Position numbers and translations under genes: made by a program. Source: Macrostomum lignano (lineage: Eukaryota). Taken from it: a DNA stretch of 64,000 nt. The stretch is taken from contig NIVC01002240.1 of the NCBI GenBank assembly GCA_002269645.1, positions 1-64,000 on the forward strand, given 5' to 3'. Shown here in pieces: positions 1 to 64,000 of the stretch. The stretch's first letter is position 1. Each line of letters opens with the position of its first letter. The notes below the pieces were generated by a model. That model searched no databases. It saw only the letters and a list, made by a program, of their open reading frames with translations, and was not told the origin of the DNA.

Positions 1-3000
1 AAACTATTCGTCAGCTCCAATGCCGAGATGCAGCACGTTGTGCAGCAGGTCCGTCTAGCAGCCGTGGCTCCGGCGAGGAGCCTCAGCGCCGACTACACCG
101 ACTCCACCGCCGTTGCGAGAACAACCCAATCAGGGCCTGTTTGAGCACTCTGCTGGGTACCGGGCAGAGGCTACGGACGGTGAGCAGGGCTGATTGTGCT
201 ATGGTATGTGCTTTGGTCTTAACAGATTGAGTTTATAAAAAACTCGCTTCAGGAATCCAAGGGAGATCGCTGAATTTCCTTGTATTGTATTAGTTCAACA
301 GTGCGAGACATTCTTTCTCTTTTTTAAAATTCTGCCAAAGATTTAAAGGACCCATGACTACCCTTCTATGACTGAATCTCAAATTCCACTGGCTTTGACT
401 CACGAGCATAGCTACTCTCAATTACTCAAATAGCATAGCTACCCAGTGACTCACAGAGCATAGCTACCACACAATGACTCACAGAGCATACCTACCACAC
501 AATGACTCACAGAGCATACCTACCCCACAATGACTCACAGAGCATACCTACCACACAATGACTCACAGAGCATACCTACCCCAAAGTGCCTATTTCAACC
601 TACTGACCCGCAACTCTTGCAGGCTGACCAGAGGCCCTATCCCAGAGAGCGCTTCTACCGGGAGGCCGATGCCAGACAGCACACCGGTGGCAGCCGATAT
701 TTTCCCGCCGACACTGCCGTCGCAGCCTATGAAAATGACGCCGCGGCGGCCGCTGTGCCACCAGAGAAGCGGCAGCGTCTTGACCGCGGCGAGGGCTACT
801 ATAGGGAAGGCGGCGATGGCTACGGGCGAAACGGCGGCAGGGGAGGCGGCCGAGGAGGCTACGAACCGACCGCCTACGGCCGTAGAATCTACGCTGATCA
901 GCAGCAGCCGCAGTCGCGATATCCCATGCATCATCAGCAGACTTGGCCTCAGCAACGGCACAGCAACGGAGCCGAGTCCGAATTCACCGATCGGCAGCAG
1001 TACCGGCAGCCGTATCAGCAGCACCTCACCACCAGCGATATGGGAGGACAACGGCGGCAACTACGACAGTGGCTACGGCTCTTCTAGGCGCTGGGCTTCC
1101 AATCCTAGCAGAACCGACGAGGAAAACTACAGATATAGCCGCGGCGGCGACTGGAACGAGCAACACAACAGCGGCTGGACAATGCACAACAGATGGAAGG
1201 CGGAGAAGGTCGCAGCGGCGGCGGCCCTGCTTCTGATGCTGCTGCGGCTGCCGCGGCTTCTGCCCTGAATGCCTACTCAAACATCTACAGCGGCGGGGAA
1301 GACAATCCGCCGTCGACATCGTTGGCAGCGGCCTATTCGTCTAGCCGGGATCCTCGCTTGGCCGGCCGCAACCAGCGGGAGCCGGTGGACTCAACTGCCG
1401 AGGTCCCGTCGAAGCTGCTGCCGCTATTGAGAGCGAAGATCGATCGAGCTTCTATAACGAGCACCGGGACCCGAGATTCAAAGGCGAGCTGTACAACGCC
1501 GAGGCTCGGAGCCGGCCTGCCGATGAGGCCAAGCAGCCGCAGCCGCAGCTGCCACTCGGATCGGCGTCCAGCAGCGGCCGGAGCCGAGAACGGGACTACA
1601 AAGCTGAGGAAGAGGGCTACGTGTTCTACAAAGATCGCGGCCAGCAGCAGCAGAGAGGCGGTCGCTACGCCGGCGGCCGGGGCGGATCCCACCATTCGCG
1701 TCCGTATGACGATACAGCGGCGGCGGAGTTTGGCGACAGCGGCGGACGGCGAGGGCGTCAATCTTATGATAACTACGAAATGGGTGAGGAGGGCGGCGGT
1801 CCGCGCGGCGGCTGGCGAGGACGTGGTAGAGGCGGCCGCGGCGGCGGAGGGCCAAGCAATGGATTTCCGGCGCCGTACTCTGAGAGCGGCGGCTACCGGC
1901 CGAAGCCGTGGATAGCAGACGGCAGCGGCGGTAGCGGTCCAGCCGGTAGCAGCGGTTTCCAGCTGTTGCCGCGCAGCCGCCAGTCGGTGACGACGATTCC
2001 GTCGCCGCCGCGTTTCGCCAGCTGTGCCATCCCGGCCGGCCGAAGTCGCTGCTCGGCCCGGCGCCAAGTGGGCCGCCTCCAAACTGGCGGTCGGAGGCCG
2101 CTCAGTCCCCGGCGGCCGCTGCCGCCGAGCTGCCAAACCAGACCAGTTTGCAGCCGCCGCCGATGCCGCAGTTGCCGCGAGAGGCGCTGCCGGACTACAC
2201 GAAGGGCCCGCGCGACGAGCATTTCATAGCGCTGGCCGGCCTGCCTCTGGACGCCGATTATTCGGACGCCTGCGCCGCCCTTCCTGGAATTCGGCTGGCC
2301 CTGTCCGACGTAAAATTCGAGACTGATGCTCTTGGCAGGCGAACTGGACAGGCTTTTGTCCGACTAGTCGAACCGGCGGACGTGTTGAGGGCGATTAGCC
2401 AGTCAGGTGAGCTTCGTTACTAAAGTACTAAATTTTTTTAAGTTTGGGTAAAGCCAGCCTTCAAAAACTTTCTAAGAAACGAAATTTTCCCATCCTACTT
2501 AAGTCATATTTTATTCTGGCATGGAATGTCCTAACAACCCAATGGTGTATCCTACTTGTAAGTAGCAAGATAGGAGTAGGAATAAGTAGGAATAATTATC
2601 TGCAACTAATCAATAATCGTATTCGCCTTTTCGATCGCAGTAACCGACGACAGCGGCAGAGTGCACGTGAGCGCCTCCTGCGAGCACGAGTTCCGCTGCG
2701 CCAACGATCCGGACTTCACTGGCGACGCCGACGATCCAGACATCGGCGGCGGCAGCGGCGGCGTGGAATTCCCGCCCAGGCCGTCGCCCTACTACCTGGA
2801 CTGCTGTCTGGAGGTGAACGGCCTGCCGCCAGCCGATCGTAGCCGAGGATCTGCTGACTGTGTTCGGCGACGATCGGGCAATCGCCGATATGTCTGAAGA
2901 TTTGCACCTGGACCGGAGCAAGGACCCGAACTCGTGACGGCTTATCTGCGATTCGACGGCTTCGAACGATTTGCCGAGGCCACTCGGAGTGACGTCACCC

Positions 3001-3287
3001 AGCTGGCGCCCTGCGCCTACTTTGTCGCCATCTCCCGGCTGCAGTTCGCCAGCTACAGGGCGGCCTCTCTGCGCTGCGGCGACGCCGGCGCCGAGGAAGA
3101 CGACGAGGACGACGAAGAGGTCGACGATCAGGGAAGGCCGTCGAAGGCGACCGACTTCAGGCGCCCGCCGATCGGGTTTCAGCGGCAGCAGCCAATCGGA
3201 GCTGTTGTGAAGCAGAAAAACCCGCAATGGAAGAAATCGAAGCCGGATCGAGCGCTGCCTAGCAACAAGACTGATGAAGCCTGTTAG
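1..3287 (+). CDS. RGG/low-complexity RNA-binding protein with two RRM-like domains (hnRNP F/H-RBM12-ESRP-like); 5' end lies outside the window
   Basis: Exons ~1-179 (donor GTGAGC at 180), 623-2406 (branch-like TACTGAC at 601, acceptor TTGCAG, donor GTGAGC at 2407) and 2641-3287 (acceptor TCGCAG). The spliced join reads ...ISQS-V-TDDSG. RRM-like segments: HFIALAGLPLDADYSD...DALGRRTGQAFVRL and CLEVNGLPPA/IVAEDLLTVF...TAYLRF. RG/YGG-rich N-terminal half. Several apparent frameshifts split the ORF. Confidence 0.6.
398..585. repeat. 28 bp intronic minisatellite (ATGACTCACAGAGCATACCTACCACACA)
   Basis: About 5-6 tandem units directly visible just upstream of the 623 acceptor. Confidence 0.9.
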
Positions 3288-3824
3288 CTTCTATGGCTTT
3301 CCCAGCTTCTCTGTCCCGATAATAAGTTAATCATAATAATAAATTTACTAAAGCGAATACAGTAAACGCTGTACAGTCGGAGTCTGTGCGTTGCCGTCGA
3401 GTTAAAAATATTTTAAATGCCTGTCAATTCATGTCTATAATTTAACAGCTTATTGCTAGCGCTGTCTTGTGTGTGCAAAGTGATCCAGCGGCCTGCGTCA
3501 TCCCATGTTCTAACTATGTGACATTATCCATCTCTCAAATGTTATGATATTTTTGCTAACTATCAACTAATAATATATCGCAATAGGCATATCGTATTTC
3601 TGTGCTTAAACAGTCACCGAAAGACAACTTTGACCGGAGTCAGTGGTAGTTTAACAGATTTTTTTACATGCATCGTACATTTACCGATACAAAGAAATTC
3701 TGCAATAACTCACCATCTTTACTACTTAATCTTATGGTTGTAGGTCCTTGTTTTAGTAGTTTTTAAACAAAGTTCAATTTGGGCTCGATTTGGCTACAGA
3801 TAATATCTAGATAGACCACTCAGG

Positions 3825-4215
3825 CATACAATGCTTTGTAGAACAGCTTTCTACTTCCAGTTCAGTAGCAAAGAAGAATTCATAAGCTATTTTATAACAA
3901 TTAAGCCAGTTGAAATGATTCTGATAACTGTTGAAGCCCAAGCTTGCAGACGTAAACAACTTGCTAATTGGTTCAGCCATAATGTACATTAGCCAGCGCC
4001 ACTGAAATGTACATCGAGAAAGGCAATTAAAAATTAGGCGGCGGGGTGGGTGTAGAGGTTCCGTGTAGAAAGGGCGCGGTGGAGGGGGGCTTCAAGGTTT
4101 AAGCTAGGGGAATTAAAGAGCCAATAAATGAGCCTGTCTTTAAGTTTAAACTACATTAAAATCATGCTTGTGTTTAACTTCTGCTGAACTGGAAGTAGCT
4201 TACAGGCAAATGTGC
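3825..4215. mobile_element. MITE-like dispersed repeat, copy 1 (second copy at ~29090-29485)
   Basis: ~390 bp shared in the same orientation with 29090-29485. Imperfect inverted ends CTACTTCCAGTTCAGTAG ... CTGCTGAACTGGAAGTAG. No ORF. Confidence 0.6.
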
Positions 4216-4877
4216 TGAGTGCCTTATCTCAGTATCTGTGGTATAGGAGGCTGATTAAATTTAGTTTCTTTCTTTGACGTTCTTTTGGCTCTTTTTAAAC
4301 TTAAATCCCAAAAACGTACATGTGCGAGCAGATCGTACTGTAGACGTATCGATTTCATCCTAAGCTTGAATTCATACAATGTACATGTGCTCGAACAATT
4401 TTATTAATTAATATTTGGTTGGCACTTTAAAACTTCCCCTAACAAATTTAGCAACTCAATATAATTTTTTTCCTTTCTGCGTCATATAGAAATTCAACCA
4501 GAAATTCAAAGTTAAAAATTAATATAATGCGCGCCCATTTTTAAGTAATGGACCAAAATAAACACGCACGTAATTTATAATATCTATATGGCTACGAAAA
4601 GCTATGTAGTAAATGAGACCGTCAGAGTACTGCATGACGTGTAATCCTGAATAATAGCGTATTCGTTCCTAGATACAGCGTGTTTGTATTTTTAAGCGTA
4701 AAGCATCATCCTGCCTAGCTGAAAAGCACAATTCGAATATAAATGTAATGGTCATTACGTCGCCACTTTTCTTGTTACTTTTTCATTTTTTTTCCGCTAT
4801 AAACTGAAGTTTGTGGGTACGCGCTCGTAGCATCAGTGTTGAACTGAAGGAGCTTTTGGGTAGCATTCGGTGTTAAA

Positions 4878-5910
4878 CTGAGTGGGCTGATGGGTAAACA
4901 ACTACAACAATAAACTGAGGGTGCTGATGGGTAAACAACTACAATAAACTGAGTGGGCTGATGGGTAAACAACTGCAATAAACTGAGTGGGCTGATGGGT
5001 AAACAACTACAACAATAAACTGAGGGAGCTGATGGGTAAACAACTACAATAAACTGAGGTTGCTGATGGGTAAACAACTACAATAAACTGAGGGTGCTAA
5101 TGGGTAAAACAACTACAATAAACTGAGGGTGCTGATGGGTAAACAACTACAATAAACTGAGTGGGCTGATGGGTAAACAACTACAATAAACTGAGGTTGC
5201 TGATGGGTAAACAACTACAATAAACTGAGGGTGCTAATGGGTAAAACAACTACAATAAACTGAGGGTGCTGATGGGTAAACAACTACAATAAACTGAGTG
5301 GGCTGATGGGTAAACAACTACAATAAACTGAGGGTGCTGATAGGTAAACAACTGCAATAAACTGAGGGAGCTGATGGGTAAACAACTACAATAAACTGAG
5401 GGTGCTGATGGTAAACAACTGCAATAAACTGAGGGAGCTGATGGGTAAACAACTACAATAAACTGAGGTTGCTGATGGGTAAACAACTGCAATAAACTGA
5501 GTGGGCTGATTGATAAACAACTGCAATAAACTGAGGGGGCTGATGGGTAAACAACTGCAATAAACTGAGGGGGCTGATGGGTAAACAACTACAATAAACT
5601 GAGGGGGCTGATGGGTAAACAACTGCAATAAACTGAGGGTGCTGATGGGTAAACAACTACAATAAACTGAGTGGGCTGATGGGTAAACAGCTACAATAAA
5701 CTGAGTGGGCTGATGGGTAAAAAACTGCAATAAGCTGAGGGTGTTGGTGGGTAAACAACTGCAATAAACTGAGGGAGCTGATGGGTAAACAACTGCAATA
5801 AACTGAGGGTGTTGGTGGGTAAACAACTGCAATAAACTGAGGGAGCTGATGGGTAAACAACTGCAATAAACTGAAGGTGTTGGTGGGTAAACAACTGCAA
5901 TAAACTGAAA
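4878..5910. repeat. ~34 bp minisatellite (AATAAACTGAGGGTGCTGATGGGTAAACAACTAC), ~30 units
   Basis: Tandem units directly visible. They produce the repetitive minus-strand ORFs in the track. Confidence 0.95.
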
Positions 5911-6276
5911 AATTGTGTATAGGCAAAAAGCGGGACAATTGGCTTTAGTTTTACTATTATTCCAAAAGTGTAAACCGGAATTAAATATAATCTTGTTTTA
6001 TATTTCAAACTAGAGAAAAAAACTCACAGGGAATTTGTGAGGAACAGATTTTGTTTCTGCTGGTCGGTAGGCATAGTTTTAATTGAGCAAACAGATGGAT
6101 GGCCACATATGCAATCGATGGTCATTGGTTCCAGATTGGTCAAAGCGCACGTTCATGATCAGCTGAACTGCTTTGGAAAACTAGATAGATGTCAGTGATT
6201 GATTTCTACTACCATTGATGGATTGTTGGAATTAAAAGAACAAGATGAACTTTGAAATCAATTTTCAAGTCGAAGT

Positions 6277-8145
6277 CTACTTTCCACTGCCGGGCATGTA
6301 GCGCAGGTACTGCTTGCCGGAGGGCAGATCCTGACCTGGGTGCCAGCCGGCGGGGTCTTGATAGACGGCGGCACGATGCAATCGTCGCCGGAGCGCCAGT
6401 TCACCGGCGTGGCAAAGCCGTTCTTAGCAGTCAGCTGGATGCTGTCGATAGCGCGCAGAATCTCGTCGAAATTGCGCCCAGTGGTGGCCGGGTACAGGAT
6501 GGACATCTTGAGCTTCTTGTCCGGCCGATGAGGAACACGGTGCGGGCTGGCAGCGGCAGGCCCTCCTTGCCGATCTCGTTGGGGTCGAGCATCTGCAGCT
6601 GGACGGCCAGCTCGCGGCTCTTGTCGGCGATGATTGGGTAGGGCAGCGGCCGGCTGCAGTCCGTGGCACCGGACACGTGCATCACGTCCTTGGACCAGGC
6701 CTTTTGGGTTTTGATGAAAAGGCGCTTATAGTGACCGCCTTTTGCCCAAAAATCAATTCAAATTGAAATGATTAATTTGTTCTTGAACCAACCGGGGAAT
6801 TGCCTATCAACCGCCCATCGAAAATCGTTCTTGATCTGCTCTTAGAATCGCCTCTAATCTCACCTTCAGAGAATCGCCCCTGAACCACCCAGAGAATCGC
6901 CCCTGAACCACCCAGAGAATCGCCCTGAACCACAGAGAATCACCCCAGATTCCAGAGCCACTTAGAGAATCACCCCTGAACCACCCAGAGAATCGCCTTT
7001 TAAACTAATACCCAGAGAATCGCCCCTAAACCACCCGAGAAAATGCTTTAAGACCTAAGATAATAGGAGTAAAAAGCATAAAAAATGTCGCTCTGAATCC
7101 GGTAACATAATATTATTAAAGCTTGTTCAGTTTATTAATATATTGAATGCTCACTCTTATCGCGCCTAAACAAAAAGATGATCAAGCACCAGCACGCCTT
7201 GCCTATAGGCTTATCAATTGTTGGACCCGATAACAAGGCTTAAGTCTTTAAGAGTCAGAGTACCAAAGTTAAAGACTTACTTAAGTTAACGAAGTTTCCT
7301 TTTCTTATCAATAATATTTTATTGCGTAAAAGCTGCTAGACTGGACCTAAAATCTGTCGGTCACCCTTGTTTGATAAAAATTCGGTCAGATTAAACAAGG
7401 CAAAAATCCAAAGGTAAAATTACATGCTATTTATTTCCTTATCTATGACCTTTAAGAGACCCTGGGACAAAGCCGGCTGGTCTTGATCTGGACTTTGGGC
7501 TTATTTTTTCAGACGAATCCAAATTATGGCATCCTATAAAATAGGATTTGATTCAAAGTACAATATGTCCTGAGCCAATATATATCCAATAAACAAATAC
7601 AGTTAAATATTTTAATATTATAATCTTTGTTTATAAGAATATACAGTCCAGAAGGTTGAGATCCTGGCTTTGGAGTTCGTGAAGTTAAATTCCATTCAAA
7701 TTCGTGTCATAAAGGACATTGTTAAAAAATTTTTGTTCACCCAATAAACTGTCTTTAAACATCTCGAAAACGACTACTCATTTGTTCATTGACAATGACA
7801 TTGTCATTACCATTAGCCTTGCTTTTAATGCCAATTGGCAATGGTGTCTGTTTAAAAAGGAGTTTGATTAAAAAACGAACGGAAGGGAATGTTATCTCTT
7901 TGAGCTTGTCATTACCTTGTGATCTTCAACGGAATCCAACGAGATTGCAATCAGCTTAACTCCGCGCTTATCAAACTCGGGCTTCAGATTAACAACCCGA
8001 GCCAGTTCGGTAGTGCAAACCGGGGTAAAATCGGCCGGATGAGAGAACAGAATGGCCCAGGAGTCGCCAATCCATTGGTGAAAGTTGATGCGACCCTCGT
8101 TGTGTCCGCGTCAAAATTTGGGAAAACTTCGCCAAGTCGGGCCAT
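6277..8145 (-). CDS. PRDX6: 1-Cys peroxiredoxin (peroxiredoxin-6), two exons
   Basis: Exon 1, 8145-7916: [47 protein letters not shown] (peroxidatic PVCTTE motif). Intron 7915-6701 is GT..AG. Exon 2, 6700-6277: [53 protein letters not shown]. At least three frameshifts (at ~8098, ~6525 and near ~6330). Confidence 0.93.
6875..7035. repeat. ~23 bp degenerate minisatellite (GAGAATCGCCCCTGAACCACCCA) in the PRDX6 intron
   Basis: About 6-7 imperfect units visible. Confidence 0.8.
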
Positions 8146-11100
8146 TGTTGTCGTGTTTCTGTTTACGAGAAGTCTTGTGAGAGTGGGGTAGGCAAGAGTG
8201 AGAAAGGCAAAAAGCCTGGGTAGAAGAGTTATCTCTTTAAAAAGGCAAGACTATAACTATCAGCGGGGACTGGGGAGGTTGAGGTTGTATTGTAGCTCGA
8301 GTGTACAGTGTGGACCTAGAGCGAGGGGCCCGGGCCGGGGGGGGGCAAGTAAAATCAATAAAAAGTCTCTCTGCTTTCTGCCCTCAAACGGAGGGGATGT
8401 ACACCATGAAGGAAAAAGAATGTACACTGGGACCGGACTGACTGTACGCAGAATGCGGCTTGTTATCGGTACAGAGCAGTTTTACTGCTGCGCAGTGCGC
8501 CTGCTGTATATGCGATAAAGGCATGCCAAGTGGTAAATTTATTAACTTAGGTCTCCTCCATTATACGAGCGCACACACGTAAATGAGGCCAAAATTTCTT
8601 TGACAAAGAATTTGTTCTACACAAATTCAGCTGCAGCCAAGCTCTCAACTTCTCAAGCAACTACTTAAATAGGGGTATAGGAAAAACCCTTTAAATTCTG
8701 GTTCACTTGAAGCTCGTATATTACAATGGGAGTGCTTTATTAGCTCAAAATATCAAAACCCTGAAAACATGATATAACAAAAACCGCGCCGTAGTTTTCG
8801 ACGTGAAACTTCGAGTTTTGAACCCCCCCCCGACTATGGGCACGGGGTAATAAAGTGCTTGCTTTCTTATATATTAAATGCAATTAATAAGTGAAGTTAG
8901 TGCTCATTCAGTGTAGAAGCATAAAGTTAAAAAATGAGATGAATTTTAAATAAAACATAGATTTAAACTAGCTGAGGAATCAATTTAAAGAACTGAAATA
9001 AATTCTCTTTCTCCGCAACCAGCAGAAACAAAAGAAACAAAACAAAAGAAACGAAGATGTTTCTTGCCAGCGTAGCTAGTTCATTTGAAACCATAAATTT
9101 CAAATTTAGGAATTTTTATGCACAGGTTTTTTGTTTTTCTATTTTCATTTCTTCTGCATAAACTTTCTCGGAATGAGAAACTGATTATTTTACACTAACA
9201 CTGCTCCAAACTCCAATCCAACATGCACAAAAGGTTGCATGAAAAAATGGTTTCCAGTCTTTGAAAATATAAACCTTACACAAAATTTTACAATTCTCCA
9301 GCGCAGCGAAAAAATGATTGCCGCGAAAACGTGCCAACTATTTTCTGTTGTTTTTTGGCTAGAGAAAAAGAGCATAATGACAGGCAAGATTGCTTATCCA
9401 GGGCAGCAACGGTCTGTGGATGAATGAACTAAAGGCTTTAGTCTTTAGACTCAAACCCTAACCCCGAGACTAATTAATGTACAACTCTAAGGGAAATGTT
9501 CATTTCTTAAATACAATGGCGCGAAAGTACAAGCACAATTAAACTGAACCTACTACGTACACTGCACTCTCGTCCTCAAGTGTAAAATTAGCTAAAGCAA
9601 GTTCCCTTTTCTAGCAGTGTATTTGCACGGGTTATAAATACGATGTGTTGCCCCAGTCTAACTCATTCCAACAAGCATACACATACTCAGCCCTATATAT
9701 ATGCCTTGCTTTACCAGCATCGATTTGGTAAGTTTGGTGTCTAATTCTTGAATTTATTTGCTTCAGGTTGCTTTAGGAAGTAGGGGCGCAGCACAGAGGT
9801 GTCACTTTGCATATGGAGCGCCCTACTTGGGCGCAATGGCGAGGCACCATTGACGGATGCCATACCTGGTGGGGCAGCCTGATAGGTCTCTTGAGCTGAT
9901 TACACTGTTGTGATAAGGGGACATTTTCTTTGCCTTCAAACCCTTGTCTTTGCCCCTGACGCTGTATTTGCAGAGGTGTTCTAAGGTCTACATGCATGGG
10001 TACTCTCATGTCCTCGGGTAGAGGGGGGTGCGGCTACTCCTGGATTCGCTCTTGTATAGAAAATCGTATCAAGAATTTTTCTAATTCAAAGACTAATTTT
10101 TTGTAGTTGTACACATTCGAACGTTGTAACAAGTTATGCCATATGGTCTACTAGCAGTAGGCTACCAGCATTTTTTATCTCTTTTTTCCCATGATGTGAA
10201 AAAAATTACTACGAGCGTACGTATAATAGGTCAATATTTTTTTCTGTTATTGTTAAATCAATATTTACGCTCGTATTCTTCTTAGAGTTTGATTTTTAGC
10301 TGTTTTCTCGTCGTAAATCATTTCTTGACAGCGAATAGACAGCGTCTGAAGCCAACCATCAAATTTGTGGGATAATTACGTGTAAATAATAACAATTATC
10401 GGGTCGAAAAGATTGCACAAACTGCTTAAATGATATTTTACGTATAACTTATTTCTACACACAGGCGGTCAATAAGCTAAGCATTCTATTTGTTCTACGC
10501 ATTTACAGTTTTGGACAATTACAATCGAAAAGAGTGCATAAAGCCAACATCACCTCTAGCATCGATGAGGCTGCATGGTTAGCCTGACGCTGGTCTCCAG
10601 GCGGACCTGAATTTATTGCTTTGTTCTACTGCTTCAGTCTCTGTGAGCATCATGTCATTTTATTTCCTCAATCCTGACTGTACTGTACTAGAAGAATACT
10701 GTATTGTAATAATTACAGAGCTTAAAGGCATTCTACGAGTAAGACGTGATTGCACGTAATTAGGAGGATATCCTATATGCTAAAATTGGATAATATAACG
10801 CAAAAAGCACGTATATATGCGACTTAGAAACAGTTTTTGTAGAACGAGCTACTTTTTACGTACATTAATGATTTGATCGAAAAATTCGCCATTTCGCTAC
10901 CACAAATTACAAGCTTATCATGAACGCGTTGTGCTACGAGTTACAAGTGCTAGTAAAGGGAAATTTGAACAAGTTAAGATTGGTATCATTCCCATCGTCC
11001 TATTAACGGGCCTCGTAAAAGTTAGCGTAGTCTAGCTGGAATCGGACGCGGCTAATTATCATAACGCAGATACTTTGTCATTGATCGATCGGAAATTCGA

Positions 11101-12495
11101 TCTGTCAAAATTCTAAGGCGGTGATGAGTTATCCTTAGCGAGCACTTTGGTTGCTGTCTCTTCTCAACTGTCTGAGAACGCTCAATCCTGTTAATGCTAT
11201 CCATAAAGAACTTTCAGCATTATATAGTTCAACAAAATTGTCGCCAAAGTTTTCGAATTACTCGTGTTTTGTCTTGACAAAATTCCACATTTATACAATT
11301 CCGTAACACAGAAGTAGTGTTCTGCCGCAGTCGTCTAGGCATCTCACAAGAACAGGCAGAGACTTACTAACTTATGTTGTAACGGGTTTCTGATTGTTTA
11401 CTTCAATACTTTATCAATAAACAATAGCGATACGTTTTTTTCTCTCGTCAATCATGAGGTCGCGAACTCACGAAGTGAAATACAAGTAGTTACCGAGAAA
11501 ACAAACTGGAACAAAAACAAAATTTTATGTTGCCAACGCGCTTTGTCGTCACCAAATACTTTATACTCGTAAAATATTTACTTTATAAAAAATACGGCTG
11601 GTATAATAAATTCATAAAGAACAGCATGTACAAAAATCCAAAGTCGAGTCGATTCAGTACGGTAAAGATTCAAACCTATAATAGGGGAAAGATGAAGGTA
11701 GAGAGGGAGAGAGTTATACGCTATATAGGTACAGCTCACAGTACTCTGAGCTCAGGCTCCACCCCAATTACCAGCTAGCTGCATATATTCAAGCTGGACA
11801 TTATGATATGGGATGCTTGAATTATCTTAAGCTAATAGCCTTGTTTGCAAACACTGTGTTTTTAATTTGTGTTTTAACACTTAAAACAGCTGAATCGGTT
11901 TACTGACACAACATGATTTACACCCAAGCAGATGATCGATCATTAATTGCAGAGTTTTTTTTAGCATTTAGGCCGCTAGCTCATTAATTGCTCTTGAGTG
12001 CAAGTGTCGCTTGGTTTGCCCTATATAAGAAACACTCTGATCATCAGACCAGCAAAATTGGTAAACAACACCAGCCTTAAGAGCAAGAGGTTGCTCATAA
12101 CCGTACTTGTTTTTAGGTTTTCTTATGCCGTATCCAAATATTATATTTTTGTCGTGAGGCAGCTCAGTCCTAGTCTTATAGTCTAGACTTCAGAGCTTAA
12201 TCAGCTTTATCAGGGCAATTAGCTAAAATACGATTTTTCAAGTTAGGATACATGTACATCAGAAATTGGATTTATTTCACCGTTACACATCCAATACAGT
12301 TGTTTCATTAAAAAAATTAGTGTTTGGCTCAGCTACAAAGGCTCAAAGCAAGTCGTGCGAGCTATAAATTGCGAGCTATAAATACAAGCATATACGCTCG
12401 TAGCTGTGTTTTTAGGCTTGAAGTTTCTTGTTAAAGTTTCTCTATGTTGAAATTCAATTTATTTTTGAAGATATTGTCTCCATTTTTATGTCTAC

Positions 12496-15400
12496 ATGTA
12501 TACGATGTGCGTTGCAGATTCACTACAAGTCACCATCATGGATGATTTTTTTCGGCTGCTTGCCTCTATGTCAGCTGATAGTTCAGAGCTATCGGAAAAT
12601 ATTGTAAAACAGCACAGTAAAATGCTGGAAAAAATGAAATCAAAAATGGAGCGAATGGAAAACCGTCTGCTAAGGTCCAAAAGTCTTCCAAAAGAGGTTC
12701 GGAAGTTGATTGTAGCAGCGAGAATAGGGAATCATTCTAAGTGTTCAGGAATCTTAGTAAAAGGCACAGACGTCAATAGCAGAGGAGCCAGCAATGAAAC
12801 GGCTCTTTGTGCAGCAGCCTCTGGTGGACACTCAAACCTGTTAAATTTGCTTTTGGAGTATGGCGCGGATGTCAATGCTTCAGATGATGATGGGGACACT
12901 CCTTTGATGTATGCCGTCATGGCTGACGAACTAGGTTTCATCAAGTCCTTGGTAACCATCTGTGCGGATAAAGTTGATATCAATGCAAAGAACAAGTCTG
13001 GTAAGACAGGAATTGAGATGGCTTTTAAATCAGGAAAAGAGAAGATAGTGAAATTTCTCTCGCAAAGGAACGCAAAATTTGATTGCAAAGAAAAACAAAA
13101 AAGACGCTTTTTAAGTACGCGGAAGAAGGCAAAACGTATTTCATTAAGTTTTGGTTTGAACAACATTCTGCGCGTGAAACTGCAATAAACATGACTTGGA
13201 GGTCGCGTACCTTGGCCTTGGTTGCGGCTCTTAATGGCAAACTGAACGTTATAAAAGTCCTGTACGACAATGGTGCCAACTTGGATATCCCCGACGAGGA
13301 CGGCGACACGCCTTTATTTTGTGCCGCACAGAACGGATTCAGTGAAATTATTAGGTTCCTCGTGAGTAAAAATTGTGATGTGAATCACAGAAACAAGACG
13401 GGCAGAACTCCAATTTCGGCAGCCATAGGAAGTAGAAACTTTGAAATCGCTCGCTACTTCTACGATCACGGAGCCAGACTAACAGTTGTTGACATGGAAA
13501 AAATTTCCCTGTTGCTATTGTCAGTAGCCTCTGGTTCAACTGAGTTATTTAAATTTATGTGTGAGCATCTTCCAGAAGAAAGTCTGCAATTCGACGAAGT
13601 TACAACGGACGGCGAGACATGCCTTCTTGCGGCGTCCCAAACCAATAACGTTGAAATATTTAAGGCCATATTGGCGAAAAAAGTGGATTTCAACCATAGA
13701 AACAAACATGGCATGTCAGCAGCCTTGCGAGCAGCACATAATAATCAGCTTGAGATGGTGAAACTGCTGCAGGAGTTGGAGCCAACCTAGATCTACCAAA
13801 CAATGGCAACCAGACGGCGATTCTTTCTGCCGCCCAACAAGATAACATGCCTCTATTAAAACTTTTGGTAGATACTAATCGGTGCAACATTCACGTTCAA
13901 GACTACAATGGAGAGACACTTGTTTACCATGCAGTGAAAAATCGTGACATAGAAATGCTTTGCTTTCTGATCGAGTCCGGAGCCCCGATAGATGAAGCTG
14001 ACGTATGTGGCAACACTCCATTTATTGTTGCAGTTCATGATGACTGCATTGAAGCAGTACAAAGGTTGGTTGAAAAAGGCCGAGTAAATTTGAACAGGAG
14101 AAATGCCAAAGGACACACAGCAGTTCTTCTAGCAGTAAACAATGAGTCAGAAAATATGCTGAAATATCTCCTTGGCCTAGGTTGCGAAAGTGACATAAGT
14201 GACAGATCTGGCGATACGCCCCTTTTGCTTGCGGTGAAGAAAAAGAATTACAAACTGGCAAAGCTTCTTACAACACAAGAGAACAAGGAGTGCGATTCGA
14301 ACACTGCCGAAACGAAGACACGAAGTTCCTGCTTGCATGCATCAGCAAAAGCCACGAATCCTGCTTTTATCAATCTTCTAAGCCGAATAGGTGCGAATCT
14401 GGACATGGTGGATAGTGAGAGGAACACACCATTCGCAAAATCTGCTAAGAAGGATTCTGCTTACCTAACTATACTTTCCGCGAAAGGTGCAGATGTCAAC
14501 AGACGAAATTCTAGAGGTCAAAATGCAGCGCATTTGTGTACATTCCAAAAGATGAGCAATCTTGTAGTTCTTGAGGCCTTAGGCTGCTGTATTGATGTCG
14601 AAGATTTTGAAGGCAATGCTCCAATTCACCTGGCTGTAAAAAATAGAGAATTATCCAGCGTAGAATTCCTGATCGAACAGGGCGCTGAAATCGATTTTCC
14701 CAACCGAAAGGGCAATACGCCCATACATTTAGCCTGCAAAAAGGGTTCGAGCGTTATATGCGAAAGTCTTCTTGAGCAAAATGCCAAGTTGAAAACAATG
14801 AACAATCGCAAGCAGACCGAATTGATGTTGGCCTGCACGTCCAGAAATGAAAATATAGTTAAAATTCTTCTAATGCGTTACAGTAAGGAGGAAATTAATC
14901 TACAAGATATATTCAGAAGGACTGCATTGCATTATGCTGTGAAGTCGAAAAGCGAAAACGCCGCGAACCGCTTGATCGAAGCTGGTGCAGATGTAAACAT
15001 TCTGGATATTGATGGTCTCGCACCTATTCTACTTGCAGCTAAAACAAGCCAATGGAACGTTCTCAGTAGGGCTGTAGAAAATATCGATTCGAATTTATTG
15101 CTCAAATCAAAGAATGGAGAATCAATAGCACACTTTGCAGCCTCTAACTCAAGCATTGAGACTCTGAAAAAGCTCAAAGAGAAGCTAGTACCACTGACGG
15201 AACTAACTGAAGAAAGTGAGTCCTGTCTAACTCTGGCTGCCACTGGCGGATCAATAGAAGTTTGTGAGTTCCTCATTTCTGAAGGAAATCAAGTCAGTCA
15301 CTGTAACAGAAAAGGCGAGAATGCAATTTGCAAGGCTGCTAAAGCAAAAAATTCTGAGCTGTTTTTCCATCTGGCTACTTGCCACAGAGCGGATTTTCTG

Positions 15401-17913
15401 CTCAAGGATGAAAACGGCAACAGTAGCCTCTACTATTTTCTAGACGGCTCCGAGAGCCTTGATCATTCTGCCATATCAGAACTCCTTCTGGACGTTGATG
15501 AACAGAACCTAATCGATCTCAATTCACAGGGATTCGGACTCTGTCATATGGCAGCCAAGAAAGATAGCGTCAAGCTCCTTCGCGAGCTGCGGGACCGTGG
15601 ATGGGATCTGAGTAAAACTACAGCAAGTGGCGAAACTTGTATCACTCTTGCAGCGAAAACCAGCGGATCAAAGGCACTGAAGTTTCTACTTGAACTCTCT
15701 CGTAACAAGGACGCAATGGAACCAGAGCTTTCCAAAAGTAAACAAGAGCAAGAGAAGGCTTTTCGAATTTGTGCTGAACTAGGAAAGATAGAACTGACTG
15801 ACGAGTTATTCAGTCGTGGTGTTAATGTCAACGCCACCGACGAAGAGGGCAACACTGCTTTGATGATAGCTTGTCAGCACAAGCAGAATGACTTTGCCTT
15901 AAGCCTACTTTCCAGGGAATCGATACCTCGAGTTGATGTGGATGTAAAAAACCAAAACGGATTCTCTGCACTTCATTTTGCCAGCAAGAATCAGCTTACT
16001 GATTGCGTTGAAAAGCTGCTCAGCCTTGGAGCCAAAACTGACTCTGGTAATTCCGAAGGTTACACCTGTCTACATGAGGCCGTGAGGGGCCCTGACTCGA
16101 CTGACGTTGCCGAACTACTAATAGATTCTGGCTGTGATGTTAATCAGAAGACCTCTAGCGACGAGACAAGTTTATTGTTGGCACTTAAAAAAGGAAGTAA
16201 GAAATTGACTAAGTTTCTGATTAGTCGAGGAGCAAGAGTGGATGCAGAAAAAGTTCCAATATCTTTGGTGGTAAAAAAGTTCTTGTCGCAGGGCCGAAGA
16301 GAAATCATAACTTGGCTACTCAAGCTCGAACCAAAGCTGGATGTAAACAAAGTCGATGCTGATGGCCGTCATGTACTTTTTGACGTCATCGACCATGGAG
16401 CGGAAGAAATCCTGAGGCTTTTCATTTCTAGTGGAGCCGATATTGACTGCGAAGACAAACGTAGTGTCACACCATTTCTTCACGCTTTAGCAGTTGGCAG
16501 AGAAGATTTAGCAAAGGTATTGCTTGAACGAGGTTGCAACACTGAGAAACGAGCGGCCAATGGATTTGATTGTGTTTTGGCTGCTGTCTCTACGAGGCGT
16601 CTCTTCACTCTAAAATGGTTGTTTAATCATGTATCCGGACTAAACAGTCGTCCACAAGCAGAGATCAGAGGTAAAAATGCGTTGCACTTTTGCTGCCAAA
16701 TTGGACACCCACAGATGTTTAAACTGCTGCTTGAGAATGGCTTCGATCTGAACAAACAGTGCGATATTGGCTGGACTCCCATAGACTACGCGATAGCCGA
16801 AGGGCATCTGGCGATTATAAAGGCAGCAGATGCAATACAGAACAGGACCTTCTTGAGTAGATACGAACATCATGCAAACACGGCAAGTGATGTACCGTCA
16901 CCTTTCGCTAAAGCTGCTGCTAACGGCTATGAAAGCATATTCAAGTTTCTCCATTCAATCGGTGTTAACTTTGAGGGCATAGCCGATACAACCATTCCGT
17001 TTGCGTGTGGAAATGGACAGCAGCACATCATTAAATTTCTTCTTTCCGTTGGAGTTGATATCGAAGCGTATAAGAATCCAAAAAATGGCCAAACGGCTCT
17101 TCTTACAGCCATGTATTCGGGTGATTTGCACTTGATTAGCTTCCTTGTTGACAAAATTAGGTGTGACATTCGAGCTGTCTGTCATAACAGAAACACTGCT
17201 ATTCAAGGAGCAGTCACTACGAACCAAGAAAGAATCCTGAATTATCTCATTAGCAAGGGTGCACTAATTGACGAACCGGATGCCGAAGGAGACACTCCTG
17301 TTCTTGAAGCAGCACTTCTTGGACACCAGCGTATGCTAGACATCTTATTAGACCACAACTGCAACATAAAGAGGCTGAATAATCAGGCTCGAGGTGCTAT
17401 TCATATGGCTGTTATAAAAAATGACAACCCAGAAATGCTCCAGTTCCTAATCGATAAAGAAATCCCCGCGAACGGCAGGGATGAAAAAGGCAACACTGCC
17501 TGCATGATCGCCAGCTACCAAGGTCACCAAAAATCAGTAAAGCTCCTGCTTGAGCACGACCGAAGCCTCGGAAAAGAACGAAACGCAGACGGTTCAACGC
17601 CAGCACTGCTGGCCGCAATGAAAGGCAAGCATGAGGTTCTTCAAGTTCTGGCAGAAAATGATTGTTTGGAAGCTAATGACGTAGACAACGATGGCAGCAC
17701 AATCCTGATGATGGCCATTCAGTCCGGCTCTGTGCCAACAGTAAGAATGCTTCTGGAAACGGGTGACTGCAACACAACTGCTGTGAACAACAATGGGATT
17801 GGCGTTCAAACGCTGGCGACGCAGTGTCGCGATGAAGCGATGCTGGAGCTACTGAGGCAGTTCGGTATTGAAGGCCAACTGGCAGAGGCTGAGGCAACTG
17901 AGGCGCAGCAAAC
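12496..17913 (+). CDS. Giant ankyrin-repeat protein, main exon (~1800 aa, roughly 40-50 ANK repeats, short N-terminal coiled coil)
   Basis: Three track ORFs (12496-13188, 13083-13790, 13847-17917) join into one frame if one A is added to the A6 run at 13097-13102 (QKKTLFKY) and one G at ~13777 (ELGANLDLPN). Recurrent ANK consensus such as GDTPLMYAV, GNTPIHLAC, GFSALHFAS, GWTPIDYAI. Possible acceptor GTTGCAG near 12517. Donor AC|GTAAGA at 17914. Confidence 0.85.
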
Positions 17914-18002
17914 GTAAGATTTTTTATTTTTGCCAAACTGTACTATCAATTTCCCGCTGTTATTCTTATTCCGATAGTAATTTTACCTATCTTAATTTTA
18001 CC

Positions 18003-18358
18003 GGGGCCGTAGCCCAGCGGTAGCGCAGCTGCTCTGGTGTGCCAGCGACCCAGGCTCGATTCCAAGTGCAGTCACATTAATTTGGGGCTGAATTGGAATC
18101 TCGGCTTGGCTCTTCTCGTGCAATTAACGGCCTTGAGAGTCAACCCCCCAAGGCGCAGTGAAGTGTACATGCCTAACGATAAAATAAAGTTAGGGCCGCT
18201 GTACACTCCTGTGTGAGTGTGTGCCTGCGTACGTATCCGCGCGCTTGTATGCCTGCTCAGGGGAGTCGGCGGAATGGGCAGCAATGCCTCTCACCGGTTG
18301 TGTGCCTATGTCGTTTAAAGTGCGCCAGGGTGCACACAACCCCATGCCTGTAATAAAA
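18003..18358 (+). mobile_element. tRNA-derived SINE, copy 1
   Basis: Head GGGGCCGTAGCCCAGCGG (A-box-like) and GGCTCGATTCC (B-box-like), no acceptor-stem complement, AATAAAA tail. A near-identical copy lies on the minus strand at 26881-28130. Confidence 0.8.
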
Positions 18359-18599
18359 TTTTTTTTACCCAAGACTTAAGGGTCTTATTTTGTTAGTAAG
18401 TGTCGTTCATTTAAAAAGAATTAACTGTTGTCTCGGATCAAATGCTCGATATTCGTAGTTTGTAATTAAATAAATTCGCTGGATTTATACAATAACCCAA
18501 TTGCAGGAGTACCGTTGGGCATCCGATAGAACTGCTGATTTTTACCCCGGACACGTAAGTTTAAACCAGACGTAGCTAATGAGATGAATATCTTGCGCT

Positions 18600-18835
18600 A
18601 CGGTAAAGCAATTAGCAATTGCGGTACAGCGGATGCGGTAAAGCGGATGCGGTAAAGCGGATGCAGTGCGCACTGTGGCAAAGCGGATTGTGCCTAGCAC
18701 AATTCTTTTAAAGATATATATATGCTGCGGATGGACCATAGACAAAAAGCTCAAAGCGGCGGCAGAGGCGGCGGTGCCTAGCACAATCTTACTAGAGATA
18801 TATATATTAACCCGGTAGCTATAGTATACGGCTGG
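18600..18835. repeat. Cluster of short direct repeats, palindromes and (AT)n upstream of the Rep cassette
   Basis: GCGGTAAAGCGGAT repeats; perfect palindrome CAGTGCGCACTG at 18664-18675; hairpin ATTGTGC-CTA-GCACAAT at 18687-18703, partly repeated at 18774-18787; each hairpin copy is followed shortly by GATATATATAT. Confidence 0.7.
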
Positions 18836-18948
18836 GCTGCTCATTCATTTTTTCTGCATTATTGCCCACGCGCGCGTCCGACCGTTGTTAGCTGCAGCGA
18901 GCATCCAGCAGCCAGCGAGCAGCTGATTACGATAATAAAATATAAAAG

Positions 18949-19542
18949 ATGCAAAGTCCTCCATGGCCCGGCGATAGCCAATACGCAACCGCGGACGAGA
19001 TGGCGGCCGTCCTCCTGGAAGCCTGCGAGCAGGTTGACGCTGCTGAAGCCGCGGCCGCCGCCGCCGCCGCGGCCGCGGCCCCATCGACTGTTCCAAAGCG
19101 GCAAGAAGACGCGGAGCGGGCTGCACTAGAGGCCGACCTCTTCACGCTGGAGGCGGCGGATGAGCAGGCTGATTGCGTCATCACTGGGGTCTTCGTACCA
19201 GACAGCGACGAAGACGACGAGGCAAGTGGTCGCCTGCCATTATTCAAGACTGAACAGCAGAGTCAGCAGCAGCATCATCAGGAGACAGCGGCTGCAGTCG
19301 CTGCAAAGCCGGAACTAAAACGACAGCCGAGAATCGGGTCAGCTGGCATCAAGCCGGCGATAACGAGTCGCTGCTTCGTATCCCGAAGTGGCACGGCCGC
19401 GTCGCTAAGCGCCGCTAAGCAGCAACAAGGGCCGACACCGCCAAAGCGCCATTGTCAACGCCCGATAACGGCGGCGAACGCGCTGCCATCGTCGCCCTGC
19501 AGTCGCAGCAGTTCGATCCTATCGCCAGGTAGGAGTCGTTGA
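18949..19542 (+). CDS. Orphan ORF A of the intronic cassette (acidic, poly-Ala/Gln N-half; basic Ser/Pro C-half)
   Basis: 197 aa ATG-initiated ORF preceded by AATATAAAAG. GC-rich coding-like composition. Possible donor CAG|GTAGGA near 19529. No recognisable domain. Confidence 0.45.
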   Translation: MQSPPWPGDSQYATADEMAAVLLEACEQVDAAEAAAAAAAAAAAPSTVPKRQEDAERAALEADLFTLEAADEQADCVITGVFVPDSDEDDEASGRLPLFKTEQQSQQQHHQETAAAVAAKPELKRQPRIGSAGIKPAITSRCFVSRSGTAASLSAAKQQQGPTPPKRHCQRPITAANALPSSPCSRSSSILSPGRSR

Positions 19543-19621
19543 ATGCTGCTGCTCAGTTGCTGAGCATTCGTTGTTGACCATCGATCCTTACACTTTTAGT
19601 TCATAGCTCATTACCCATATT

Positions 19622-20074
19622 GTGAAATTATTTGTCATTGTTCACAACAACCACCACCAATCGTCCACTTTGACGACAGGCTGTTCTATCCCGTCGGACA
19701 CTCGGTCTTCGCAGCCGCCGCCGCCGCCGCCGCCGCCGCCGCCTCCGCCGCCACCTTATTACTGCGGCGGATATACCGACGAATGGAGCGCCGCGGCCGC
19801 CTCCTACGAGACGGCTGCTGCTCACCAGCATCATCAGCAGCCGCAGCCGACACGGGACACCACGTCCAGGCTGCTCGTGCCTCGCATTCTGCTGCACCCC
19901 GAGGATGCCGTAGACGCCTCCGTTGCAGGCAGCAATGGACAGCTGGCGAATCGGCGGGCCTACCGCGGCATGTCTGTGCTCAGGATAGCCTACGTGAAGC
20001 AACCTGGCGCGCTCAAGATGATGTTAATGTCAGCCTGGAGTGAATGGGCGACTCAACTGGCCATCAGTGAGTAG
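19622..20074 (+). CDS. Orphan ORF B of the intronic cassette (poly-Pro in one frame; an overlapping poly-Ala frame is also open)
   Basis: 150 aa open frame. Donor-like GTGAGT at 20067 and acceptor-like TGTGCAG at 20157. True frame and start are ambiguous. Confidence 0.35.
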   Translation: MKLFVIVHNNHHQSSTLTTGCSIPSDTRSSQPPPPPPPPPPPPPPYYCGGYTDEWSAAAASYETAAAHQHHQQPQPTRDTTSRLLVPRILLHPEDAVDASVAGSNGQLANRRAYRGMSVLRIAYVKQPGALKMMLMSAWSEWATQLAISE

Positions 20075-20428
20075 CGTGGGGTTGTTGCCCTTTCCTATTT
20101 ATCTACTTACTTTATTAAGCATTGCTGTTCTTTTCTTTTTATATCATTTCTGTGCAGCTCCTATGCGCGATCGACAGCGCTGATTTGCCAAACTATTGCC
20201 ATAGACTATATGAATATCACAATTAATGATATATCAATGCCATTTATTGAATTGCCACGACTGCAACACTGCCATAATCGTATAATCCCTCTTCCCCCAC
20301 AATCCTCATCTGTCGCGCGCCTCCGCCCCCTCTCTCTCTCTCTGCATCATCCCATTTCTGAATAATATTGCGCCGTCTTCTTCTTCTGCATCTAATTTCT
20401 CAACTCGACGATCAACACACAAAAAACA

Positions 20429-21811
20429 ATGTCAAAAAATAGGCGTCACTAAGAATGAGTTCGAGCCATCCAAGACGCACATTGTCGATCCATATGCGCC
20501 CCTGACCGACGATGTTAGTCGGGAGACGTCAAGCATTCACGCATTTGTCCGCACCGCCGTCCTCCACACTAATTGCGACTTGGTCGGGCAGCTGCGTCCG
20601 ATTTTCGCGTCAGGCCGCGACGCGGACACCTTTGCTGTGCGCCGCTGGACGCAAGTCGAGATCAGGAGCGTCCGCAGCGTCGAAGCCGAGCTGCGCCGGA
20701 TAACTGCGCTTGACCCGGTATGCTGCACAATTAATATCGATGACAGCTGCTTGTCGCGCACCATCGTACTCTATCGTTGGGCGATGTCGTATCCGGTCGA
20801 GGCGGTGCAGCCGGATCTTGACGACCCCGTGCTAAACGCGGGCAATCCGATGTTGACAAAGCAGTCTTTAGACTACTTCAACAACATTCAACTTCTGCGT
20901 CGGATGAGGGCAGAGGCGCTCTCGGGTTCGTCAGGCTCGGCGGCCAGCAGCAGAAGGCACTGTGCGGTGTCTGCGAGCGGCCGCCAGTGTCGTTCCGTAG
21001 TAGCGCCGCCGCCGCCGCCGCCGCCACTTTCGCCGCCTGTTCCGGTCCTTCTTCTTCGTCGGAGGACGCGTGTCGCCGCCGCAGCAACGGCGGCAGCCAG
21101 AGGGTGTCGCAGCAGCAGCCGCAGCCGCCACCGCCGCTGCCAGACGAACTTGTGGTGACGCACCTGGGCAGCGGTCTGTGCGACGTACAGATAGCCGTGT
21201 GCCGCGCCATGCAGAGGGAGATGCCGCCGCCCACAATATATTTGTGGGGGCCTTCCGGAGTTGGCAAGACGGCCATGGTGCACCTGCACTTTGGCAGGGA
21301 GCCTGTGTTCGTGCCGGACTTGACAACAAGTTTTCCTTTCGACGGGCTGCGCTTTAACTTGCATAAGTGCATTTTTGTCGATGAATTCGATGCCAGCCGT
21401 CCAATTCCGGGTCAACTGCTGCTACTGTTCAACCGTGATAAGTTCACGATCAATGAGAAATATCAAAGCCACAAAAAAGAGCCATGGCCACACGCCATTG
21501 TTGTGGCGGGCCACGCGGCCCCAGGGCAGATCAGTCGGGACTTCTTGCGCAGGATGACTGCAGTCGTGCACATCCCGCATAATCTGTTCGACTGCGACGG
21601 GTGCGACGCCAGTCAAGGTCGCAGCGGCAGAGGACGCCAAGATGCGGCGTCGCAGGCGGCGAAGAAAAATGTGCAGCAGCAGCAGCAGCAGCAGATGCCG
21701 CCGCCGCCACCGCCACCGCCGCAGTAGCAGGAGCGGCTGTTTGCCGACGATGCCGCCGCCGTCGCCGAAGAAGAAGAAGAAGAAGAACGCGAAGCAGCCT
21801 ACTATTGTTGA
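20429..21811 (+). CDS. CRESS-DNA-virus-like Rep: degenerate HUH endonuclease domain plus SF3 helicase; endogenous, with two frameshifts and one in-frame TAG
   Basis: Helicase frame is open 20822-21727: IYLWGPSGVGKT (Walker A, 21248-21271), PFDGL..CIFVDEF (Walker B, 21371-21388), FTINEKY (B'), IVVAGH (motif C-like), DFLRR (Arg-finger-like, 21542-21553). Upstream frame: IGVTKN, SSIHAFV (20535-20549), VEIRSVRSVEAELRRITALDP, DDPVL. TAG at 21725 lies within a CAG run and the frame continues to TGA at 21811. Confidence 0.7.
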
Positions 21812-21843
21812 ATAGAAACACTGATTGATTGATTGATTGATGG

Positions 21844-22366
21844 ATGGATGGATGGATGGAGGACATTATCGTTATTGTGCCGGCGGCGGAGGTGGGCCAG
21901 TCGTTAGGGGCTGCAGTACTGCTGCAACAATTTAGTGAGCTGCTGCAGCACGTCAGATGCACATTGCCCACACTTCCCTTTGTTTCTTCTCTATCTTCTA
22001 TCCCTTCTATCCTCTTTCCCCTTCTCTCTCTCTCCCTCTCTCTTTGGCCCTTACTTCCCCTACTTTGTTGAGGCGATGCGATGCAGGTACCGAGGTTGTG
22101 CTGCAGGCAGAAAGGTACACCTGTTCTCGTGTTCCAGTGTTTGTGTGTGTTTGTTTTTCAGTTTGTTTCGTCGTCGTTTGGAAATCGACGTGATCTCAGC
22201 CTGGCTGGCTGAATGCAACTGCAGTGTTGGTTTTGTTTCTAAGGAGTTCGATGTGCATTTTTTGTCGCTTCTGTGCGCCAGATGGGGCCGCCTAAGCAAC
22301 CGTTATTTAAATATTTCGCCGCTTCTTCGCTATTGTATACCAAACCAAACCAAACAGCAAACTTGA
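21844..22366 (+). CDS. Possible small, perhaps spliced, ORF D at the 3' end of the cassette
   Basis: Short coding-like stretches (MEDIIVIVPAAEVGQSLGAAVLLQQFSELLQH; LEIDVISAWLAECNCSVGFVSKEFDVHFL) separated by pyrimidine tracts ending in AG. Confidence 0.25.
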
Positions 22367-22385
22367 AATCTGTGGACTATAATAA

Positions 22386-25035
<2,650 letters not shown>

Positions 25036-25079
25036 TAATACTATAAGTTGACCGAAATATTCTTCCCGTCATAATTTAG

Positions 25080-26287
25080 ACCTGAAGCACAGGAAGGCGA
25101 AGAAGACACAGATCAACAACAGGAAGAACTCGAAATATCTGCAAGCGAAATTTTCAATGATGCAGCGTAAGCAATGTTACATTTTTATCAGTTTGATAGA
25201 AGAAAGGACATACTAAGAAACAGTGCACCATTTAAGAACTTTAAATACAATTGTGAAATTTTTGCCGGCTATTAAAGCAGTTATTTTATGGTTCATAATT
25301 CCCTAAAACTAATTATAAGGCAATGTCTGATCAACGTAACTAAAAAACCACACAGATCGCAACGCAGCAGATCAACATACAGATCTACCATGCATGCCGT
25401 GCGTCACGCTCCGATCCTCGTCTCCGATGGGTTAGTACACATTGCCATACTTCAGGGGTCGGCAATTACTGCGGAAAAACTCCCACATACGGCCCGCGAA
25501 GCCTCTCTATCCGGCCCTCGGTTCTTTGAAACTTCACAACGGCAATGCGGCCCGGCCCGCTCAAGGCTTGTCTCTTCTCAGCTGTCTTTTCTTCTTTCTC
25601 TCCTCTCCTCTCTCTGGCTCGCAGTCATACGCTAGATTGTAAAGCTGGCCCGAAGTTTAAAGTTTGTCGAGCCCTGCCATGCTTCCAACAGTGTATAAGC
25701 AGAAACTTTATTTGGAATTACGGGCGCCCGTAACTCTTAGGGGCGCCAATATTTGACGGGCGCCCGTCTCTTGGTCGGTTATAGAGATTTATTATTAGAA
25801 CTGGATTTTGAATTCATGAATGCATTTATATGCTCGATTTCTTTGCAGAAATTTTATGCAAGAACCAGAACACGCGAACCAAGCAGGATCGCTGATATCC
25901 AGTCATCATCCCGTGTCTGTAGCTGAAAGGTTTGTCATCATTTGTAACTTCTTTTTCAATAAGATTGGGCTTTTATTTTCTTGCCACAAGTCTGGAACCC
26001 AGGTAAAATGTGGGCCGGGGCTGTACCAAAGCTTCTATTTTAAATGAGCAGACACACATGTAGCCCAAACTTAGACTTCAATACAGCAGTTTAACCTAGG
26101 ATTTGGCTGCGAACCATGAATTGGTTCAATCCCAAGAAAGCACTCCTGCTACAGAAATTACTAAAACTATGCATAGACTGGCTCGTGTGCAAACTATGGC
26201 TATTTTATAATTATCAACAGGGCCTCGACTGTGGCGTCGGCAAACCTAAGCGACACAAGGCACGATTCGCAGTCGATCGCATCCTAA
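25080..26287 (+). CDS. Small downstream exons of the ankyrin gene: 25080-25166, possibly 25356-25430, 25849-25929, 26221-26287 (stop)
   Basis: All have AG/GT boundaries and consistent phase 2. The spliced read-through is ...EAQQT-PEAQEGEEDTDQQQEELEISASEIFNDAA-(SQRSRS..VSDG)-NFMQEPEHANQAGSLISSHHPVSVAER-ASTVASANLSDTRHDSQSIAS-stop. Confidence 0.65.
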
Positions 26288-26880
26288 AGGTAAGATTATT
26301 ATCCCTAATGAATACAAAGTCAAACTCTTACGTTAGTATGAAAATGTAGACTTACACTCGCATGCTTTTTTCACCATTTTTCAGGACACAACCACAAATG
26401 ATCAGCTGACTGATGAAGAATAAACATTTGGAAATGCTTTGACTAAACTTTTCAAGCAGGAAATTGTCAAAATTAACTATAGAAGTGTTGTTTGATCGTT
26501 ATTTATATCCCAAATGAACTTACTCGAAAGAAACTTTTTGTAGTTGGGTAAATTTCTACAGATTTTAGTAGGACCTGACAAACTAATTAATCATTAATAA
26601 TTATATGGAATAACGCAAGAATGTTAAACAGGTTAAATTATTAGTAGACCAAACTATTTCAAAATTTCTAAGCAAAATTGAGACCCACTAAATTTTTACT
26701 ACGAAAAAACCGAAGATTCCTCGATAAAGATAAACTTTGATGTAGAATTCGGTAGTATAGAGACTTTAAAAGATATAGAAATACTTGCAAGTTGTACCCT
26801 ACCCTTTCTCTCTATATAGGACAACTCTACCTGTGTAGTCTCCATTTTTATACTTCATTAGTTAATACATTATTTACATT

Positions 26881-28130
26881 TTTTTATTAGAGGCAGGGGG
26901 GTTGTGTGCACCCTGGCGCACTTTAAGCGACATTGGCACACAACCGGCGAGAGGCATTACTGTCCATTCCGCCGACTCCCCTGAGCAGGCATACAAGCGC
27001 GCGGATACGTACGCAGGCACACACTCACACAGGAGTGTACAGTGGCCCAAACTTTATACGAGGGGTGTCCCAAGGGTTCCCGGAATGTCTAACGTAGCTC
27101 TTCAACAGAGCCATGAAATTTCACGCCCATGGTGTCAAATGAAAGGAAATTTTGTCACAAAGAATACAAAGTTAAAATCATGTAGTTGCTGAGATGCCAT
27201 GGCTCAATGGGGAGTTGCTGAGATGCCATGGCTCAATGGCATGTTGATATCTTTTTTTATTCAAGAGCTACAGCAAGAAACTTGCGCAAAGGTCAGGGGT
27301 AGTGTTACACAACCTCAACAATCTATGGCAATAATTTTTTCATCTCCATTTTTGGAGTTTTTCATTTTGAATTCATTCACAGCAGACTGGCCATCTCTAA
27401 AGCGTTCGATTAATCCGTAAATTGCAGTTTTTTTCAGGCTGTTCTCACCGTGGATGGAGAATAAGTGGTCAGAAATCTTGGCTCCACTCCATCCTACTGA
27501 CCAAAGGGCAAAAACTTGACTTCGCTGACTTTCAAGGCTCTGAAGAGAACTCATTTTCGCAAAGAAATTTCAAGTTGAAAGCAAGCGCTTGGTACGAATT
27601 ATCTGCACTCGCGCAAAAGCTCAGATTAGCTTTATGAGCATTTCTGCTTTTTCCATAGACACTACCACGTCTTTCTGACACGTCAGTAGCACGAATTGAA
27701 AATGAAAAACTCCAAAAATGGAGATGAAAAAATTATTGCCATAGATTGTTGAGGTTGTGTAACACTACCCCTGACCTTTGCGCAAGTTTCTTGCTGTAGC
27801 TCTTGAATAAAAAAAGATATCAACATGATTTTAACTTTGCATTCTTTGTGACAAAATTTCCTTTCATTTGACACCATGGGCGTGAAATTTCATGGCTCTG
27901 TTGAAGAGCTGCGTTGGACATTCCGGGAACTTTTGGGACACCCCTCGTATTATCGTTAGGCATGTACACTTCACTGCGCCTTGGGGGGTTGACTCTCAAG
28001 GCCGTTAATTGCACGAGCAGAGCCAAGCCGAGATTCCAATTTAGCCTCAAATTAATGTGACTGCACTTGGAATCGAGCCTGGGTCGCTGGCACACCAGAG
28101 CAGCTGCTCTACCGCTGGGCTACGGCCCCC
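26881..28130 (-). mobile_element. tRNA-derived SINE, copy 2, interrupted by a mariner derivative
   Basis: Reverse complement of 18003-18358, flanked by a 13 bp direct repeat CATTATTTACATT (26868-26880 and 28131-28143). Confidence 0.85.
27059..27947 (-). mobile_element. Non-autonomous mariner derivative (889 bp) with long TIRs
   Basis: TA duplication at 27057-58 and 27948-49. TIRs begin CGAGGGGTGTCCCAA and extend ~260 bp. The centre holds a minus-strand mariner HTH remnant (GAKISDHLFSIHGENSLKKTAIYGLIERFRDG). Confidence 0.88.
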
Positions 28131-28829
28131 CATTATTTACATTATTAAATTAGTTAATTAGTTACATTAATTAATACAATATTACAATATTTATACCAAA
28201 TCTATAATGGTGGTTGTTGTTGTGTGTCTATGTACGCTTTTTACACTAAACTATTTAATGCACTAATAACACATTATATATTTAATCACGTTTTAAACAA
28301 CACTGTATCAAAGCTGATTTTCTCAATAATACGGATATAAAATGCTGATGTTTTCTTTAACCGTCATAATTTGTCTTGTTGCACCGTTTTATCATTTTTT
28401 AATAAGGAATCATTATACCTTTTTATTACCCACTAAAACATTATTCGTTACCCGCTTAGTTGGCCTACAAAAACGATAAATTTTCTGTCTATGACAACTC
28501 TACTCTCTGTATGTGAATTCTCTACGTTTATAATTCATACGTTGTAGTGCACTATTATGATATTAATATCAAATATATAATATGGTTGTTGTTTTCTGTG
28601 CTTTTCCACTAAACTATTTAATCTACTAATATAACACATTTACATCCTATATTTACCTTAATATACTTAATCACGTTTAAACAACAAATATACAAAACGA
28701 CATGTATTCAAAACTGATTTATTGTTTGATAATAGCAAAATTAGGGATTTTTTCTACTGTTAAACTGTTTTTTTCTTTTTCTTCTTCTATTTCGAGCTTG
28801 GCTTTCAATTTGGCAGAATGCCGAAATTT

Positions 28830-29070
28830 CGGCAGGATGGAGAATGGCTGGCGAAGGACTTCGCCATATAGAGAACCACGGCCGAGACGATAATACACAG
28901 ATTGGGCACTAAAGACCGTGTTGCGTGGAGGCAACGAGGAGCCGCTGGAGACAAAATTTTACACCAGCAATGTTGATTGTTGAAGAGGAGAGGGACATTA
29001 AGGAGTGCATGAAGAAGAAGATGGAAGACGAAATTCCAGGTGCACCTGGAGTGTCGGTGCATCACAGATC
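28830..29070 (+). pseudogene. Degenerate Tc1/IS630-like transposase N-terminal HTH fragment
   Basis: LAKDFAI*RTTAETIIHRLGTKDRVAWRQRG followed by ...EDEIPGAPGVS; contains stops and frameshifts. Family assignment is from motif recall. Confidence 0.4.
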
Positions 29071-29089
29071 CTAGAATAACTGGATGGGC

Positions 29090-29485
29090 CACTCGGGCAT
29101 ATACTTAGCAAAATAGCTTTCTACTTTCAGTTCAGTAGCAAAGAAGAATACATAAGCTATTTTATAAAAATAAAGGCAGCTGAAATGACTTTGATAAGTT
29201 TAGATTTTAGAATCCCAAGCTTGCAGGCGTAAACAACTTGCTAATTGGTTCAGTAATATAAGTACGTATGTACATTAGCCAGTCCACTGAAATGTACATG
29301 GCAGCTTTAAGCTGGAATTCCAAGAAAGGCAATTAAAATTGGTGCAAGGCGGGGGTAGTTTCGAAATGCTCGATTGGGGGTTTAAGCTGGTGGGTAAGAG
29401 CCAATAAATGAGCCTTGGCTTTAAAAAGCATTAAAATGCTTCTGTTTAATTTACTACTGAACTGAAAGTAGCTTACACGCAAATG
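29090..29485. mobile_element. MITE-like dispersed repeat, copy 2
   Basis: Colinear with 3825-4215, with indels. Confidence 0.6.
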
Positions 29486-30182
29486 TGCGTTTGCATCTGT
29501 GATCTGTGATTTGCATCTAGTTATTCTAGCATCTGTGATGCAGACAGACAAGCAGCCGTCACCTCCACAGTTGACCATATTAGATAAATACCAAAATTCA
29601 AGTCACTTAAATTTGCCAAAAGTCTTAGATTTAAAAAAGTTATATACTTATGGCGTTATGCCATTTTGAAGGAAAAGTTTAGAGAAAACCGATATGCATT
29701 TATTTATTTAGTCAGCACACCAAATCATGCGCAAACCAATAAATGGATAGCCTAAAGCCCAGCATGATTAAGTCAAAAAGTCAAATTTATTATTAGTAAT
29801 ATATATTACTGGAGATAGGGGCGTACCCCTACACGCAGTGGCTAACAGTTGGATTCACTGGAAGCCGAGAATTGCAATACATCAACTAAAACACTGAAAG
29901 TGGTGAGATGATCAAGGCCAGCAAGAGTCAGTGCCAGGTGCCAAACAGTCTACAACATGCGCAATTGAATTATGAGTAAAAGACTGAATCTGAAATTGCT
30001 GATTGAAAAAAGACGCGGAATACAATAGTCAAAGCGAAACCATCACGATACAGAATACGATACCAACTATGAATTGGCAGACATTCAGAAATTAATTTTT
30101 CGTTAGGCATTAATAAAGATGAGAAAAAATGGGAGAAAATGCACTAAAACCGAGAGACGAATTAATGAGCTAGCTTAGTTAA

Positions 30183-33100
30183 TCAGTTGTTCTCATCGTC
30201 TGAGCTGTCCAGACTGATAACTATTGGCTCTGAGGGTCTTGGGGCAGCAGGGGCAGGCGGAGGAGGTTGGGGCTGCTGCGGCTGCTGAGCATTCGAAGGC
30301 GAGGCCGCCGCGTTCGCTGCAGCCGCCGGCGTTGCCGCCGCTACCGCCGCCCCATCGCCGTCCGTCAACTCATCGTCGCTCTCCGTCAGATCAAAATGAT
30401 TGACAGTGGCGGCTGCCGCCCTTCCATTCTGAGTCTCCGATCCAGCAGCAGCCGTGGCAGATGCCGAAGCAGCTGACGGATCCGACGCAGTCGACTTGGC
30501 CGCGGCGCCGCTGTCGGCCGCTGGATGGTCAGCCGAGTCGCGATCGACGGCTGCCGACCAGCTGCCGTCTGGCAGGAACTGCAGCCGCTCCAGCTCGGAG
30601 CTGGTCGGGCTGGACAGAACCTCCTGGCGAGCGAGTTGGGAATGCGTGCAGAATTATCTGACTTCAACTCGCTTTCAATCGTTTCTTCTGATACTCTAAT
30701 GCCATCTGGGAGATGCTTGCCATCTGGGAGATGCTTGCCATCTGGGGGATGCTTGCCATCTGGGGGATGCTTGCTAGGTGGGAGAAGCTTGCTATCTGGG
30801 AGATGCTTGCCATCTGGGGATGCTTGCCATCTGGGGGATGCTTGCTAGGTGGGAGAAGCTTGCTATCTGGGAGATGCTTGCCATCTGGGGGATGCTTGCC
30901 ATCTGGGGATGCTTGCTAGGTGGGGGAAGCTTGCTAGGTGGGGGAAGCTTGCTATCTGGGGGATGCTTGCTAGGTGGGAGAAGCTTGCTATCTGGGAGAT
31001 GCTTGCCATCTGGGGGATGCTTGCCATCTGGGGGATGCTTGCTAGGTGGGGGAAGCTTGCTATCTGGGGGATGCTTGCTATCTGGGAGATGCTTGCCATC
31101 TGGGGGATGCTTGCCAGGTGGGAGAAGCTTGCTATCTGGGAGATGCTTGCCATCTGGGGATGCTTGCCATCTGGGGATGCTTGCTAGGTGGGGGAAGCTT
31201 GCTATCTGGGAGATGCTTGCCATCTGGGGGATGCTTGCCATCTGGGGGATGCTTGCTAGGTGGGAGAAGCTTGCTATCTGGGAGATGCTTGCCATCTGGG
31301 GGATGCTTGCCATCTGGGGGATGCTTGCTAGGTGGGGGAAGCTTGCTATCTGGGAGATGCTTGCCATCTGGGGATGCTTGCTAGGTGGGGGATGCTTGCT
31401 AGGTGGGGGAAGCTTGCCATCTTGGGGATGCTTGCTATCTGGGGGATGCTTGCCATCTGGGGGATGCTTGCTAGGTGGGGGAAGCTTGCCATCTGGGGGA
31501 TGCTTGCTATCTGGGGGATGCTTGCCATCTGGGGGATGCTTGCTATTTGGGGATCAATGCTTGAATGCTGTCTGGGGATGCTTGCTGTCTTGGGATGTTT
31601 TTTTTTAGAGGGAATGTCTTGTTTTTTATGAAGGCTTTATTTCGCTGTCTATTTGTTATTTGTAAAGAACAAAGATTCTATCCAGATGCGCCCCATCGGG
31701 GGGCGAAGATTGCTTGTCTGATACTCTAATTGAGACTAAATTGGATTCATAGATTGAGTCTTCATCGGATGACAAAGACCTCATTCGTCTACGTCTGCCA
31801 ACTGATTTTTTTATTGTAGATTCCGTACCTTCAGCCTTCTTGTCAATGACGACTCGGACTTGAATTTATAGGACTACAGAAAGGAGCGATTACCTAGTTA
31901 CATAGACCAAGAAGCCTCATTGCAGTCAGTGCAGGTAACACAGGTAAAATAAGATAGAAGTGACTCTTAGACGACTCTAAAACAACCAGATGTCAAGGCA
32001 CAAGTCGCCAAAAGTCGATCGCATAAGAGTCAATTCGACTCTGAAACGACTCTGAGGCGTTCTTTCTGAATATAGCTGTCGCTCTAGTCGTTAAAAAGCA
32101 ACAAGAGTCGCCTCAGGGTCGCTAGTGAGTTATTTGAAATGACTCTTTTATCGATTCTTGTCACGGTAACAAGTTCAACGGGGTGCCTTCAACTCTTTTC
32201 AGTGCTGTTCGTGTCTACTGAGAAACTCTTGAACTTTCTATCCAAAGTGTTGCAACTATCGCTGATATAACTTACCTGAAAATAGGCATCAATATAGAGC
32301 TGGCCATAGGGCGACGGCTGGTCGCAGAACGGGCACTTCCACACGGGCTTCTTGGCATTCATAGCCAAGTAGGAGTAGGCATCGAAGCACTGCACATGAG
32401 AGCAGGCCTCCGATCGCATTGGCGTGCTCATGCGCATCTTGCCCAGCGGGCACTTCAACGAAGCCACCAGCTCAGTGACGGCCAGCTCGCAGTCGGACGG
32501 GCTCAGCTTCTCACGGATCATTGTTCGAGTGAAATCGGCCGCGCGAATGCCGCGATCCCGAATCCGATCGATCAGGTCAATCGGGGTCAGGGCGCGGACT
32601 AGGCAGATCTTTTGCGGGGTTTTATTGTTTTGTATATGAAATATGAATGTAATAACTATTATATACGATAATAGCAACATCAAGAAGAACAGGGCCGGGT
32701 GAGGGGTCACTGCCCTCTTACAGACATTTGATGAGATTATACTATAGTTTAACTACAGGGAAGCCTTCCATGAGAGGTCAATGGAGGTCATTTGCCCCCC
32801 CCACTCCGTAGTGAAAATGGTGATCGTGCTGCCTAGAAAGAAAAGATTAAGATCAGTGGAATTTTCGCCCACCCCAACGACAAAGTATGCTTGCCTAGTT
32901 GCCTATGGTTGCCTACTAACCCGCAGTTTTGTTTTCAGTTCGTATATGCAAATTAGTTTATTATTTAGTAGGCAAGGGGGATGGGCTATTCAGCTGCGTA
33001 CTAACCACAGCCTACTGTGCTTAACTTGCAGCGCTAATGTCCAATGTGGAGGGTGGCTACGGACAATGACTAGCAAGAGTTTTATCGAAAGATTTGAAAT

Positions 33101-36100
33101 TCGAAATAATGACTCACCTGTACACAATAACTAGCAGTAGAATCGTAATTATATCCCATCTGGAGTAGATTTGGCGTCTTAGGACTCAGCCGGCAAAGCG
33201 GTGTTAAATTAATTGGCCGGCCGGGCCGCTGCGGCTCAGCGTTGGGCTTGTTGGTGGGGATGACGGCAGGCAGGGTGACCGGCTGCTTGTTCACTCGGCA
33301 GGAGACCCCAGTTGGGAACACGTCCGACTGGGGACCGGGCTGGATCTTCAGGCAGCGCAACTGCACCTGCGGTATTGATTTTGTTCTATGGTAAATTACG
33401 ATTATTAATGATGTTCAGTCATACAGATGAGTCACCCGAGGCCAAAACAATCAGACTATCATGTTGGTAATTCAGCCCTGTCAATTCATCTCTTACCAAT
33501 TCGTGTTGGTAATTCAGCCCTGTCAATTCATCTCTTACCAATTCGTGTTGGTAATTCAGCCCTGTCAATTCATCTCTTACCAATTCATGTTGGTAATTCA
33601 GCCCTGTCAATTCATCTCTTACCAATTCATGTTGGTAATTCAGCCCTGTCAATTCATCTCTTACCAATTCATGTTGGTAATTCAGCCCTGTCAGTTCAAC
33701 TCTTACCAATTCATGTTGGTAATTCAGCCCTGTCAGTTCAACTCTTACCAATTCATGTTGGTAATTCAGCCCTGTCAGTTCAACTCTTACCAATTCGTGT
33801 TGGTTATTCAGCCCTGTCAGTTCAACTCTTACCGATTCATGTTGGTAATTCAACCCTGTCAGTTCAACTCTTACCAATTCATGTTGGTAATTCAGCCCTG
33901 TCAGTTCAACTCTTACCGATTCATGTTGGTAATTCAACCCTGTCAGTTCAACTCTTACCAATTCATGTTGGTAATTCAGCCCTGTCAGTTAAACTCTTAC
34001 CAATTAATGTTGGTAATTCAGCCCTGTCAGTTAAACTCTTACCAATTCATGTTGGTAATTCAGCCCTGTCAGTTAAACTCTTACCAATTCATGTTGGTAA
34101 TTCAGCCCTGTCAGTTAAACTCTTACCAATTCATGTTGGTAATTCAGCCCTGTCAATTCATCTCTTACCAATTAATGTTGGTAATTCAGCCCTGTCAGTT
34201 CAACTCTTACCAATTCATGTTGGTAATTCAGCCCTGTCAATTCATCTCTTACCAATTAATGTTGGTAATTCAGCCCTGTCAGTTCAACTCTTACCAATTC
34301 ATGTTGGTAATTCAGCCCTGTCAATTCATCTCTTACCAATTCATGTTGGTAATTCAGCCCTGTCAGTTCAACTCTTACCAATTCATGTTGGTAATTCAGC
34401 CTGTCAATTCAACTCTTACCAATACATGTTGGTAATTCAGCCCTGTCAGTTCAACTCTTACCAATTCATGTTGGTAATTCAGCCCTGTCAGTTCAACTCT
34501 TACCAATTCATGTTGGTAATTCAGCCTGTCAATTCAACTCTTACCAATTCATGTTGGTAATTCAGCCTGTCAATTCAACTCTTACCAATTCATGTTGGTA
34601 ATTCAGCCCTGTCAGTTCAACTCTTACCAATTCATGTTGGTAATTCAGCCCTGTCAGTTCAACTCTTACCAATTCATGTTGGTAATTCAGCCCTGTCAGT
34701 TCAACTCTTACCAATTCATGTTGGTAATTCAGCCTGTCAATTCAACTCTTACCAATTCATGTTGGTAATTCAGCCTGTCAATTCAACTCTTACCAATTCA
34801 TGTTGGTAATTCAGCCCTGTCAGTTCAACTCTTACCAATTCATGTTGGTAATTCAGCCCTGTCAGTTCAACTCTTACCAATTCATGTTGGTAATTCAGCC
34901 CTGTCAGTTCAACTCTTACCAATTCATGTTGGTAATTCAGCCCTGTCAATTCATATCTCACCAATTCATGATGGTAATCTGGGTGAATAGAGCTGGGTGA
35001 ACTGAAGCAATGCAGAGTTGTGTCTTGCTCAAGGACACAAATTGTTCCGAGTGAGTCAAGAATCGAACCCCTGACATTCAAGTCGTGAGTTCGACGCTCT
35101 GACCACTAGGCTACAAACTAGGCTTTCAACTCTTACCAATTCATCTTATTAACATTCTTAATGAGCATTAACGCAACTTACCTGCACAGGATACTCAATT
35201 CGATTAGTGCTGTCATTTATATACCGATTCATAGTGACCTGGTTGACCTGTTGCAGAGTTAAGTAGAATACGCAGTGCTGCTCTTGGGCTCGCTGGGTTA
35301 AGTTGGTTATCTGGGGGGGTATATTGGTACAGGAGGGGTGCATTTTATTATTTAAAACCTAAAATTTCGAAATGCCTATGCTTTTAATAGAAAGCCTAGA
35401 AGGATTAGGTGTAAAACTATCCTCTCTCCTCTTCTCTTCTCTCCTCCCCCCCCCCCTATCTCTCTCCTCTCTGCCCTCCTCTGACCTGCAGCTAGGTTCT
35501 CTGTCTGGTCCTTGAAGTAAAAAGTTACTCAACTGAGCTATGAACAAACTTGTTATGTTCTAATAAACATTTTCTTCACACCCTACTTACAGTAGAAGTA
35601 AAAGAATATTGCAAGTATATAACTAATTGTTTAGCCTGCCTAAATAGAGCCTAAAAGCCTGTCTCCAACATGCTAAATTAAAGAAAAATATCTGCAGTAG
35701 GCCCCAGTCTTTACCTGCAGACTGGTTGGCGGCATTATTGTCTCCAAGACGTCGTAGAATGGCATCAAATTGGCATCGGCGTTGTTGGCCTGCACTGGTG
35801 GATGATGCGGCAGGTTGCTGGGCGCCGGCGGCAGCGGCAGGCCGTTGGCGGTCAGCTGGCCCAACATGGCGGCGGCTGGCGGCCGCTGCTGGACTGGAGC
35901 GGCAACTACAGAGGATTCGGGGTTGGGTGTGATTGCCAGGTATGAGATTATTTCAGCCTGGGACGTCCGGAGTAGGTATAGGGTGCTTAGTTCCATACAG
36001 GAACAGGTGAGGAAGGGGTATTCTATTCAGTAAAATGACAAGAACAGGTGTGGAAGGGGTATTCTATTCAGTAAAAGGACAAGAACAGGTGTGGAAGGGG

Positions 36101-36790
36101 TATTCTACTCAGTAAAAGGACAAGAACAGGTGTGGAAGGGGTATTTTATTCAGTAAAAGGACAAGAACAGGTGTGGAAGGGGTATTCTATTCAGTAAAAG
36201 GACAAGAACAGGTGTGAAGGGGGTATTTTATTCAGTAAAAGGACAAGAACAGGTGTGGAAGGGGTATTCTACTCAGTAAAATGACAAGAACAGGTGTGGA
36301 AGGGGTATTCTACTCAGTAAAAGGACAAGAACAGGTGTGGAAGGGGGTATTTTATTCAGTAAAAGGACAAGAACAGGTGTGGAAGGTGGTATTTTATTCA
36401 GTAAAAGGACAAGAACAGGTGTGGAAGGGGGTATTTTATTCAGTAAAAGGACAAGAACAGGTGTGGAAGGTGGTATTTTATTCAGTAAAAGGACAAGAAC
36501 AGGTGTGGAAGGGGTATTTAATCAAAGGATAGACAGGTAGAATGCTAAATTTGCTGCAGCATAGTAATGAATAGATGGCAAGTGGTTGTTAATTAGAATC
36601 AGAATAGTATTTGACATTAAAAGCAAACAACAAAGCTAGCTTACTTACTAGGTTGAATGGTGGGAGGGTTAACAAGTCTAAGTGAATTGGTAGGTCTTGG
36701 CGCAATATTGCTAAAAGAAACACCAGAAGCTGCCATTTGTGAGGCAGAATTAGATGCTGAATCCAAAATAAGGCATGTTGCTGAAATGTT
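30183..36790 (-). CDS. PIAS: PIAS-family SUMO E3 ligase (PINIT + SP-RING/zf-MIZ + C-terminal SIM), multi-exon
   Basis: Exons at ~35711-35970 (MPFYDVLETIMPPTSL), ~35178-35320 (VFYLTLQQVNQV..IEYPVQ), ~33134-33366 (VQLRCL..SDVFPTGVSCRVN..RPGRPINLT), ~32277-32605 (SLKCPLGKMRMSTPMRSEACSHVQCFD..WKCPFC), ~31718-31850 and 30183-30688 ending EPIVISLDSSDDENN. Probable first exon ~36648-36790 (MAASGVSF..). Exact model is uncertain. Confidence 0.88.
30701..31610. repeat. 17-20 bp GC-rich minisatellite (GGGATGCTTGCCATCTG / GGGAAGCTTGCTATCTG)
   Basis: Directly visible. It lies within a 1030 bp segment bounded by the direct repeat CTGATACTCTAAT (30688-30700 and 31718-31730). Confidence 0.95.
33455..34975. 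repeat. 42 bp minisatellite (CATGTTGGTAATTCAGCCCTGTCAGTTCAACTCTTACCAATT), ~36 units, in a PIAS intron
   Basis: Directly visible. The 42 bp unit keeps several frames open and produces spurious ORFs. Confidence 0.97.
34980..35113 (-). mobile_element. Second tRNA-derived SINE family remnant with a CORE-like motif
   Basis: Minus strand reads TAGCCTAGTGGTCAGAGCG..GGGGTTCGATTC (A/B boxes), then GTGTCCTTGAGCAAGACAC, which resembles the CORE-SINE motif. Confidence 0.6.
36000..36520. repeat. 41-42 bp minisatellite (TTCAGTAAAAGGACAAGAACAGGTGTGGAAGGGGTATTCTA) in a PIAS intron
   Basis: About 12 tandem units visible. Confidence 0.95.
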
Positions 36791-37274
36791 TCATTGGGAG
36801 GCTAACATATAAAGTTATTTCAAAGCTCAAAATCTGTAATATATAGAATTCAAAATTATTAGCTTATGCCTATTAATGTCTATAATTTAGGTAAAATTCT
36901 TTTAATTTTATTATTTTAGTTTATTACAATTAATATTCTAGAATTATTCTAGAAGTGTGTAGTATCCTTATATAATAGTTATATGCCTTAATGATTAAAT
37001 ATAGCTTTTGTAGTTTATTTAGTCTTTAAATAAACATTGAATTTAAGCTAAGATATATTTGCTGAAGGGTTGCCAGTGATTTTGTGTACTGCCATTTTTT
37101 CTGCTAATATTCATAGAGAGTCATTTCATTTGCCAATTTGGCCATTGTCTCTGCAATAAAAATTTTCAGGCTTATAATTCAAGATATGGCAGTATTAAGC
37201 TGTAGCATTCAGAACTCTAAATAAAGATTTTTAGACTATATTTAATCCCTTCCAATGATGTATATATGTACTTA

Positions 37275-38857
37275 TTGGGTGTTGCAAGTCTTTTCAGTAA
37301 ATTAAAACCAACATGAAAAGTAGTACTCTTCAAATATTTAAGTATTTTGGCAGCTAAAACTTTTTGCATGTGTTCATGACTTGCAATAGTTAATATTACT
37401 CAAAGTAGCTGCCTCCAGCTTCAATGGCTTTCTGAAGGTGTCCTTGGAAAGCTCTGCAAGTGTCATGGATATAGGCTGGTAACATAGCATTCTACTCTTC
37501 TGTCACAACAGCCTTTAGCGACTCAATGTTGCTGTGGCAAACAGCATAGGCCTTGCCCTCAAAGTGCACCTACAGACTATAGTCAAACAGCAACATCTGG
37601 CAATGATGGTGGCCAGTATGACTTTGGCCCAAAGTTCATGTTCTACTCCAGCCACTCCTGTGCAACCCTTGATATGTGTGCAGGTGCTCCATCCTGTTGA
37701 AACACATAATTTCCATAAGGAAAGTTGGCATCAACCCACAGCTTGATTTTGCTAGCAATAACATTTATGTACTCTGCTCTAGTCAGTTGGTATCCAACAG
37801 GAAACCATACCAATGGGCAGACGCAGCCATTCGATGCAATAACACCATGCATCATCGCACTTAAGGGGTACTTGGTTGTTGAAATGAACCTAACTGACTC
37901 CAGAATGTCCTCCTCAAGCTTGATGAGTCTGTCATTGCAACAGTTTTGAGCAGGATCCATGTTGAAGTTCTTCTTGTCACTGAAGATGATGATCATACAT
38001 GCGCAACCTCCAAATTTCGGTCGGCCATGCGACTTAGTTTTAACAAAAATGCGACGTAGTTTTTGGCCAAAAATGCGACTTACATGTAAAAAAACCCAAA
38101 AGCAAAATTAACGCAACTTTGGGTAAACGGCAGGAGTAACTATGACTGTCTTATAAAGCCAAAATGCCTCGTCAGCTACTTAGTACTACTACTCTGTGTT
38201 TTTTCGGGTTGGCATTTTTGCGACTTCCTTGGTTGGCCGCCAAATCGGTCGGCCGGATCGGCCGACTCGGCCGACTGTTGCGCATGTATGATGATGATGC
38301 ATCCAGTAGGGGCTGACTTCAAATCGTTCAGGAGTAGGCTTGCTCTTTCCAGATGGTTCTGCCATATTGTGTCACTTAGCAGAGGCCTCTCCTGCACTGT
38401 GAGGGACTTGCCACCAAGCTTTTCATGGTTCTTGAGAAGGTCAACTTGTGGACATTGAATTCTTGTCCTTGGCTTGCCATTGAATGCTTTGGATTCTCAA
38501 GAATGGCATTGTGAAGCTCAGAATTGCTCATTGCCACTGGCCAGCCACTCTGGGGTTTGTCTTTTAAAGTGTCTTCAACTTCTTCATTGGCCATTTGCTT
38601 CTTGATGTTGTATACTGTTCTTTTAGTGCAGTTTATCATTGTAGCAACATCCTTAGGTTTAATACCTGGGCATAGCAAGGTAGCAATCTGGTACCTTTTC
38701 ACTTCCATCTTTAACAAAGTGGTCGGATTGATCTGAAATGCTAGCCAAAACCTTAGATTATATTGCTCTATAGCTGGTTAAATGGGCTAGCTTGTAATAT
38801 GTATCCTTTTCTATTTATATGCATTTACAGATCACTAAAGACTTTTACAATACCCAG
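37275..38857 (-). mobile_element. Degenerate maT/DD37D-type Tc1-mariner transposon (~1.3 kb without its insert)
   Basis: TA flanks; imperfect TIRs TTGGGTGTTGCAAGTC / CTGGGTATTGTAAAAGTC. N-terminal HTH (38717-38376), IIFSDKKNF, VFQQDGAPAH, YWPPSLPD..FDYS, IEAGGSYFE. Contains stops and frameshifts. Confidence 0.82.
37998..38286. mobile_element. 289 bp MITE inserted into the maT transposase
   Basis: TIR CATGCGCAAC...GTTGCGCATG with TA duplication (37996-97 and 38287-88). Removing it rejoins the transposase at IIII/FSD. Confidence 0.8.
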
Positions 38858-39419
38858 TATCTTTAGATGTACTAAAATAAAATGCACAACATCTACATAT
38901 AACATATAGGGCTATTATAGTAAGCTAACTTAATGATCTTTCAGTTCATAGTGGTGCTAAAATTTGAAAGTACAGTATGCCAAATCATTTGATTTATGTA
39001 CTTAGTTAAAAAAATATGACCTTTCTTTAAAGGTTCTATTATACATAATTTAGCATGCAGATTCTGAATTGTTATGATTTGCATTGCTCACCAAGATTTG
39101 ATTTATATATTTGCATTGCTACTATTTGTTTTTCTAGATATATAACTAGCAATCTAGCGTGGCCCCCTTTGGAGCACCCAGTAAGAAAGGAGCAAAAATA
39201 GTTCATGGAAGTTCATGGAAAACAATTAAAAAAACACATTTTCTTAAAAATCAATTCCTTCTTCACTTTTAAAAATCACCTTATTCATGTAAAATTGTCA
39301 CGGACAAAGATGTTTGCTATGAATATCTTTTTTTCTAAAATTAACAAACAGACAACAAAATATAGCTTTCACAAAGATAACAGACATTTCTCCTAAAAAA
39401 GAAAATATTCCCAAGACAG

Positions 39420-39630
39420 CAAGCATACCCCCAGATAGAAAGAACCCCCTTCAAAAAGTAAGCAACCAGATAGCAAGCATCCCTTAATACTTGTAGCAAG
39501 AATCCACTTAGATAGCAAGCATCACCCTAGATAGCAAGCATTCTGCAGATAGTAAGCATCCCCCGAGATAGAAGCATCTACCTAGATAGCAAGCATTCTG
39601 CAGATAGCAAGCATCCCCCAGATAGGAAGT
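39420..39630. repeat. Degenerate CAGATAGCAAGCATCCCC repeats (reverse complement of the 30701-31610 unit)
   Basis: CAGATAGCAAGCATCCCCCA at 39601-39620 is the exact reverse complement of the array unit. Confidence 0.7.
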
Positions 39631-39849
39631 AGCTAGTGCAAATGTTACCTCTGCTAATGCAATAATCACTTTCTCAAGTTGTGAAACAATCCATGTCTCA
39701 GCTAGTGAAATAATTATTTTCTCATCTAGTGCAATATTCCTTTACTTATCAAGTCCAAAAATTGATGTTTCAGCTAATACAATAGCCTTTTCTAATCTAG
39801 TGCAATACCCCTTGGCTTATCAAGTGCAATATTCCTTCATTTATCTAGT

Positions 39850-40250
39850 GCAATATTCCTTATTATCAAAGTACAATAATCATTAGCTTATCAAGTGCAA
39901 TATTCTTTATTAATTATCAAGTGCAATAATCAATGGCTTATCAAGTGCAGTAATCCTTGGTTTATCAAGTGCAATAATCCTTGGTTTATCAAGTGCAGTA
40001 ATCATTGGCTTATCAAGTGTAATAATCCTTGGTTTATCAAGCACAGTAATCCTTGGTTTATCAAGTGCAGTAATCTTTGGTTTATCAAGCACAATAATTT
40101 CTGGTTTATCAAGTGCAAGCAATAATCCTTGGTTTATCAAATACAGTAATCCTTGGCTTATTAAGTGCAGTTATCTTTGGCTTATCAAGTGCAGTAATTC
40201 TTGGCTTATCAAGTGCAGTAATCCTTGGCTTATCAAGTGCAATAATCCAG
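39850..40250. repeat. 24 bp minisatellite (TATCAAGTGCAATAATCCTTGGTT)
   Basis: About 15 imperfect units visible. Confidence 0.9.
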
Positions 40251-40470
40251 GTCTTTTTAATTAGCCCTTTAATAAAAGCTTTCAATAAAAATTTACACTG
40301 CTTTTACCCTACACAGATTTGAACCCAGGTTGCTATATTAACAGGCTGAGAAGCTGGGCTTGCATCCTATTTGTCTGCTAGAAAAAGCAGTTTTGTTTGC
40401 TAGCAGGCAAAAAGGTGGCAAACAAAAAAATAATTGCACACCTGCCAAAGTAGGCCTCTTAGAACTTTTA

Positions 40471-43400
40471 TCTCTACATATAAAAATCAAAACTCTGTCT
40501 ATGTGTCTGTGGACAATTTTGTTTGCTATGGACTCCCAAACTGCTCAACAATTACACCAAACTTTACACCCACCCTAAACTTACTATGGAGAATATCTTA
40601 GGCTACCTTAAAATTTCCTAAACTCAAGTCTTCTTACCTAAAAGTACAAAAAACTGCTCAAAATTTGCGATTTTTTTTACTAAATCCTCCATAGCGCCGT
40701 TCCAGTTTTACCAATCCTCTTCAAATTTGACATGAACAATCTTCAACTATCTTGACACAATTGTGTAAAATTTCGAGTCTCAAAGTTAATCCTGAATAGC
40801 GCTATGCACTTTTAAAGTTAGGCTGCTTTTTTCAGCGAGATAGCCACTCCAACCTCTGCTGCCTGCCTCTCTTTCATGATCTGGGCCTAGATGTGTAAAA
40901 GGGTTTCAAAATTGACTAACTTTCAGCTGCCATAAGTTTTCTCCGGGTCTACGACGTTTGCCTGCGGGACGTTTGCCAGCCGACGTTTGCCTGCGGGACG
41001 TTTGCCAGCCGACATTTGCCAGCCGACGTTTGCCAGCCGACGTTTGCCAGCGGGACGTTTGCCAGCCGACGTTTGCCTGCCGGACGTTTGCCTGCGGGAC
41101 GTTTGCCAGCCGACGGTTGCCAGCCGACATTTGCCAGCCGACGTTTGCCAGCGGGACGTTTGCCAGTCGGACGTTTGCCTGCCGGACGTTTGCCAGCCGA
41201 CGTTTGCCAGTCGACGTTTGCCTGCCGGAAGTTTGCCAGCCAAAATTTGCTAGCCAATATAAAGCCAGTCAGTGAAAAATTTGATACTGAAATATTCGCA
41301 GTTTAGCGGTTTGACAAAAACCGTTTTTACTCCAACTTTTTGACGGTTATTCGCATATATACAAGTTTGAAAGCAAAATATATAAATTATGCAATTTATG
41401 CAAAATCTATATAAATTATGCAATTTATATAGATTTCCATCTAATATCCAGTTTAACAACGATTTTCTTTGAATGTGAAAATATTGTTTACTTTTGACAA
41501 TTGTGTATCGTTTTTCCCAGTTTGAGATGTTTGATTTTTGATGTGCGAAAGAAGACGCGCAGATTACAACGGGAATCTCCAGCGATTAAGTTATGAGGCA
41601 AACAAAAAGAGCTGCTGAGCGGTAATTCTGACTCATATATTTCTCAGTTCATTGGGAGATCCAAAAGTAAGCAAATTGATTCCAATGCTGTTGTATTACT
41701 ACTCAAGTAAGCCAGGAAACCGCGATCTCAACGTACATGTGTAGATGAGTCGAATGCGGTACGTTTGTATAGTAAGCTATATAGCTGAATAGCCAGACAA
41801 GCCGCCAGTAGCAAGCTAGTAGGATAGCAAGCGCTAGACACTACGTATGCAAAGCTTAGTCACGCCAAGGACTACTAAAGTAGTAGTACGCAGCACTCGA
41901 AATCTATGAAAAATGTTTTGAAGGCCATAGGGAGATAGGAAGTTTTCATCTTTTCAGCACAACAATTGTTATTGCTTTCATACGAGGCAAACCCAATGTT
42001 CATCTTTTGATATGTTGTGCCAAAATCGTTGTTAAACTAGATTTATATATTTCTTAGATTTAGATTTTCTAGATTTATACTATATTTATATATTTTGCTT
42101 TCAAACTTGTATACATGCGAATAACCGTCTAAAAGTTGGAGTAAAAACGGTTTTTGTCAAACCGCTAAACTGCGAATATTTCAGTATCAAATTTTTCACT
42201 GACTGGCTTTATATTGGCTAGCAAATTTTGGCTGGCAAACTTCCGGCAGGCAAACGTCGGCTGGCAAACGTCGGCTGGCAAACGTCCGGCAGGCAAACTT
42301 CGGCTGGCAAACGTCGGCTGGCAAACGTCCGGCAGGCAAACGTCCCGCTGGCAAACGTCGGCTGGCAAACGTCGGCTGGCAAATGTCGGCTGGCAAACGT
42401 CCCGCAGGCAAATGTCCGGCTGGCAAACGTCCGGCAGGCAAACGTCGGCTGGCAAACGTCCCACTGGCAAACGTCGGCTGGCAAACGTCGGCTGGCAAAC
42501 GTCGGCTGGCAAACGTCGGCTGGCAAATGTCGGCTGGCAAACGTCCGGCAGGCAAACGTCGGCTGGCAAACGTCCCGCAGGCAAACGTCGCTATCCCGTT
42601 TTCTCCACGTAAAGCGATTGACTTTAAACTTGACACAATTCTTAATTGACTCATTCTCTGTCTAAATATAAAGTTTTAACTCTCTAACTCAATCAGAACA
42701 GAAACTGTAAGCACATGAAGTTTGTCTGCTTTTTCTGTTGTTTGTGCCACTCACTCACTCATTCCCCCAGAGCCAGACAAAGGATCAGGCGATAGGACTG
42801 AATGTACATAGTAAATGTACAGTGTTTTGGAATAACTTTTTTATAGCCTTCTCGCACCCCGAGAGTGGAGAGGCTACATTTAGCCATAACAGTTTAGTGA
42901 GAAATTCTAACCATTGCCTGCCCTCCCCTCTGTATTGGCAAACTCTGCAGCAATTTAATAGTGGATGGCAATTGGCAAATTGAGGGAATCCAGCAAAAAA
43001 AGCGAAAGCGAAAAGCTGTTTGTAAAAGCAAAAGATTTATATAAAGGCGATGCGATGCAATGCACAATGCAATACAACCCTACTAAATTAGGCACACCAT
43101 GGAAATTTTAGGTTTCTTTTAAAGGTAGTGTGTAAATTTTAAATGGCCTCCTAAGAAATGCGTATTTCCTTGGTTGATGTTAGACTGATGCAGACTGCAG
43201 TGGAGCTGAAGATACACAAATTCCTTTCAGGGCTGCAAATTGGCAAGAAAGATGACATGATCAAAGCATGAGAACAACAATGAGAGTAATACATCCTACA
43301 AACTGGCTTTCGAAGCAGGGATTGGCAGACTTTTACTTCGATAGCCAGATAAAGAATCCAGCTTATGTGTGGGCCAGATGAGAGTGGAAAGGAGAAGGAA

Positions 43401-44496
43401 TAGACTATTAGAAGAAGAGAGGAGAGGCGAGAGGGGGATAAGAGAAAACATGGAAGATAAGAGGAGAGACAAGTGGTGAGGAGAGAGCAGAGAAGAAGGG
43501 AGGAAGAAGCGAGAGGAGGGGAGAAAGGAGGGAGAGGAAAGAGTAAAGGTGAGAAGAGGGGAGAGATAGACAGAGGATCGATGAGAGGAGAGTAGAGAAG
43601 AGTGAGAAGATAGTAGAGATGAGAGAGCAAAAAGAATATGACAGAGGGTCAAGAGGAGAGGAGAGATTAAAGAGGAGAGAGTAGAAAGGATAGAGAAGAG
43701 AGGAGATAAGAGGGGCAGAGAGGAGTGAGAAGAGAAGAGATAGAGATAAGAGAGAGGTGTAAGAAGAGGGGAGAAAGGAGAGATAAGATTGTAGAGATGA
43801 GACAGATTAAAGGAAAGATGAGAAAGTAAAGATGAGAGATGAAAAAGGTGAGAGGAGAGTACAGAGAGACGAGAGAAGATAATAGAGAGAGAGTATAGAA
43901 GAGGGAAGAGAAAAGAAGAGAGGAGTAAGGAAAGAGAGGAGTCAGAAGAGGTAAAAGAGAAGAGTACAGAGGAGATAAGTGAGAGAATGTATAAGAGAGT
44001 AAAGATGACAGATGAGAGAGCAGAGATGAGGGTGAACAGACAAGAGATGGGAGAGAAGAGAGAACAGAGGAGAGATAAGAGATGAGATAAGAGAGATGAA
44101 AGAGAAGAGAGATGAGGGAAGATACAAGAGAAGAGAGGAGAGAAGAGAGAGGAGAGACAAAGGGTGAGAGAGAAGAGAGGAAACAGAAGAGACAATAGAA
44201 ATTTTAAAGGATCTAAAGGACATAGGGAGAGTCAGGGAGAGGCCAGAGTTTGCCAATACATGTTTTAGAGTCAGATAGACATTGCCTGACATTCTTCGGA
44301 GTACCCCAGCCAACAATATCAATGTTTGCCTCAAACCCTAATTTTACACGAATATGCTCCATTTTATGTCTACCTCTATCCTACGAACTATAAACAAGTT
44401 TTTGTTTGTTTATGGCCTTAGATTTCAGAATACATGCAAAAGTATTCCAGGGATTAGAATTCCCTAGGTTCAAATTCTGCAGGTTTCAACAGCTTA
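40471..44496 (+). mobile_element. Non-autonomous Helitron-like element, copy 2, interrupted by a Foldback-like element
   Basis: Inserted between A and T. 5' end TCTCTACATATAAAAATC; 3' end AACAGCTTA|T. Colinear with 22386-25035 once 40945-42606 is removed. Confidence 0.65.
40945..42597. mobile_element. Foldback/MULE-like non-autonomous element (1653 bp) with >500 bp modular TIRs
   Basis: 9 bp TSD GTTTTCTCC (40936-40944 and 42598-42606); GGG...CCC termini. Outer TIRs are built from 14-15 bp subrepeats (GACGTTTGCCAGCC). Inner AT-rich TIR extends to ~41467 and ~42021. Confidence 0.85.
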
Positions 44497-45959
44497 TGTA
44501 TATTATATATTAAAGAAAGTGACATGCTTTATTAGCTTTGCTAGCTCATGCCAAAAGACCTAGTAAAGCATAGTATAAGTTGGTATAGGCCTAATATAAA
44601 CAAATATAAACTAGTAGGCCTAAACCTATTCTAGTTATGCCTATTAATTTACAAAACTTACTTTTAACTCAATTTTTTTTTGCAACATTTGAGTAAATTT
44701 GAGTGAATAGAATGCAACTTTAGCCTAAGGCCTAACTTAAAAATTAGGTTTCACAAATTAATAACTTTGCAATATAAATAAATACATAGAATGAAAACCA
44801 AATATAAACTAGAATAGAATCAAGAATTCTTTGTAATAGAAAACAAAAAACTGCAGTGGGAACAATTTCCATCTTATATGTTTAGCACATTGACGAGATA
44901 TAGGCCTAGCTAAAAATAATAGAACAAATATTCCAGCAAAGCTATGTTGTTATACTGTGATGAAATTGAATATACTAAACTATAAATTATTCTTTATACT
45001 TATAGTATGTGTAAGAAGATAGGATAGACTGTTTTGTCAGTGTGCCATGCAGATAGGACAGAAATTATTCCCATAGCATATTTAGACATCAATAATAAGA
45101 TGGCTATCTTAATCTTGCTCATGTGCCATGCTGCTAAGCAGAAAATTATTCCCATAGTACTGTAGGAATAAGGCAGAAATTATTCCTACAGTACTGTGGG
45201 GATAAGCACTGTTGTGAAATATAGACCTAGCATTCTAGCAACTTAAAAGCCATACTTATTCTTACAATTATGCCTAACCTAGGTGCACTATAGAAAGACT
45301 CATTATAGCAAAACACTAATTTTTATTATTTGAGACTAGGCCTATCTGGCTATCTTGCTTCCAAATATATTGGCAACTAATTGGAATAGTTTTGGTTTTG
45401 TATCAATATCAACTATCTATATCCTAAAGGCTACAGATTACAGATACGCTACAGGGTACAAGAAAAAATACACCTAATAGTAATAATAATGTTTGTTATT
45501 CTTCTTTCATTAAAAATTGTAAAAAATGCAACAATTTACATAGTAAATACTATTATGCTGAGTACTATTACACTGCGATTCTCAGGGATGGAATCAGAAC
45601 TTGTGTCTAAATAGCCGCACACATTAACTGCTCCTTAACGAAAATCACGAAAATCACAATTTAAATAAATTTCTTTCTGTGAAACAAAGAGTCAAACAAA
45701 ATATTGTCTAATAGGCCAAGCAAAGTGTCCATCAGTAGCGTTTTGCTCAAGAAGTCTAAATATTTTGCGTGAAATATTTCCTGCTTTATATTTTACAGCT
45801 CAGTTTGATTACTTAGTAGAATAGACCTTTCCTCTGTTTTAAGATTTTCTGGTAAACAGATCTTCGATGAGTAATTCTCTATCTTAATCGATGACCACCT
45901 CTGCTGATCTTTAATGATGAGCTGGATAACTGTTGACACCCCGCTGACGACAAGGACCA

Positions 45960-46974
45960 CTAGAAGTTACCGTTACTGTTCGTTGTGGCCCATTCGATTT
46001 CATTGATAGTGAAATCCATTTCCAAGTCATCTATCGTGAAGACTTGCTGTCCTTGCTGCTCACTTTTCGATGTAGATATGATGGAATTTGCATATCGTTG
46101 CATCGCTTGTGTCGGCTGTTTTGGTGTGTACTTAGCGTTGCGTAGCCTGTAGCTAGCTATCGTTTTCCGAGGCGCCTCATGGCTCATGCCTTGTTGCTGC
46201 CGATTTTTGATATTGCTGCCATGGCTTTTGTGGTTTCCGATTGTTGAATGGCTGTCTCGGTTTGTAATACTTGTCGTCCGATGAGGACAATTAATTTGAT
46301 AATGTCCTTCTTGTCCGCAGTAGTAGCATCTGGCTTGTGCTTGTTCGTTTCTTCTTTTTTGTTCGGCGATAGCAGCTGTTTGATGTTGCATCAGCTTGTT
46401 TAATTGCTGCGTCAACTTCTGCACGTCAGTGTTGCCTGTTGTCATTAATGGGGCACTGGCTTCCCCATTGCATTCCGCACCGCAGAAGTTCTTCTTCGGT
46501 CTCGATGTTTTCTCGCAAAAGTCTGTCCCGGAGTGACAGCTGTGCATTGTTTATTACATGCAGGATCAGATTTTGTTCACGATCCATCAATCGCTGTCGC
46601 TCTCTAGCGGCTAATTCTGCCGCACCCAAAGGTGGTTGGTTCGCAGCTGACAGTTGGCTGATGCAGTGCCTTAATTATCTGACAGACGTCGTCCACACAA
46701 AGGTTAGAAAGGATTCCGTTGCTTGCATTCTTCTGTTGTGCAGCTTGTGCAGTAGCACCGATCTGTTTGTGCCACAACGGTTGAAGTGCGCGCGCAGTTG
46801 AATGATTAATGCCGGGTAATTTTGCTGTGTTGCCGCATCCAGTTTGCCGTAAATTTCTCGCGCAGTGCCTTGGAGGAGAGGTGGCAACAGTTGAGCCTTT
46901 TCTGGATTTTGTAGGTTGTATTCCCTACATACCAAGTCGAAATGATCCACGAAAGTGTTAAAATCTTTTTCCAT
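45960..46974 (-). pseudogene. Retrotransposon Gag relic (Ty3/Gypsy-like) with CCHC zinc knuckle
   Basis: FNTFVDHFDLVCREYNL..KAQLLPPLLQGTAREIY (capsid-like) and RCYYCGQEGHYQINCP (CX2CX4HX4C). Internal stop at 46675 and a frameshift near 46440. No pol follows. Confidence 0.8.
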
Positions 46975-47726
46975 AGAGAACGTGCCGACTTGGATTGGAT
47001 TGCGCCGCGCAATGTTAAGTTGTTGATGAGATAGAACGGTAGGTCTATTTGTACAGTCTGGGTCTATTTGTAACGGATCTTCCAGTGTGGTGTTTTTCTC
47101 GGAATAAACTTCGACTGTAATGGATTGTCTTGCGGTGTTTCTGACACGTCAATTTGTTACTTGCTGGTCCGAGCGAAGTTGTTCTTTATGTTACTATTGG
47201 CTGACCGCAAACGCACTTTTTTTTATTCGCTTGCCGATTTTGCACTTACGAGTATGCGGCGTCCCACAAAGTGTATCTTCAAGTGGTGTCGAAGGGTAGT
47301 TGTCTTCTTGTTTTGCAAATTCTTTTCTTTTTTTGTTTTTGTTTGCTTTTTGTTTTCCTTTATTAATTAATTTCTGTTTGTTTTAATTGCTTACCGATGA
47401 AGTTGTAACTGATTTTCGGTTTTGTTTTAGCTTGTGCCGACGAAGGTTTTAATTAATTTTCAGTTTGTTTTGAAATTACACTTGCTCGAGCTCGTTAAAA
47501 ACAAAATTAACACGCGTGCTCAAATTATTTTACTCAAAATTGACAGGTTCTAAAGCCTTGTACGCAAAAAATTACTCGAGTTTCACAGAAAACGAAAATC
47601 GAAAAGTGTTAACTCTAACACGTGCGCACAAAATTAATGAAGACGCTCTCTCGTTACGTATCAATAGCTTGATCAGGGCTATTGCTCAAAAAGCTTGAGT
47701 AGTGCCGAGAGGGCGAGATCACCAAT

Positions 47727-48616
47727 TGATGTGTTCCTTACTACCAAGACTTTCTTAGTAATCAAGGAACAATCACTTCTAGCTACTGCTAGGCAACCCA
47801 GTAATCAAATGAAGGTATCTCTTACCTTGAGTCCTGTCTTGGAGAGCTCTTCCTTGTTTTGCAGTTCTCGGATTTCTTGACTCGTTAGACGTCTATGTTT
47901 CGTAAACCAGGTCCGCGTTCCTTTACTTTCACTGAAGTCGTTTCCGGCCGGTATCTGTCGTTTGGACCAATCAGAAGCTTCGTATTATCAATGGGGATCC
48001 TTGCGCCTTAATGTGGTTCAAATAAGCCTTCTCCCTCTAGCGGTGTCTTAAATGCACCCTAGGTATAGCTCCGGTATTCACTGATAGTCTTCTAAAAGCT
48101 ATCAGGGTAGTCCTTCTGGAGACTGCAACCAATAGAGTCTTATAAGACTCAGGAGTCTCAATAGACTCAACAACAACAATAATAATGAGTCGACTTAAAC
48201 ACCTGGCGCAAATGAGTAAGGCTTACCGCAAGAACTCGACCAAGTCTTGATTGACTTGGTGACTAGGAAGTCTTCCTAAGGCTTCCTCTTCGGAGCTTCT
48301 TCCTTCTGAAAGGCAAAATCTGAGGCTCCGGTCCGCTCAGGACCACTTGTATTTATAGGCAAACGGATCTCTCTCGAGGTCGTCCATCACATTTTCGTAA
48401 ATGTCAAAGAGTCACGCTTTGGTTGCTGTCAAGCATGACAGGGTAGAAAGTTAAGCAACTAGTCTAGTGTAAGCGCGGTTATTGGTTTTCGTGGTTGGGT
48501 TATTTTGGGCTTTCTTTGATTGGTTCACCCGGTGCAGGCCGGATGATGAATCGCAGGTAGGGTTTACACTTGACATTTGTAGGTCACACGTGATTGGTCG
48601 GTTACTGAAAATAACA
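47727..48616 (-). mobile_element. Putative 5' LTR of the Gag relic
   Basis: Minus strand starts TGTTATT and ends ..CATCA, followed by AT and TGGTGATCTCG (PBS-like). Internal TATAAATA. No second LTR in the window. Confidence 0.35.
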
Positions 48617-48757
48617 TGTTCGACTTTACTCGATCTCTTGTGGTTGGTTGACTAAAATATACTTGTGATTCAGAACTTAATCTTATACATGCTACTTAGT
48701 ATACTACTGAATAAAATGTGTGAGTAGTACATTAACACTTTTTATGTCTTTTCTTTT

Positions 48758-49012
48758 ACGGGAAGTAGAACACTCTACACGAGATCATTGAAAGCTTTCA
48801 GACGCATCAAAGAATTCGGCTAAGAGGATAGACTTTGAACTCACGGGAAGTAGAACACTCTACACGAGATCATTGAAAGCTTTCAGACGCATCAAAGAAT
48901 TCGGCTAAGAGGATAGACTTTGAACTCACGGGAAGTAGAACACTCTACACGAGATCATTGAAAGCTTTCAGACGCATCAAAGAATTCGGCTAAGAGGATA
49001 GACTTTGAACTC
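48758..49012. repeat. 85 bp tandem repeat, 3 identical copies
   Basis: Units start at 48758, 48843 and 48928. Confidence 0.95.
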
Positions 49013-50237
49013 ATAAATCTTTTATGGTCTGTTAAAATTACGAAAAAAAAATCTAAAGCACTTGACTTTGGCAGCCTGTCTGGCGCAAAAAAGGCTCCGC
49101 TGTCTAGAAATGATTTAAAACCCTAAAAAAGAGAGTAAAATTGGATTCTGAAGAAGTTCAAATCGACCTAGAAAATCATAACCAGCAATTATACTAAGAA
49201 TAATTGTAATAGTCGCAATAATTCTGATATGGTACAGAAAATATGGTCTTGCAAAACCATGTGTCCCGCCTACTTACTTATGATACTTACTTGCGATAGG
49301 TACATAAGTACTTATGATAGTGATGGTAAGCTTATGATAGACTTATCTGGCCCTGAATGGTGCGTTTAGGTTTTCATTGGGTTTTAACGGTTTTTGTAGT
49401 GGCTGGCGATGGATTGGGATGGAAAATCTTTACGTAAATTTAAATACTGTGCCAACCGACTGAACATCACAACCTTTATGTGATGCCGTGATCGTGCCTC
49501 ACGCCCGCAACTCATTCTGACCGGTATGCACAAGCTTCTGATCCAGCATCGTTTTGATTGCTGGGGTAAGATGCAAAGAAGGCAAGTAGAGGAAGGCAAG
49601 ATCGAAGCTTGGTGGTGCTACAGGCAGCAGTAGACTGCTACACTCGTATCTGATATGCTCAAGTAGAAGCTAAACTTTCAGCCCATTAACTCGTGTTGTT
49701 ACGTGGCAAGGGAGGGGTTAACGGCGTTATCGTAGATTTAGCTGTCCCAAGAATAGGCTGGCAACATGGTTTATGTACGGCGCCCCTTGCAGTAAAGATT
49801 AGGCGCCCATGGTGCTGATGCCCCTCACGCTGACGCCCACTGTAAAATAACCTCTCAAACAAAATGACGCACGTAGAATAAAAAATTGACATAGAATCCG
49901 AATTTTCTTAACGAAAAGCTTTATGAATATCAATAGAGCAATAAGAAAGGCACAATATATCAAAATATGAACACTGGGTCTGCCTCATTTCGAAAGCAAT
50001 AACAATTTTAATATGAAAAAAGTGAAAAGTTCCGATTTCCGTAATGTTTCGGCGATAACCAGCCTCCCTAATTTTTAGTTTCCCGTCCTTCTATAGTTGA
50101 GTAGTCTTTGCTAAAGGATCGGGTAGTTTTTTGGAGGCCAATTTCCTGGAAAAAATACCCTGCGAAGATAGGAAAAAACTTTTTTTAATCACAAAATCAA
50201 TGATTTCATTTGATCTCTTGTAGTGAAGATTACCATT

Positions 50238-50642
50238 CCGTCAATAGCATCCGTATAATGTTACTTTGTTGTATCTTAGCTGTGTAGTGAAAGTTTGATT
50301 TTCATTTCATAAGCCCAACCGTCAATAGCATCCGTATAATGTTACTTTGTTGTATCTTAGCTGTGTAGTGAAAGTTTGATTTTCATTTCATAAGCCCAAC
50401 CGTCAATAGCATCCGTATAATGTTACTTTGTTGTATCTTAGCTGTGTAGTGAAAGTTTGATTTTCATTTCTTAAGCCCAACCGTCAATAGCATCCGTATA
50501 ATGTTACTTTGTTGTATCTTAGCTGTGTAGTGAAAGTTTGATTTTCATTTCTTAAACCCAACCGTCAATAGCATCCGTATAATGTTACTTTGTTGTATCT
50601 TAGCTGTGTAGTGAAAGTTTGATTTTCATTTCATAAGCCCAA
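50238..50642. repeat. 81 bp tandem repeat, 5 near-identical copies
   Basis: Units start at 50238, 50319, 50400, 50481 and 50562. Confidence 0.95.
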
Positions 50643-51419
50643 TCCAAAGTTGTAAATGCAAACTTACAAGTGAAATTTTTGCTTTGTTCCTTCTTGAACC
50701 CAGTATAATTTGTAAAAAAACTGTTGCATGCAGTACTCTGATGTTTTAAGCTGGACCTTGGCTTAAAAATGACAGCTTTCCAAAGACTAGGTCAACAAAA
50801 ATATGAAAAATGATATTTAAACATTGTCTACAATTAATAATCTAGACAGGTCTAAGAAGAACTACTAATATGCATTTAAAATGGAACTATACCAACAATA
50901 TTGGCTTAAGAGTGCCTGAATGCACCAGTTTTTGCCCCCCCCCCCACCCACATGCTCATACTTATACTTCCTAGCTAACCAAGCATCTAAGCAAGCTAAG
51001 ATCAAAGCAAGCTGTACTTTCCCACGGCTTCAAGAGTGCCTAATTAATTAATATTCGGTATGTTAATTTCTACTTGTTGGTGACTGGGAACTTTTGCATG
51101 CAGCTGGTACTGGGTGAATTTCAGTTCTTGCACTGCAGGTGCTTGCGATTTGTAATTCGGTTCGCGCTGTTTATAATAAGCAGTCTGGTTGGTGAGACAA
51201 CAGGAGAACATTTCTATAATACCAGTTTTTTATGACCTTGCGCTGATCGTTGAAAGTTATTTTGGATTTGGTTTTGGGGCAGCGAATTTAATGAAGTTAA
51301 AAGAATGCGTATTGAAAATGAATAATGGGAGAATTGAGCAAGAATTGTAGTATGTTGGGAATTTTAGAGATCAGATAATCTTTTAGGTTTTTTGAATGAG
51401 AGAATGAGAACCAGATGAG

Positions 51420-51895
51420 AATGTTGGCGAGATGTGAATGTCGGCGAGATGAGAATGTCGGCGAGATGAGAATGTCGGCGAGATGAGAATGTCGGCGAGA
51501 TGAGAATGTCGGCGAGATGAGAATGTCGGCGAGATGAGAATGTCGGCGAGATGAGAATGTCGGCGAGATGAGAATGTCGGCGAGATGAGAATGTCGGCGA
51601 GATGAGAATGTCGGCGAGATGAGAATGTCGGCGAGATGAGAATGTCGGCGAGATGAGAATGTCGGCGAGATGAGAATGTCGGCGAGATGAGAATGTCGGC
51701 GAGATGAGAATGTCGGCGAGATGAGAATGTCGGCGAGATGAGAATGTCGGCGAGATGAGAATGTCGGCGAGATGAGAATGTCGGCAAGATGAGAATGTCG
51801 GCGAGATAAGATTGTCAGCGAAATGAGTCGGCGAGATGAGGATCGGTGACATGAAAATGTCGGCGAGATGAGATTCCGCGAGCTGCGACGTGCCC
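51420..51895. repeat. 17 bp homogeneous tandem array (ATGAGAATGTCGGCGAG) ending in a unique ...CGACGTGCCC terminus
   Basis: About 22-24 almost perfect units that decay towards 51895. Confidence 0.92.
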
Positions 51896-53199
51896 AAGAA
51901 TCTTGGCTTTTTCTAGTACTTTTGCATGCTCGAGGTTCTTTCACGCGTTACTGAATATCCAACCAATTGTTTAATTAACTTCTTCTTGTGACAGCGTCAG
52001 GAAATAGCTGTTTGCTGAGCTCGTAAATTCTGACAGGCTGATATGGTTTTCCGTTTCACTGGAATTAGTGGAAATGAATTGAATCACTTCCTTTTTAAAA
52101 GTACAGAAGTCTGGCACCTATCTCGTATATGCATGGTTCGCGCTATGCCTTGCTATTCCTATTCGTACGGGTTCCATTGAACCCTACATACATGTATCTT
52201 TCTAATCGATTTCCTTATCGTTCTGGTTCTGGCAATATACGAATAGGTCGTAGATAGCTCTTATTTCAACTCCCCTGCCACGTTACTTGAGAGCTTGCGA
52301 TATGTTTGTACATATAGAGCAAGTTGAACTTGTATGGTATACAGTTTTTACTCAATGAGCAACTGAAATCAGCTACTTTTGTATTTTCCATTAATTTCTA
52401 TTTTTTCCAACTCTAGAACTTGGAAGCTTCTTCAGAACTAAGTAAAAGTTCCCCTTGTCAGTCTATTTCGCGAGCGTGTACTTGCTGTATATTGTGTTTG
52501 TGGCCCTTGGACGGCCGTATCGCGGGGTTTACAGTAAAAACCAGTTCACTCACTGGCTGGGGCAAGTCTAAAAATAGATGGCCTACTAAGTCCTTCAAGT
52601 GACCTCAGCACGCGTCTAGCAGGAGGGGAAGGCATGACAATATAAAAAAGCTGTGCAGCATTTGGGTAAAGCATAACACAGGTAGAGAAACTGGTTAGTT
52701 CTAGCCTCACTATACTCGTTTGCTTCTCTTAATTATTTTTCTAGCCTGCCTCAGTGGCTCTATAAAAGACAATACTAAACCGTGCGTGCGTCAGGGAGCA
52801 AGCAAAGCAGTCTGCAAAACAAGCCGTGACCCCAGCTAAGGTTTGAAACTCAACGCATACTTTGCAAAGGTAATAAGGCTTCTAAATTTTACTTTGATTT
52901 TGTATTAATTCCATACTCGCATCATCTACGAAGTACTGGCGATTTTTGAATCCGGATTTTCTCCGGTTCTAGACGCGTTCTTTTTCCCACGATCGATGTC
53001 CCTCAGTCTCCTGCTCTTTCCTGTATAGATGAACAGGAGACGAGAAACTGAGTACAGCGTACTGTACTGTACACTGTACACTCGGCTAATGTGTGATTGC
53101 GGCAGGAAGTACCGCTCTCGGTCGAGAATTTTCATCCTCTTACCCCTTCCCTCTCTCTCTCTTCCCCCCAGTCTACCCCTAGGGCCTCCTGTATTCCCG

Positions 53200-53350
53200 A
53201 TTCCCATCCCCTCGTCCTCTAACAGAGAATTATAAGACGCCGAACAGAGGCAGCCTTCCCCGACTTAACCAGCGACTCTCATAGAGATACCAAGTTTACT
53301 TATCCGCCAAGGAATAACTCTGTCGTAAAATATCTCTTTTTGGTTGAACG
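53200..53350 (+). other. Probable non-coding first exon of PC
   Basis: CT-rich stretch and TTATAAG upstream, donor CG|GTAAGT at 53351, no ATG in the segment. Confidence 0.35.
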
Positions 53351-53896
53351 GTAAGTGCGAGAATAGAAATTAAATTACATTGTGTGCTTGAAATGAAAAT
53401 ACGGTAGCTTTTACGTAGCTTTTACGGTAGCTTAGCTTCTTACATTTGTTATTAAAATGCACTCAGTATAGGAATTGAATTATTAGCCCAAACTTACTAT
53501 ATTTCTTTGCCCAACGCAAAAAACACATTGAGTGAGCAAATGCTTACCAAATGTGGGCCGAAAGTGTAGGCAAAGGTCCTAGAAAGGGTTGTGCATTGGA
53601 AAGAATAACAGACACCTTCGCAAATTTAACAGCAGACGTCTGATTCATCTACTTATACTAGAAATGTGAACATTTTAGTACTATAAAATCAGTTTGCGGA
53701 TTTATTCAGTAAATTCTAGCCCGGTTAGTGAACTGATATTCAATCCGAGATGTAATGAAATATTTTACCTGTCCCAATCAAGTTTTAGTGAGTTTAAGTG
53801 AATTCGAATAATCAAATATTATTATCAAATAGGCAGGATGATTTTTATTACTTTCTTACCAAATTTTACCGACCCAATCAAAGCCAGGCAGCCCAA

Positions 53897-56800
53897 ATGT
53901 CCGACGACGAGTCCCAGCAGATTGACCACTCCTTCCACTCGCTTCTGGAGTCTAGCAATGAGAAACGCGTCTTCAAGCGCATCCTGGTGGCTAACCGGGG
54001 CGAAATTGCCATGCGCATCTACCGGGCCTGCAGCGAGTTGGGCATCCGGTCCATCGGTGTCTACAGCGAGGTGGACACGATGCACATGCACCGCACCATG
54101 GCCGATGAGAGCTACCTGATTGGCAAGGGCCTGCCGCCTGTGCAAGCCTATCTAAACATACCGACTATAGTGCAGGTGGCCAAGGAGACTGGCGCGGACG
54201 CCGTGCATCCGGGCTACGGATTCCTGTCGGAGAGTGCGGAGTTTGCGCAGGCCTGCAACGACGCTGGAATAGTGTTCATCGGGCCAAAGCCTGAGACTGT
54301 GGCTCTACTTGGAGACAAGGTTTGTGCGCTTTTTTGTTCGACTAACACAGGCTATTCCAAGTTAGTTTTTTATGAAAAGCATTAGGATTCGATCCGCCAC
54401 TCTTCACTGAAAACTAACTCAGGTGAAAGCCCGTGCCGCTTCCGTCGCCGCCGGTGTCCCCGTGGTACCCGGCTCGCCCGGGCCAATCCAAAGCGCTAAG
54501 GAGGTGACCGATTTCTGCGCCGAGCATGGCTTCCCGGTCATCCTTAAGGCGGCCTTCGGCGGTGGCGGCCGCGGCATGCGAATTGTACGCCGCGCCGAGG
54601 ATCTCGTTGAATCGTTCGAGCGGGCCACTTCTGAGGCGAAGGCGGCGTTCGGAAACGGGTCCATGTTTGTGGAGCGCTACGTGGAGAATGCAAGGCACAT
54701 TGAGGTGAGCATATGCCATATTAGCTGTATGAAGTTTTATCCTACAGACGGAGGGTTGATTGACTCTCCTTCAACGCATTATGAAATCTTTAGGGTTTAG
54801 CCGTTTTACTGACGTGTGATTTGCTGGTTTGACAAGTGACATTCTAAATCTTCTCTGCAGATACAAATCCTAGCTGACAGCAAGGGAAATGTTGTTCACC
54901 TGCACGAGCGCGACTGTTCGGTTCAACGTCGCCACCAGAAGGTAGTGGAAATTGCTCCTGCTCCGTACTTGGACCCTGCGGTGGCGGCGGCCATTGCGGG
55001 CGACGCTGTGAAGCTCATGCGCCACGTAGGCTATCAGAATGCCGGCACCGTGGAGTTCCTCTATGAGCAGCACACTGGACAGCACTTCTTCATGGAGGTT
55101 AACCCGCGAATCCAGGTCGAGCACACTGTCACTGAGGAGGTCACTGGAGTCGATATTGTGCGCAAGCAGGTGAGATTAACACAGTCGCAGAGCATCTGAA
55201 GTTAAACCTAAAGCTGATACATTACCATTTTCTTCCTTGTTCAGTTTCTTTCTGGTCGCTTGACAATATCTACACATAACGTTTGCTGTGATAAGCAGTC
55301 CAAACCGTGACAGCTTACATTGGCAAGCCGATTCCCTCTGGCACTAACCATTGCTTTTTATTTCACTCCAACCCCCTGTCCTTTCTAGATACGCATAGCC
55401 GAGGGCTACACGCTGGCTCAGCAGGACATCAGTCAGGAATCAATCAAAGTCCACGGCTTCGCTATGCAGTGCCGCATCACCACCGAGGATCCGCACCGGG
55501 GCTTCCAGCCCGACTCTGGCCGCCTGGAAGACTTCCGCCCCGGCCTGGGCATCGGCATCCGCCTGGACTCGGCCAGCGCCTACGCTGGCGCCATCATCTC
55601 GCCCTACTACGACAGCCTGCTGTGCAAGGTGATCGTCAAGGCAAGCAACTTCCACGACTGCGTGGTGAAAACCTACCGCTGCCTTGGAGAGTTTCGCATA
55701 CGCGGCGTCAAGACCAACATACCGTTTTTGCGAAACCTGCTGAACTGCTCGGAATTCCTTTCTGGCCCAGTCAGCACCGGCTTTCTGGACCGCAATCCGC
55801 AGCTGGTAAAGCAGAAGACATCTAAAAACAAGGCCCAGCGCCTGCTGTTCTTTATTGGTGAGTGCAGGGGATTAATGAGTCATGTAAAATGTGTCTATAG
55901 GCAATGGGTATCACCACATAAACGCGCTACTACTAAATTTCATCCACAGCCGAGACGCTGGTGAATGGATCAACAACTCCGATAAGTAACAAGGATATCC
56001 GCATTCCCGAAGTGAATCCACCGGTGCCGGATATTGACTATTGTAAGTAATGTATTTTTCTATTTCCCTTACTTCTGAATTCAAAATGCAAAGATACGAG
56101 CCTAAATGTCGGGAAGCACAGTGGTGCAGTTTTGGTCACTTGTACTCATCTTTTTGGCTTTTTGCCCTTCTGCCAAATAAAATTTTCAGTACTTAGTCGC
56201 CAGCTTAGTATGGGGATTTTAGTATATGGATTTTTATACGTAAGTTGTTTTAATTGAACAGAATTTTATGATATCCCGATAAAAAAGACTCGTATGTTTC
56301 CAACTACTTCAGCCTCCAGCTGCCCCCCCGGTTGGCGGCAGATTTTGCTTAAAGAGGGACCTGAGGCCTTTGCCAAGGCCATCCTGCGTCATCCGACTGT
56401 TCTCCTCACGGACACCACGATGCGCGATGCCCACCAGTCGCTACTGGCTACTCGAGTTCGAACTCACGACCTCATCAAGATTGCTCCCTTTGTAGCCAGA
56501 CGCATGGAGAATCTACTTTCACTCGAGTGCTGGGGCGGCGCCACCTTTGATGTGGCCATGCGCTTTCTGCACGAGTGCCCGTGGGATCGACTTGAAGAGC
56601 TGCGGAAGAGGATCCCTAATATCCCGTTTCAGATGCTGCTGCGCGGCGCGAACGCTGTTGGCTACACCAACTACCCGGACAACGTGGTGTACAAGTTCTG
56701 CGAGGAGGCTGTCAAGTCCGGCATGGACATATTTCGCGTTTTTGATTGTCTTAACTACGTACCAAATATGCTTGTTGGTATGGACGCTGTGCGCAAAGCC

Positions 56801-58243
56801 GGCGGCGTGGTTGAAGCCGCGTTGTGCTACACGGGAGACGTCACCCGTTCAGAAAAGTACACCTTGCAGTACTATTTGGACACTGCGGAGCAGCTTGTGC
56901 GCGCCGGGACGCATATCTTAGCCATCAAAGACATGGCTGGCTTGCTGAAGCCCGATGGAGCGCGCCTGTTGGTGCGCGCTCTGAAGACAAAGTTCCCGGA
57001 CTACCCGCTGCACGTGCACACACACGACACAGCTGGAGCCGGAGTGGCCACGCTACTCGCCTGTGCCGAAGCTGGCGCCGACATAATTGACGCCGCCGTC
57101 GACTCAATGAGCGGAATAACTTCGCAGCCGTCGATGGGTGCCCTGGTGGCCAGTCTGGGCGGCAACGGTGGGGGTCTCCGAATGCCGGACGTGACGCAGT
57201 ACAGCTCCTACTGGGAGTTGACCCGACGTCTTTACGCCAACTTTGAGTGCACGAGCACTATGCGTAGCGGAAATGCTGACGTCTACGAGAACCAGATCCC
57301 AGGTGGACAGTATACCAACCTGCAGTTTCAGTCCATGAGCCTTGGACTCGCTGATCAGTTTGAACTGGTCAAGAAAAGATTTTCCGAGGCCAACCAACTG
57401 CTTGGTGACATTATCAAGGTGACTCCGAGCTCGAAGATTGTGGGAGACCTGGCCCAGTTTATGGTGCAGAACGGCCTGTCTTATAATGATGTTCTTGAGA
57501 GGGCTTCTGACCTCTCTTTTCCAACGTCTGTTATCGAGTTTTTCGACGGTCACGTCGGACAGCCGTACGGCGGCTTCCCTCCCAAGCTGGCGGCCGCTGT
57601 TCTTAGGGGTCGCCCGCCGACCTACACAGACCGACCGGGCGCCAAGATGCCACCATTCGACTTCGATGCGCTTCGTGAGCGTTTAAATGAGAAGTTCAGC
57701 GATCTTCACATCACGGAGAAGGATTTGATTAGCTCTGCACTGTATCCCCGCATGCACGAGCAGTTTATGATTAACCGTCGTCTATACGGTCCGGTATGGT
57801 TGCTAGATACGCGAGTGTTCTTCCAGGGCCCCAAGACGGCTGAGGAGCTGGAGATCCAGCTGCATCAAGGCAAGACGATGTATGTCAAGCCACTGGCCGT
57901 GGCTGGCGTGGACAAGCGTGGCCAGCGAGAGTGCTTCTTCGAGGTCAACGGTCAGCAGCGGGTCGTTTACGTGACCGACCGCGAGGCCTCTAAGGACATC
58001 ATCATTCGCCCGAAGGCCGACCAGAACAACAAGGGCTCCGTCGGTTCGCCGATGCCTGGCGAGATTCTCGCTATCAAGGTTAAACAGGGCGACGCTGTTG
58101 AGAAAGGCCAGGCTCTGATAGTGGTGTCCGCTATGAAAATGGAGCTGGTCGTTTCGGCTCCTATAACCGGCAAAGTGAAATCTGTGTACGTGACGGTCAA
58201 GGACAAGGTGGAAGGCAACGACCTGGTGATGGACCTCGAGTGA
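53897..58243 (+). CDS. PC: Pyruvate carboxylase, 6 coding exons, 1168 aa
   Basis: Exons 53897-54319, 54423-54704, 54861-55169, 55389-55857, 55950-56042 and 56313-58243, all GT-AG and in phase (3507 nt). Biotin carboxylase motifs [41 protein letters not shown]. Carboxyltransferase motifs [21 protein letters not shown]. Biotinyl motif SAMKME. Confidence 0.98.
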
Positions 58244-59039
58244 ATGACTATTCTAAGTAGATTGGGACCGACAGACGGTTTTGACTCTACTAGATTTGTA
58301 GTGTGTTAGCTGTTCATTTAGATTTTGCACAGTTATAACTCGACCGATCCAGTTTTCCATCGTCGTGTAGCCTTCAAGACAACAATTTTTTTCAGTAGCA
58401 AGTTTTTTACAAAAAAAAATATTTGGCTCATCTACGAAGGCTCCTCAGTGAACGTTAAATTAGATAGTTTTCATTTCCATTTGTTATTGCAAAATCTTGC
58501 CGTTCGTGAAGCATACTCTGGATTTTTGTTGGTACGATGGCATGCCATATTTTGAAATTTGTATGACGGGTAGATGCTACATATTAGCTAGATGCTCTTT
58601 TAATTAGTTTTAGTCTTTAGGCCTAGCCAATTCCAACAAAACAATGCAGCTTTTTCGACTAGCGTCTTGTTAACTAGCTTGGAATTAGTTACTTTCTATT
58701 AACTCTTATATTCACACGTACTATTAGTAATCTCATTGCCCTACTATCATTTTTATCGAACTTATTAGTACCCCACGCCTGTTATAATAGCTTTTTTGAA
58801 GTAACTATCCCATTGATAGTTACCCTTTTTGATTTAATCGCTACATTGAAGAGTAGACACAAGGTAGTTGCCGTGCGATCTAGCTTTTAGCAGTGCACCA
58901 ACAATGTCGCGTAGGATTTTTCCATAATCAATAAAATAGATCCGAAAAAAAACTGCTTAGCCTTCGTTGTTTTAGTAAACCGATCTTTTAGTGTGTCTTA
59001 ATTTACACTACAAAACTTTGAGAATGACAGCCCGGTAAT

Positions 59040-59520
59040 CTGTTTGTTTGAGAATGATGACCTGCTTGTTTGAGAATGATGGCCTGCTTGTTTGAGAATG
59101 ATGGCCTGCTTGTTTGAGAATGATGACCCGCTTGTTTGAGAATGATGACCCGCTTGTTTGAGAATGATGACCCGCTTGTTTGAGAATGATGACCTGTTTG
59201 TTTGAGAATGATGACCTGCTTGTTTGAGAATGATGGCCTGCTTGTTTGAGAATGATGGCTTGCTTGTTTGAGAATGATGACCCGCTTGTTTGAGAATGAT
59301 GGCCTGCTTGTTTGAGAATGATTACCCGCTTGTTTGAGAATGATGGCCTGCTTGTTTGAGAATGATGACCTGCTTGTTTGAGAATGATTACCCGCTTGTT
59401 TGAGAATGATGGCCTGCTTGTTTGAGAATGATGACCTGCTTGTTTGAGAACGATGACCTGCTTGTTTGAGAACGATGACCTGCTTGTTTGAGAATGATGA
59501 CCTGCTTGTTTGAGAATGAT
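59040..59520. repeat. 22 bp minisatellite (TTGTTTGAGAATGATGACCTGC)
   Basis: About 21 units visible. Confidence 0.95.
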
Positions 59521-59529
59521 CTGCTCGCC

Positions 59530-59790
59530 ATCAGCCAGCATGCAGGCAGTCGACGGAAGGGTGTCTGCAGCGTGAGCAGCAGCACCTGCGCCGGCTGCGG
59601 ACAGTAGGATTCGACAAGGCTCGATGAGGATGATGTTACCTGTCAGCTGGAGTCGCCGACGGCGCAACAGTTCACTGGGACGGGACAGGCCGGTGCGGCG
59701 ATAGAGGGCCGCGTTGGTGACTCGCTCTCAGCCGATCTTGAAGGCGGTGTGCAGCTGGGCCAGCGTGGCCCCCATGGCACTTTGGGCAGG
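59530..59790 (-). pseudogene. 3' fragment of a non-LTR retrotransposon (RTE-like) ORF
   Basis: Minus strand reads QLHTAFKIG*ERVTNAALYRRTGLSRPSELLRRRRLQLTGNI..VLLLTLQTPFRR, matching the post-RT C-terminal pattern of RTE-type LINEs (from motif recall). Confidence 0.55.
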
Positions 59791-62589
59791 TCCTATTCTC
59801 GTACATGTAGAGGGATCTCATGGTCTCGCAGTTCTCATTGTTTCGGAGGCCAGTTTATGATTTGCTAATCTAAACTGTGACAAGGGTGAACTTTAATTCT
59901 GGAGTAGTATCGTTTAAAGCTGCAGTAAAATAGACTTTTTCTTTAGTAGTCTTGTCTTGCTTATGATCCTCTTCATCATCATTGCTCATGCGGAGCTTGA
60001 GGGGCTGAAGAACTGAATATTTCGAGTGCGGAATCATTAGGTTCTTGTAGGCCTTTTCCTCTTCTTGGTTCTGGACCATGGAGGTTCGATTTCTAGATGC
60101 AACTACGCTAGTACTTGTCTTGTTAGGGAAAACACCAAAGTAGCAGTACAATTAATACAGATTTATTAGTTGAGAACTTTTTTAAGTCTCTTCTTTTCTA
60201 TTCTAGGATAGTAAGATGGAACCTTGTGGGATGGTAATCAATTTTTAGGGGCAAGTTTTGACTGTTCTTGATGGACTTTTTTCTATTAACTGGTATATGG
60301 ATATGGAGTACATTCTCGCATGCTGCAGGGTTATCTTCCTTGGGATAATGAGGTCTCTAGCGTACTCTGGATGGTAGAAAAACACGGGGTTCATTTAGAG
60401 CGCTGATTTCCTGTATTTTTATAGTGTTTCAGAACCCACTTAAGTCACGTGCATCGTGCTTATCACGGTAAGTGTCAAATGCTAAATTAGTGCTAAAGTT
60501 TCTGTTGTGCATTGAGAGAATGCCTCCTATCAACGCGCGCATTGATGTACTACTATTAATTCTCTTACTGACTCTCTCGTTCCCTTCAAGTTTCGCTTTT
60601 TGTCTATGTCCTATCTCTCTACAGGCATTCGTATATTTTAGAGCACCGCTCTCTTGTTTGTTTCCTAAAAGCATGTTTGAGCCTTAAGGCAATATAGAAA
60701 ACAATAAAGTGCTTCAGCATTAACGCTGCTCTAAGTCTTTGGAGAAGAGTCCACGTTCTGACGACAGTGCATGAGCCACTTCAGTTTCCACCATGAAACC
60801 AGTGGTCAATTTTTCTCAGAGTTCGGTCCCAAGTGACGCAATTCACATCCTGACCGCGGCTCTCGTCTCAAAATTTGGGTGATGCAATTTGCGTCACAAG
60901 CTTAGGCTGGTGGAGAGAATGGAGAGTTATGGCTAGACTTAGATTAAAGCTGCCACTTTTTGACGTTATCAGGAAACTTTAACATGCTGCTGAGTCTACT
61001 TGAAGTATTATATCTACAAGGTCCTGGGCTGCGACCTTTCTTTAAAAGTATCTTCTACGAGCGTAAGGTAGAGCCTTGTGGTGGAGGATTATCTTACGTA
61101 CTGTAACCAAGCGAGTGACGAGGAGTCACTGATTAGTTTATTCGCGGGTTAAGGTCTATCCGAAAGCACACTTTCCGGGACTGATTCCATGAGAAATGTG
61201 GACCCGCAGCATACGCACACGGTTACCTTCGCAGGCACAATCTCACACAAGGTGTACAGTGGCCCTGAAGGAGCGGTTCTTCATAAACGAGAATCGCACA
61301 AGCCCCAAAATACGAGTACTTGGCCGTGTGTCTTACAACACATGCTATATGTTATTTTGTCATGTGTAGAGTTTTACTTCACTACTTACTGCATTGAAAC
61401 AAGTAGTCTGTGTTGCATATGGTTGCATCATTTTCGTTTATTCTTCAGCACTTTCCGCAACATGTGTGTCTACTTTGAATTTAAAGTGTTGATTCCGGGG
61501 CCTAACTTCGTTCAAGTTCCCATGAAATCCCTATTTTATCCCCTCAATTATCCCCTGGGAACCCAGAAAGAGAACCGGATGGGATGTCCTGGCGTTTCTA
61601 GTCGAATTGATTGTAAATTTATCGATTTTAGCCCACATTTCTCTCTATTCCTCTACTTCCTCCCTCAATGGCGGAAGACTTACTCAGCCTCACAATCTAA
61701 AATTTAACCACGATGAAGTGGCTCCTCAAGCCTATAGTACGCTCGTAGCTATGCGCATGGCGCCCAAGGCAAGGCAAAACGCATTAATTATAAATTCTTA
61801 GTTTTAGCATTCTTGAATAGCCGTGCACAAATAGGAGCGTTCAAGGAATTTAACAATGCCATCGCCAACTGCAGATGCAGCTGAGCTGAGAAAGATGCTG
61901 CTATTCTGAAGCAGTCTAGCTATGAACATTCCAAGTCAAATTCTAGTCCATTGTTTAGTTGGGGAAAAACTTTTTTAACTTTGTTCTGCTTACATGATTA
62001 GCAAGGCTGGGAAGGCAGTGTAACTATGACAACCAACCTGTAAACCCGATGCTGCGACAGCCTACTTTAAAGCCAACGAAGCTGTTATAGTATTTTTGTG
62101 TGACCTAATCTTCCTCTAGAAAGCAAAATTTCTGCTCAGATGCAGGCTAAGGTGAGTATTGTAACCTCAACATTGCTTGTAGTGAATTTTGGAGTAGTTC
62201 AATAGATCCGAGAGTTAAACTGAGTTAGTTGTTTTCAAGCTTGGAATTTTTATTTTACCGTTGCGTTTTCATAACCAGATTCATATGGAATATTTCAGCT
62301 TCTGGGATCTGCTGTCTGCTGGACAGTTCTTGTGGTTTCCTTCGGTACCAGCAGTCTAGTTTCCAGCTCAGCTGCCGTCAGCTTCCAGCAGCTCAAGGCT
62401 TGTCCCGCAGAGTCGGTGGCCCAGTCCGATGGCGTCAACATCGAGTCGGGCAGCAGCCTGGCGCTTCGAATTGCCTGCTCAGCTGACAATGACGCGACCA
62501 GCTGCCAAGAGCTGAGATGCACTCTGAGCTGCAAACTGAAGTCCAAGTGCGCCGCTGCACTCCCGTTGAAAAATTATGGAAACATTTAT

Positions 62590-62895
62590 AGGAACTTTTG
62601 CCTATGAAAGTTACCAAAAAGTTACCATTCTCGCAGCCAATCGGAAGGCGTATGCGTTAGGAAACATTTACACACATAGCCAATCAGAGGGCCGGAATAT
62701 GGTAACTTTTTGCAGAAAAGTTACCAAAAGTTACCATTTCAATTTTACACGTACGGGGATAGGGAGTTACCAAAAGTTGCCATTGATGTTTCCATTCGTT
62801 TCTGTTGAGAAGCTCCCAAAAGTTCCCAAAAGTTGCCATTGATGTTTCCATTCGCTTCTGGTGAGAAGCTCCCAAAAGTTACCAAAAGTTACAAT
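62590..62895. repeat. AAAAGTTACC/AAAGTTGCC short repeats with a ~60 bp duplication; possible non-autonomous element
   Basis: Repeated AAGTTACCAAAAGTT motifs and a duplicated CCATTGATGTTTCCATTCG...GAGAAGCTCCCAAAAGTT segment. Confidence 0.55.
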
Positions 62896-63597
62896 TGATG
62901 GTTTAATTTGCCTATTGTAAGAAAATTGCTTAGGCTGACAATTTCCCATTGTAATAATTATTCACTTCTGATTAAAAGCAAATAGAAGTTAAGGTAAAAT
63001 TCTCTCAAGAGTTTTGAGTTTGGTAGTGGATCTGGGTAACAAAATGGGAGAAACAGTTTGTTAGGTGTGTATTTATAACACTGTAAATGCAAAAGATGCT
63101 GATTGGCTAGTAGTTTGTAGCAGTGAAAAAAGAAGGAAACAGCAGTATGAGAATGCAATATAACGACTTAACGTAACAGTGAAAAACATAAAAAGATTAC
63201 CAAAAGCACACTATACATAGTAAATGCAGTGTGAGTATTGATGAAGAGAAAGAACAACAATGTCATCCAAATTAAATTCAAACAAAAGTTAACGTGGAGC
63301 AAAAAATGTAAGGCAAAGGTAATCTAGTTGAATTTAAACAGTTTCAACAATGGAACAGCAATTCATTTAACAATTAAAAAAATATTTTGATTCCCGTACA
63401 CTAATCCCGGCACATGTTTGACGCAGTTGCAATTAGTCGAAAACGAATAGCCGTAATGCTTATTAGCAGCAGCATACGAGTACACGGACTGGGGGATATT
63501 ACAAAAAAACTGTCTAGGTTTCGCGAACATTTCTCTTTGATCTCTTTGAGCTCCGAGAAGGTTGCTGCTTTGTTCGCTTCTCCCCTTTTTTTATTGT

Positions 63598-63897
63598 CCC
63601 GCCGCCACTTAGCGCACTCGTCTTGGTTGAGGAGGACTGATCGGTCCCGCCGCCACTTAGCGCACTCGTCTCGTCGGTTGAGGAGGACTGATCGGTCCCG
63701 CCGCCACTTAGCGCACTCGTCTTGGTTGAGGAGGACTGATCGGTCCCGCCGCCACTTAGCGCACTCGTCTCATCGGTTGAGGAGGACTGATCGGTCCCGC
63801 CGCCACTTAGCGCACTCGTCTCGTCGGTTGAGGAGGACTGATCGGTCCCGCCGCCACTTAGCGCACTCGTCTCGTCGGTTGAGGAGGACTGATCGGT
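63598..63897. repeat. 48/51 bp GC-rich tandem repeat, 6 units
   Basis: Units start at 63598, 63646, 63697, 63745, 63796 and 63847. Confidence 0.93.
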
Positions 63898-64000
63898 GAT
63901 TTGTCAGTAGGTCCTGATGCAGCAGCCATTGGAGCCTGGCGCTTGCGTCGAAGATCATTGTACTGTTTAAAATACTCGCCTCGTTTAGTCTTCTGAAATG

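What the first reader, a model, noticed from the sequence alone, without database searches (positions are those of the whole stretch)
18540..22385. Capsid-less, same-strand multi-ORF Rep cassette hidden in a host intron
Seen: ORF A (18949), ORF B (19622), Rep (20429) and ORF D (~21850) are all on the + strand, GC-rich and low-complexity, separated by short AT- or pyrimidine-rich spacers containing splice-like signals (GTAGGA 19529, GTGAGT 20067, TGTGCAG 20157). The block sits inside the 17914-25079 intron of the ankyrin gene. I see no Arg-rich capsid-like ORF, TIR, LTR or TSD. Inference: this may be an undescribed family of Rep-encoding integrated elements (virus-, plasmid- or transposon-like) with accessory genes adapted to host expression, possibly spliced or SL trans-spliced and polycistronic.
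Basis: partly seen in the sequence, partly recalled or inferred. Interest (0 to 1): 0.75.

Follow-up and report, generated by a model that had tools for sequence, protein, structure and literature searches.

The report
Endogenized, nuclease-dead viral Rep gene
The block is most likely one spliced host-genome gene descended from the replication protein (Rep) of a small circular DNA virus that has lost its DNA-cutting residues, so it is a viral fossil or co-opted gene and not a hidden multi-gene mobile element.

Summary
The Rep call is right; the cassette idea is not. The + strand of 20.4-21.7 kb encodes a Rep-like protein. Its SF3 helicase part matches a profile of unnamed Reps from 2.0-2.8 kb contigs at E=1e-18 and gives a confident model (pLDDT 87) whose best viral fold matches are CRESS-DNA virus Reps. 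The part upstream is homologous to the nuclease half of those Reps (hhalign 96%, E=1e-9), but the catalytic Tyr and one HUH His are replaced. The helicase motif C Asn is also replaced.

The closest relatives include two Macrostomum lignano (flatworm) proteins; the rest are unassigned metagenome and sequencing-run contigs. They include an intact 465-codon frame and two multi-exon copies with what looks like a shared intron position. All that cover the site lack the Tyr, so this looks like a cellular gene family of viral origin.

ORF B has no ATG and joins the Rep frame in phase through a GT-AG intron (20067-20442). It is most likely an upstream exon. ORF A may be another exon, on weak evidence. 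ORF D shows no coding signal. None of them has a homolog beside Rep in the related loci I could compare.

The window copy has one frame change and no in-frame stops. No ankyrin exon lies downstream, so the "intron" setting is unsupported. I found no replication origin motif, capsid, TIR or LTR.

The parts
18949..21727 (+). Rep-derived gene, full putative extent (three putative exons; one frame change, no in-frame stops)
   Evidence: Profile of exogenous-type Reps against the six-frame window: E=1e-18 for the helicase frame and E=0.013 for the upstream frame, with nothing else in 64 kb. Two HSPs in two frames and 0 stops against the intact relative L008.
18949..19528 (+). Putative exon 1 (ORF A): Ala/Gln/Ser-rich low complexity; membership in the gene is weak
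   Evidence: The only ATG-started ORF of the block. The donor cagGTAGGA at 19529 joins in phase to 19680. No homolog in Pfam, PHROGs, PDB, phage tblastn or L001/L002/L003/L008. Length reached by 19/500 shuffles; GC by codon position .70/.57/.63.
19529..19679 (+). Putative intron 1 (151 nt, GT-AG, in phase)
   Evidence: Enumeration of in-phase GT..AG pairs. Lies in a GC dip between GC-rich exons. Size is within the 60-450 nt range of candidate host pyruvate carboxylase introns.
19680..20066 (+). Putative exon 2 (most of ORF B): poly-Pro stretch, then the N-terminal lead-in of the Rep-like protein up to the first strand of the nuclease-like fold
   Evidence: ORF B has no ATG at its start. Its tail has a coding-like GC profile.62/.49/.72. 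The joined model aligns colinearly with the uninterrupted L008 frame across the junction, E=9e-13. The tail alone is not significant.
20067..20442 (+). Putative intron 2 (376 nt, tcaGTGAGT...AAAAAATAG, in phase); absent from P0019, L006 and L008
   Evidence: The only in-phase acceptor for this donor. In the AF2 model the strand ATQLAISVTK (block pLDDT 91) spans the junction. The same stretch is continuous in P0019, L006 and L008. No TSD or TIR seen at its ends.
20443..21727 (+). Putative exon 3: nuclease-like domain, linker, Cys motif, SF3 helicase-like domain and low-complexity tail
20535..20912 (+). Remnant of the Rep HUH-nuclease domain (motif II and III positions) plus linker; catalytic residues replaced
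   Evidence: hhalign of family alignment A7 against exogenous-type Reps A6: probability 96.4%, E=1.2e-9 over 109 columns. Column counts: Tyr in 27/27 of the others, Arg here; first His in 26/27, Ser here; second His kept.
21137..21634 (+). SF3 (AAA+) helicase-like domain with Walker A, Walker B and Arg finger kept, and motif C Ser-Asn replaced by Gly-His
   Evidence: Exhaustive phmmer: 24 hits, including classic CRESS Reps. AF2 pLDDT 87, pTM 0.82. Foldseek PDB hits: papillomavirus E1, AAV Rep, PCV2 Rep ATPase, Vientovirus Rep. BFVD top hits are 'ATP-dependent helicase Rep [uncultured virus]', E=1e-8. Column counts.
21844..22366 (+). 'ORF D': non-coding, microsatellite and CT-rich sequence downstream of the gene
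   Evidence: Flat codon-position GC. No Pfam hit of note. No homolog in related loci.
18003..18362 (+). Neighbour: SINE-like repeat with a tRNA-like head and its own TTTTACC target duplication
   Evidence: Inverted second copy at 26882-27057 / 27950-28129, 94-98% identical. The TSD is read directly from the sequence. ARAGORN and Rfam call no tRNA.
22385..24866 (.).
   Evidence: 22385-23500 and 24567-24866 recur at 40470-44351 with 86-90% identity.
12496..17917 (+). Neighbour: ankyrin-repeat gene, ending on TAA at 17915-17917
   Evidence: Pfam Ank hits. No ankyrin-coding sequence downstream of 17881. It lies in three overlapping frames.

Best explanation
The block is one gene of viral descent sitting in host DNA. 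It is not an element with several genes.

Shown:
- About 1.2 kb of the + strand is homologous to the Rep of small circular ssDNA (CRESS-type) viruses. A nuclease-domain remnant is followed by an SF3 helicase domain.
- The nearest exogenous-looking relatives are an unnamed Rep lineage on 2.0-2.8 kb contigs.
- The residues a Rep needs to nick and join DNA are replaced: the catalytic Tyr and the first HUH His. The helicase motif C Asn is also replaced. Walker A, Walker B and the Arg finger are kept.
- The same Tyr loss, together with family-specific Cys motifs (CxxC before the helicase, H-x4-C-x-G-x-C after it), is shared with relatives that are only 25-45% identical.
- Among those relatives is one intact 465-codon frame. 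Two others are multi-exon copies whose exon ORFs both break right after Walker B, which fits a shared intron.

Inferred:
- The nuclease was lost once, early. The protein then evolved under selection as a cellular P-loop ATPase, probably DNA-binding, and spread by duplication.
- It cannot start rolling-circle replication, so the locus is neither mobile nor replicative.
- In the window the gene is read through two host-type GT-AG introns: ORF A (weak), then ORF B, then the Rep exon.
- This copy carries one frame change. It is therefore either a young pseudogene or an assembly indel.
- The host is probably a flatworm related to Macrostomum, but this was not verified.
For: Rep homology:
- Exhaustive phmmer returns CRESS Reps with Viral_Rep + RNA_helicase domains.
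- The exogenous-type profile hits the helicase frame at E=1e-18. The co-linear upstream frame is the second-best fragment of 1470 (E=0.013).
- hhalign of the N-terminal family against exogenous-type Reps: 96.4%, E=1.2e-9.
- The family profile's best PDB match is a Replication-associated protein, 9pqj.
- The AF2 model has pLDDT 87. Foldseek returns SF3 helicases, and CRESS Reps top BFVD.

Dead nuclease: column counts.

Cellular family:
- Two members are M. lignano proteins.
- L008 has an intact 465-codon frame.
- L006 and L007 carry the family as several exon ORFs, and in both the break falls right after Walker B.
- Cys motifs are conserved.
- Codon-position GC equals that of the host pyruvate carboxylase exon.

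One spliced gene:
- ORF B and the Rep frame lack ATGs.
- The GT(20067)-AG(20442) pair is in phase, and it is the only in-phase option for that donor.
- The joined model aligns colinearly to L008 across the junction, E=9e-13.
- An AF2 strand spans the junction at pLDDT about 91.
- Candidate host introns are 60-450 nt with similar donors and A-rich acceptors.

Not an element:
- No NANTATTAC in the block and no bounding repeats.
- The flanking repeats are independent insertions.
- ORFs A, B (front half) and D are absent beside Rep in L001, L002, L003 and L008.
Against: - This copy has a frame change.
- The M. lignano copy L001 has four stops and a frame change in its nuclease-like part, so at least some members are decaying.
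- ORF B's tail is not significantly similar to relatives on its own (42 of 1000 shuffles reach its score).
- hhalign does not extend into ORF B.
- The Foldseek search with the N-terminal model gave no significant hit. HUH Rep domains appear only at ranks 3, 18 and 25, with E>1.
- There is no transcript evidence for any splice junction.
- The organisms behind the metagenome relatives are unknown, so 'cellular' rests on introns, flanks and one named species.
- The window, L001 and L008 copies are GC-rich islands in AT-richer flanks. That pattern also fits repeated integration of foreign DNA.
Confidence: 0.6

Rival explanations
1. A dead endogenous viral element. A Rep fragment of a CRESS-type virus was integrated once and is simply decaying. 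ORF A, ORF B and the splice-like signals are chance features of GC-rich low-complexity DNA, and nothing here is expressed or selected.
For: - One frame change in the window copy.
- The M. lignano copy has 4 stops and a frame change in its nuclease-like part.
- Several relatives are known only as short ORF fragments.
- Long ORFs arise easily in this composition: 19/500 shuffles match ORF A, and long antisense ORFs exist.
- Catalytic residues are lost.
Against: - There are no in-frame stops over about 430 homologous codons.
- Walker A, Walker B, the Arg finger and the family-specific Cys motifs are kept at 25-45% identity.
- An intact 465-codon relative exists, and two multi-exon relatives break at the same place.
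- The Tyr is lost in every member that covers the site, and it is replaced by different residues. That points to one early loss followed by long survival.
Confidence: 0.24
2. A recently integrated, nearly complete genome of a GC-rich circular Rep-encoding virus. Its Rep is spliced, and ORF A (and perhaps ORF D) are remnants of its unrecognised capsid or accessory gene. This is.
For: - The GC-rich island is about 3.0 kb, near the 2.0-2.8 kb of the contigs that carry the related Reps.
- The same island pattern is seen in L001 and L008.
- ORF A has no homolog anywhere, as unrecognised capsids often do not.
Against: - A replicating virus cannot lack the catalytic Tyr, yet the whole subfamily lacks it.
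- There is no origin-like nonanucleotide in the block.
- ORF A has no Arg-rich N-terminus and no homolog beside Rep in L001 or L008.
- Codon-position GC matches a host gene.
- The capsids of the exogenous relatives were not compared (see referred steps).
Confidence: 0.08
3. One reading: an undescribed family of Rep-encoding integrated mobile elements that carries accessory genes A, B and D, expressed polycistronically from a host intron.
For: The ORFs are on the same strand, and splice-like signals lie between them. SL trans-splicing is said to occur in Macrostomum (own knowledge; not tested).
Against: - There are no termini or TSD, and no second copy in 64 kb.
- The accessory ORFs do not co-occur with Rep elsewhere.
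- ORF B has no start codon and reads into Rep through an intron.
- ORF D is non-coding.
- The nuclease is dead.
- The ankyrin intron is not supported.
Confidence: 0.05
4. A contaminant or chimeric assembly: a foreign GC-rich contig joined into a host scaffold.
For: A sharp GC step at both edges. Frame changes in this gene and in the ankyrin gene hint at imperfect sequence.
Against: - Unique AT-richer sequence, not a repeat, lies between the island and the flanking repeats on both sides.
- The island has host-like introns and host-like codon-position GC.
- The same gene family sits inside a 220 kb M. lignano contig.
Confidence: 0.03

Closest known systems
Rep (replication initiator) of CRESS-DNA viruses, phylum Cressdnaviricota; solved examples returned here: PCV2 Rep ATPase domain (8xms) and Vientovirus FB Rep (9pqj)
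   Same: Two-domain order, with a nuclease-type N-terminal half followed by an SF3 helicase. Walker A, Walker B and the Arg finger are present. The fold of the helicase domain matches.
   Different: The catalytic Tyr, the first HUH His and the motif C Asn are replaced. There are extra Cys motifs and long low-complexity stretches. The gene has introns and lies in chromosomal DNA with no origin or capsid. No Pfam Viral_Rep or Gemini_AL1 hit for the window protein.
Unnamed Rep lineage on 2.0-2.8 kb Logan/JGI contigs and two 2.58 kb IMG/VR contigs (alignment A6; P0023, P0028-P0048 and others)
   Same: These are the nearest sequence relatives outside the subfamily. They are homologous over both the nuclease half and the helicase half.
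   Different: They keep the Tyr (27/27) and both His residues (26/27 and 25/27), and most keep the motif C Ser-Asn. They have no Cys motifs. They sit on genome-sized small contigs and carry no public name. Pfam sees only DUF5906 (24/28), with weak Gemini_AL1 in 6/28.
Rep-derived endogenous viral elements and co-opted Rep genes of circovirus-, geminivirus- and parvovirus-like origin in animal and plant genomes (own knowledge; context in PMC6668415, PMC10193959)
   Same: A viral Rep sequence fixed in a host chromosome, without a capsid, with inactivating changes, and sometimes kept as an open frame.
   Different: This is a multi-member family with introns, a uniformly dead nuclease and new Cys motifs. 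The donor lineage is unclassified. I found no report for Macrostomum.
Parvovirus-related NS1 sequences of Platyhelminthes (PMC10433990)
   Same: A viral SF3 helicase gene resident in flatworm genomes. The exogenous-type relatives' helicase profile matches AAV Rep40/68 at E=2e-7.
   Different: The window protein gives no Parvo_NS1 Pfam hit, and only 2/28 of the A6 relatives give a weak one. The related exogenous contigs are 2-2.8 kb, not parvovirus-sized. That paper does not mention Macrostomum.
Helitron RepHel transposase
   Same: A eukaryotic genomic gene that combines a HUH-type Rep domain with a helicase.
   Different: By established knowledge, Helitrons use a Pif1-like SF1 helicase and a two-Tyr nuclease. 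Here the helicase is SF3/AAA+, there is no Tyr and there are no Helitron-type ends.

Membership tests
CRESS-DNA virus Rep (HUH nuclease + SF3 helicase) | Significant sequence homology to Rep over the helicase domain | tested here: met
   phmmer hits to Reps with Viral_Rep + RNA_helicase domains. Exogenous-type profile E=1e-18. The family profile's best PDB hit is a Replication-associated protein, E=0.003.
CRESS-DNA virus Rep (HUH nuclease + SF3 helicase) | SF3 helicase fold with Walker A, Walker B and Arg finger | tested here: met
   AF2 pLDDT 87. Foldseek returns E1, AAV Rep, PCV2 Rep and Vientovirus Rep. BFVD is topped by CRESS Reps. Motif residues are kept.
CRESS-DNA virus Rep (HUH nuclease + SF3 helicase) | Helicase motif C (Ser/Thr-Asn sensor) | tested here: not met
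   Gly-His in the window. No member of the subfamily has Asn in that column, against 10/14 of the other Reps.
CRESS-DNA virus Rep (HUH nuclease + SF3 helicase) | HUH motif II (two His residues) | tested here: not met
   The first His (26/27 in exogenous-type Reps) is Ser in the window. The second His is kept.
CRESS-DNA virus Rep (HUH nuclease + SF3 helicase) | Motif III catalytic Tyr (with the following Lys) | tested here: not met
   Tyr 27/27 and Lys 27/27 in exogenous-type Reps; Arg and Ala in the window. The Tyr position is Trp in P0019 and Leu in L003, and Arg in L008 and Ser in L006 read by eye from their translations.
CRESS-DNA virus Rep (HUH nuclease + SF3 helicase) | HUH nuclease fold of the N-terminal domain, including the motif I strand | tested here: inconclusive
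   hhalign homology covers the motif II and III half. In the AF2 model (pLDDT 73) a confident strand sits at the motif I position. Foldseek gave no significant hit; Rep nuclease domains appear only at E>1.
CRESS-DNA virus genome / integrated provirus | Origin stem-loop with a conserved nonanucleotide, and a capsid gene | tested here: not met
   No NANTATTAC within 18.5-22.4 kb. Only short tandem repeats lie upstream. There is no capsid-like ORF. Capsids of the exogenous relatives were not compared.
Endogenous viral element (EVE) | Virus-derived sequence contiguous with host sequence on both sides | tested here: met
   Host ankyrin and pyruvate carboxylase genes and host repeats lie on the same 64 kb. 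A relative sits inside a 220 kb M. lignano contig.
Co-opted (domesticated) viral gene | Open frames kept in divergent copies, host-type introns, and constraint on part of the protein | tested here: inconclusive
   Met in relatives: an intact 465-codon frame in L008, exon ORFs in L006 and L007 that break at the same place, and conserved motifs. The window copy has one frame change and the L001 copy is broken. No dN/dS or expression data.
Helitron | Pif1-like SF1 helicase and a two-Tyr Rep motif | tested here: not met
   The helicase is SF3/AAA+. There is no catalytic Tyr.
Parvovirus NS1-derived sequence | Match to Parvo_NS1 (PF01057) | tested here: not met
   No hit for the window protein at E<=1. 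Only 2/28 of the exogenous-type relatives give a weak hit.
   No bounding repeats, and no second copy in the window. ORFs A, B (front half) and D are absent next to Rep in L001, L002, L003 and L008. Genome-wide copy number is not testable here.

The most novel reading that the evidence does not exclude
The window gene belongs to a so far unnamed cellular gene family, in flatworms and in other unidentified eukaryotes. An ancestor captured the Rep of a small circular DNA virus, lost the nuclease, gained a Cys-rich (possibly zinc-binding) module and introns, and kept the SF3 ATPase under selection. It could work, for example, as a DNA-binding motor or as a virus-derived interference factor against related viruses.
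Probability: 0.4. Interest if true: 0.6.

Novelty: new member of a known kind. Interest (0 to 1): 0.4.

Why it matters
Rep-derived insertions are a known kind of viral fossil, so the presence of one is not surprising. Three things are worth noting here.

- The donor lineage, Reps on 2.0-2.8 kb contigs, carries no public name and has only weak Pfam matches.
- The endogenous subfamily looks like more than debris. Every member that covers the site lacks the catalytic Tyr. The members share new Cys motifs and an ATPase core at 25-45% identity. One relative is fully open and others carry introns.
- If expression and constraint are confirmed, this would be a clear animal example of a circular-ssDNA-virus replication protein turned into a cellular ATPase. 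It would also be a marker for ancient virus-flatworm contact.

For the scan, the lesson is practical. GC-rich low-complexity ORFs separated by AT-rich spacers were exons and introns of one gene, not a cassette.

Tried and rejected
- Pfam, PHROGs and single-sequence PDB searches of the window pieces gave only generic P-loop hits below cut-off.
- The word-indexed protein search failed twice: no hits with the helicase piece, and only 2 hits with alignment A3 because low-complexity words filled the candidate list.
- BLASTP of the N-terminal piece against P0023 was not significant. Only profile-profile comparison showed the homology.
- MAFFT first placed motif I on 'VLRIAYV' in ORF B. With more sequences and the AF2 model, the strand that spans the exon junction is the better candidate.
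- A very short intron in place of the frame change was considered and rejected, because the gap between the homologous segments is too short.
- The two SINE-like copies (18003 and 26882-28129) were considered as TIRs of a 10 kb element. This was rejected because the left copy has its own target duplication.
- The metagenome scan with the helicase piece found nothing.
- Rfam and ARAGORN found nothing in the window.
- Literature searches found no report of this family in Macrostomum.

Full report
OBSERVATION

The block from about 18.85 to 21.83 kb is 58-64% GC against about 43% around it. The quoted splice-like strings are at the stated places.

Four details differ from the description.
- The ATG at 20429 opens a 7-codon frame that is not the Rep frame.
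- ORF B begins only on a GTG of the bacterial ORF list, and the Rep-homologous frame has no ATG near its start.
- The Rep-like sequence occupies two reading frames.
- ORF D has flat GC by codon position and is CT/microsatellite sequence.

GC-rich, low-complexity coding sequence is not foreign to this genome. The pyruvate carboxylase exon at 56.3-58.2 kb has the same codon-position GC (.60/.41/.68) as the Rep pieces (.58-.61/.43-.44/.67-.70).

IS IT A REP?

Pfam, PHROGs and single-sequence PDB searches gave only generic P-loop hits. An exhaustive phmmer of the P-loop piece (21137-21634) found 24 proteins. They fall into three groups:
- a set of close relatives, up to 44% identical;
- classic CRESS-DNA virus Reps with Viral_Rep + RNA_helicase domains;
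- a third Rep type.

A profile search then recovered 28 proteins of that third type, 157-573 aa long, most on contigs of 2.0-2.8 kb. Two more relatives lie on 2.58 kb IMG/VR contigs. I fetched only 264-nt pieces of those two.

A profile built from the exogenous-looking Reps (alignment A6: 24 of those proteins plus four found earlier) was searched against every six-frame fragment of the 64 kb window. It hits the helicase frame at E=1e-18. The co-linear upstream frame is the second-best fragment, at E=0.013. Nothing else in the window scores.

Profile-profile comparison of the upstream part (window plus three relatives) with the exogenous-type Reps gives 96.4% probability, E=1.2e-9. The match covers the motif II and motif III positions and the linker.

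The helicase piece folds with pLDDT 87 and pTM 0.82. Foldseek returns RuvB, papillomavirus E1, AAV Rep40/68, the PCV2 Rep ATPase domain and Vientovirus Rep from the PDB. In BFVD, 'ATP-dependent helicase Rep [uncultured virus]' comes first, at E=1e-8. The family profile's best PDB sequence match is also a Replication-associated protein.

The region is therefore Rep-derived.

IT IS NOT A WORKING REP

- The catalytic Tyr is present in 27 of 27 exogenous-type Reps. It is Arg in the window, Trp in P0019 and Leu in L003. Read from their translations, it is Arg in L008 and Ser in L006.
- The Lys that follows the Tyr (27/27) is Ala in the window.
- The first HUH His (26/27) is Ser. The second His is kept.
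- In the helicase, the Walker A Gly/Lys/Thr, the Walker B Asp-Glu, a conserved Lys and the Arg finger are kept.
- The motif C Ser-Asn (12/14 and 10/14 in other Reps) is Gly-His in the window. No member of the subfamily has Asn in that column.

The N-terminal model (pLDDT 73) gave no significant Foldseek hit. Circovirus, nanovirus and plasmid Rep nuclease domains appear only at E>1. The HUH fold is therefore not demonstrated; only the homology is.

WHAT THE RELATIVES SAY

Two close relatives are Macrostomum lignano proteins. One of them (P0001) lies on a 220 kb contig. It also sits in a roughly 2.2 kb GC-rich, low-complexity island in AT-richer flanks. There the helicase part is an intact 252-aa ORF, but the nuclease-like part shows four stops and a frame change relative to an intact relative.

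L008 is a 3.4 kb JGI metagenome contig. It carries one uninterrupted 465-codon frame that covers the lead-in, the nuclease-like half, the Cys motif and the helicase.

L006 and L007 are AT-rich contigs from two samples. They carry the family as several exon ORFs on one strand. In both, the exon ORF breaks right after Walker B and the next exon ORF resumes the helicase, which fits an intron at a shared position.

The subfamily shares a CxxC motif before the helicase and an H-x4-C-x-G-x-C motif after it. I did not see either motif in the exogenous-type Reps.

Members that are only 25-45% identical share the loss of the Tyr, with different replacement residues. They also share conserved neighbouring positions and a conserved ATPase core. 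This is what one early loss of nuclease function followed by long evolution under constraint would give. A rolling-circle virus could not have carried such a protein, so the family most likely evolved inside cellular genomes. This step is inference.

ONE GENE, NOT A CASSETTE

For the donor GTGAGT at 20067, only one AG is in phase with the Rep frame and free of stops: the one at 20442, which gives a 376-nt intron. The joined reading places the strand ATQLAISVTK across the junction. AlphaFold models it as a confident strand (block pLDDT 91) at the position of Rep motif I. The corresponding stretch is continuous in P0019, L006 and L008.

BLASTP of the joined model against the uninterrupted L008 frame gives a single colinear alignment across the junction, E=9e-13. 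On its own, however, the ORF B tail is not significant: 42 of 1000 shuffles reach its score. hhalign does not reach into it either.

The tail of ORF B has a coding-like GC profile. Candidate introns of the host pyruvate carboxylase gene are 60-450 nt, with GTGAGT/GTGAGA donors and A-rich acceptors. The proposed intron fits that pattern.

ORF A can be joined to ORF B by cagGTAGGA(19529)...AG(19679), 151 nt, in phase. But ORF A has no homolog anywhere, its length is matched by 19 of 500 shuffles, and its codon-position profile is ambiguous.

None of ORF A, the poly-Pro front of ORF B, or ORF D has a counterpart next to the Rep-like gene in L001, L002, L003 or L008.

SETTING

The ankyrin frame ends on TAA at 17915-17917, and no ankyrin-coding sequence follows 17881. 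The 'intron' placement is therefore unsupported, and the gene is simply downstream of ankyrin.

On the left lies a SINE-like repeat (18003-18362) with a tRNA-like head and its own TTTTACC target duplication. On the right, exactly at 22385, a dispersed repeat begins. It recurs at 40470-44351.

There is no NANTATTAC in the block. There are no bounding inverted or direct repeats, no Rfam hit and no second Rep-like sequence in the window.

STATE OF THIS COPY

Against L008, the window gene shows two segments in two frames and no in-frame stops. That is one frame change.

The neighbouring ankyrin gene lies in three overlapping frames. The frame change in the Rep-derived gene may therefore be an assembly indel rather than a mutation. 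I did not read through it.

VERDICT

The Rep identification stands. The 'capsid-less multi-ORF cassette in an intron' does not.

The best reading is a Rep-derived, nuclease-dead, intron-bearing cellular gene, or its freshly broken copy. It belongs to an unnamed family known from M. lignano and from unassigned eukaryote-like contigs, and it descends from an unclassified lineage of small circular Rep-encoding viruses.

It is a new member of a known kind (Rep-derived endogenous viral genes). There is a moderately interesting possibility of genuine co-option.

Noticed in passing
window 18003-18362; 26882-27057 and 27950-28129: A SINE-like repeat with a tRNA-like head and a TTTTACC target duplication. 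A second, inverted copy (94-98% identical) is split by an 892-bp insert that has its own long inverted repeats (27045-27374 / 27693-27961). ARAGORN and Rfam call no tRNA.
   Followed up: partly
window 22385-24866 and 40470-44351: A dispersed repeat of 2.5 kb or more, 86-90% identical, containing a long GA-rich microsatellite. The second copy is interrupted at about 40945-42597 by a 1.65 kb segment made of nested inverted 14-15-nt tandem repeats (arms 98% complementary).
   Followed up: partly
window 12496-17917: The ankyrin-repeat gene runs through three overlapping reading frames with continuous ankyrin repeats across the changes. It is either a pseudogene or the assembly has indel errors. 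This bears on how to read the frame change in the Rep-derived gene.
   Followed up: partly
window 53798-58243: A pyruvate carboxylase gene in at least five exons (Biotin_carb_N, CPSase_L_D2, Biotin_carb_C, HMGL-like, PYC_OADA, Biotin_lipoyl). I used it as the host yardstick for intron size, splice signals and codon-position GC.
   Followed up: yes
window 45960-46547 (- strand): A 195-aa ORF with a zf-CCHC zinc knuckle, possibly a retroelement Gag remnant.
   Followed up: no
window 4.8-6.0, 30.7-31.6, 33.3-35.1, 36.0-36.5, 39.7-40.3, 50.2-50.7, 51.3-51.9, 59.0-59.6 kb: Many minisatellites, with periods of 17, 18, 22, 24, 34, 41-42 and 81 nt. Several create long spurious ORFs.
   Followed up: no
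window 530-2229 and 30288-31608: Further GC-rich (55-65%) blocks with GCC/GCG-type low-complexity ORFs and no Pfam hit. Their nature is unknown, and they share only triplet-repeat similarity with the Rep block.
   Followed up: no
window 18601-18667 and 18677-18807: Short tandem repeats just upstream of ORF A: a 14-nt unit repeated 3-4 times, and a 47-nt pair 84 nt apart. They were considered as iterons, but no stem-loop or nonanucleotide accompanies them.
   Followed up: partly
relatives P0001-P0008, P0013, P0019, L006, L007, L008: Subfamily-specific Cys motifs flank the helicase: CxxC before it, and H-x4-C-x-G-x-C after it. I did not see them in the exogenous-type Reps. They may form a metal site.
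   Followed up: partly
L001 8500-10700 (M. lignano NIVC01001938.1): The M. lignano copy keeps an open helicase part (annotated as a 252-aa hypothetical protein), while the nuclease-like part upstream is broken by four stops and one frame change. A second M. lignano member (P0009) is fused in its gene model to a GPCR-like sequence.
   Followed up: partly

Follow-up and report, generated by a model that had tools for sequence, protein, structure and literature searches.

The interval 20429-21811 of the window, by which we mean the whole stretch of 64,000 nucleotides that was analysed (64 kb), carries a Rep-derived coding sequence with ankyrin and pyruvate carboxylase genes on either side of it. 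In the preliminary description this interval had been read as a stand-alone gene of ~460 aa, reached by repairing two frame slips and by reading through a TAG. Another model now appears preferable: judging from the sequence, the interval probably forms the third and final exon of a gene that is chromosomal and spliced (Table 1), and whose N-terminal motif and exon order recur in relatives. Under the three-exon model one frame change suffices in place of the two slips, and the read-through becomes unneeded, since the relatives end between 4 and ~70 residues past their last Cys pair, with tails that are non-homologous.

Table 1. Positions in the window of the predicted Rep-derived gene and its parts
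Feature	Position	Strand	Description
Whole gene model, three exons	18949..21727	+	Based on ORFs and frames, the exon model and an upstream ORF common to relatives
Predicted exon 1	18949..19528	+	ATG start, N-terminal motif, then poly-Ala/Gln low complexity
Predicted intron 1	19529..19679	+	GT-AG, 151 nt, phase 1
Predicted exon 2	19680..20066	+	Poly-Pro/Gln, then stretch homologous to the L007 ORF
Predicted intron 2	20067..20442	+	GTGAGT donor, 376 nt, phase 1, weak acceptor
Nuclease-derived remnant	20520..20830	+	Motif II position to motif III position to conserved Trp...Asp-Pro
First Cys pair	20963..20974	+	CxxC in linker; columns shared with L007, P0001, P0019
SF3-type P-loop ATPase core	21140..21620	+	Walker A, Walker B, B' Lys, motif C position, Arg finger
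C-x6-C pair	21179..21202	+	Ahead of Walker A
Walker A	21248..21271	+	Within the SF3-type ATPase core
C-terminal Cys pair	21593..21604	+	CxxC, 3' of the ATPase core

Two groups of sequences are used for comparison throughout: a 'live' family of 21 Reps with intact motifs, located on contigs of 2.1-2.8 kb, and a 'dead' family of six nuclease-dead relatives. The latter includes the Macrostomum lignano gene BOX15_Mlig013629g1 (protein PAA62424.1, here P0001; locus L002) and an uninterrupted ORF of 444 aa on the JGI metagenome contig Ga0450804_2604286 (here L007).

Exon structure and chromosomal setting

The N-terminal motif of the predicted first exon consists of a Trp, followed by an acidic patch of Asp, Ser and Glu and by a hydrophobic-Ala stretch, and it is present in three loci, namely the window, L002 and L007. 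Over the first 40-50 residues, exon 1 is similar to the start of the upstream ORF of L007 (z 7.5, 0/1000 shuffles) as well as to that of L002 (z 3.8, 2/500 shuffles), and the same motif connects the upstream ORFs of L002 and L007 with each other (z 4.9); no similarity was found between the upstream ORFs and the non-Rep ORFs of the live contigs. The homologous stretch of exon 2 matches the part of the L007 ORF directly 5' of the nuclease-derived region. Joined unaltered, exons 2 and 3 run without a stop and colinear with the uninterrupted L007 ORF across their junction (z 18.9 overall; z 6.8 and 0/1000 for the junction segment).

Regarding the predicted second intron, its acceptor (25% pyrimidines) is the sole phase-compatible one, and a stronger acceptor nearby would terminate the upstream ORF early. 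The M. lignano locus L002, whose upstream ORF likewise bears the N-terminal motif, contains an intron of the same phase 1, with the same preceding ATC codon and the same GTGAGTAG as intron 2 of the window. A seamless match of this locus to L007 confirms the M. lignano intron; L007 itself, unlike the window and M. lignano, has no intron interrupting the ORF at this point. Introns within the Rep-derived region are found in the relatives L002 and L008. The similarity between the last 60 residues of exon 2 of the window and the end of the M. lignano exon is not significant.

The GC content of intron 1 is 0.42 as compared with 0.63-0.65 in the flanking exons; that of intron 2 is 0.41, and both are like the pyruvate carboxylase introns of the same window (0.40-0.42). 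GC3 reaches 0.64 in exon 1 and 0.67-0.71 in the Rep-derived gene, versus 0.68-0.73 in pyruvate carboxylase, and the codon-position GC pattern is kept in both frames of the last exon. Runs of poly-Ala, poly-Pro, poly-Gln and poly-Glu are present in the gene.

This setting bears on the non-autonomous helper Rep proposed in the preliminary description, for which either a mobile element or an episomal virus co-assembled with the host could be the source. Live relatives do occur on small contigs, which speaks for such an origin; nevertheless, we hold it to be very improbable, as the gene is single copy within the 64 kb window, is surrounded by neither terminal inverted nor long direct repeats, is set between host genes with host codon usage and predicted introns, and is accompanied by no capsid-like ORF and no origin-like nonanucleotide within 17.9-23.5 kb; for M. 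lignano, too, only one annotated copy is on record. A mobile element was rejected for want of repeats around the gene, an episome for want of both a capsid-like ORF and an origin motif, and a small circular viral genome on account of the chromosomal position with host genes on both sides, together with the lack of capsid, origin motif and terminal repeats. Scans of the window for tRNAs and Rfam families were empty.

Nuclease remnant and ATPase core

The motif strings quoted in the preliminary description are all present in the window. GPSGVGKT, FDGL..IFVDEF, FTINEKY, IVVAGH, FLRR, CGVC and CDGC lie in the frame of the ORF 20987-21727, and IGVTKN, SSIHAFV and VRSVEAELRRITALD sit in a second frame, whose open stretch takes up the 5' half of the interval. 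By sequence comparison, this upstream frame shares homology with the latter half of the Rep nuclease domain and with the linker: the remnant aligns to the 21 live Reps in hhalign with E 1.7e-4 alone and with 3.3e-8 (95%) as a three-sequence profile, and it matches P0019 in BLASTP (5e-8) and L007 in tblastn (1.5e-11). The profile alignments place motifs II and III exactly where they had been placed by eye, with Ser at the first His position and a retained second His in motif II, and with Arg and Ala at the positions of the catalytic Tyr and Lys in motif III.

The assignment of IGVTKN to motif I, by comparison, found no support: the string sits at the predicted splice acceptor, and none of the profile alignments extends upstream of motif II. 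As exon 2 alone gives no alignment to the live-Rep profile, survival of the first half of the nuclease domain is not claimed. The lack of an HUH-fold match for the N-terminal frame had been named as a possible refutation, and Foldseek gave the remnant model no match against the PDB at E<1; this model, with pLDDT 71.6, spans the C-terminal half of the domain only, and the sequence profiles do link the frame to Rep nucleases. Among the Pfam nuclease families, neither Viral_Rep (PF02407) nor Gemini_AL1 (PF00799) is matched by the window pieces. The CxxC of the linker is also present in P0005 and P0007.

For the ATPase core (160 aa), 24 matches at E<=1e-3 were obtained among 1.84 billion proteins, the best having E 1.9e-23, and these matches include CRESS Reps which pass Pfam thresholds (PF02407+PF00910); the resemblance greatly exceeds what chance would give. 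Against the 21 live Reps, hhalign gave 98.7% and E 3.5e-16. Other searches were less productive: the word-indexed protein search returned nothing with the ATPase core and P0019 only with the family alignment, phmmer of both window pieces against PDB sequences returned insignificant P-loop matches only, and the Pfam gathering scores were not reached, PF00910 attaining 13.4 bits in the window vs a cut-off of 21.5. The order of nuclease, linker and SF3 helicase proposed for the protein is indeed colinear with that of intact Reps. The earlier description of the ATPase as intact-looking holds in part: the window and its relatives keep Walker A and Walker B together with the B' Lys and the Arg finger, but in motif C of the window Gly-His replaces Ser-Asn, so that the conserved Asn is a His.

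The predicted structure of the core (pLDDT 82.5) has fold matches in the PDB to papillomavirus E1, AAV2 Rep40/68, the PCV2 Rep ATPase (8xms, 7lar) and SV40 large T antigen with E-values of 7e-6 to 1e-4 (for PCV2 Rep, TM 0.64 by target length and rmsd 3.2 over 121 columns). These solved SF3 helicases are only 10-20% identical to the core, which differs from them in lacking the motif C Asn, and RuvB scores equally well or better, being the top Foldseek match in the PDB at 1.8e-6; a lid region is absent from the 160-aa core. If one adds that the best Pfam matches of the window piece are generic AAA models and that the family profile matches the P-loops of midasin, p97 and dynein in the PDB (1e-9 to 1e-5), one might think of a host AAA+ or P-loop gene without viral ancestry, the likeness of which to Reps would be convergent or limited to the P-loop. 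We give this explanation hardly any weight: the sequence matches to cellular AAA+ proteins in the PDB span Walker A to Walker B only, whereas the match to the live Reps runs in order from motif II/III through the linker and motif C to the Arg finger. Moreover, Reps carrying PF02407+PF00910 are among the direct matches, and in BFVD (viral structures) the best matches of the core model are CRESS Reps (2e-8), with E-values better than those of any host ATPase in the PDB.

Two further candidates were rejected. Helitron RepHel, with its SF1/Pif1-type helicase, does not fit because the sole PIF1 match is insignificant (E 0.47, P-loop only) and the fold matches are SF3/AAA+, and parvoviral NS1/Rep does not because the window pieces have no match to PF01057 (Parvo_NS1) and because in BFVD the CRESS Reps come out ahead of the NS1 structures. 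Only the profile of the live family reaches the AAV Rep40/68 and NS1 helicases (5e-8).

Nuclease-dead relatives and their live counterparts

Throughout the live family the two His, the Tyr, the Lys and the motif C Asn are each present in 21/21 members and the Arg finger is invariant. The dead family has kept the Tyr in 0/6, the Lys in 0/6, the first His in 0/5 and the second His in 2/5; Walker A, Walker B and the Arg finger are retained in all of its members, and the motif C Asn is replaced in all, by His in the window, L007 and P0001 and by Val or Cys in the other relatives. Three new Cys pairs are common to all dead-family members, the C-terminal one being conserved as CxxC or CxxxC in L007, P0001, P0002, P0003, P0008 and P0015, and the two CxxC pairs which had been pointed out in the window are conserved features of the family. 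Five of the six shared Cys columns are occupied by Cys in the window, and in the sixth the spacing differs by a single residue. In the remnant, the dead family also keeps Trp and Asp-Pro as scaffold positions.

A survey of paralogues and orthologues had been proposed for the loss of the His and Tyr, and it places the replacement of catalytic residues in the family as a whole, not in the window copy alone; the selective loss of nicking residues with preserved P-loop motifs, as described for the window, recurs in all six relatives, the uninterrupted ORF included. Given that the same catalytic loss is found in all six relatives, the loss of the nuclease is old and family-wide rather than a decay of the window copy, and since in every known relative the residues that cut DNA are gone and the core that binds ATP persists, the family looks co-opted.

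The nearest named one of these relatives is the M. lignano protein P0001, which gave the best match of the ATPase core mentioned above (E 1.9e-23; 42-44% identity) and aligns to both frames of the window. It shares with the window the three Cys pairs, the Gly-His of motif C and the lost nuclease residues; in contrast to the window, the neighbours of its locus are COG7 and EME1/MUS81-type genes. It is annotated as a 252-aa hypothetical protein only, the upstream exons of L002 being unannotated. The nuclease-like piece of M. lignano has diverged so far that, taken alone, it does not score by BLASTP or hhalign, and its assignment therefore rests on its position and on L007. The ORF of L007 is colinear with the window over both domains (30% and 43% identity; tblastn 2e-31 for the ATPase) and resembles it in the replacement of the motif III Tyr by Arg (RR-I/V-T), in the Cys pairs and in the upstream ORF; it differs in having both domains in one frame, in a motif II without any His and in a tail of just 4 residues beyond the final Cys pair. 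With the live Reps, L007 is colinear from motif III to motif C (215 columns, E 2e-16).

The live Reps P0023, P0025-P0041 and P0044 (Logan contigs, 2.1-2.8 kb) form the nearest group with all catalytic residues. Between motif II and the Arg finger they align colinearly with the window, at an identity of just 20-29%, and they differ from it in the invariant HUH, Tyr, Lys and motif C Asn and in having no Cys pairs. Their small contigs are rich in AT and carry every ORF on the same strand. Sequencing runs with members of the live family include SRR28250151 and SRR14381426, and the dead family occurs in the metagenomes ERZ23491819 and JGI 3300040801 and 3300055003, among others; 6/21 members of the live family match PF00799 (Gemini_AL1) and 19/21 match DUF5906. 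A scan of IMG/VR for the live family yielded no relative, the scan of metagenome loci with a P-loop pattern yielded four weak loci only, and at the nucleotide level there is no similarity between the window and the loci of its relatives.

CRESS Rep-derived endogenous viral elements (EVEs) are present in protist and invertebrate chromosomes, where they have been taken as genomic fossils or as links between hosts and viruses (for example PMC7493932, PMC4231630). An ordinary fossil EVE, that is, a Rep inserted once and decaying neutrally with random loss of His, Tyr and Lys, would account for the frame change in the window, for Pfam models that are not reached and for a remnant that is only ~30% identical to its relatives. 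It would hardly account for identical catalytic losses in all six relatives with the Trp, the Asp-Pro, Walker A and B, the Arg finger and the Cys pairs all kept, for a relative which is an uninterrupted ORF of 444 aa, or for the host-like GC3, the introns and an N-terminal extension common to several loci. Furthermore, pN/pS is below 1, at 0.39-0.46 in the ATPase and 0.62-0.70 in the nuclease remnant, despite pS being saturated. Such a fossil is therefore improbable in our view, if less so than the host AAA+ gene. Synonymous sites are saturated in every pair compared, so that dN/dS per domain is not measurable, nor is selection on the terminal branch.

Captured Reps with an inactivated nuclease have been described before: avipoxvirus apvRep was captured from Draupnirviridae, and U94 of HHV-6 is a captured parvoviral Rep (PMC10193959). 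In these proteins the HUH nuclease is inactivated, the catalytic Tyr is often absent, Walker A and B are conserved and the other helicase motifs partly so; there is evidence of purifying selection, and their function is unknown (PMC10193959). Unlike the gene in the window, they were captured by large DNA viruses instead of an animal genome, they stem from other donor lineages, and they lack introns, a disordered N-terminal extension and added Cys pairs; sequence searches with the window gave no match to apvRep or U94.

State of the window copy, origin and possible role

In the last exon of the window copy, one frame change separates the two domains, and no stop occurs within the homologous stretches. 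Because the assembly has the two domains in different frames, this copy as it stands cannot code for the complete protein. We rejected a short intron at this point, as the interval between the homologous residues is far shorter than the introns of the window (91-376 nt). Of the ATPase positions conserved in the family, 34/37 are kept in the window vs 36/39 in the intact L007, the same share, and in view of this lack of other decay the break is either an assembly error or very recent; the copy is accordingly either a very young pseudogene or an error of the assembly.

The first of these alternatives, a domesticated family of which this copy has lately died by a real frame change, is the most serious rival to the reading favoured below, although we consider it unlikely on balance. 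It would agree with the frame change between the domains, with the weak acceptor of intron 2, with the lack of a start codon in the frame of the nuclease remnant within 20429-21811, and with the M. lignano copy, which has one frame change as well, at a different point in the gene, so that breaks do occur in the family. One frame change each in the window and the M. lignano copy is the look of early pseudogenes and counts against the favoured reading. It has to be set against this that internal stops are absent, that the conserved ATPase positions are kept to the same extent as in an intact copy, that the codon-position GC pattern persists in both frames, and that an assembly error of a single base would look identical.

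Taking the evidence together, we favour, with a probability of roughly two in three, the reading that the three-exon gene descends from the Rep of a CRESS-type ssDNA virus, in which a geminivirus-like HUH nuclease was fused to an SF3 helicase; that it belongs to an uncharacterised eukaryotic gene family whose nearest named member is M. lignano PAA62424.1; and that both His, the Tyr and the Lys of the nuclease active site were lost before the known members diverged. In the course of this descent, purifying selection would have preserved the fold-supporting residues of the remnant, the linker and the P-loop core, and the three Cys pairs, the introns and a disordered N-terminal extension would have been gained in the host family.

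Such a protein would presumably no longer nick or join DNA. Its retained Walker A, Walker B and Arg finger suggest that nucleotide is still bound, and it probably still assembles through the linker and oligomerisation region of the Rep, with the Cys pairs as likely suppliers of zinc-stabilised surfaces. The replacement of the motif C Asn might make it a slow or switch-like NTPase and not a processive helicase. Two functions are conceivable. The protein might interfere with incoming Reps of its parent lineage, by co-assembly or by occupying the origin, or it might have taken on a new host role associated with DNA or chromatin. Tentatively, and at somewhat less than even odds, we see an old and selectively maintained family, present in flatworm-type animals and in unsampled eukaryotes known from metagenomes alone, in which a nuclease-stripped Rep serves the host. 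Its most attractive role would be that of a decoy, which co-assembles with the Reps of the still-circulating lineage on the 2.1-2.8 kb contigs or competes with them at the origin.

Captured and nuclease-inactivated Reps are already known from large DNA viruses. The gene in the window extends the same pattern to an animal gene family with introns within the viral-derived region, with added Cys pairs and with a conserved non-viral N-terminal exon, and adds to it a viral sister group with intact motifs, thereby opening another, independent context for the question of what use a nuclease-dead Rep has. The dead family gives a name to several 'hypothetical proteins', one of them from the model flatworm Macrostomum lignano, and provides a host link for small ssDNA-virus-like contigs that are otherwise hostless.

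The ATPase half and the live family

All strings quoted in the preliminary description are present between 20429 and 21811, divided over two frames. The frame of the ORF 20987-21727 contains the P-loop and FDG/Walker B strings together with FTINEKY, IVVAGH, FLRR and the two CxxC strings, and IGVTKN, SSIHAFV and VRSVEAELRRITALD are read in a second frame, open across the 5' half of the interval; as assembled, both halves of the proposed protein are therefore out of frame with each other. Each piece was used separately in the searches, exactly as assembled.

For the ATPase piece, Pfam yielded generic AAA matches and PF00910 at 13.4 bits against a cut-off of 21.5, and alone is not decisive. The 160-aa core (21140-21619) was compared exhaustively by HMMER with 1.84 billion representative proteins and had 24 matches at E<=1e-3. 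Four short 'hypothetical' proteins rank first among these (1.9e-23 to 1.8e-11), matches at 3e-5 to 1e-3 include two (P0011, P0014) above the Pfam thresholds for Viral_Rep and RNA_helicase, and a second group among the core matches (P0013, P0023, P0024) shows clear HUH and Tyr-x-x-Lys strings. A search seeded with this HUH/Tyr-x-x-Lys group recovered about 20 proteins on Logan contigs of 2.1-2.8 kb, here called the live family. Across 21 aligned live Reps, both motif II His residues, the motif III Tyr and Lys and the Walker A Lys are invariant, as are a Walker B Glu, the B' Lys, the motif C Asn and an Arg (finger). DUF5906 is matched by 19 of the 21 and Gemini_AL1 by six (best 2.9e-4); in the PDB, the live-family profile finds the helicases of AAV Rep40/68 and parvoviral NS1 (5e-8) and, weakly, a geminivirus Rep nuclease. 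The window ATPase ORF and this profile share 116 aligned columns that begin ahead of Walker A and end at the Arg finger (98.7% probability, E 3.5e-16).

The live family, which may represent an undescribed small ssDNA-virus lineage, includes the contigs L005 (2402 bp, SRR28250151) and L013 (2347 bp, SRR14381426) and the proteins P0023, P0025-P0041 and P0044. Its Reps combine a weak Gemini_AL1-like nuclease with SF3, and the ORFs of its contigs are all on one strand; the non-Rep ORFs had no match in Pfam, and no relative of the family was found in IMG/VR. Closing L005 into a 2402-nt circle would make the ORFs truncated at its two ends continuous in one frame; a terminal overlap was not found in it.

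The AlphaFold model of the ATPase core (pLDDT 82.5) resembles the solved structures of papillomavirus E1, AAV2 Rep40/68 and SV40 large T antigen; the PCV2 Rep ATPase superposes on this predicted fold with a TM of 0.64 by target length (rmsd 3.2), and the cellular AAA+ protein RuvB is also matched. Among predicted viral structures, CRESS Reps are closest (2e-8), followed by parvoviral NS1. Descent from a host AAA+ gene, with likeness to Rep but no viral ancestry, could draw on RuvB-like matches of this kind, and the profile of the window's family likewise matches generic AAA+ P-loops in the PDB; the P-loop matches of the profile, however, end at Walker B, which makes a host AAA+ origin a weak explanation. 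The ATPase half belongs to the SF3 domains of Rep type. It had been described as intact-looking, and this holds for Walker A, Walker B, the B' Lys and the Arg finger, which are kept throughout the six nuclease-dead relatives including the window (the dead family), but not for motif C, where Asn is replaced by His (window, L007, P0001) or by Val or Cys (the others), so that the domain is not fully canonical. The nucleotide-binding residues are thus retained and motif C is replaced.

The nuclease remnant and its lost residues

The upstream piece (20445-20960) matches the uninterrupted ORF of the metagenome contig L007 at 1.5e-11 across 157 residues, P0019, in which both domains lie in one ORF of an ENA metagenome contig, at 5e-8, and an ORF on contig L004 at 7e-6. 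P0019 itself aligns over its full length with the live Rep P0023 (7e-8), and the L007 ORF follows live Reps colinearly through 215 columns (E 2e-16), beginning at motif III and ending at motif C. In profile-profile comparisons with the live family, the window piece alone reached an E of 1.7e-4, a flatworm-type profile 2.7e-6 and a three-sequence profile 3.3e-8 (95%). The nuclease alignments always start at the motif II strand, pass motif III, a conserved Trp and Asp-Pro, and extend into the linker helix; judged from these alignments, the upstream frame is the presumptive second half of the Rep nuclease domain plus linker. They agree with the earlier placement of motifs II and III by eye, setting Ser-Ile-His under His-x-His and Arg/Ala under Tyr/Lys; no profile alignment ever reached the motif I that had also been proposed. 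The model of the half-domain (pLDDT 71.6) matched no HUH fold in the PDB, which need not speak against such a fold, as the first strands of the domain are absent from the model.

Six dead-family members were examined: the window, L007, P0019, L004, L008 and the M. lignano locus L002. The four catalytic columns, which read His, His, Tyr and Lys in 21 of 21 live Reps, have lost both Tyr and Lys in all six, and among the five members covering motif II, the first His is found in none and the second in two (window, P0019). The Trp is kept in 6/6 and Asp-Pro in most. Three Cys pairs are common to the dead family and absent from the live family: one in the linker (CxxC), one ahead of Walker A (C-x6-C) and one downstream of the core (CxxC/CxxxC); the CGVC and CDGC remarked on earlier are the first and third of these. 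Loss of the nuclease residues is ancestral and family-wide, and the reading of a dead nuclease with a kept P-loop is borne out across the whole family.

Gene structure, state and surroundings of the window copy

The relatives in the dead family are eukaryotic genes. P0001 (PAA62424.1), a hypothetical protein from the flatworm Macrostomum lignano, is encoded on a 220-kb contig and adjoins COG7- and EME1/MUS81-type genes. In L008 (ENA ERZ23491819 scaffold_4480), the family pieces lie about 1 kb and 0.2 kb apart, spread over about 2.2 kb, and P0005-P0007 all terminate in 'K-V-S' directly behind Walker B, which resembles the boundary at a splice donor. L008, P0005-P0007, P0008 and P0015 form a second subgroup whose ATPase is split right after Walker B, which suggests a conserved intron inside their viral-derived ATPase. 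L008 and the single-ORF member P0019 come from one and the same metagenome.

A long ORF of low complexity in the M. lignano locus leads to a GTGAGTAG donor and, after 78 nt, to the nuclease-like region in frame; the spliced reading aligns seamlessly with the continuous L007 ORF (z 8.7, 0/1000 shuffles). At this locus (L002, NIVC01001938.1, 8454-10759), the annotated 252-aa protein covers only the part downstream of the copy's frame change, and the ~350-aa upstream exon and the nuclease-like exon are without annotation. The window has the same layout.

Features along the window
Feature	Position	Strand	Remarks
Ankyrin-repeat coding region	12496-17917	+	very large; the 1356-aa ORF and two ankyrin ORFs upstream
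Ankyrin-repeat ORF	13847-17917	+	1356 aa, uninterrupted
tRNA-like stretch	~18003-18075	+	spacer upstream of the gene; box A-/box B-like strings; ARAGORN calls no tRNA
14-nt tandem repeat	18620-18664		directly before the 47-nt repeats
47-nt direct repeat, two copies	18677-18807	+	(TA)n run at end of each; ~150-270 nt upstream of the gene's ATG
Exon 1	from 18949	+	predicted; ATG ORF, ends at GT donor
Intron 1 (predicted)	after exon 1 GT donor	+	151 nt, AT-rich
Exon 2 (predicted)	19680-20066	+	ends ATC-A/GTGAGTAG, phase as in M. lignano
Exon 3 (predicted)	starts 20443	+	Rep-derived
195-aa ORF	45960-46547	-	CCHC zinc knuckle (PF00098, 6.7e-5)
Pyruvate carboxylase gene	53798-58243	+	multi-exon; at least five GT-AG introns of ~91-270 nt
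Long tandem arrays	23678-24688, 30778-31608, 33427-34560, 51297-51944, 59008-59667		spurious long ORFs on both strands; GA-rich 12/22-nt units and several arrays with ~30-60 nt periods

Joined as assembled, exons 2 and 3 contain no stop, and their alignment with L007 runs colinearly through the joint (z 18.9; 6.8 for the junction segment); instead of the stand-alone unit originally envisaged, the Rep-derived piece is predicted to be the final exon of a longer, spliced gene of the host. As a stand-alone gene, this exon would in addition have no start codon in the frame of the nuclease remnant. Over their first 40-50 residues, the upstream ORFs of the window, L002 and L007 have an N-terminal motif in common (z 7.5 for the window versus L007, 3.8 for the window versus L002, 4.9 for L002 versus L007), which live Reps lack. 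The acceptor at 20443 is weak, with only 25% pyrimidines; with a stronger one about 90 nt into intron 2, the upstream ORF would close within a few codons. Cys pairs, introns and N-terminal extension have all been gained.

Guided by the L007 ORF, two stop-free matches are obtained in the window, each in its own frame, and the distance from the end of homology in one frame to its start in the next lies far below intron length in this genome. The three-exon model needs only this one frame change, not the two single-base slips proposed before, and the integrity of the copy hinges on it. The M. lignano copy has exactly one frame change too, in a different part of the gene. The ORF may naturally terminate at its 21727 stop, as relatives end 4 to ~70 residues past the last Cys pair, with non-homologous, often acidic tails; an acidic stretch, which may or may not once have been coding, follows this stop in frame. 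At positions agreed by at least four of five relatives, the window keeps 34/37, the intact L007 36/39 and P0001 35/39. For the ATPase, pN/pS amounts to 0.39-0.46, and for the nuclease remnant to 0.62-0.70, ratios that overstate dN/dS, with pS already at saturation; they show long-term constraint, stronger on the ATPase, on branches other than the terminal one. Kept positions and pN/pS below 1 argue against decay of the window copy.

The window is eukaryotic DNA, and the setting of the gene is chromosomal and host-like. With the pyruvate carboxylase gene as yardstick for intron size and codon composition, GC3 of the Rep-derived pieces is 0.67-0.71 (against 0.68-0.73) and GC of the predicted introns 0.41-0.42 (against 0.40-0.42), a base composition that agrees with long residence in the host. 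The gene is single-copy within the 64-kb window, and no terminal repeats, capsid-like ORF or origin-like nonanucleotide were found around it. Tandem arrays are numerous in the window. GC3 of the ankyrin region is 0.42, compared with 0.64-0.73 in adjoining genes, and the ankyrin gene may be differently evolving or recently acquired. The CCHC ORF is probably the Gag remnant of a retroelement, the tRNA-like stretch may be a tRNA-derived SINE fragment, and the 47-nt and 14-nt repeats could be promoter-region repeats.

Ancestry, precedents and possible role

The observation is confirmed as real and Rep-derived, and the interpretation first attached to it is partly supported. A published description of this dead family was not found in our literature search; the closest described precedents are avipoxvirus apvRep and HHV-6 U94, whose nuclease motifs are inactivated while Walker A/B are conserved, with purifying selection documented and function unknown (PMC10193959). 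The gene is of Rep ancestry, and its protein would bind nucleotide and assemble through the Rep linker, yet be incapable of nicking DNA. It might serve the host through interference with Reps of the parent virus lineage, or by way of a new function associated with DNA.
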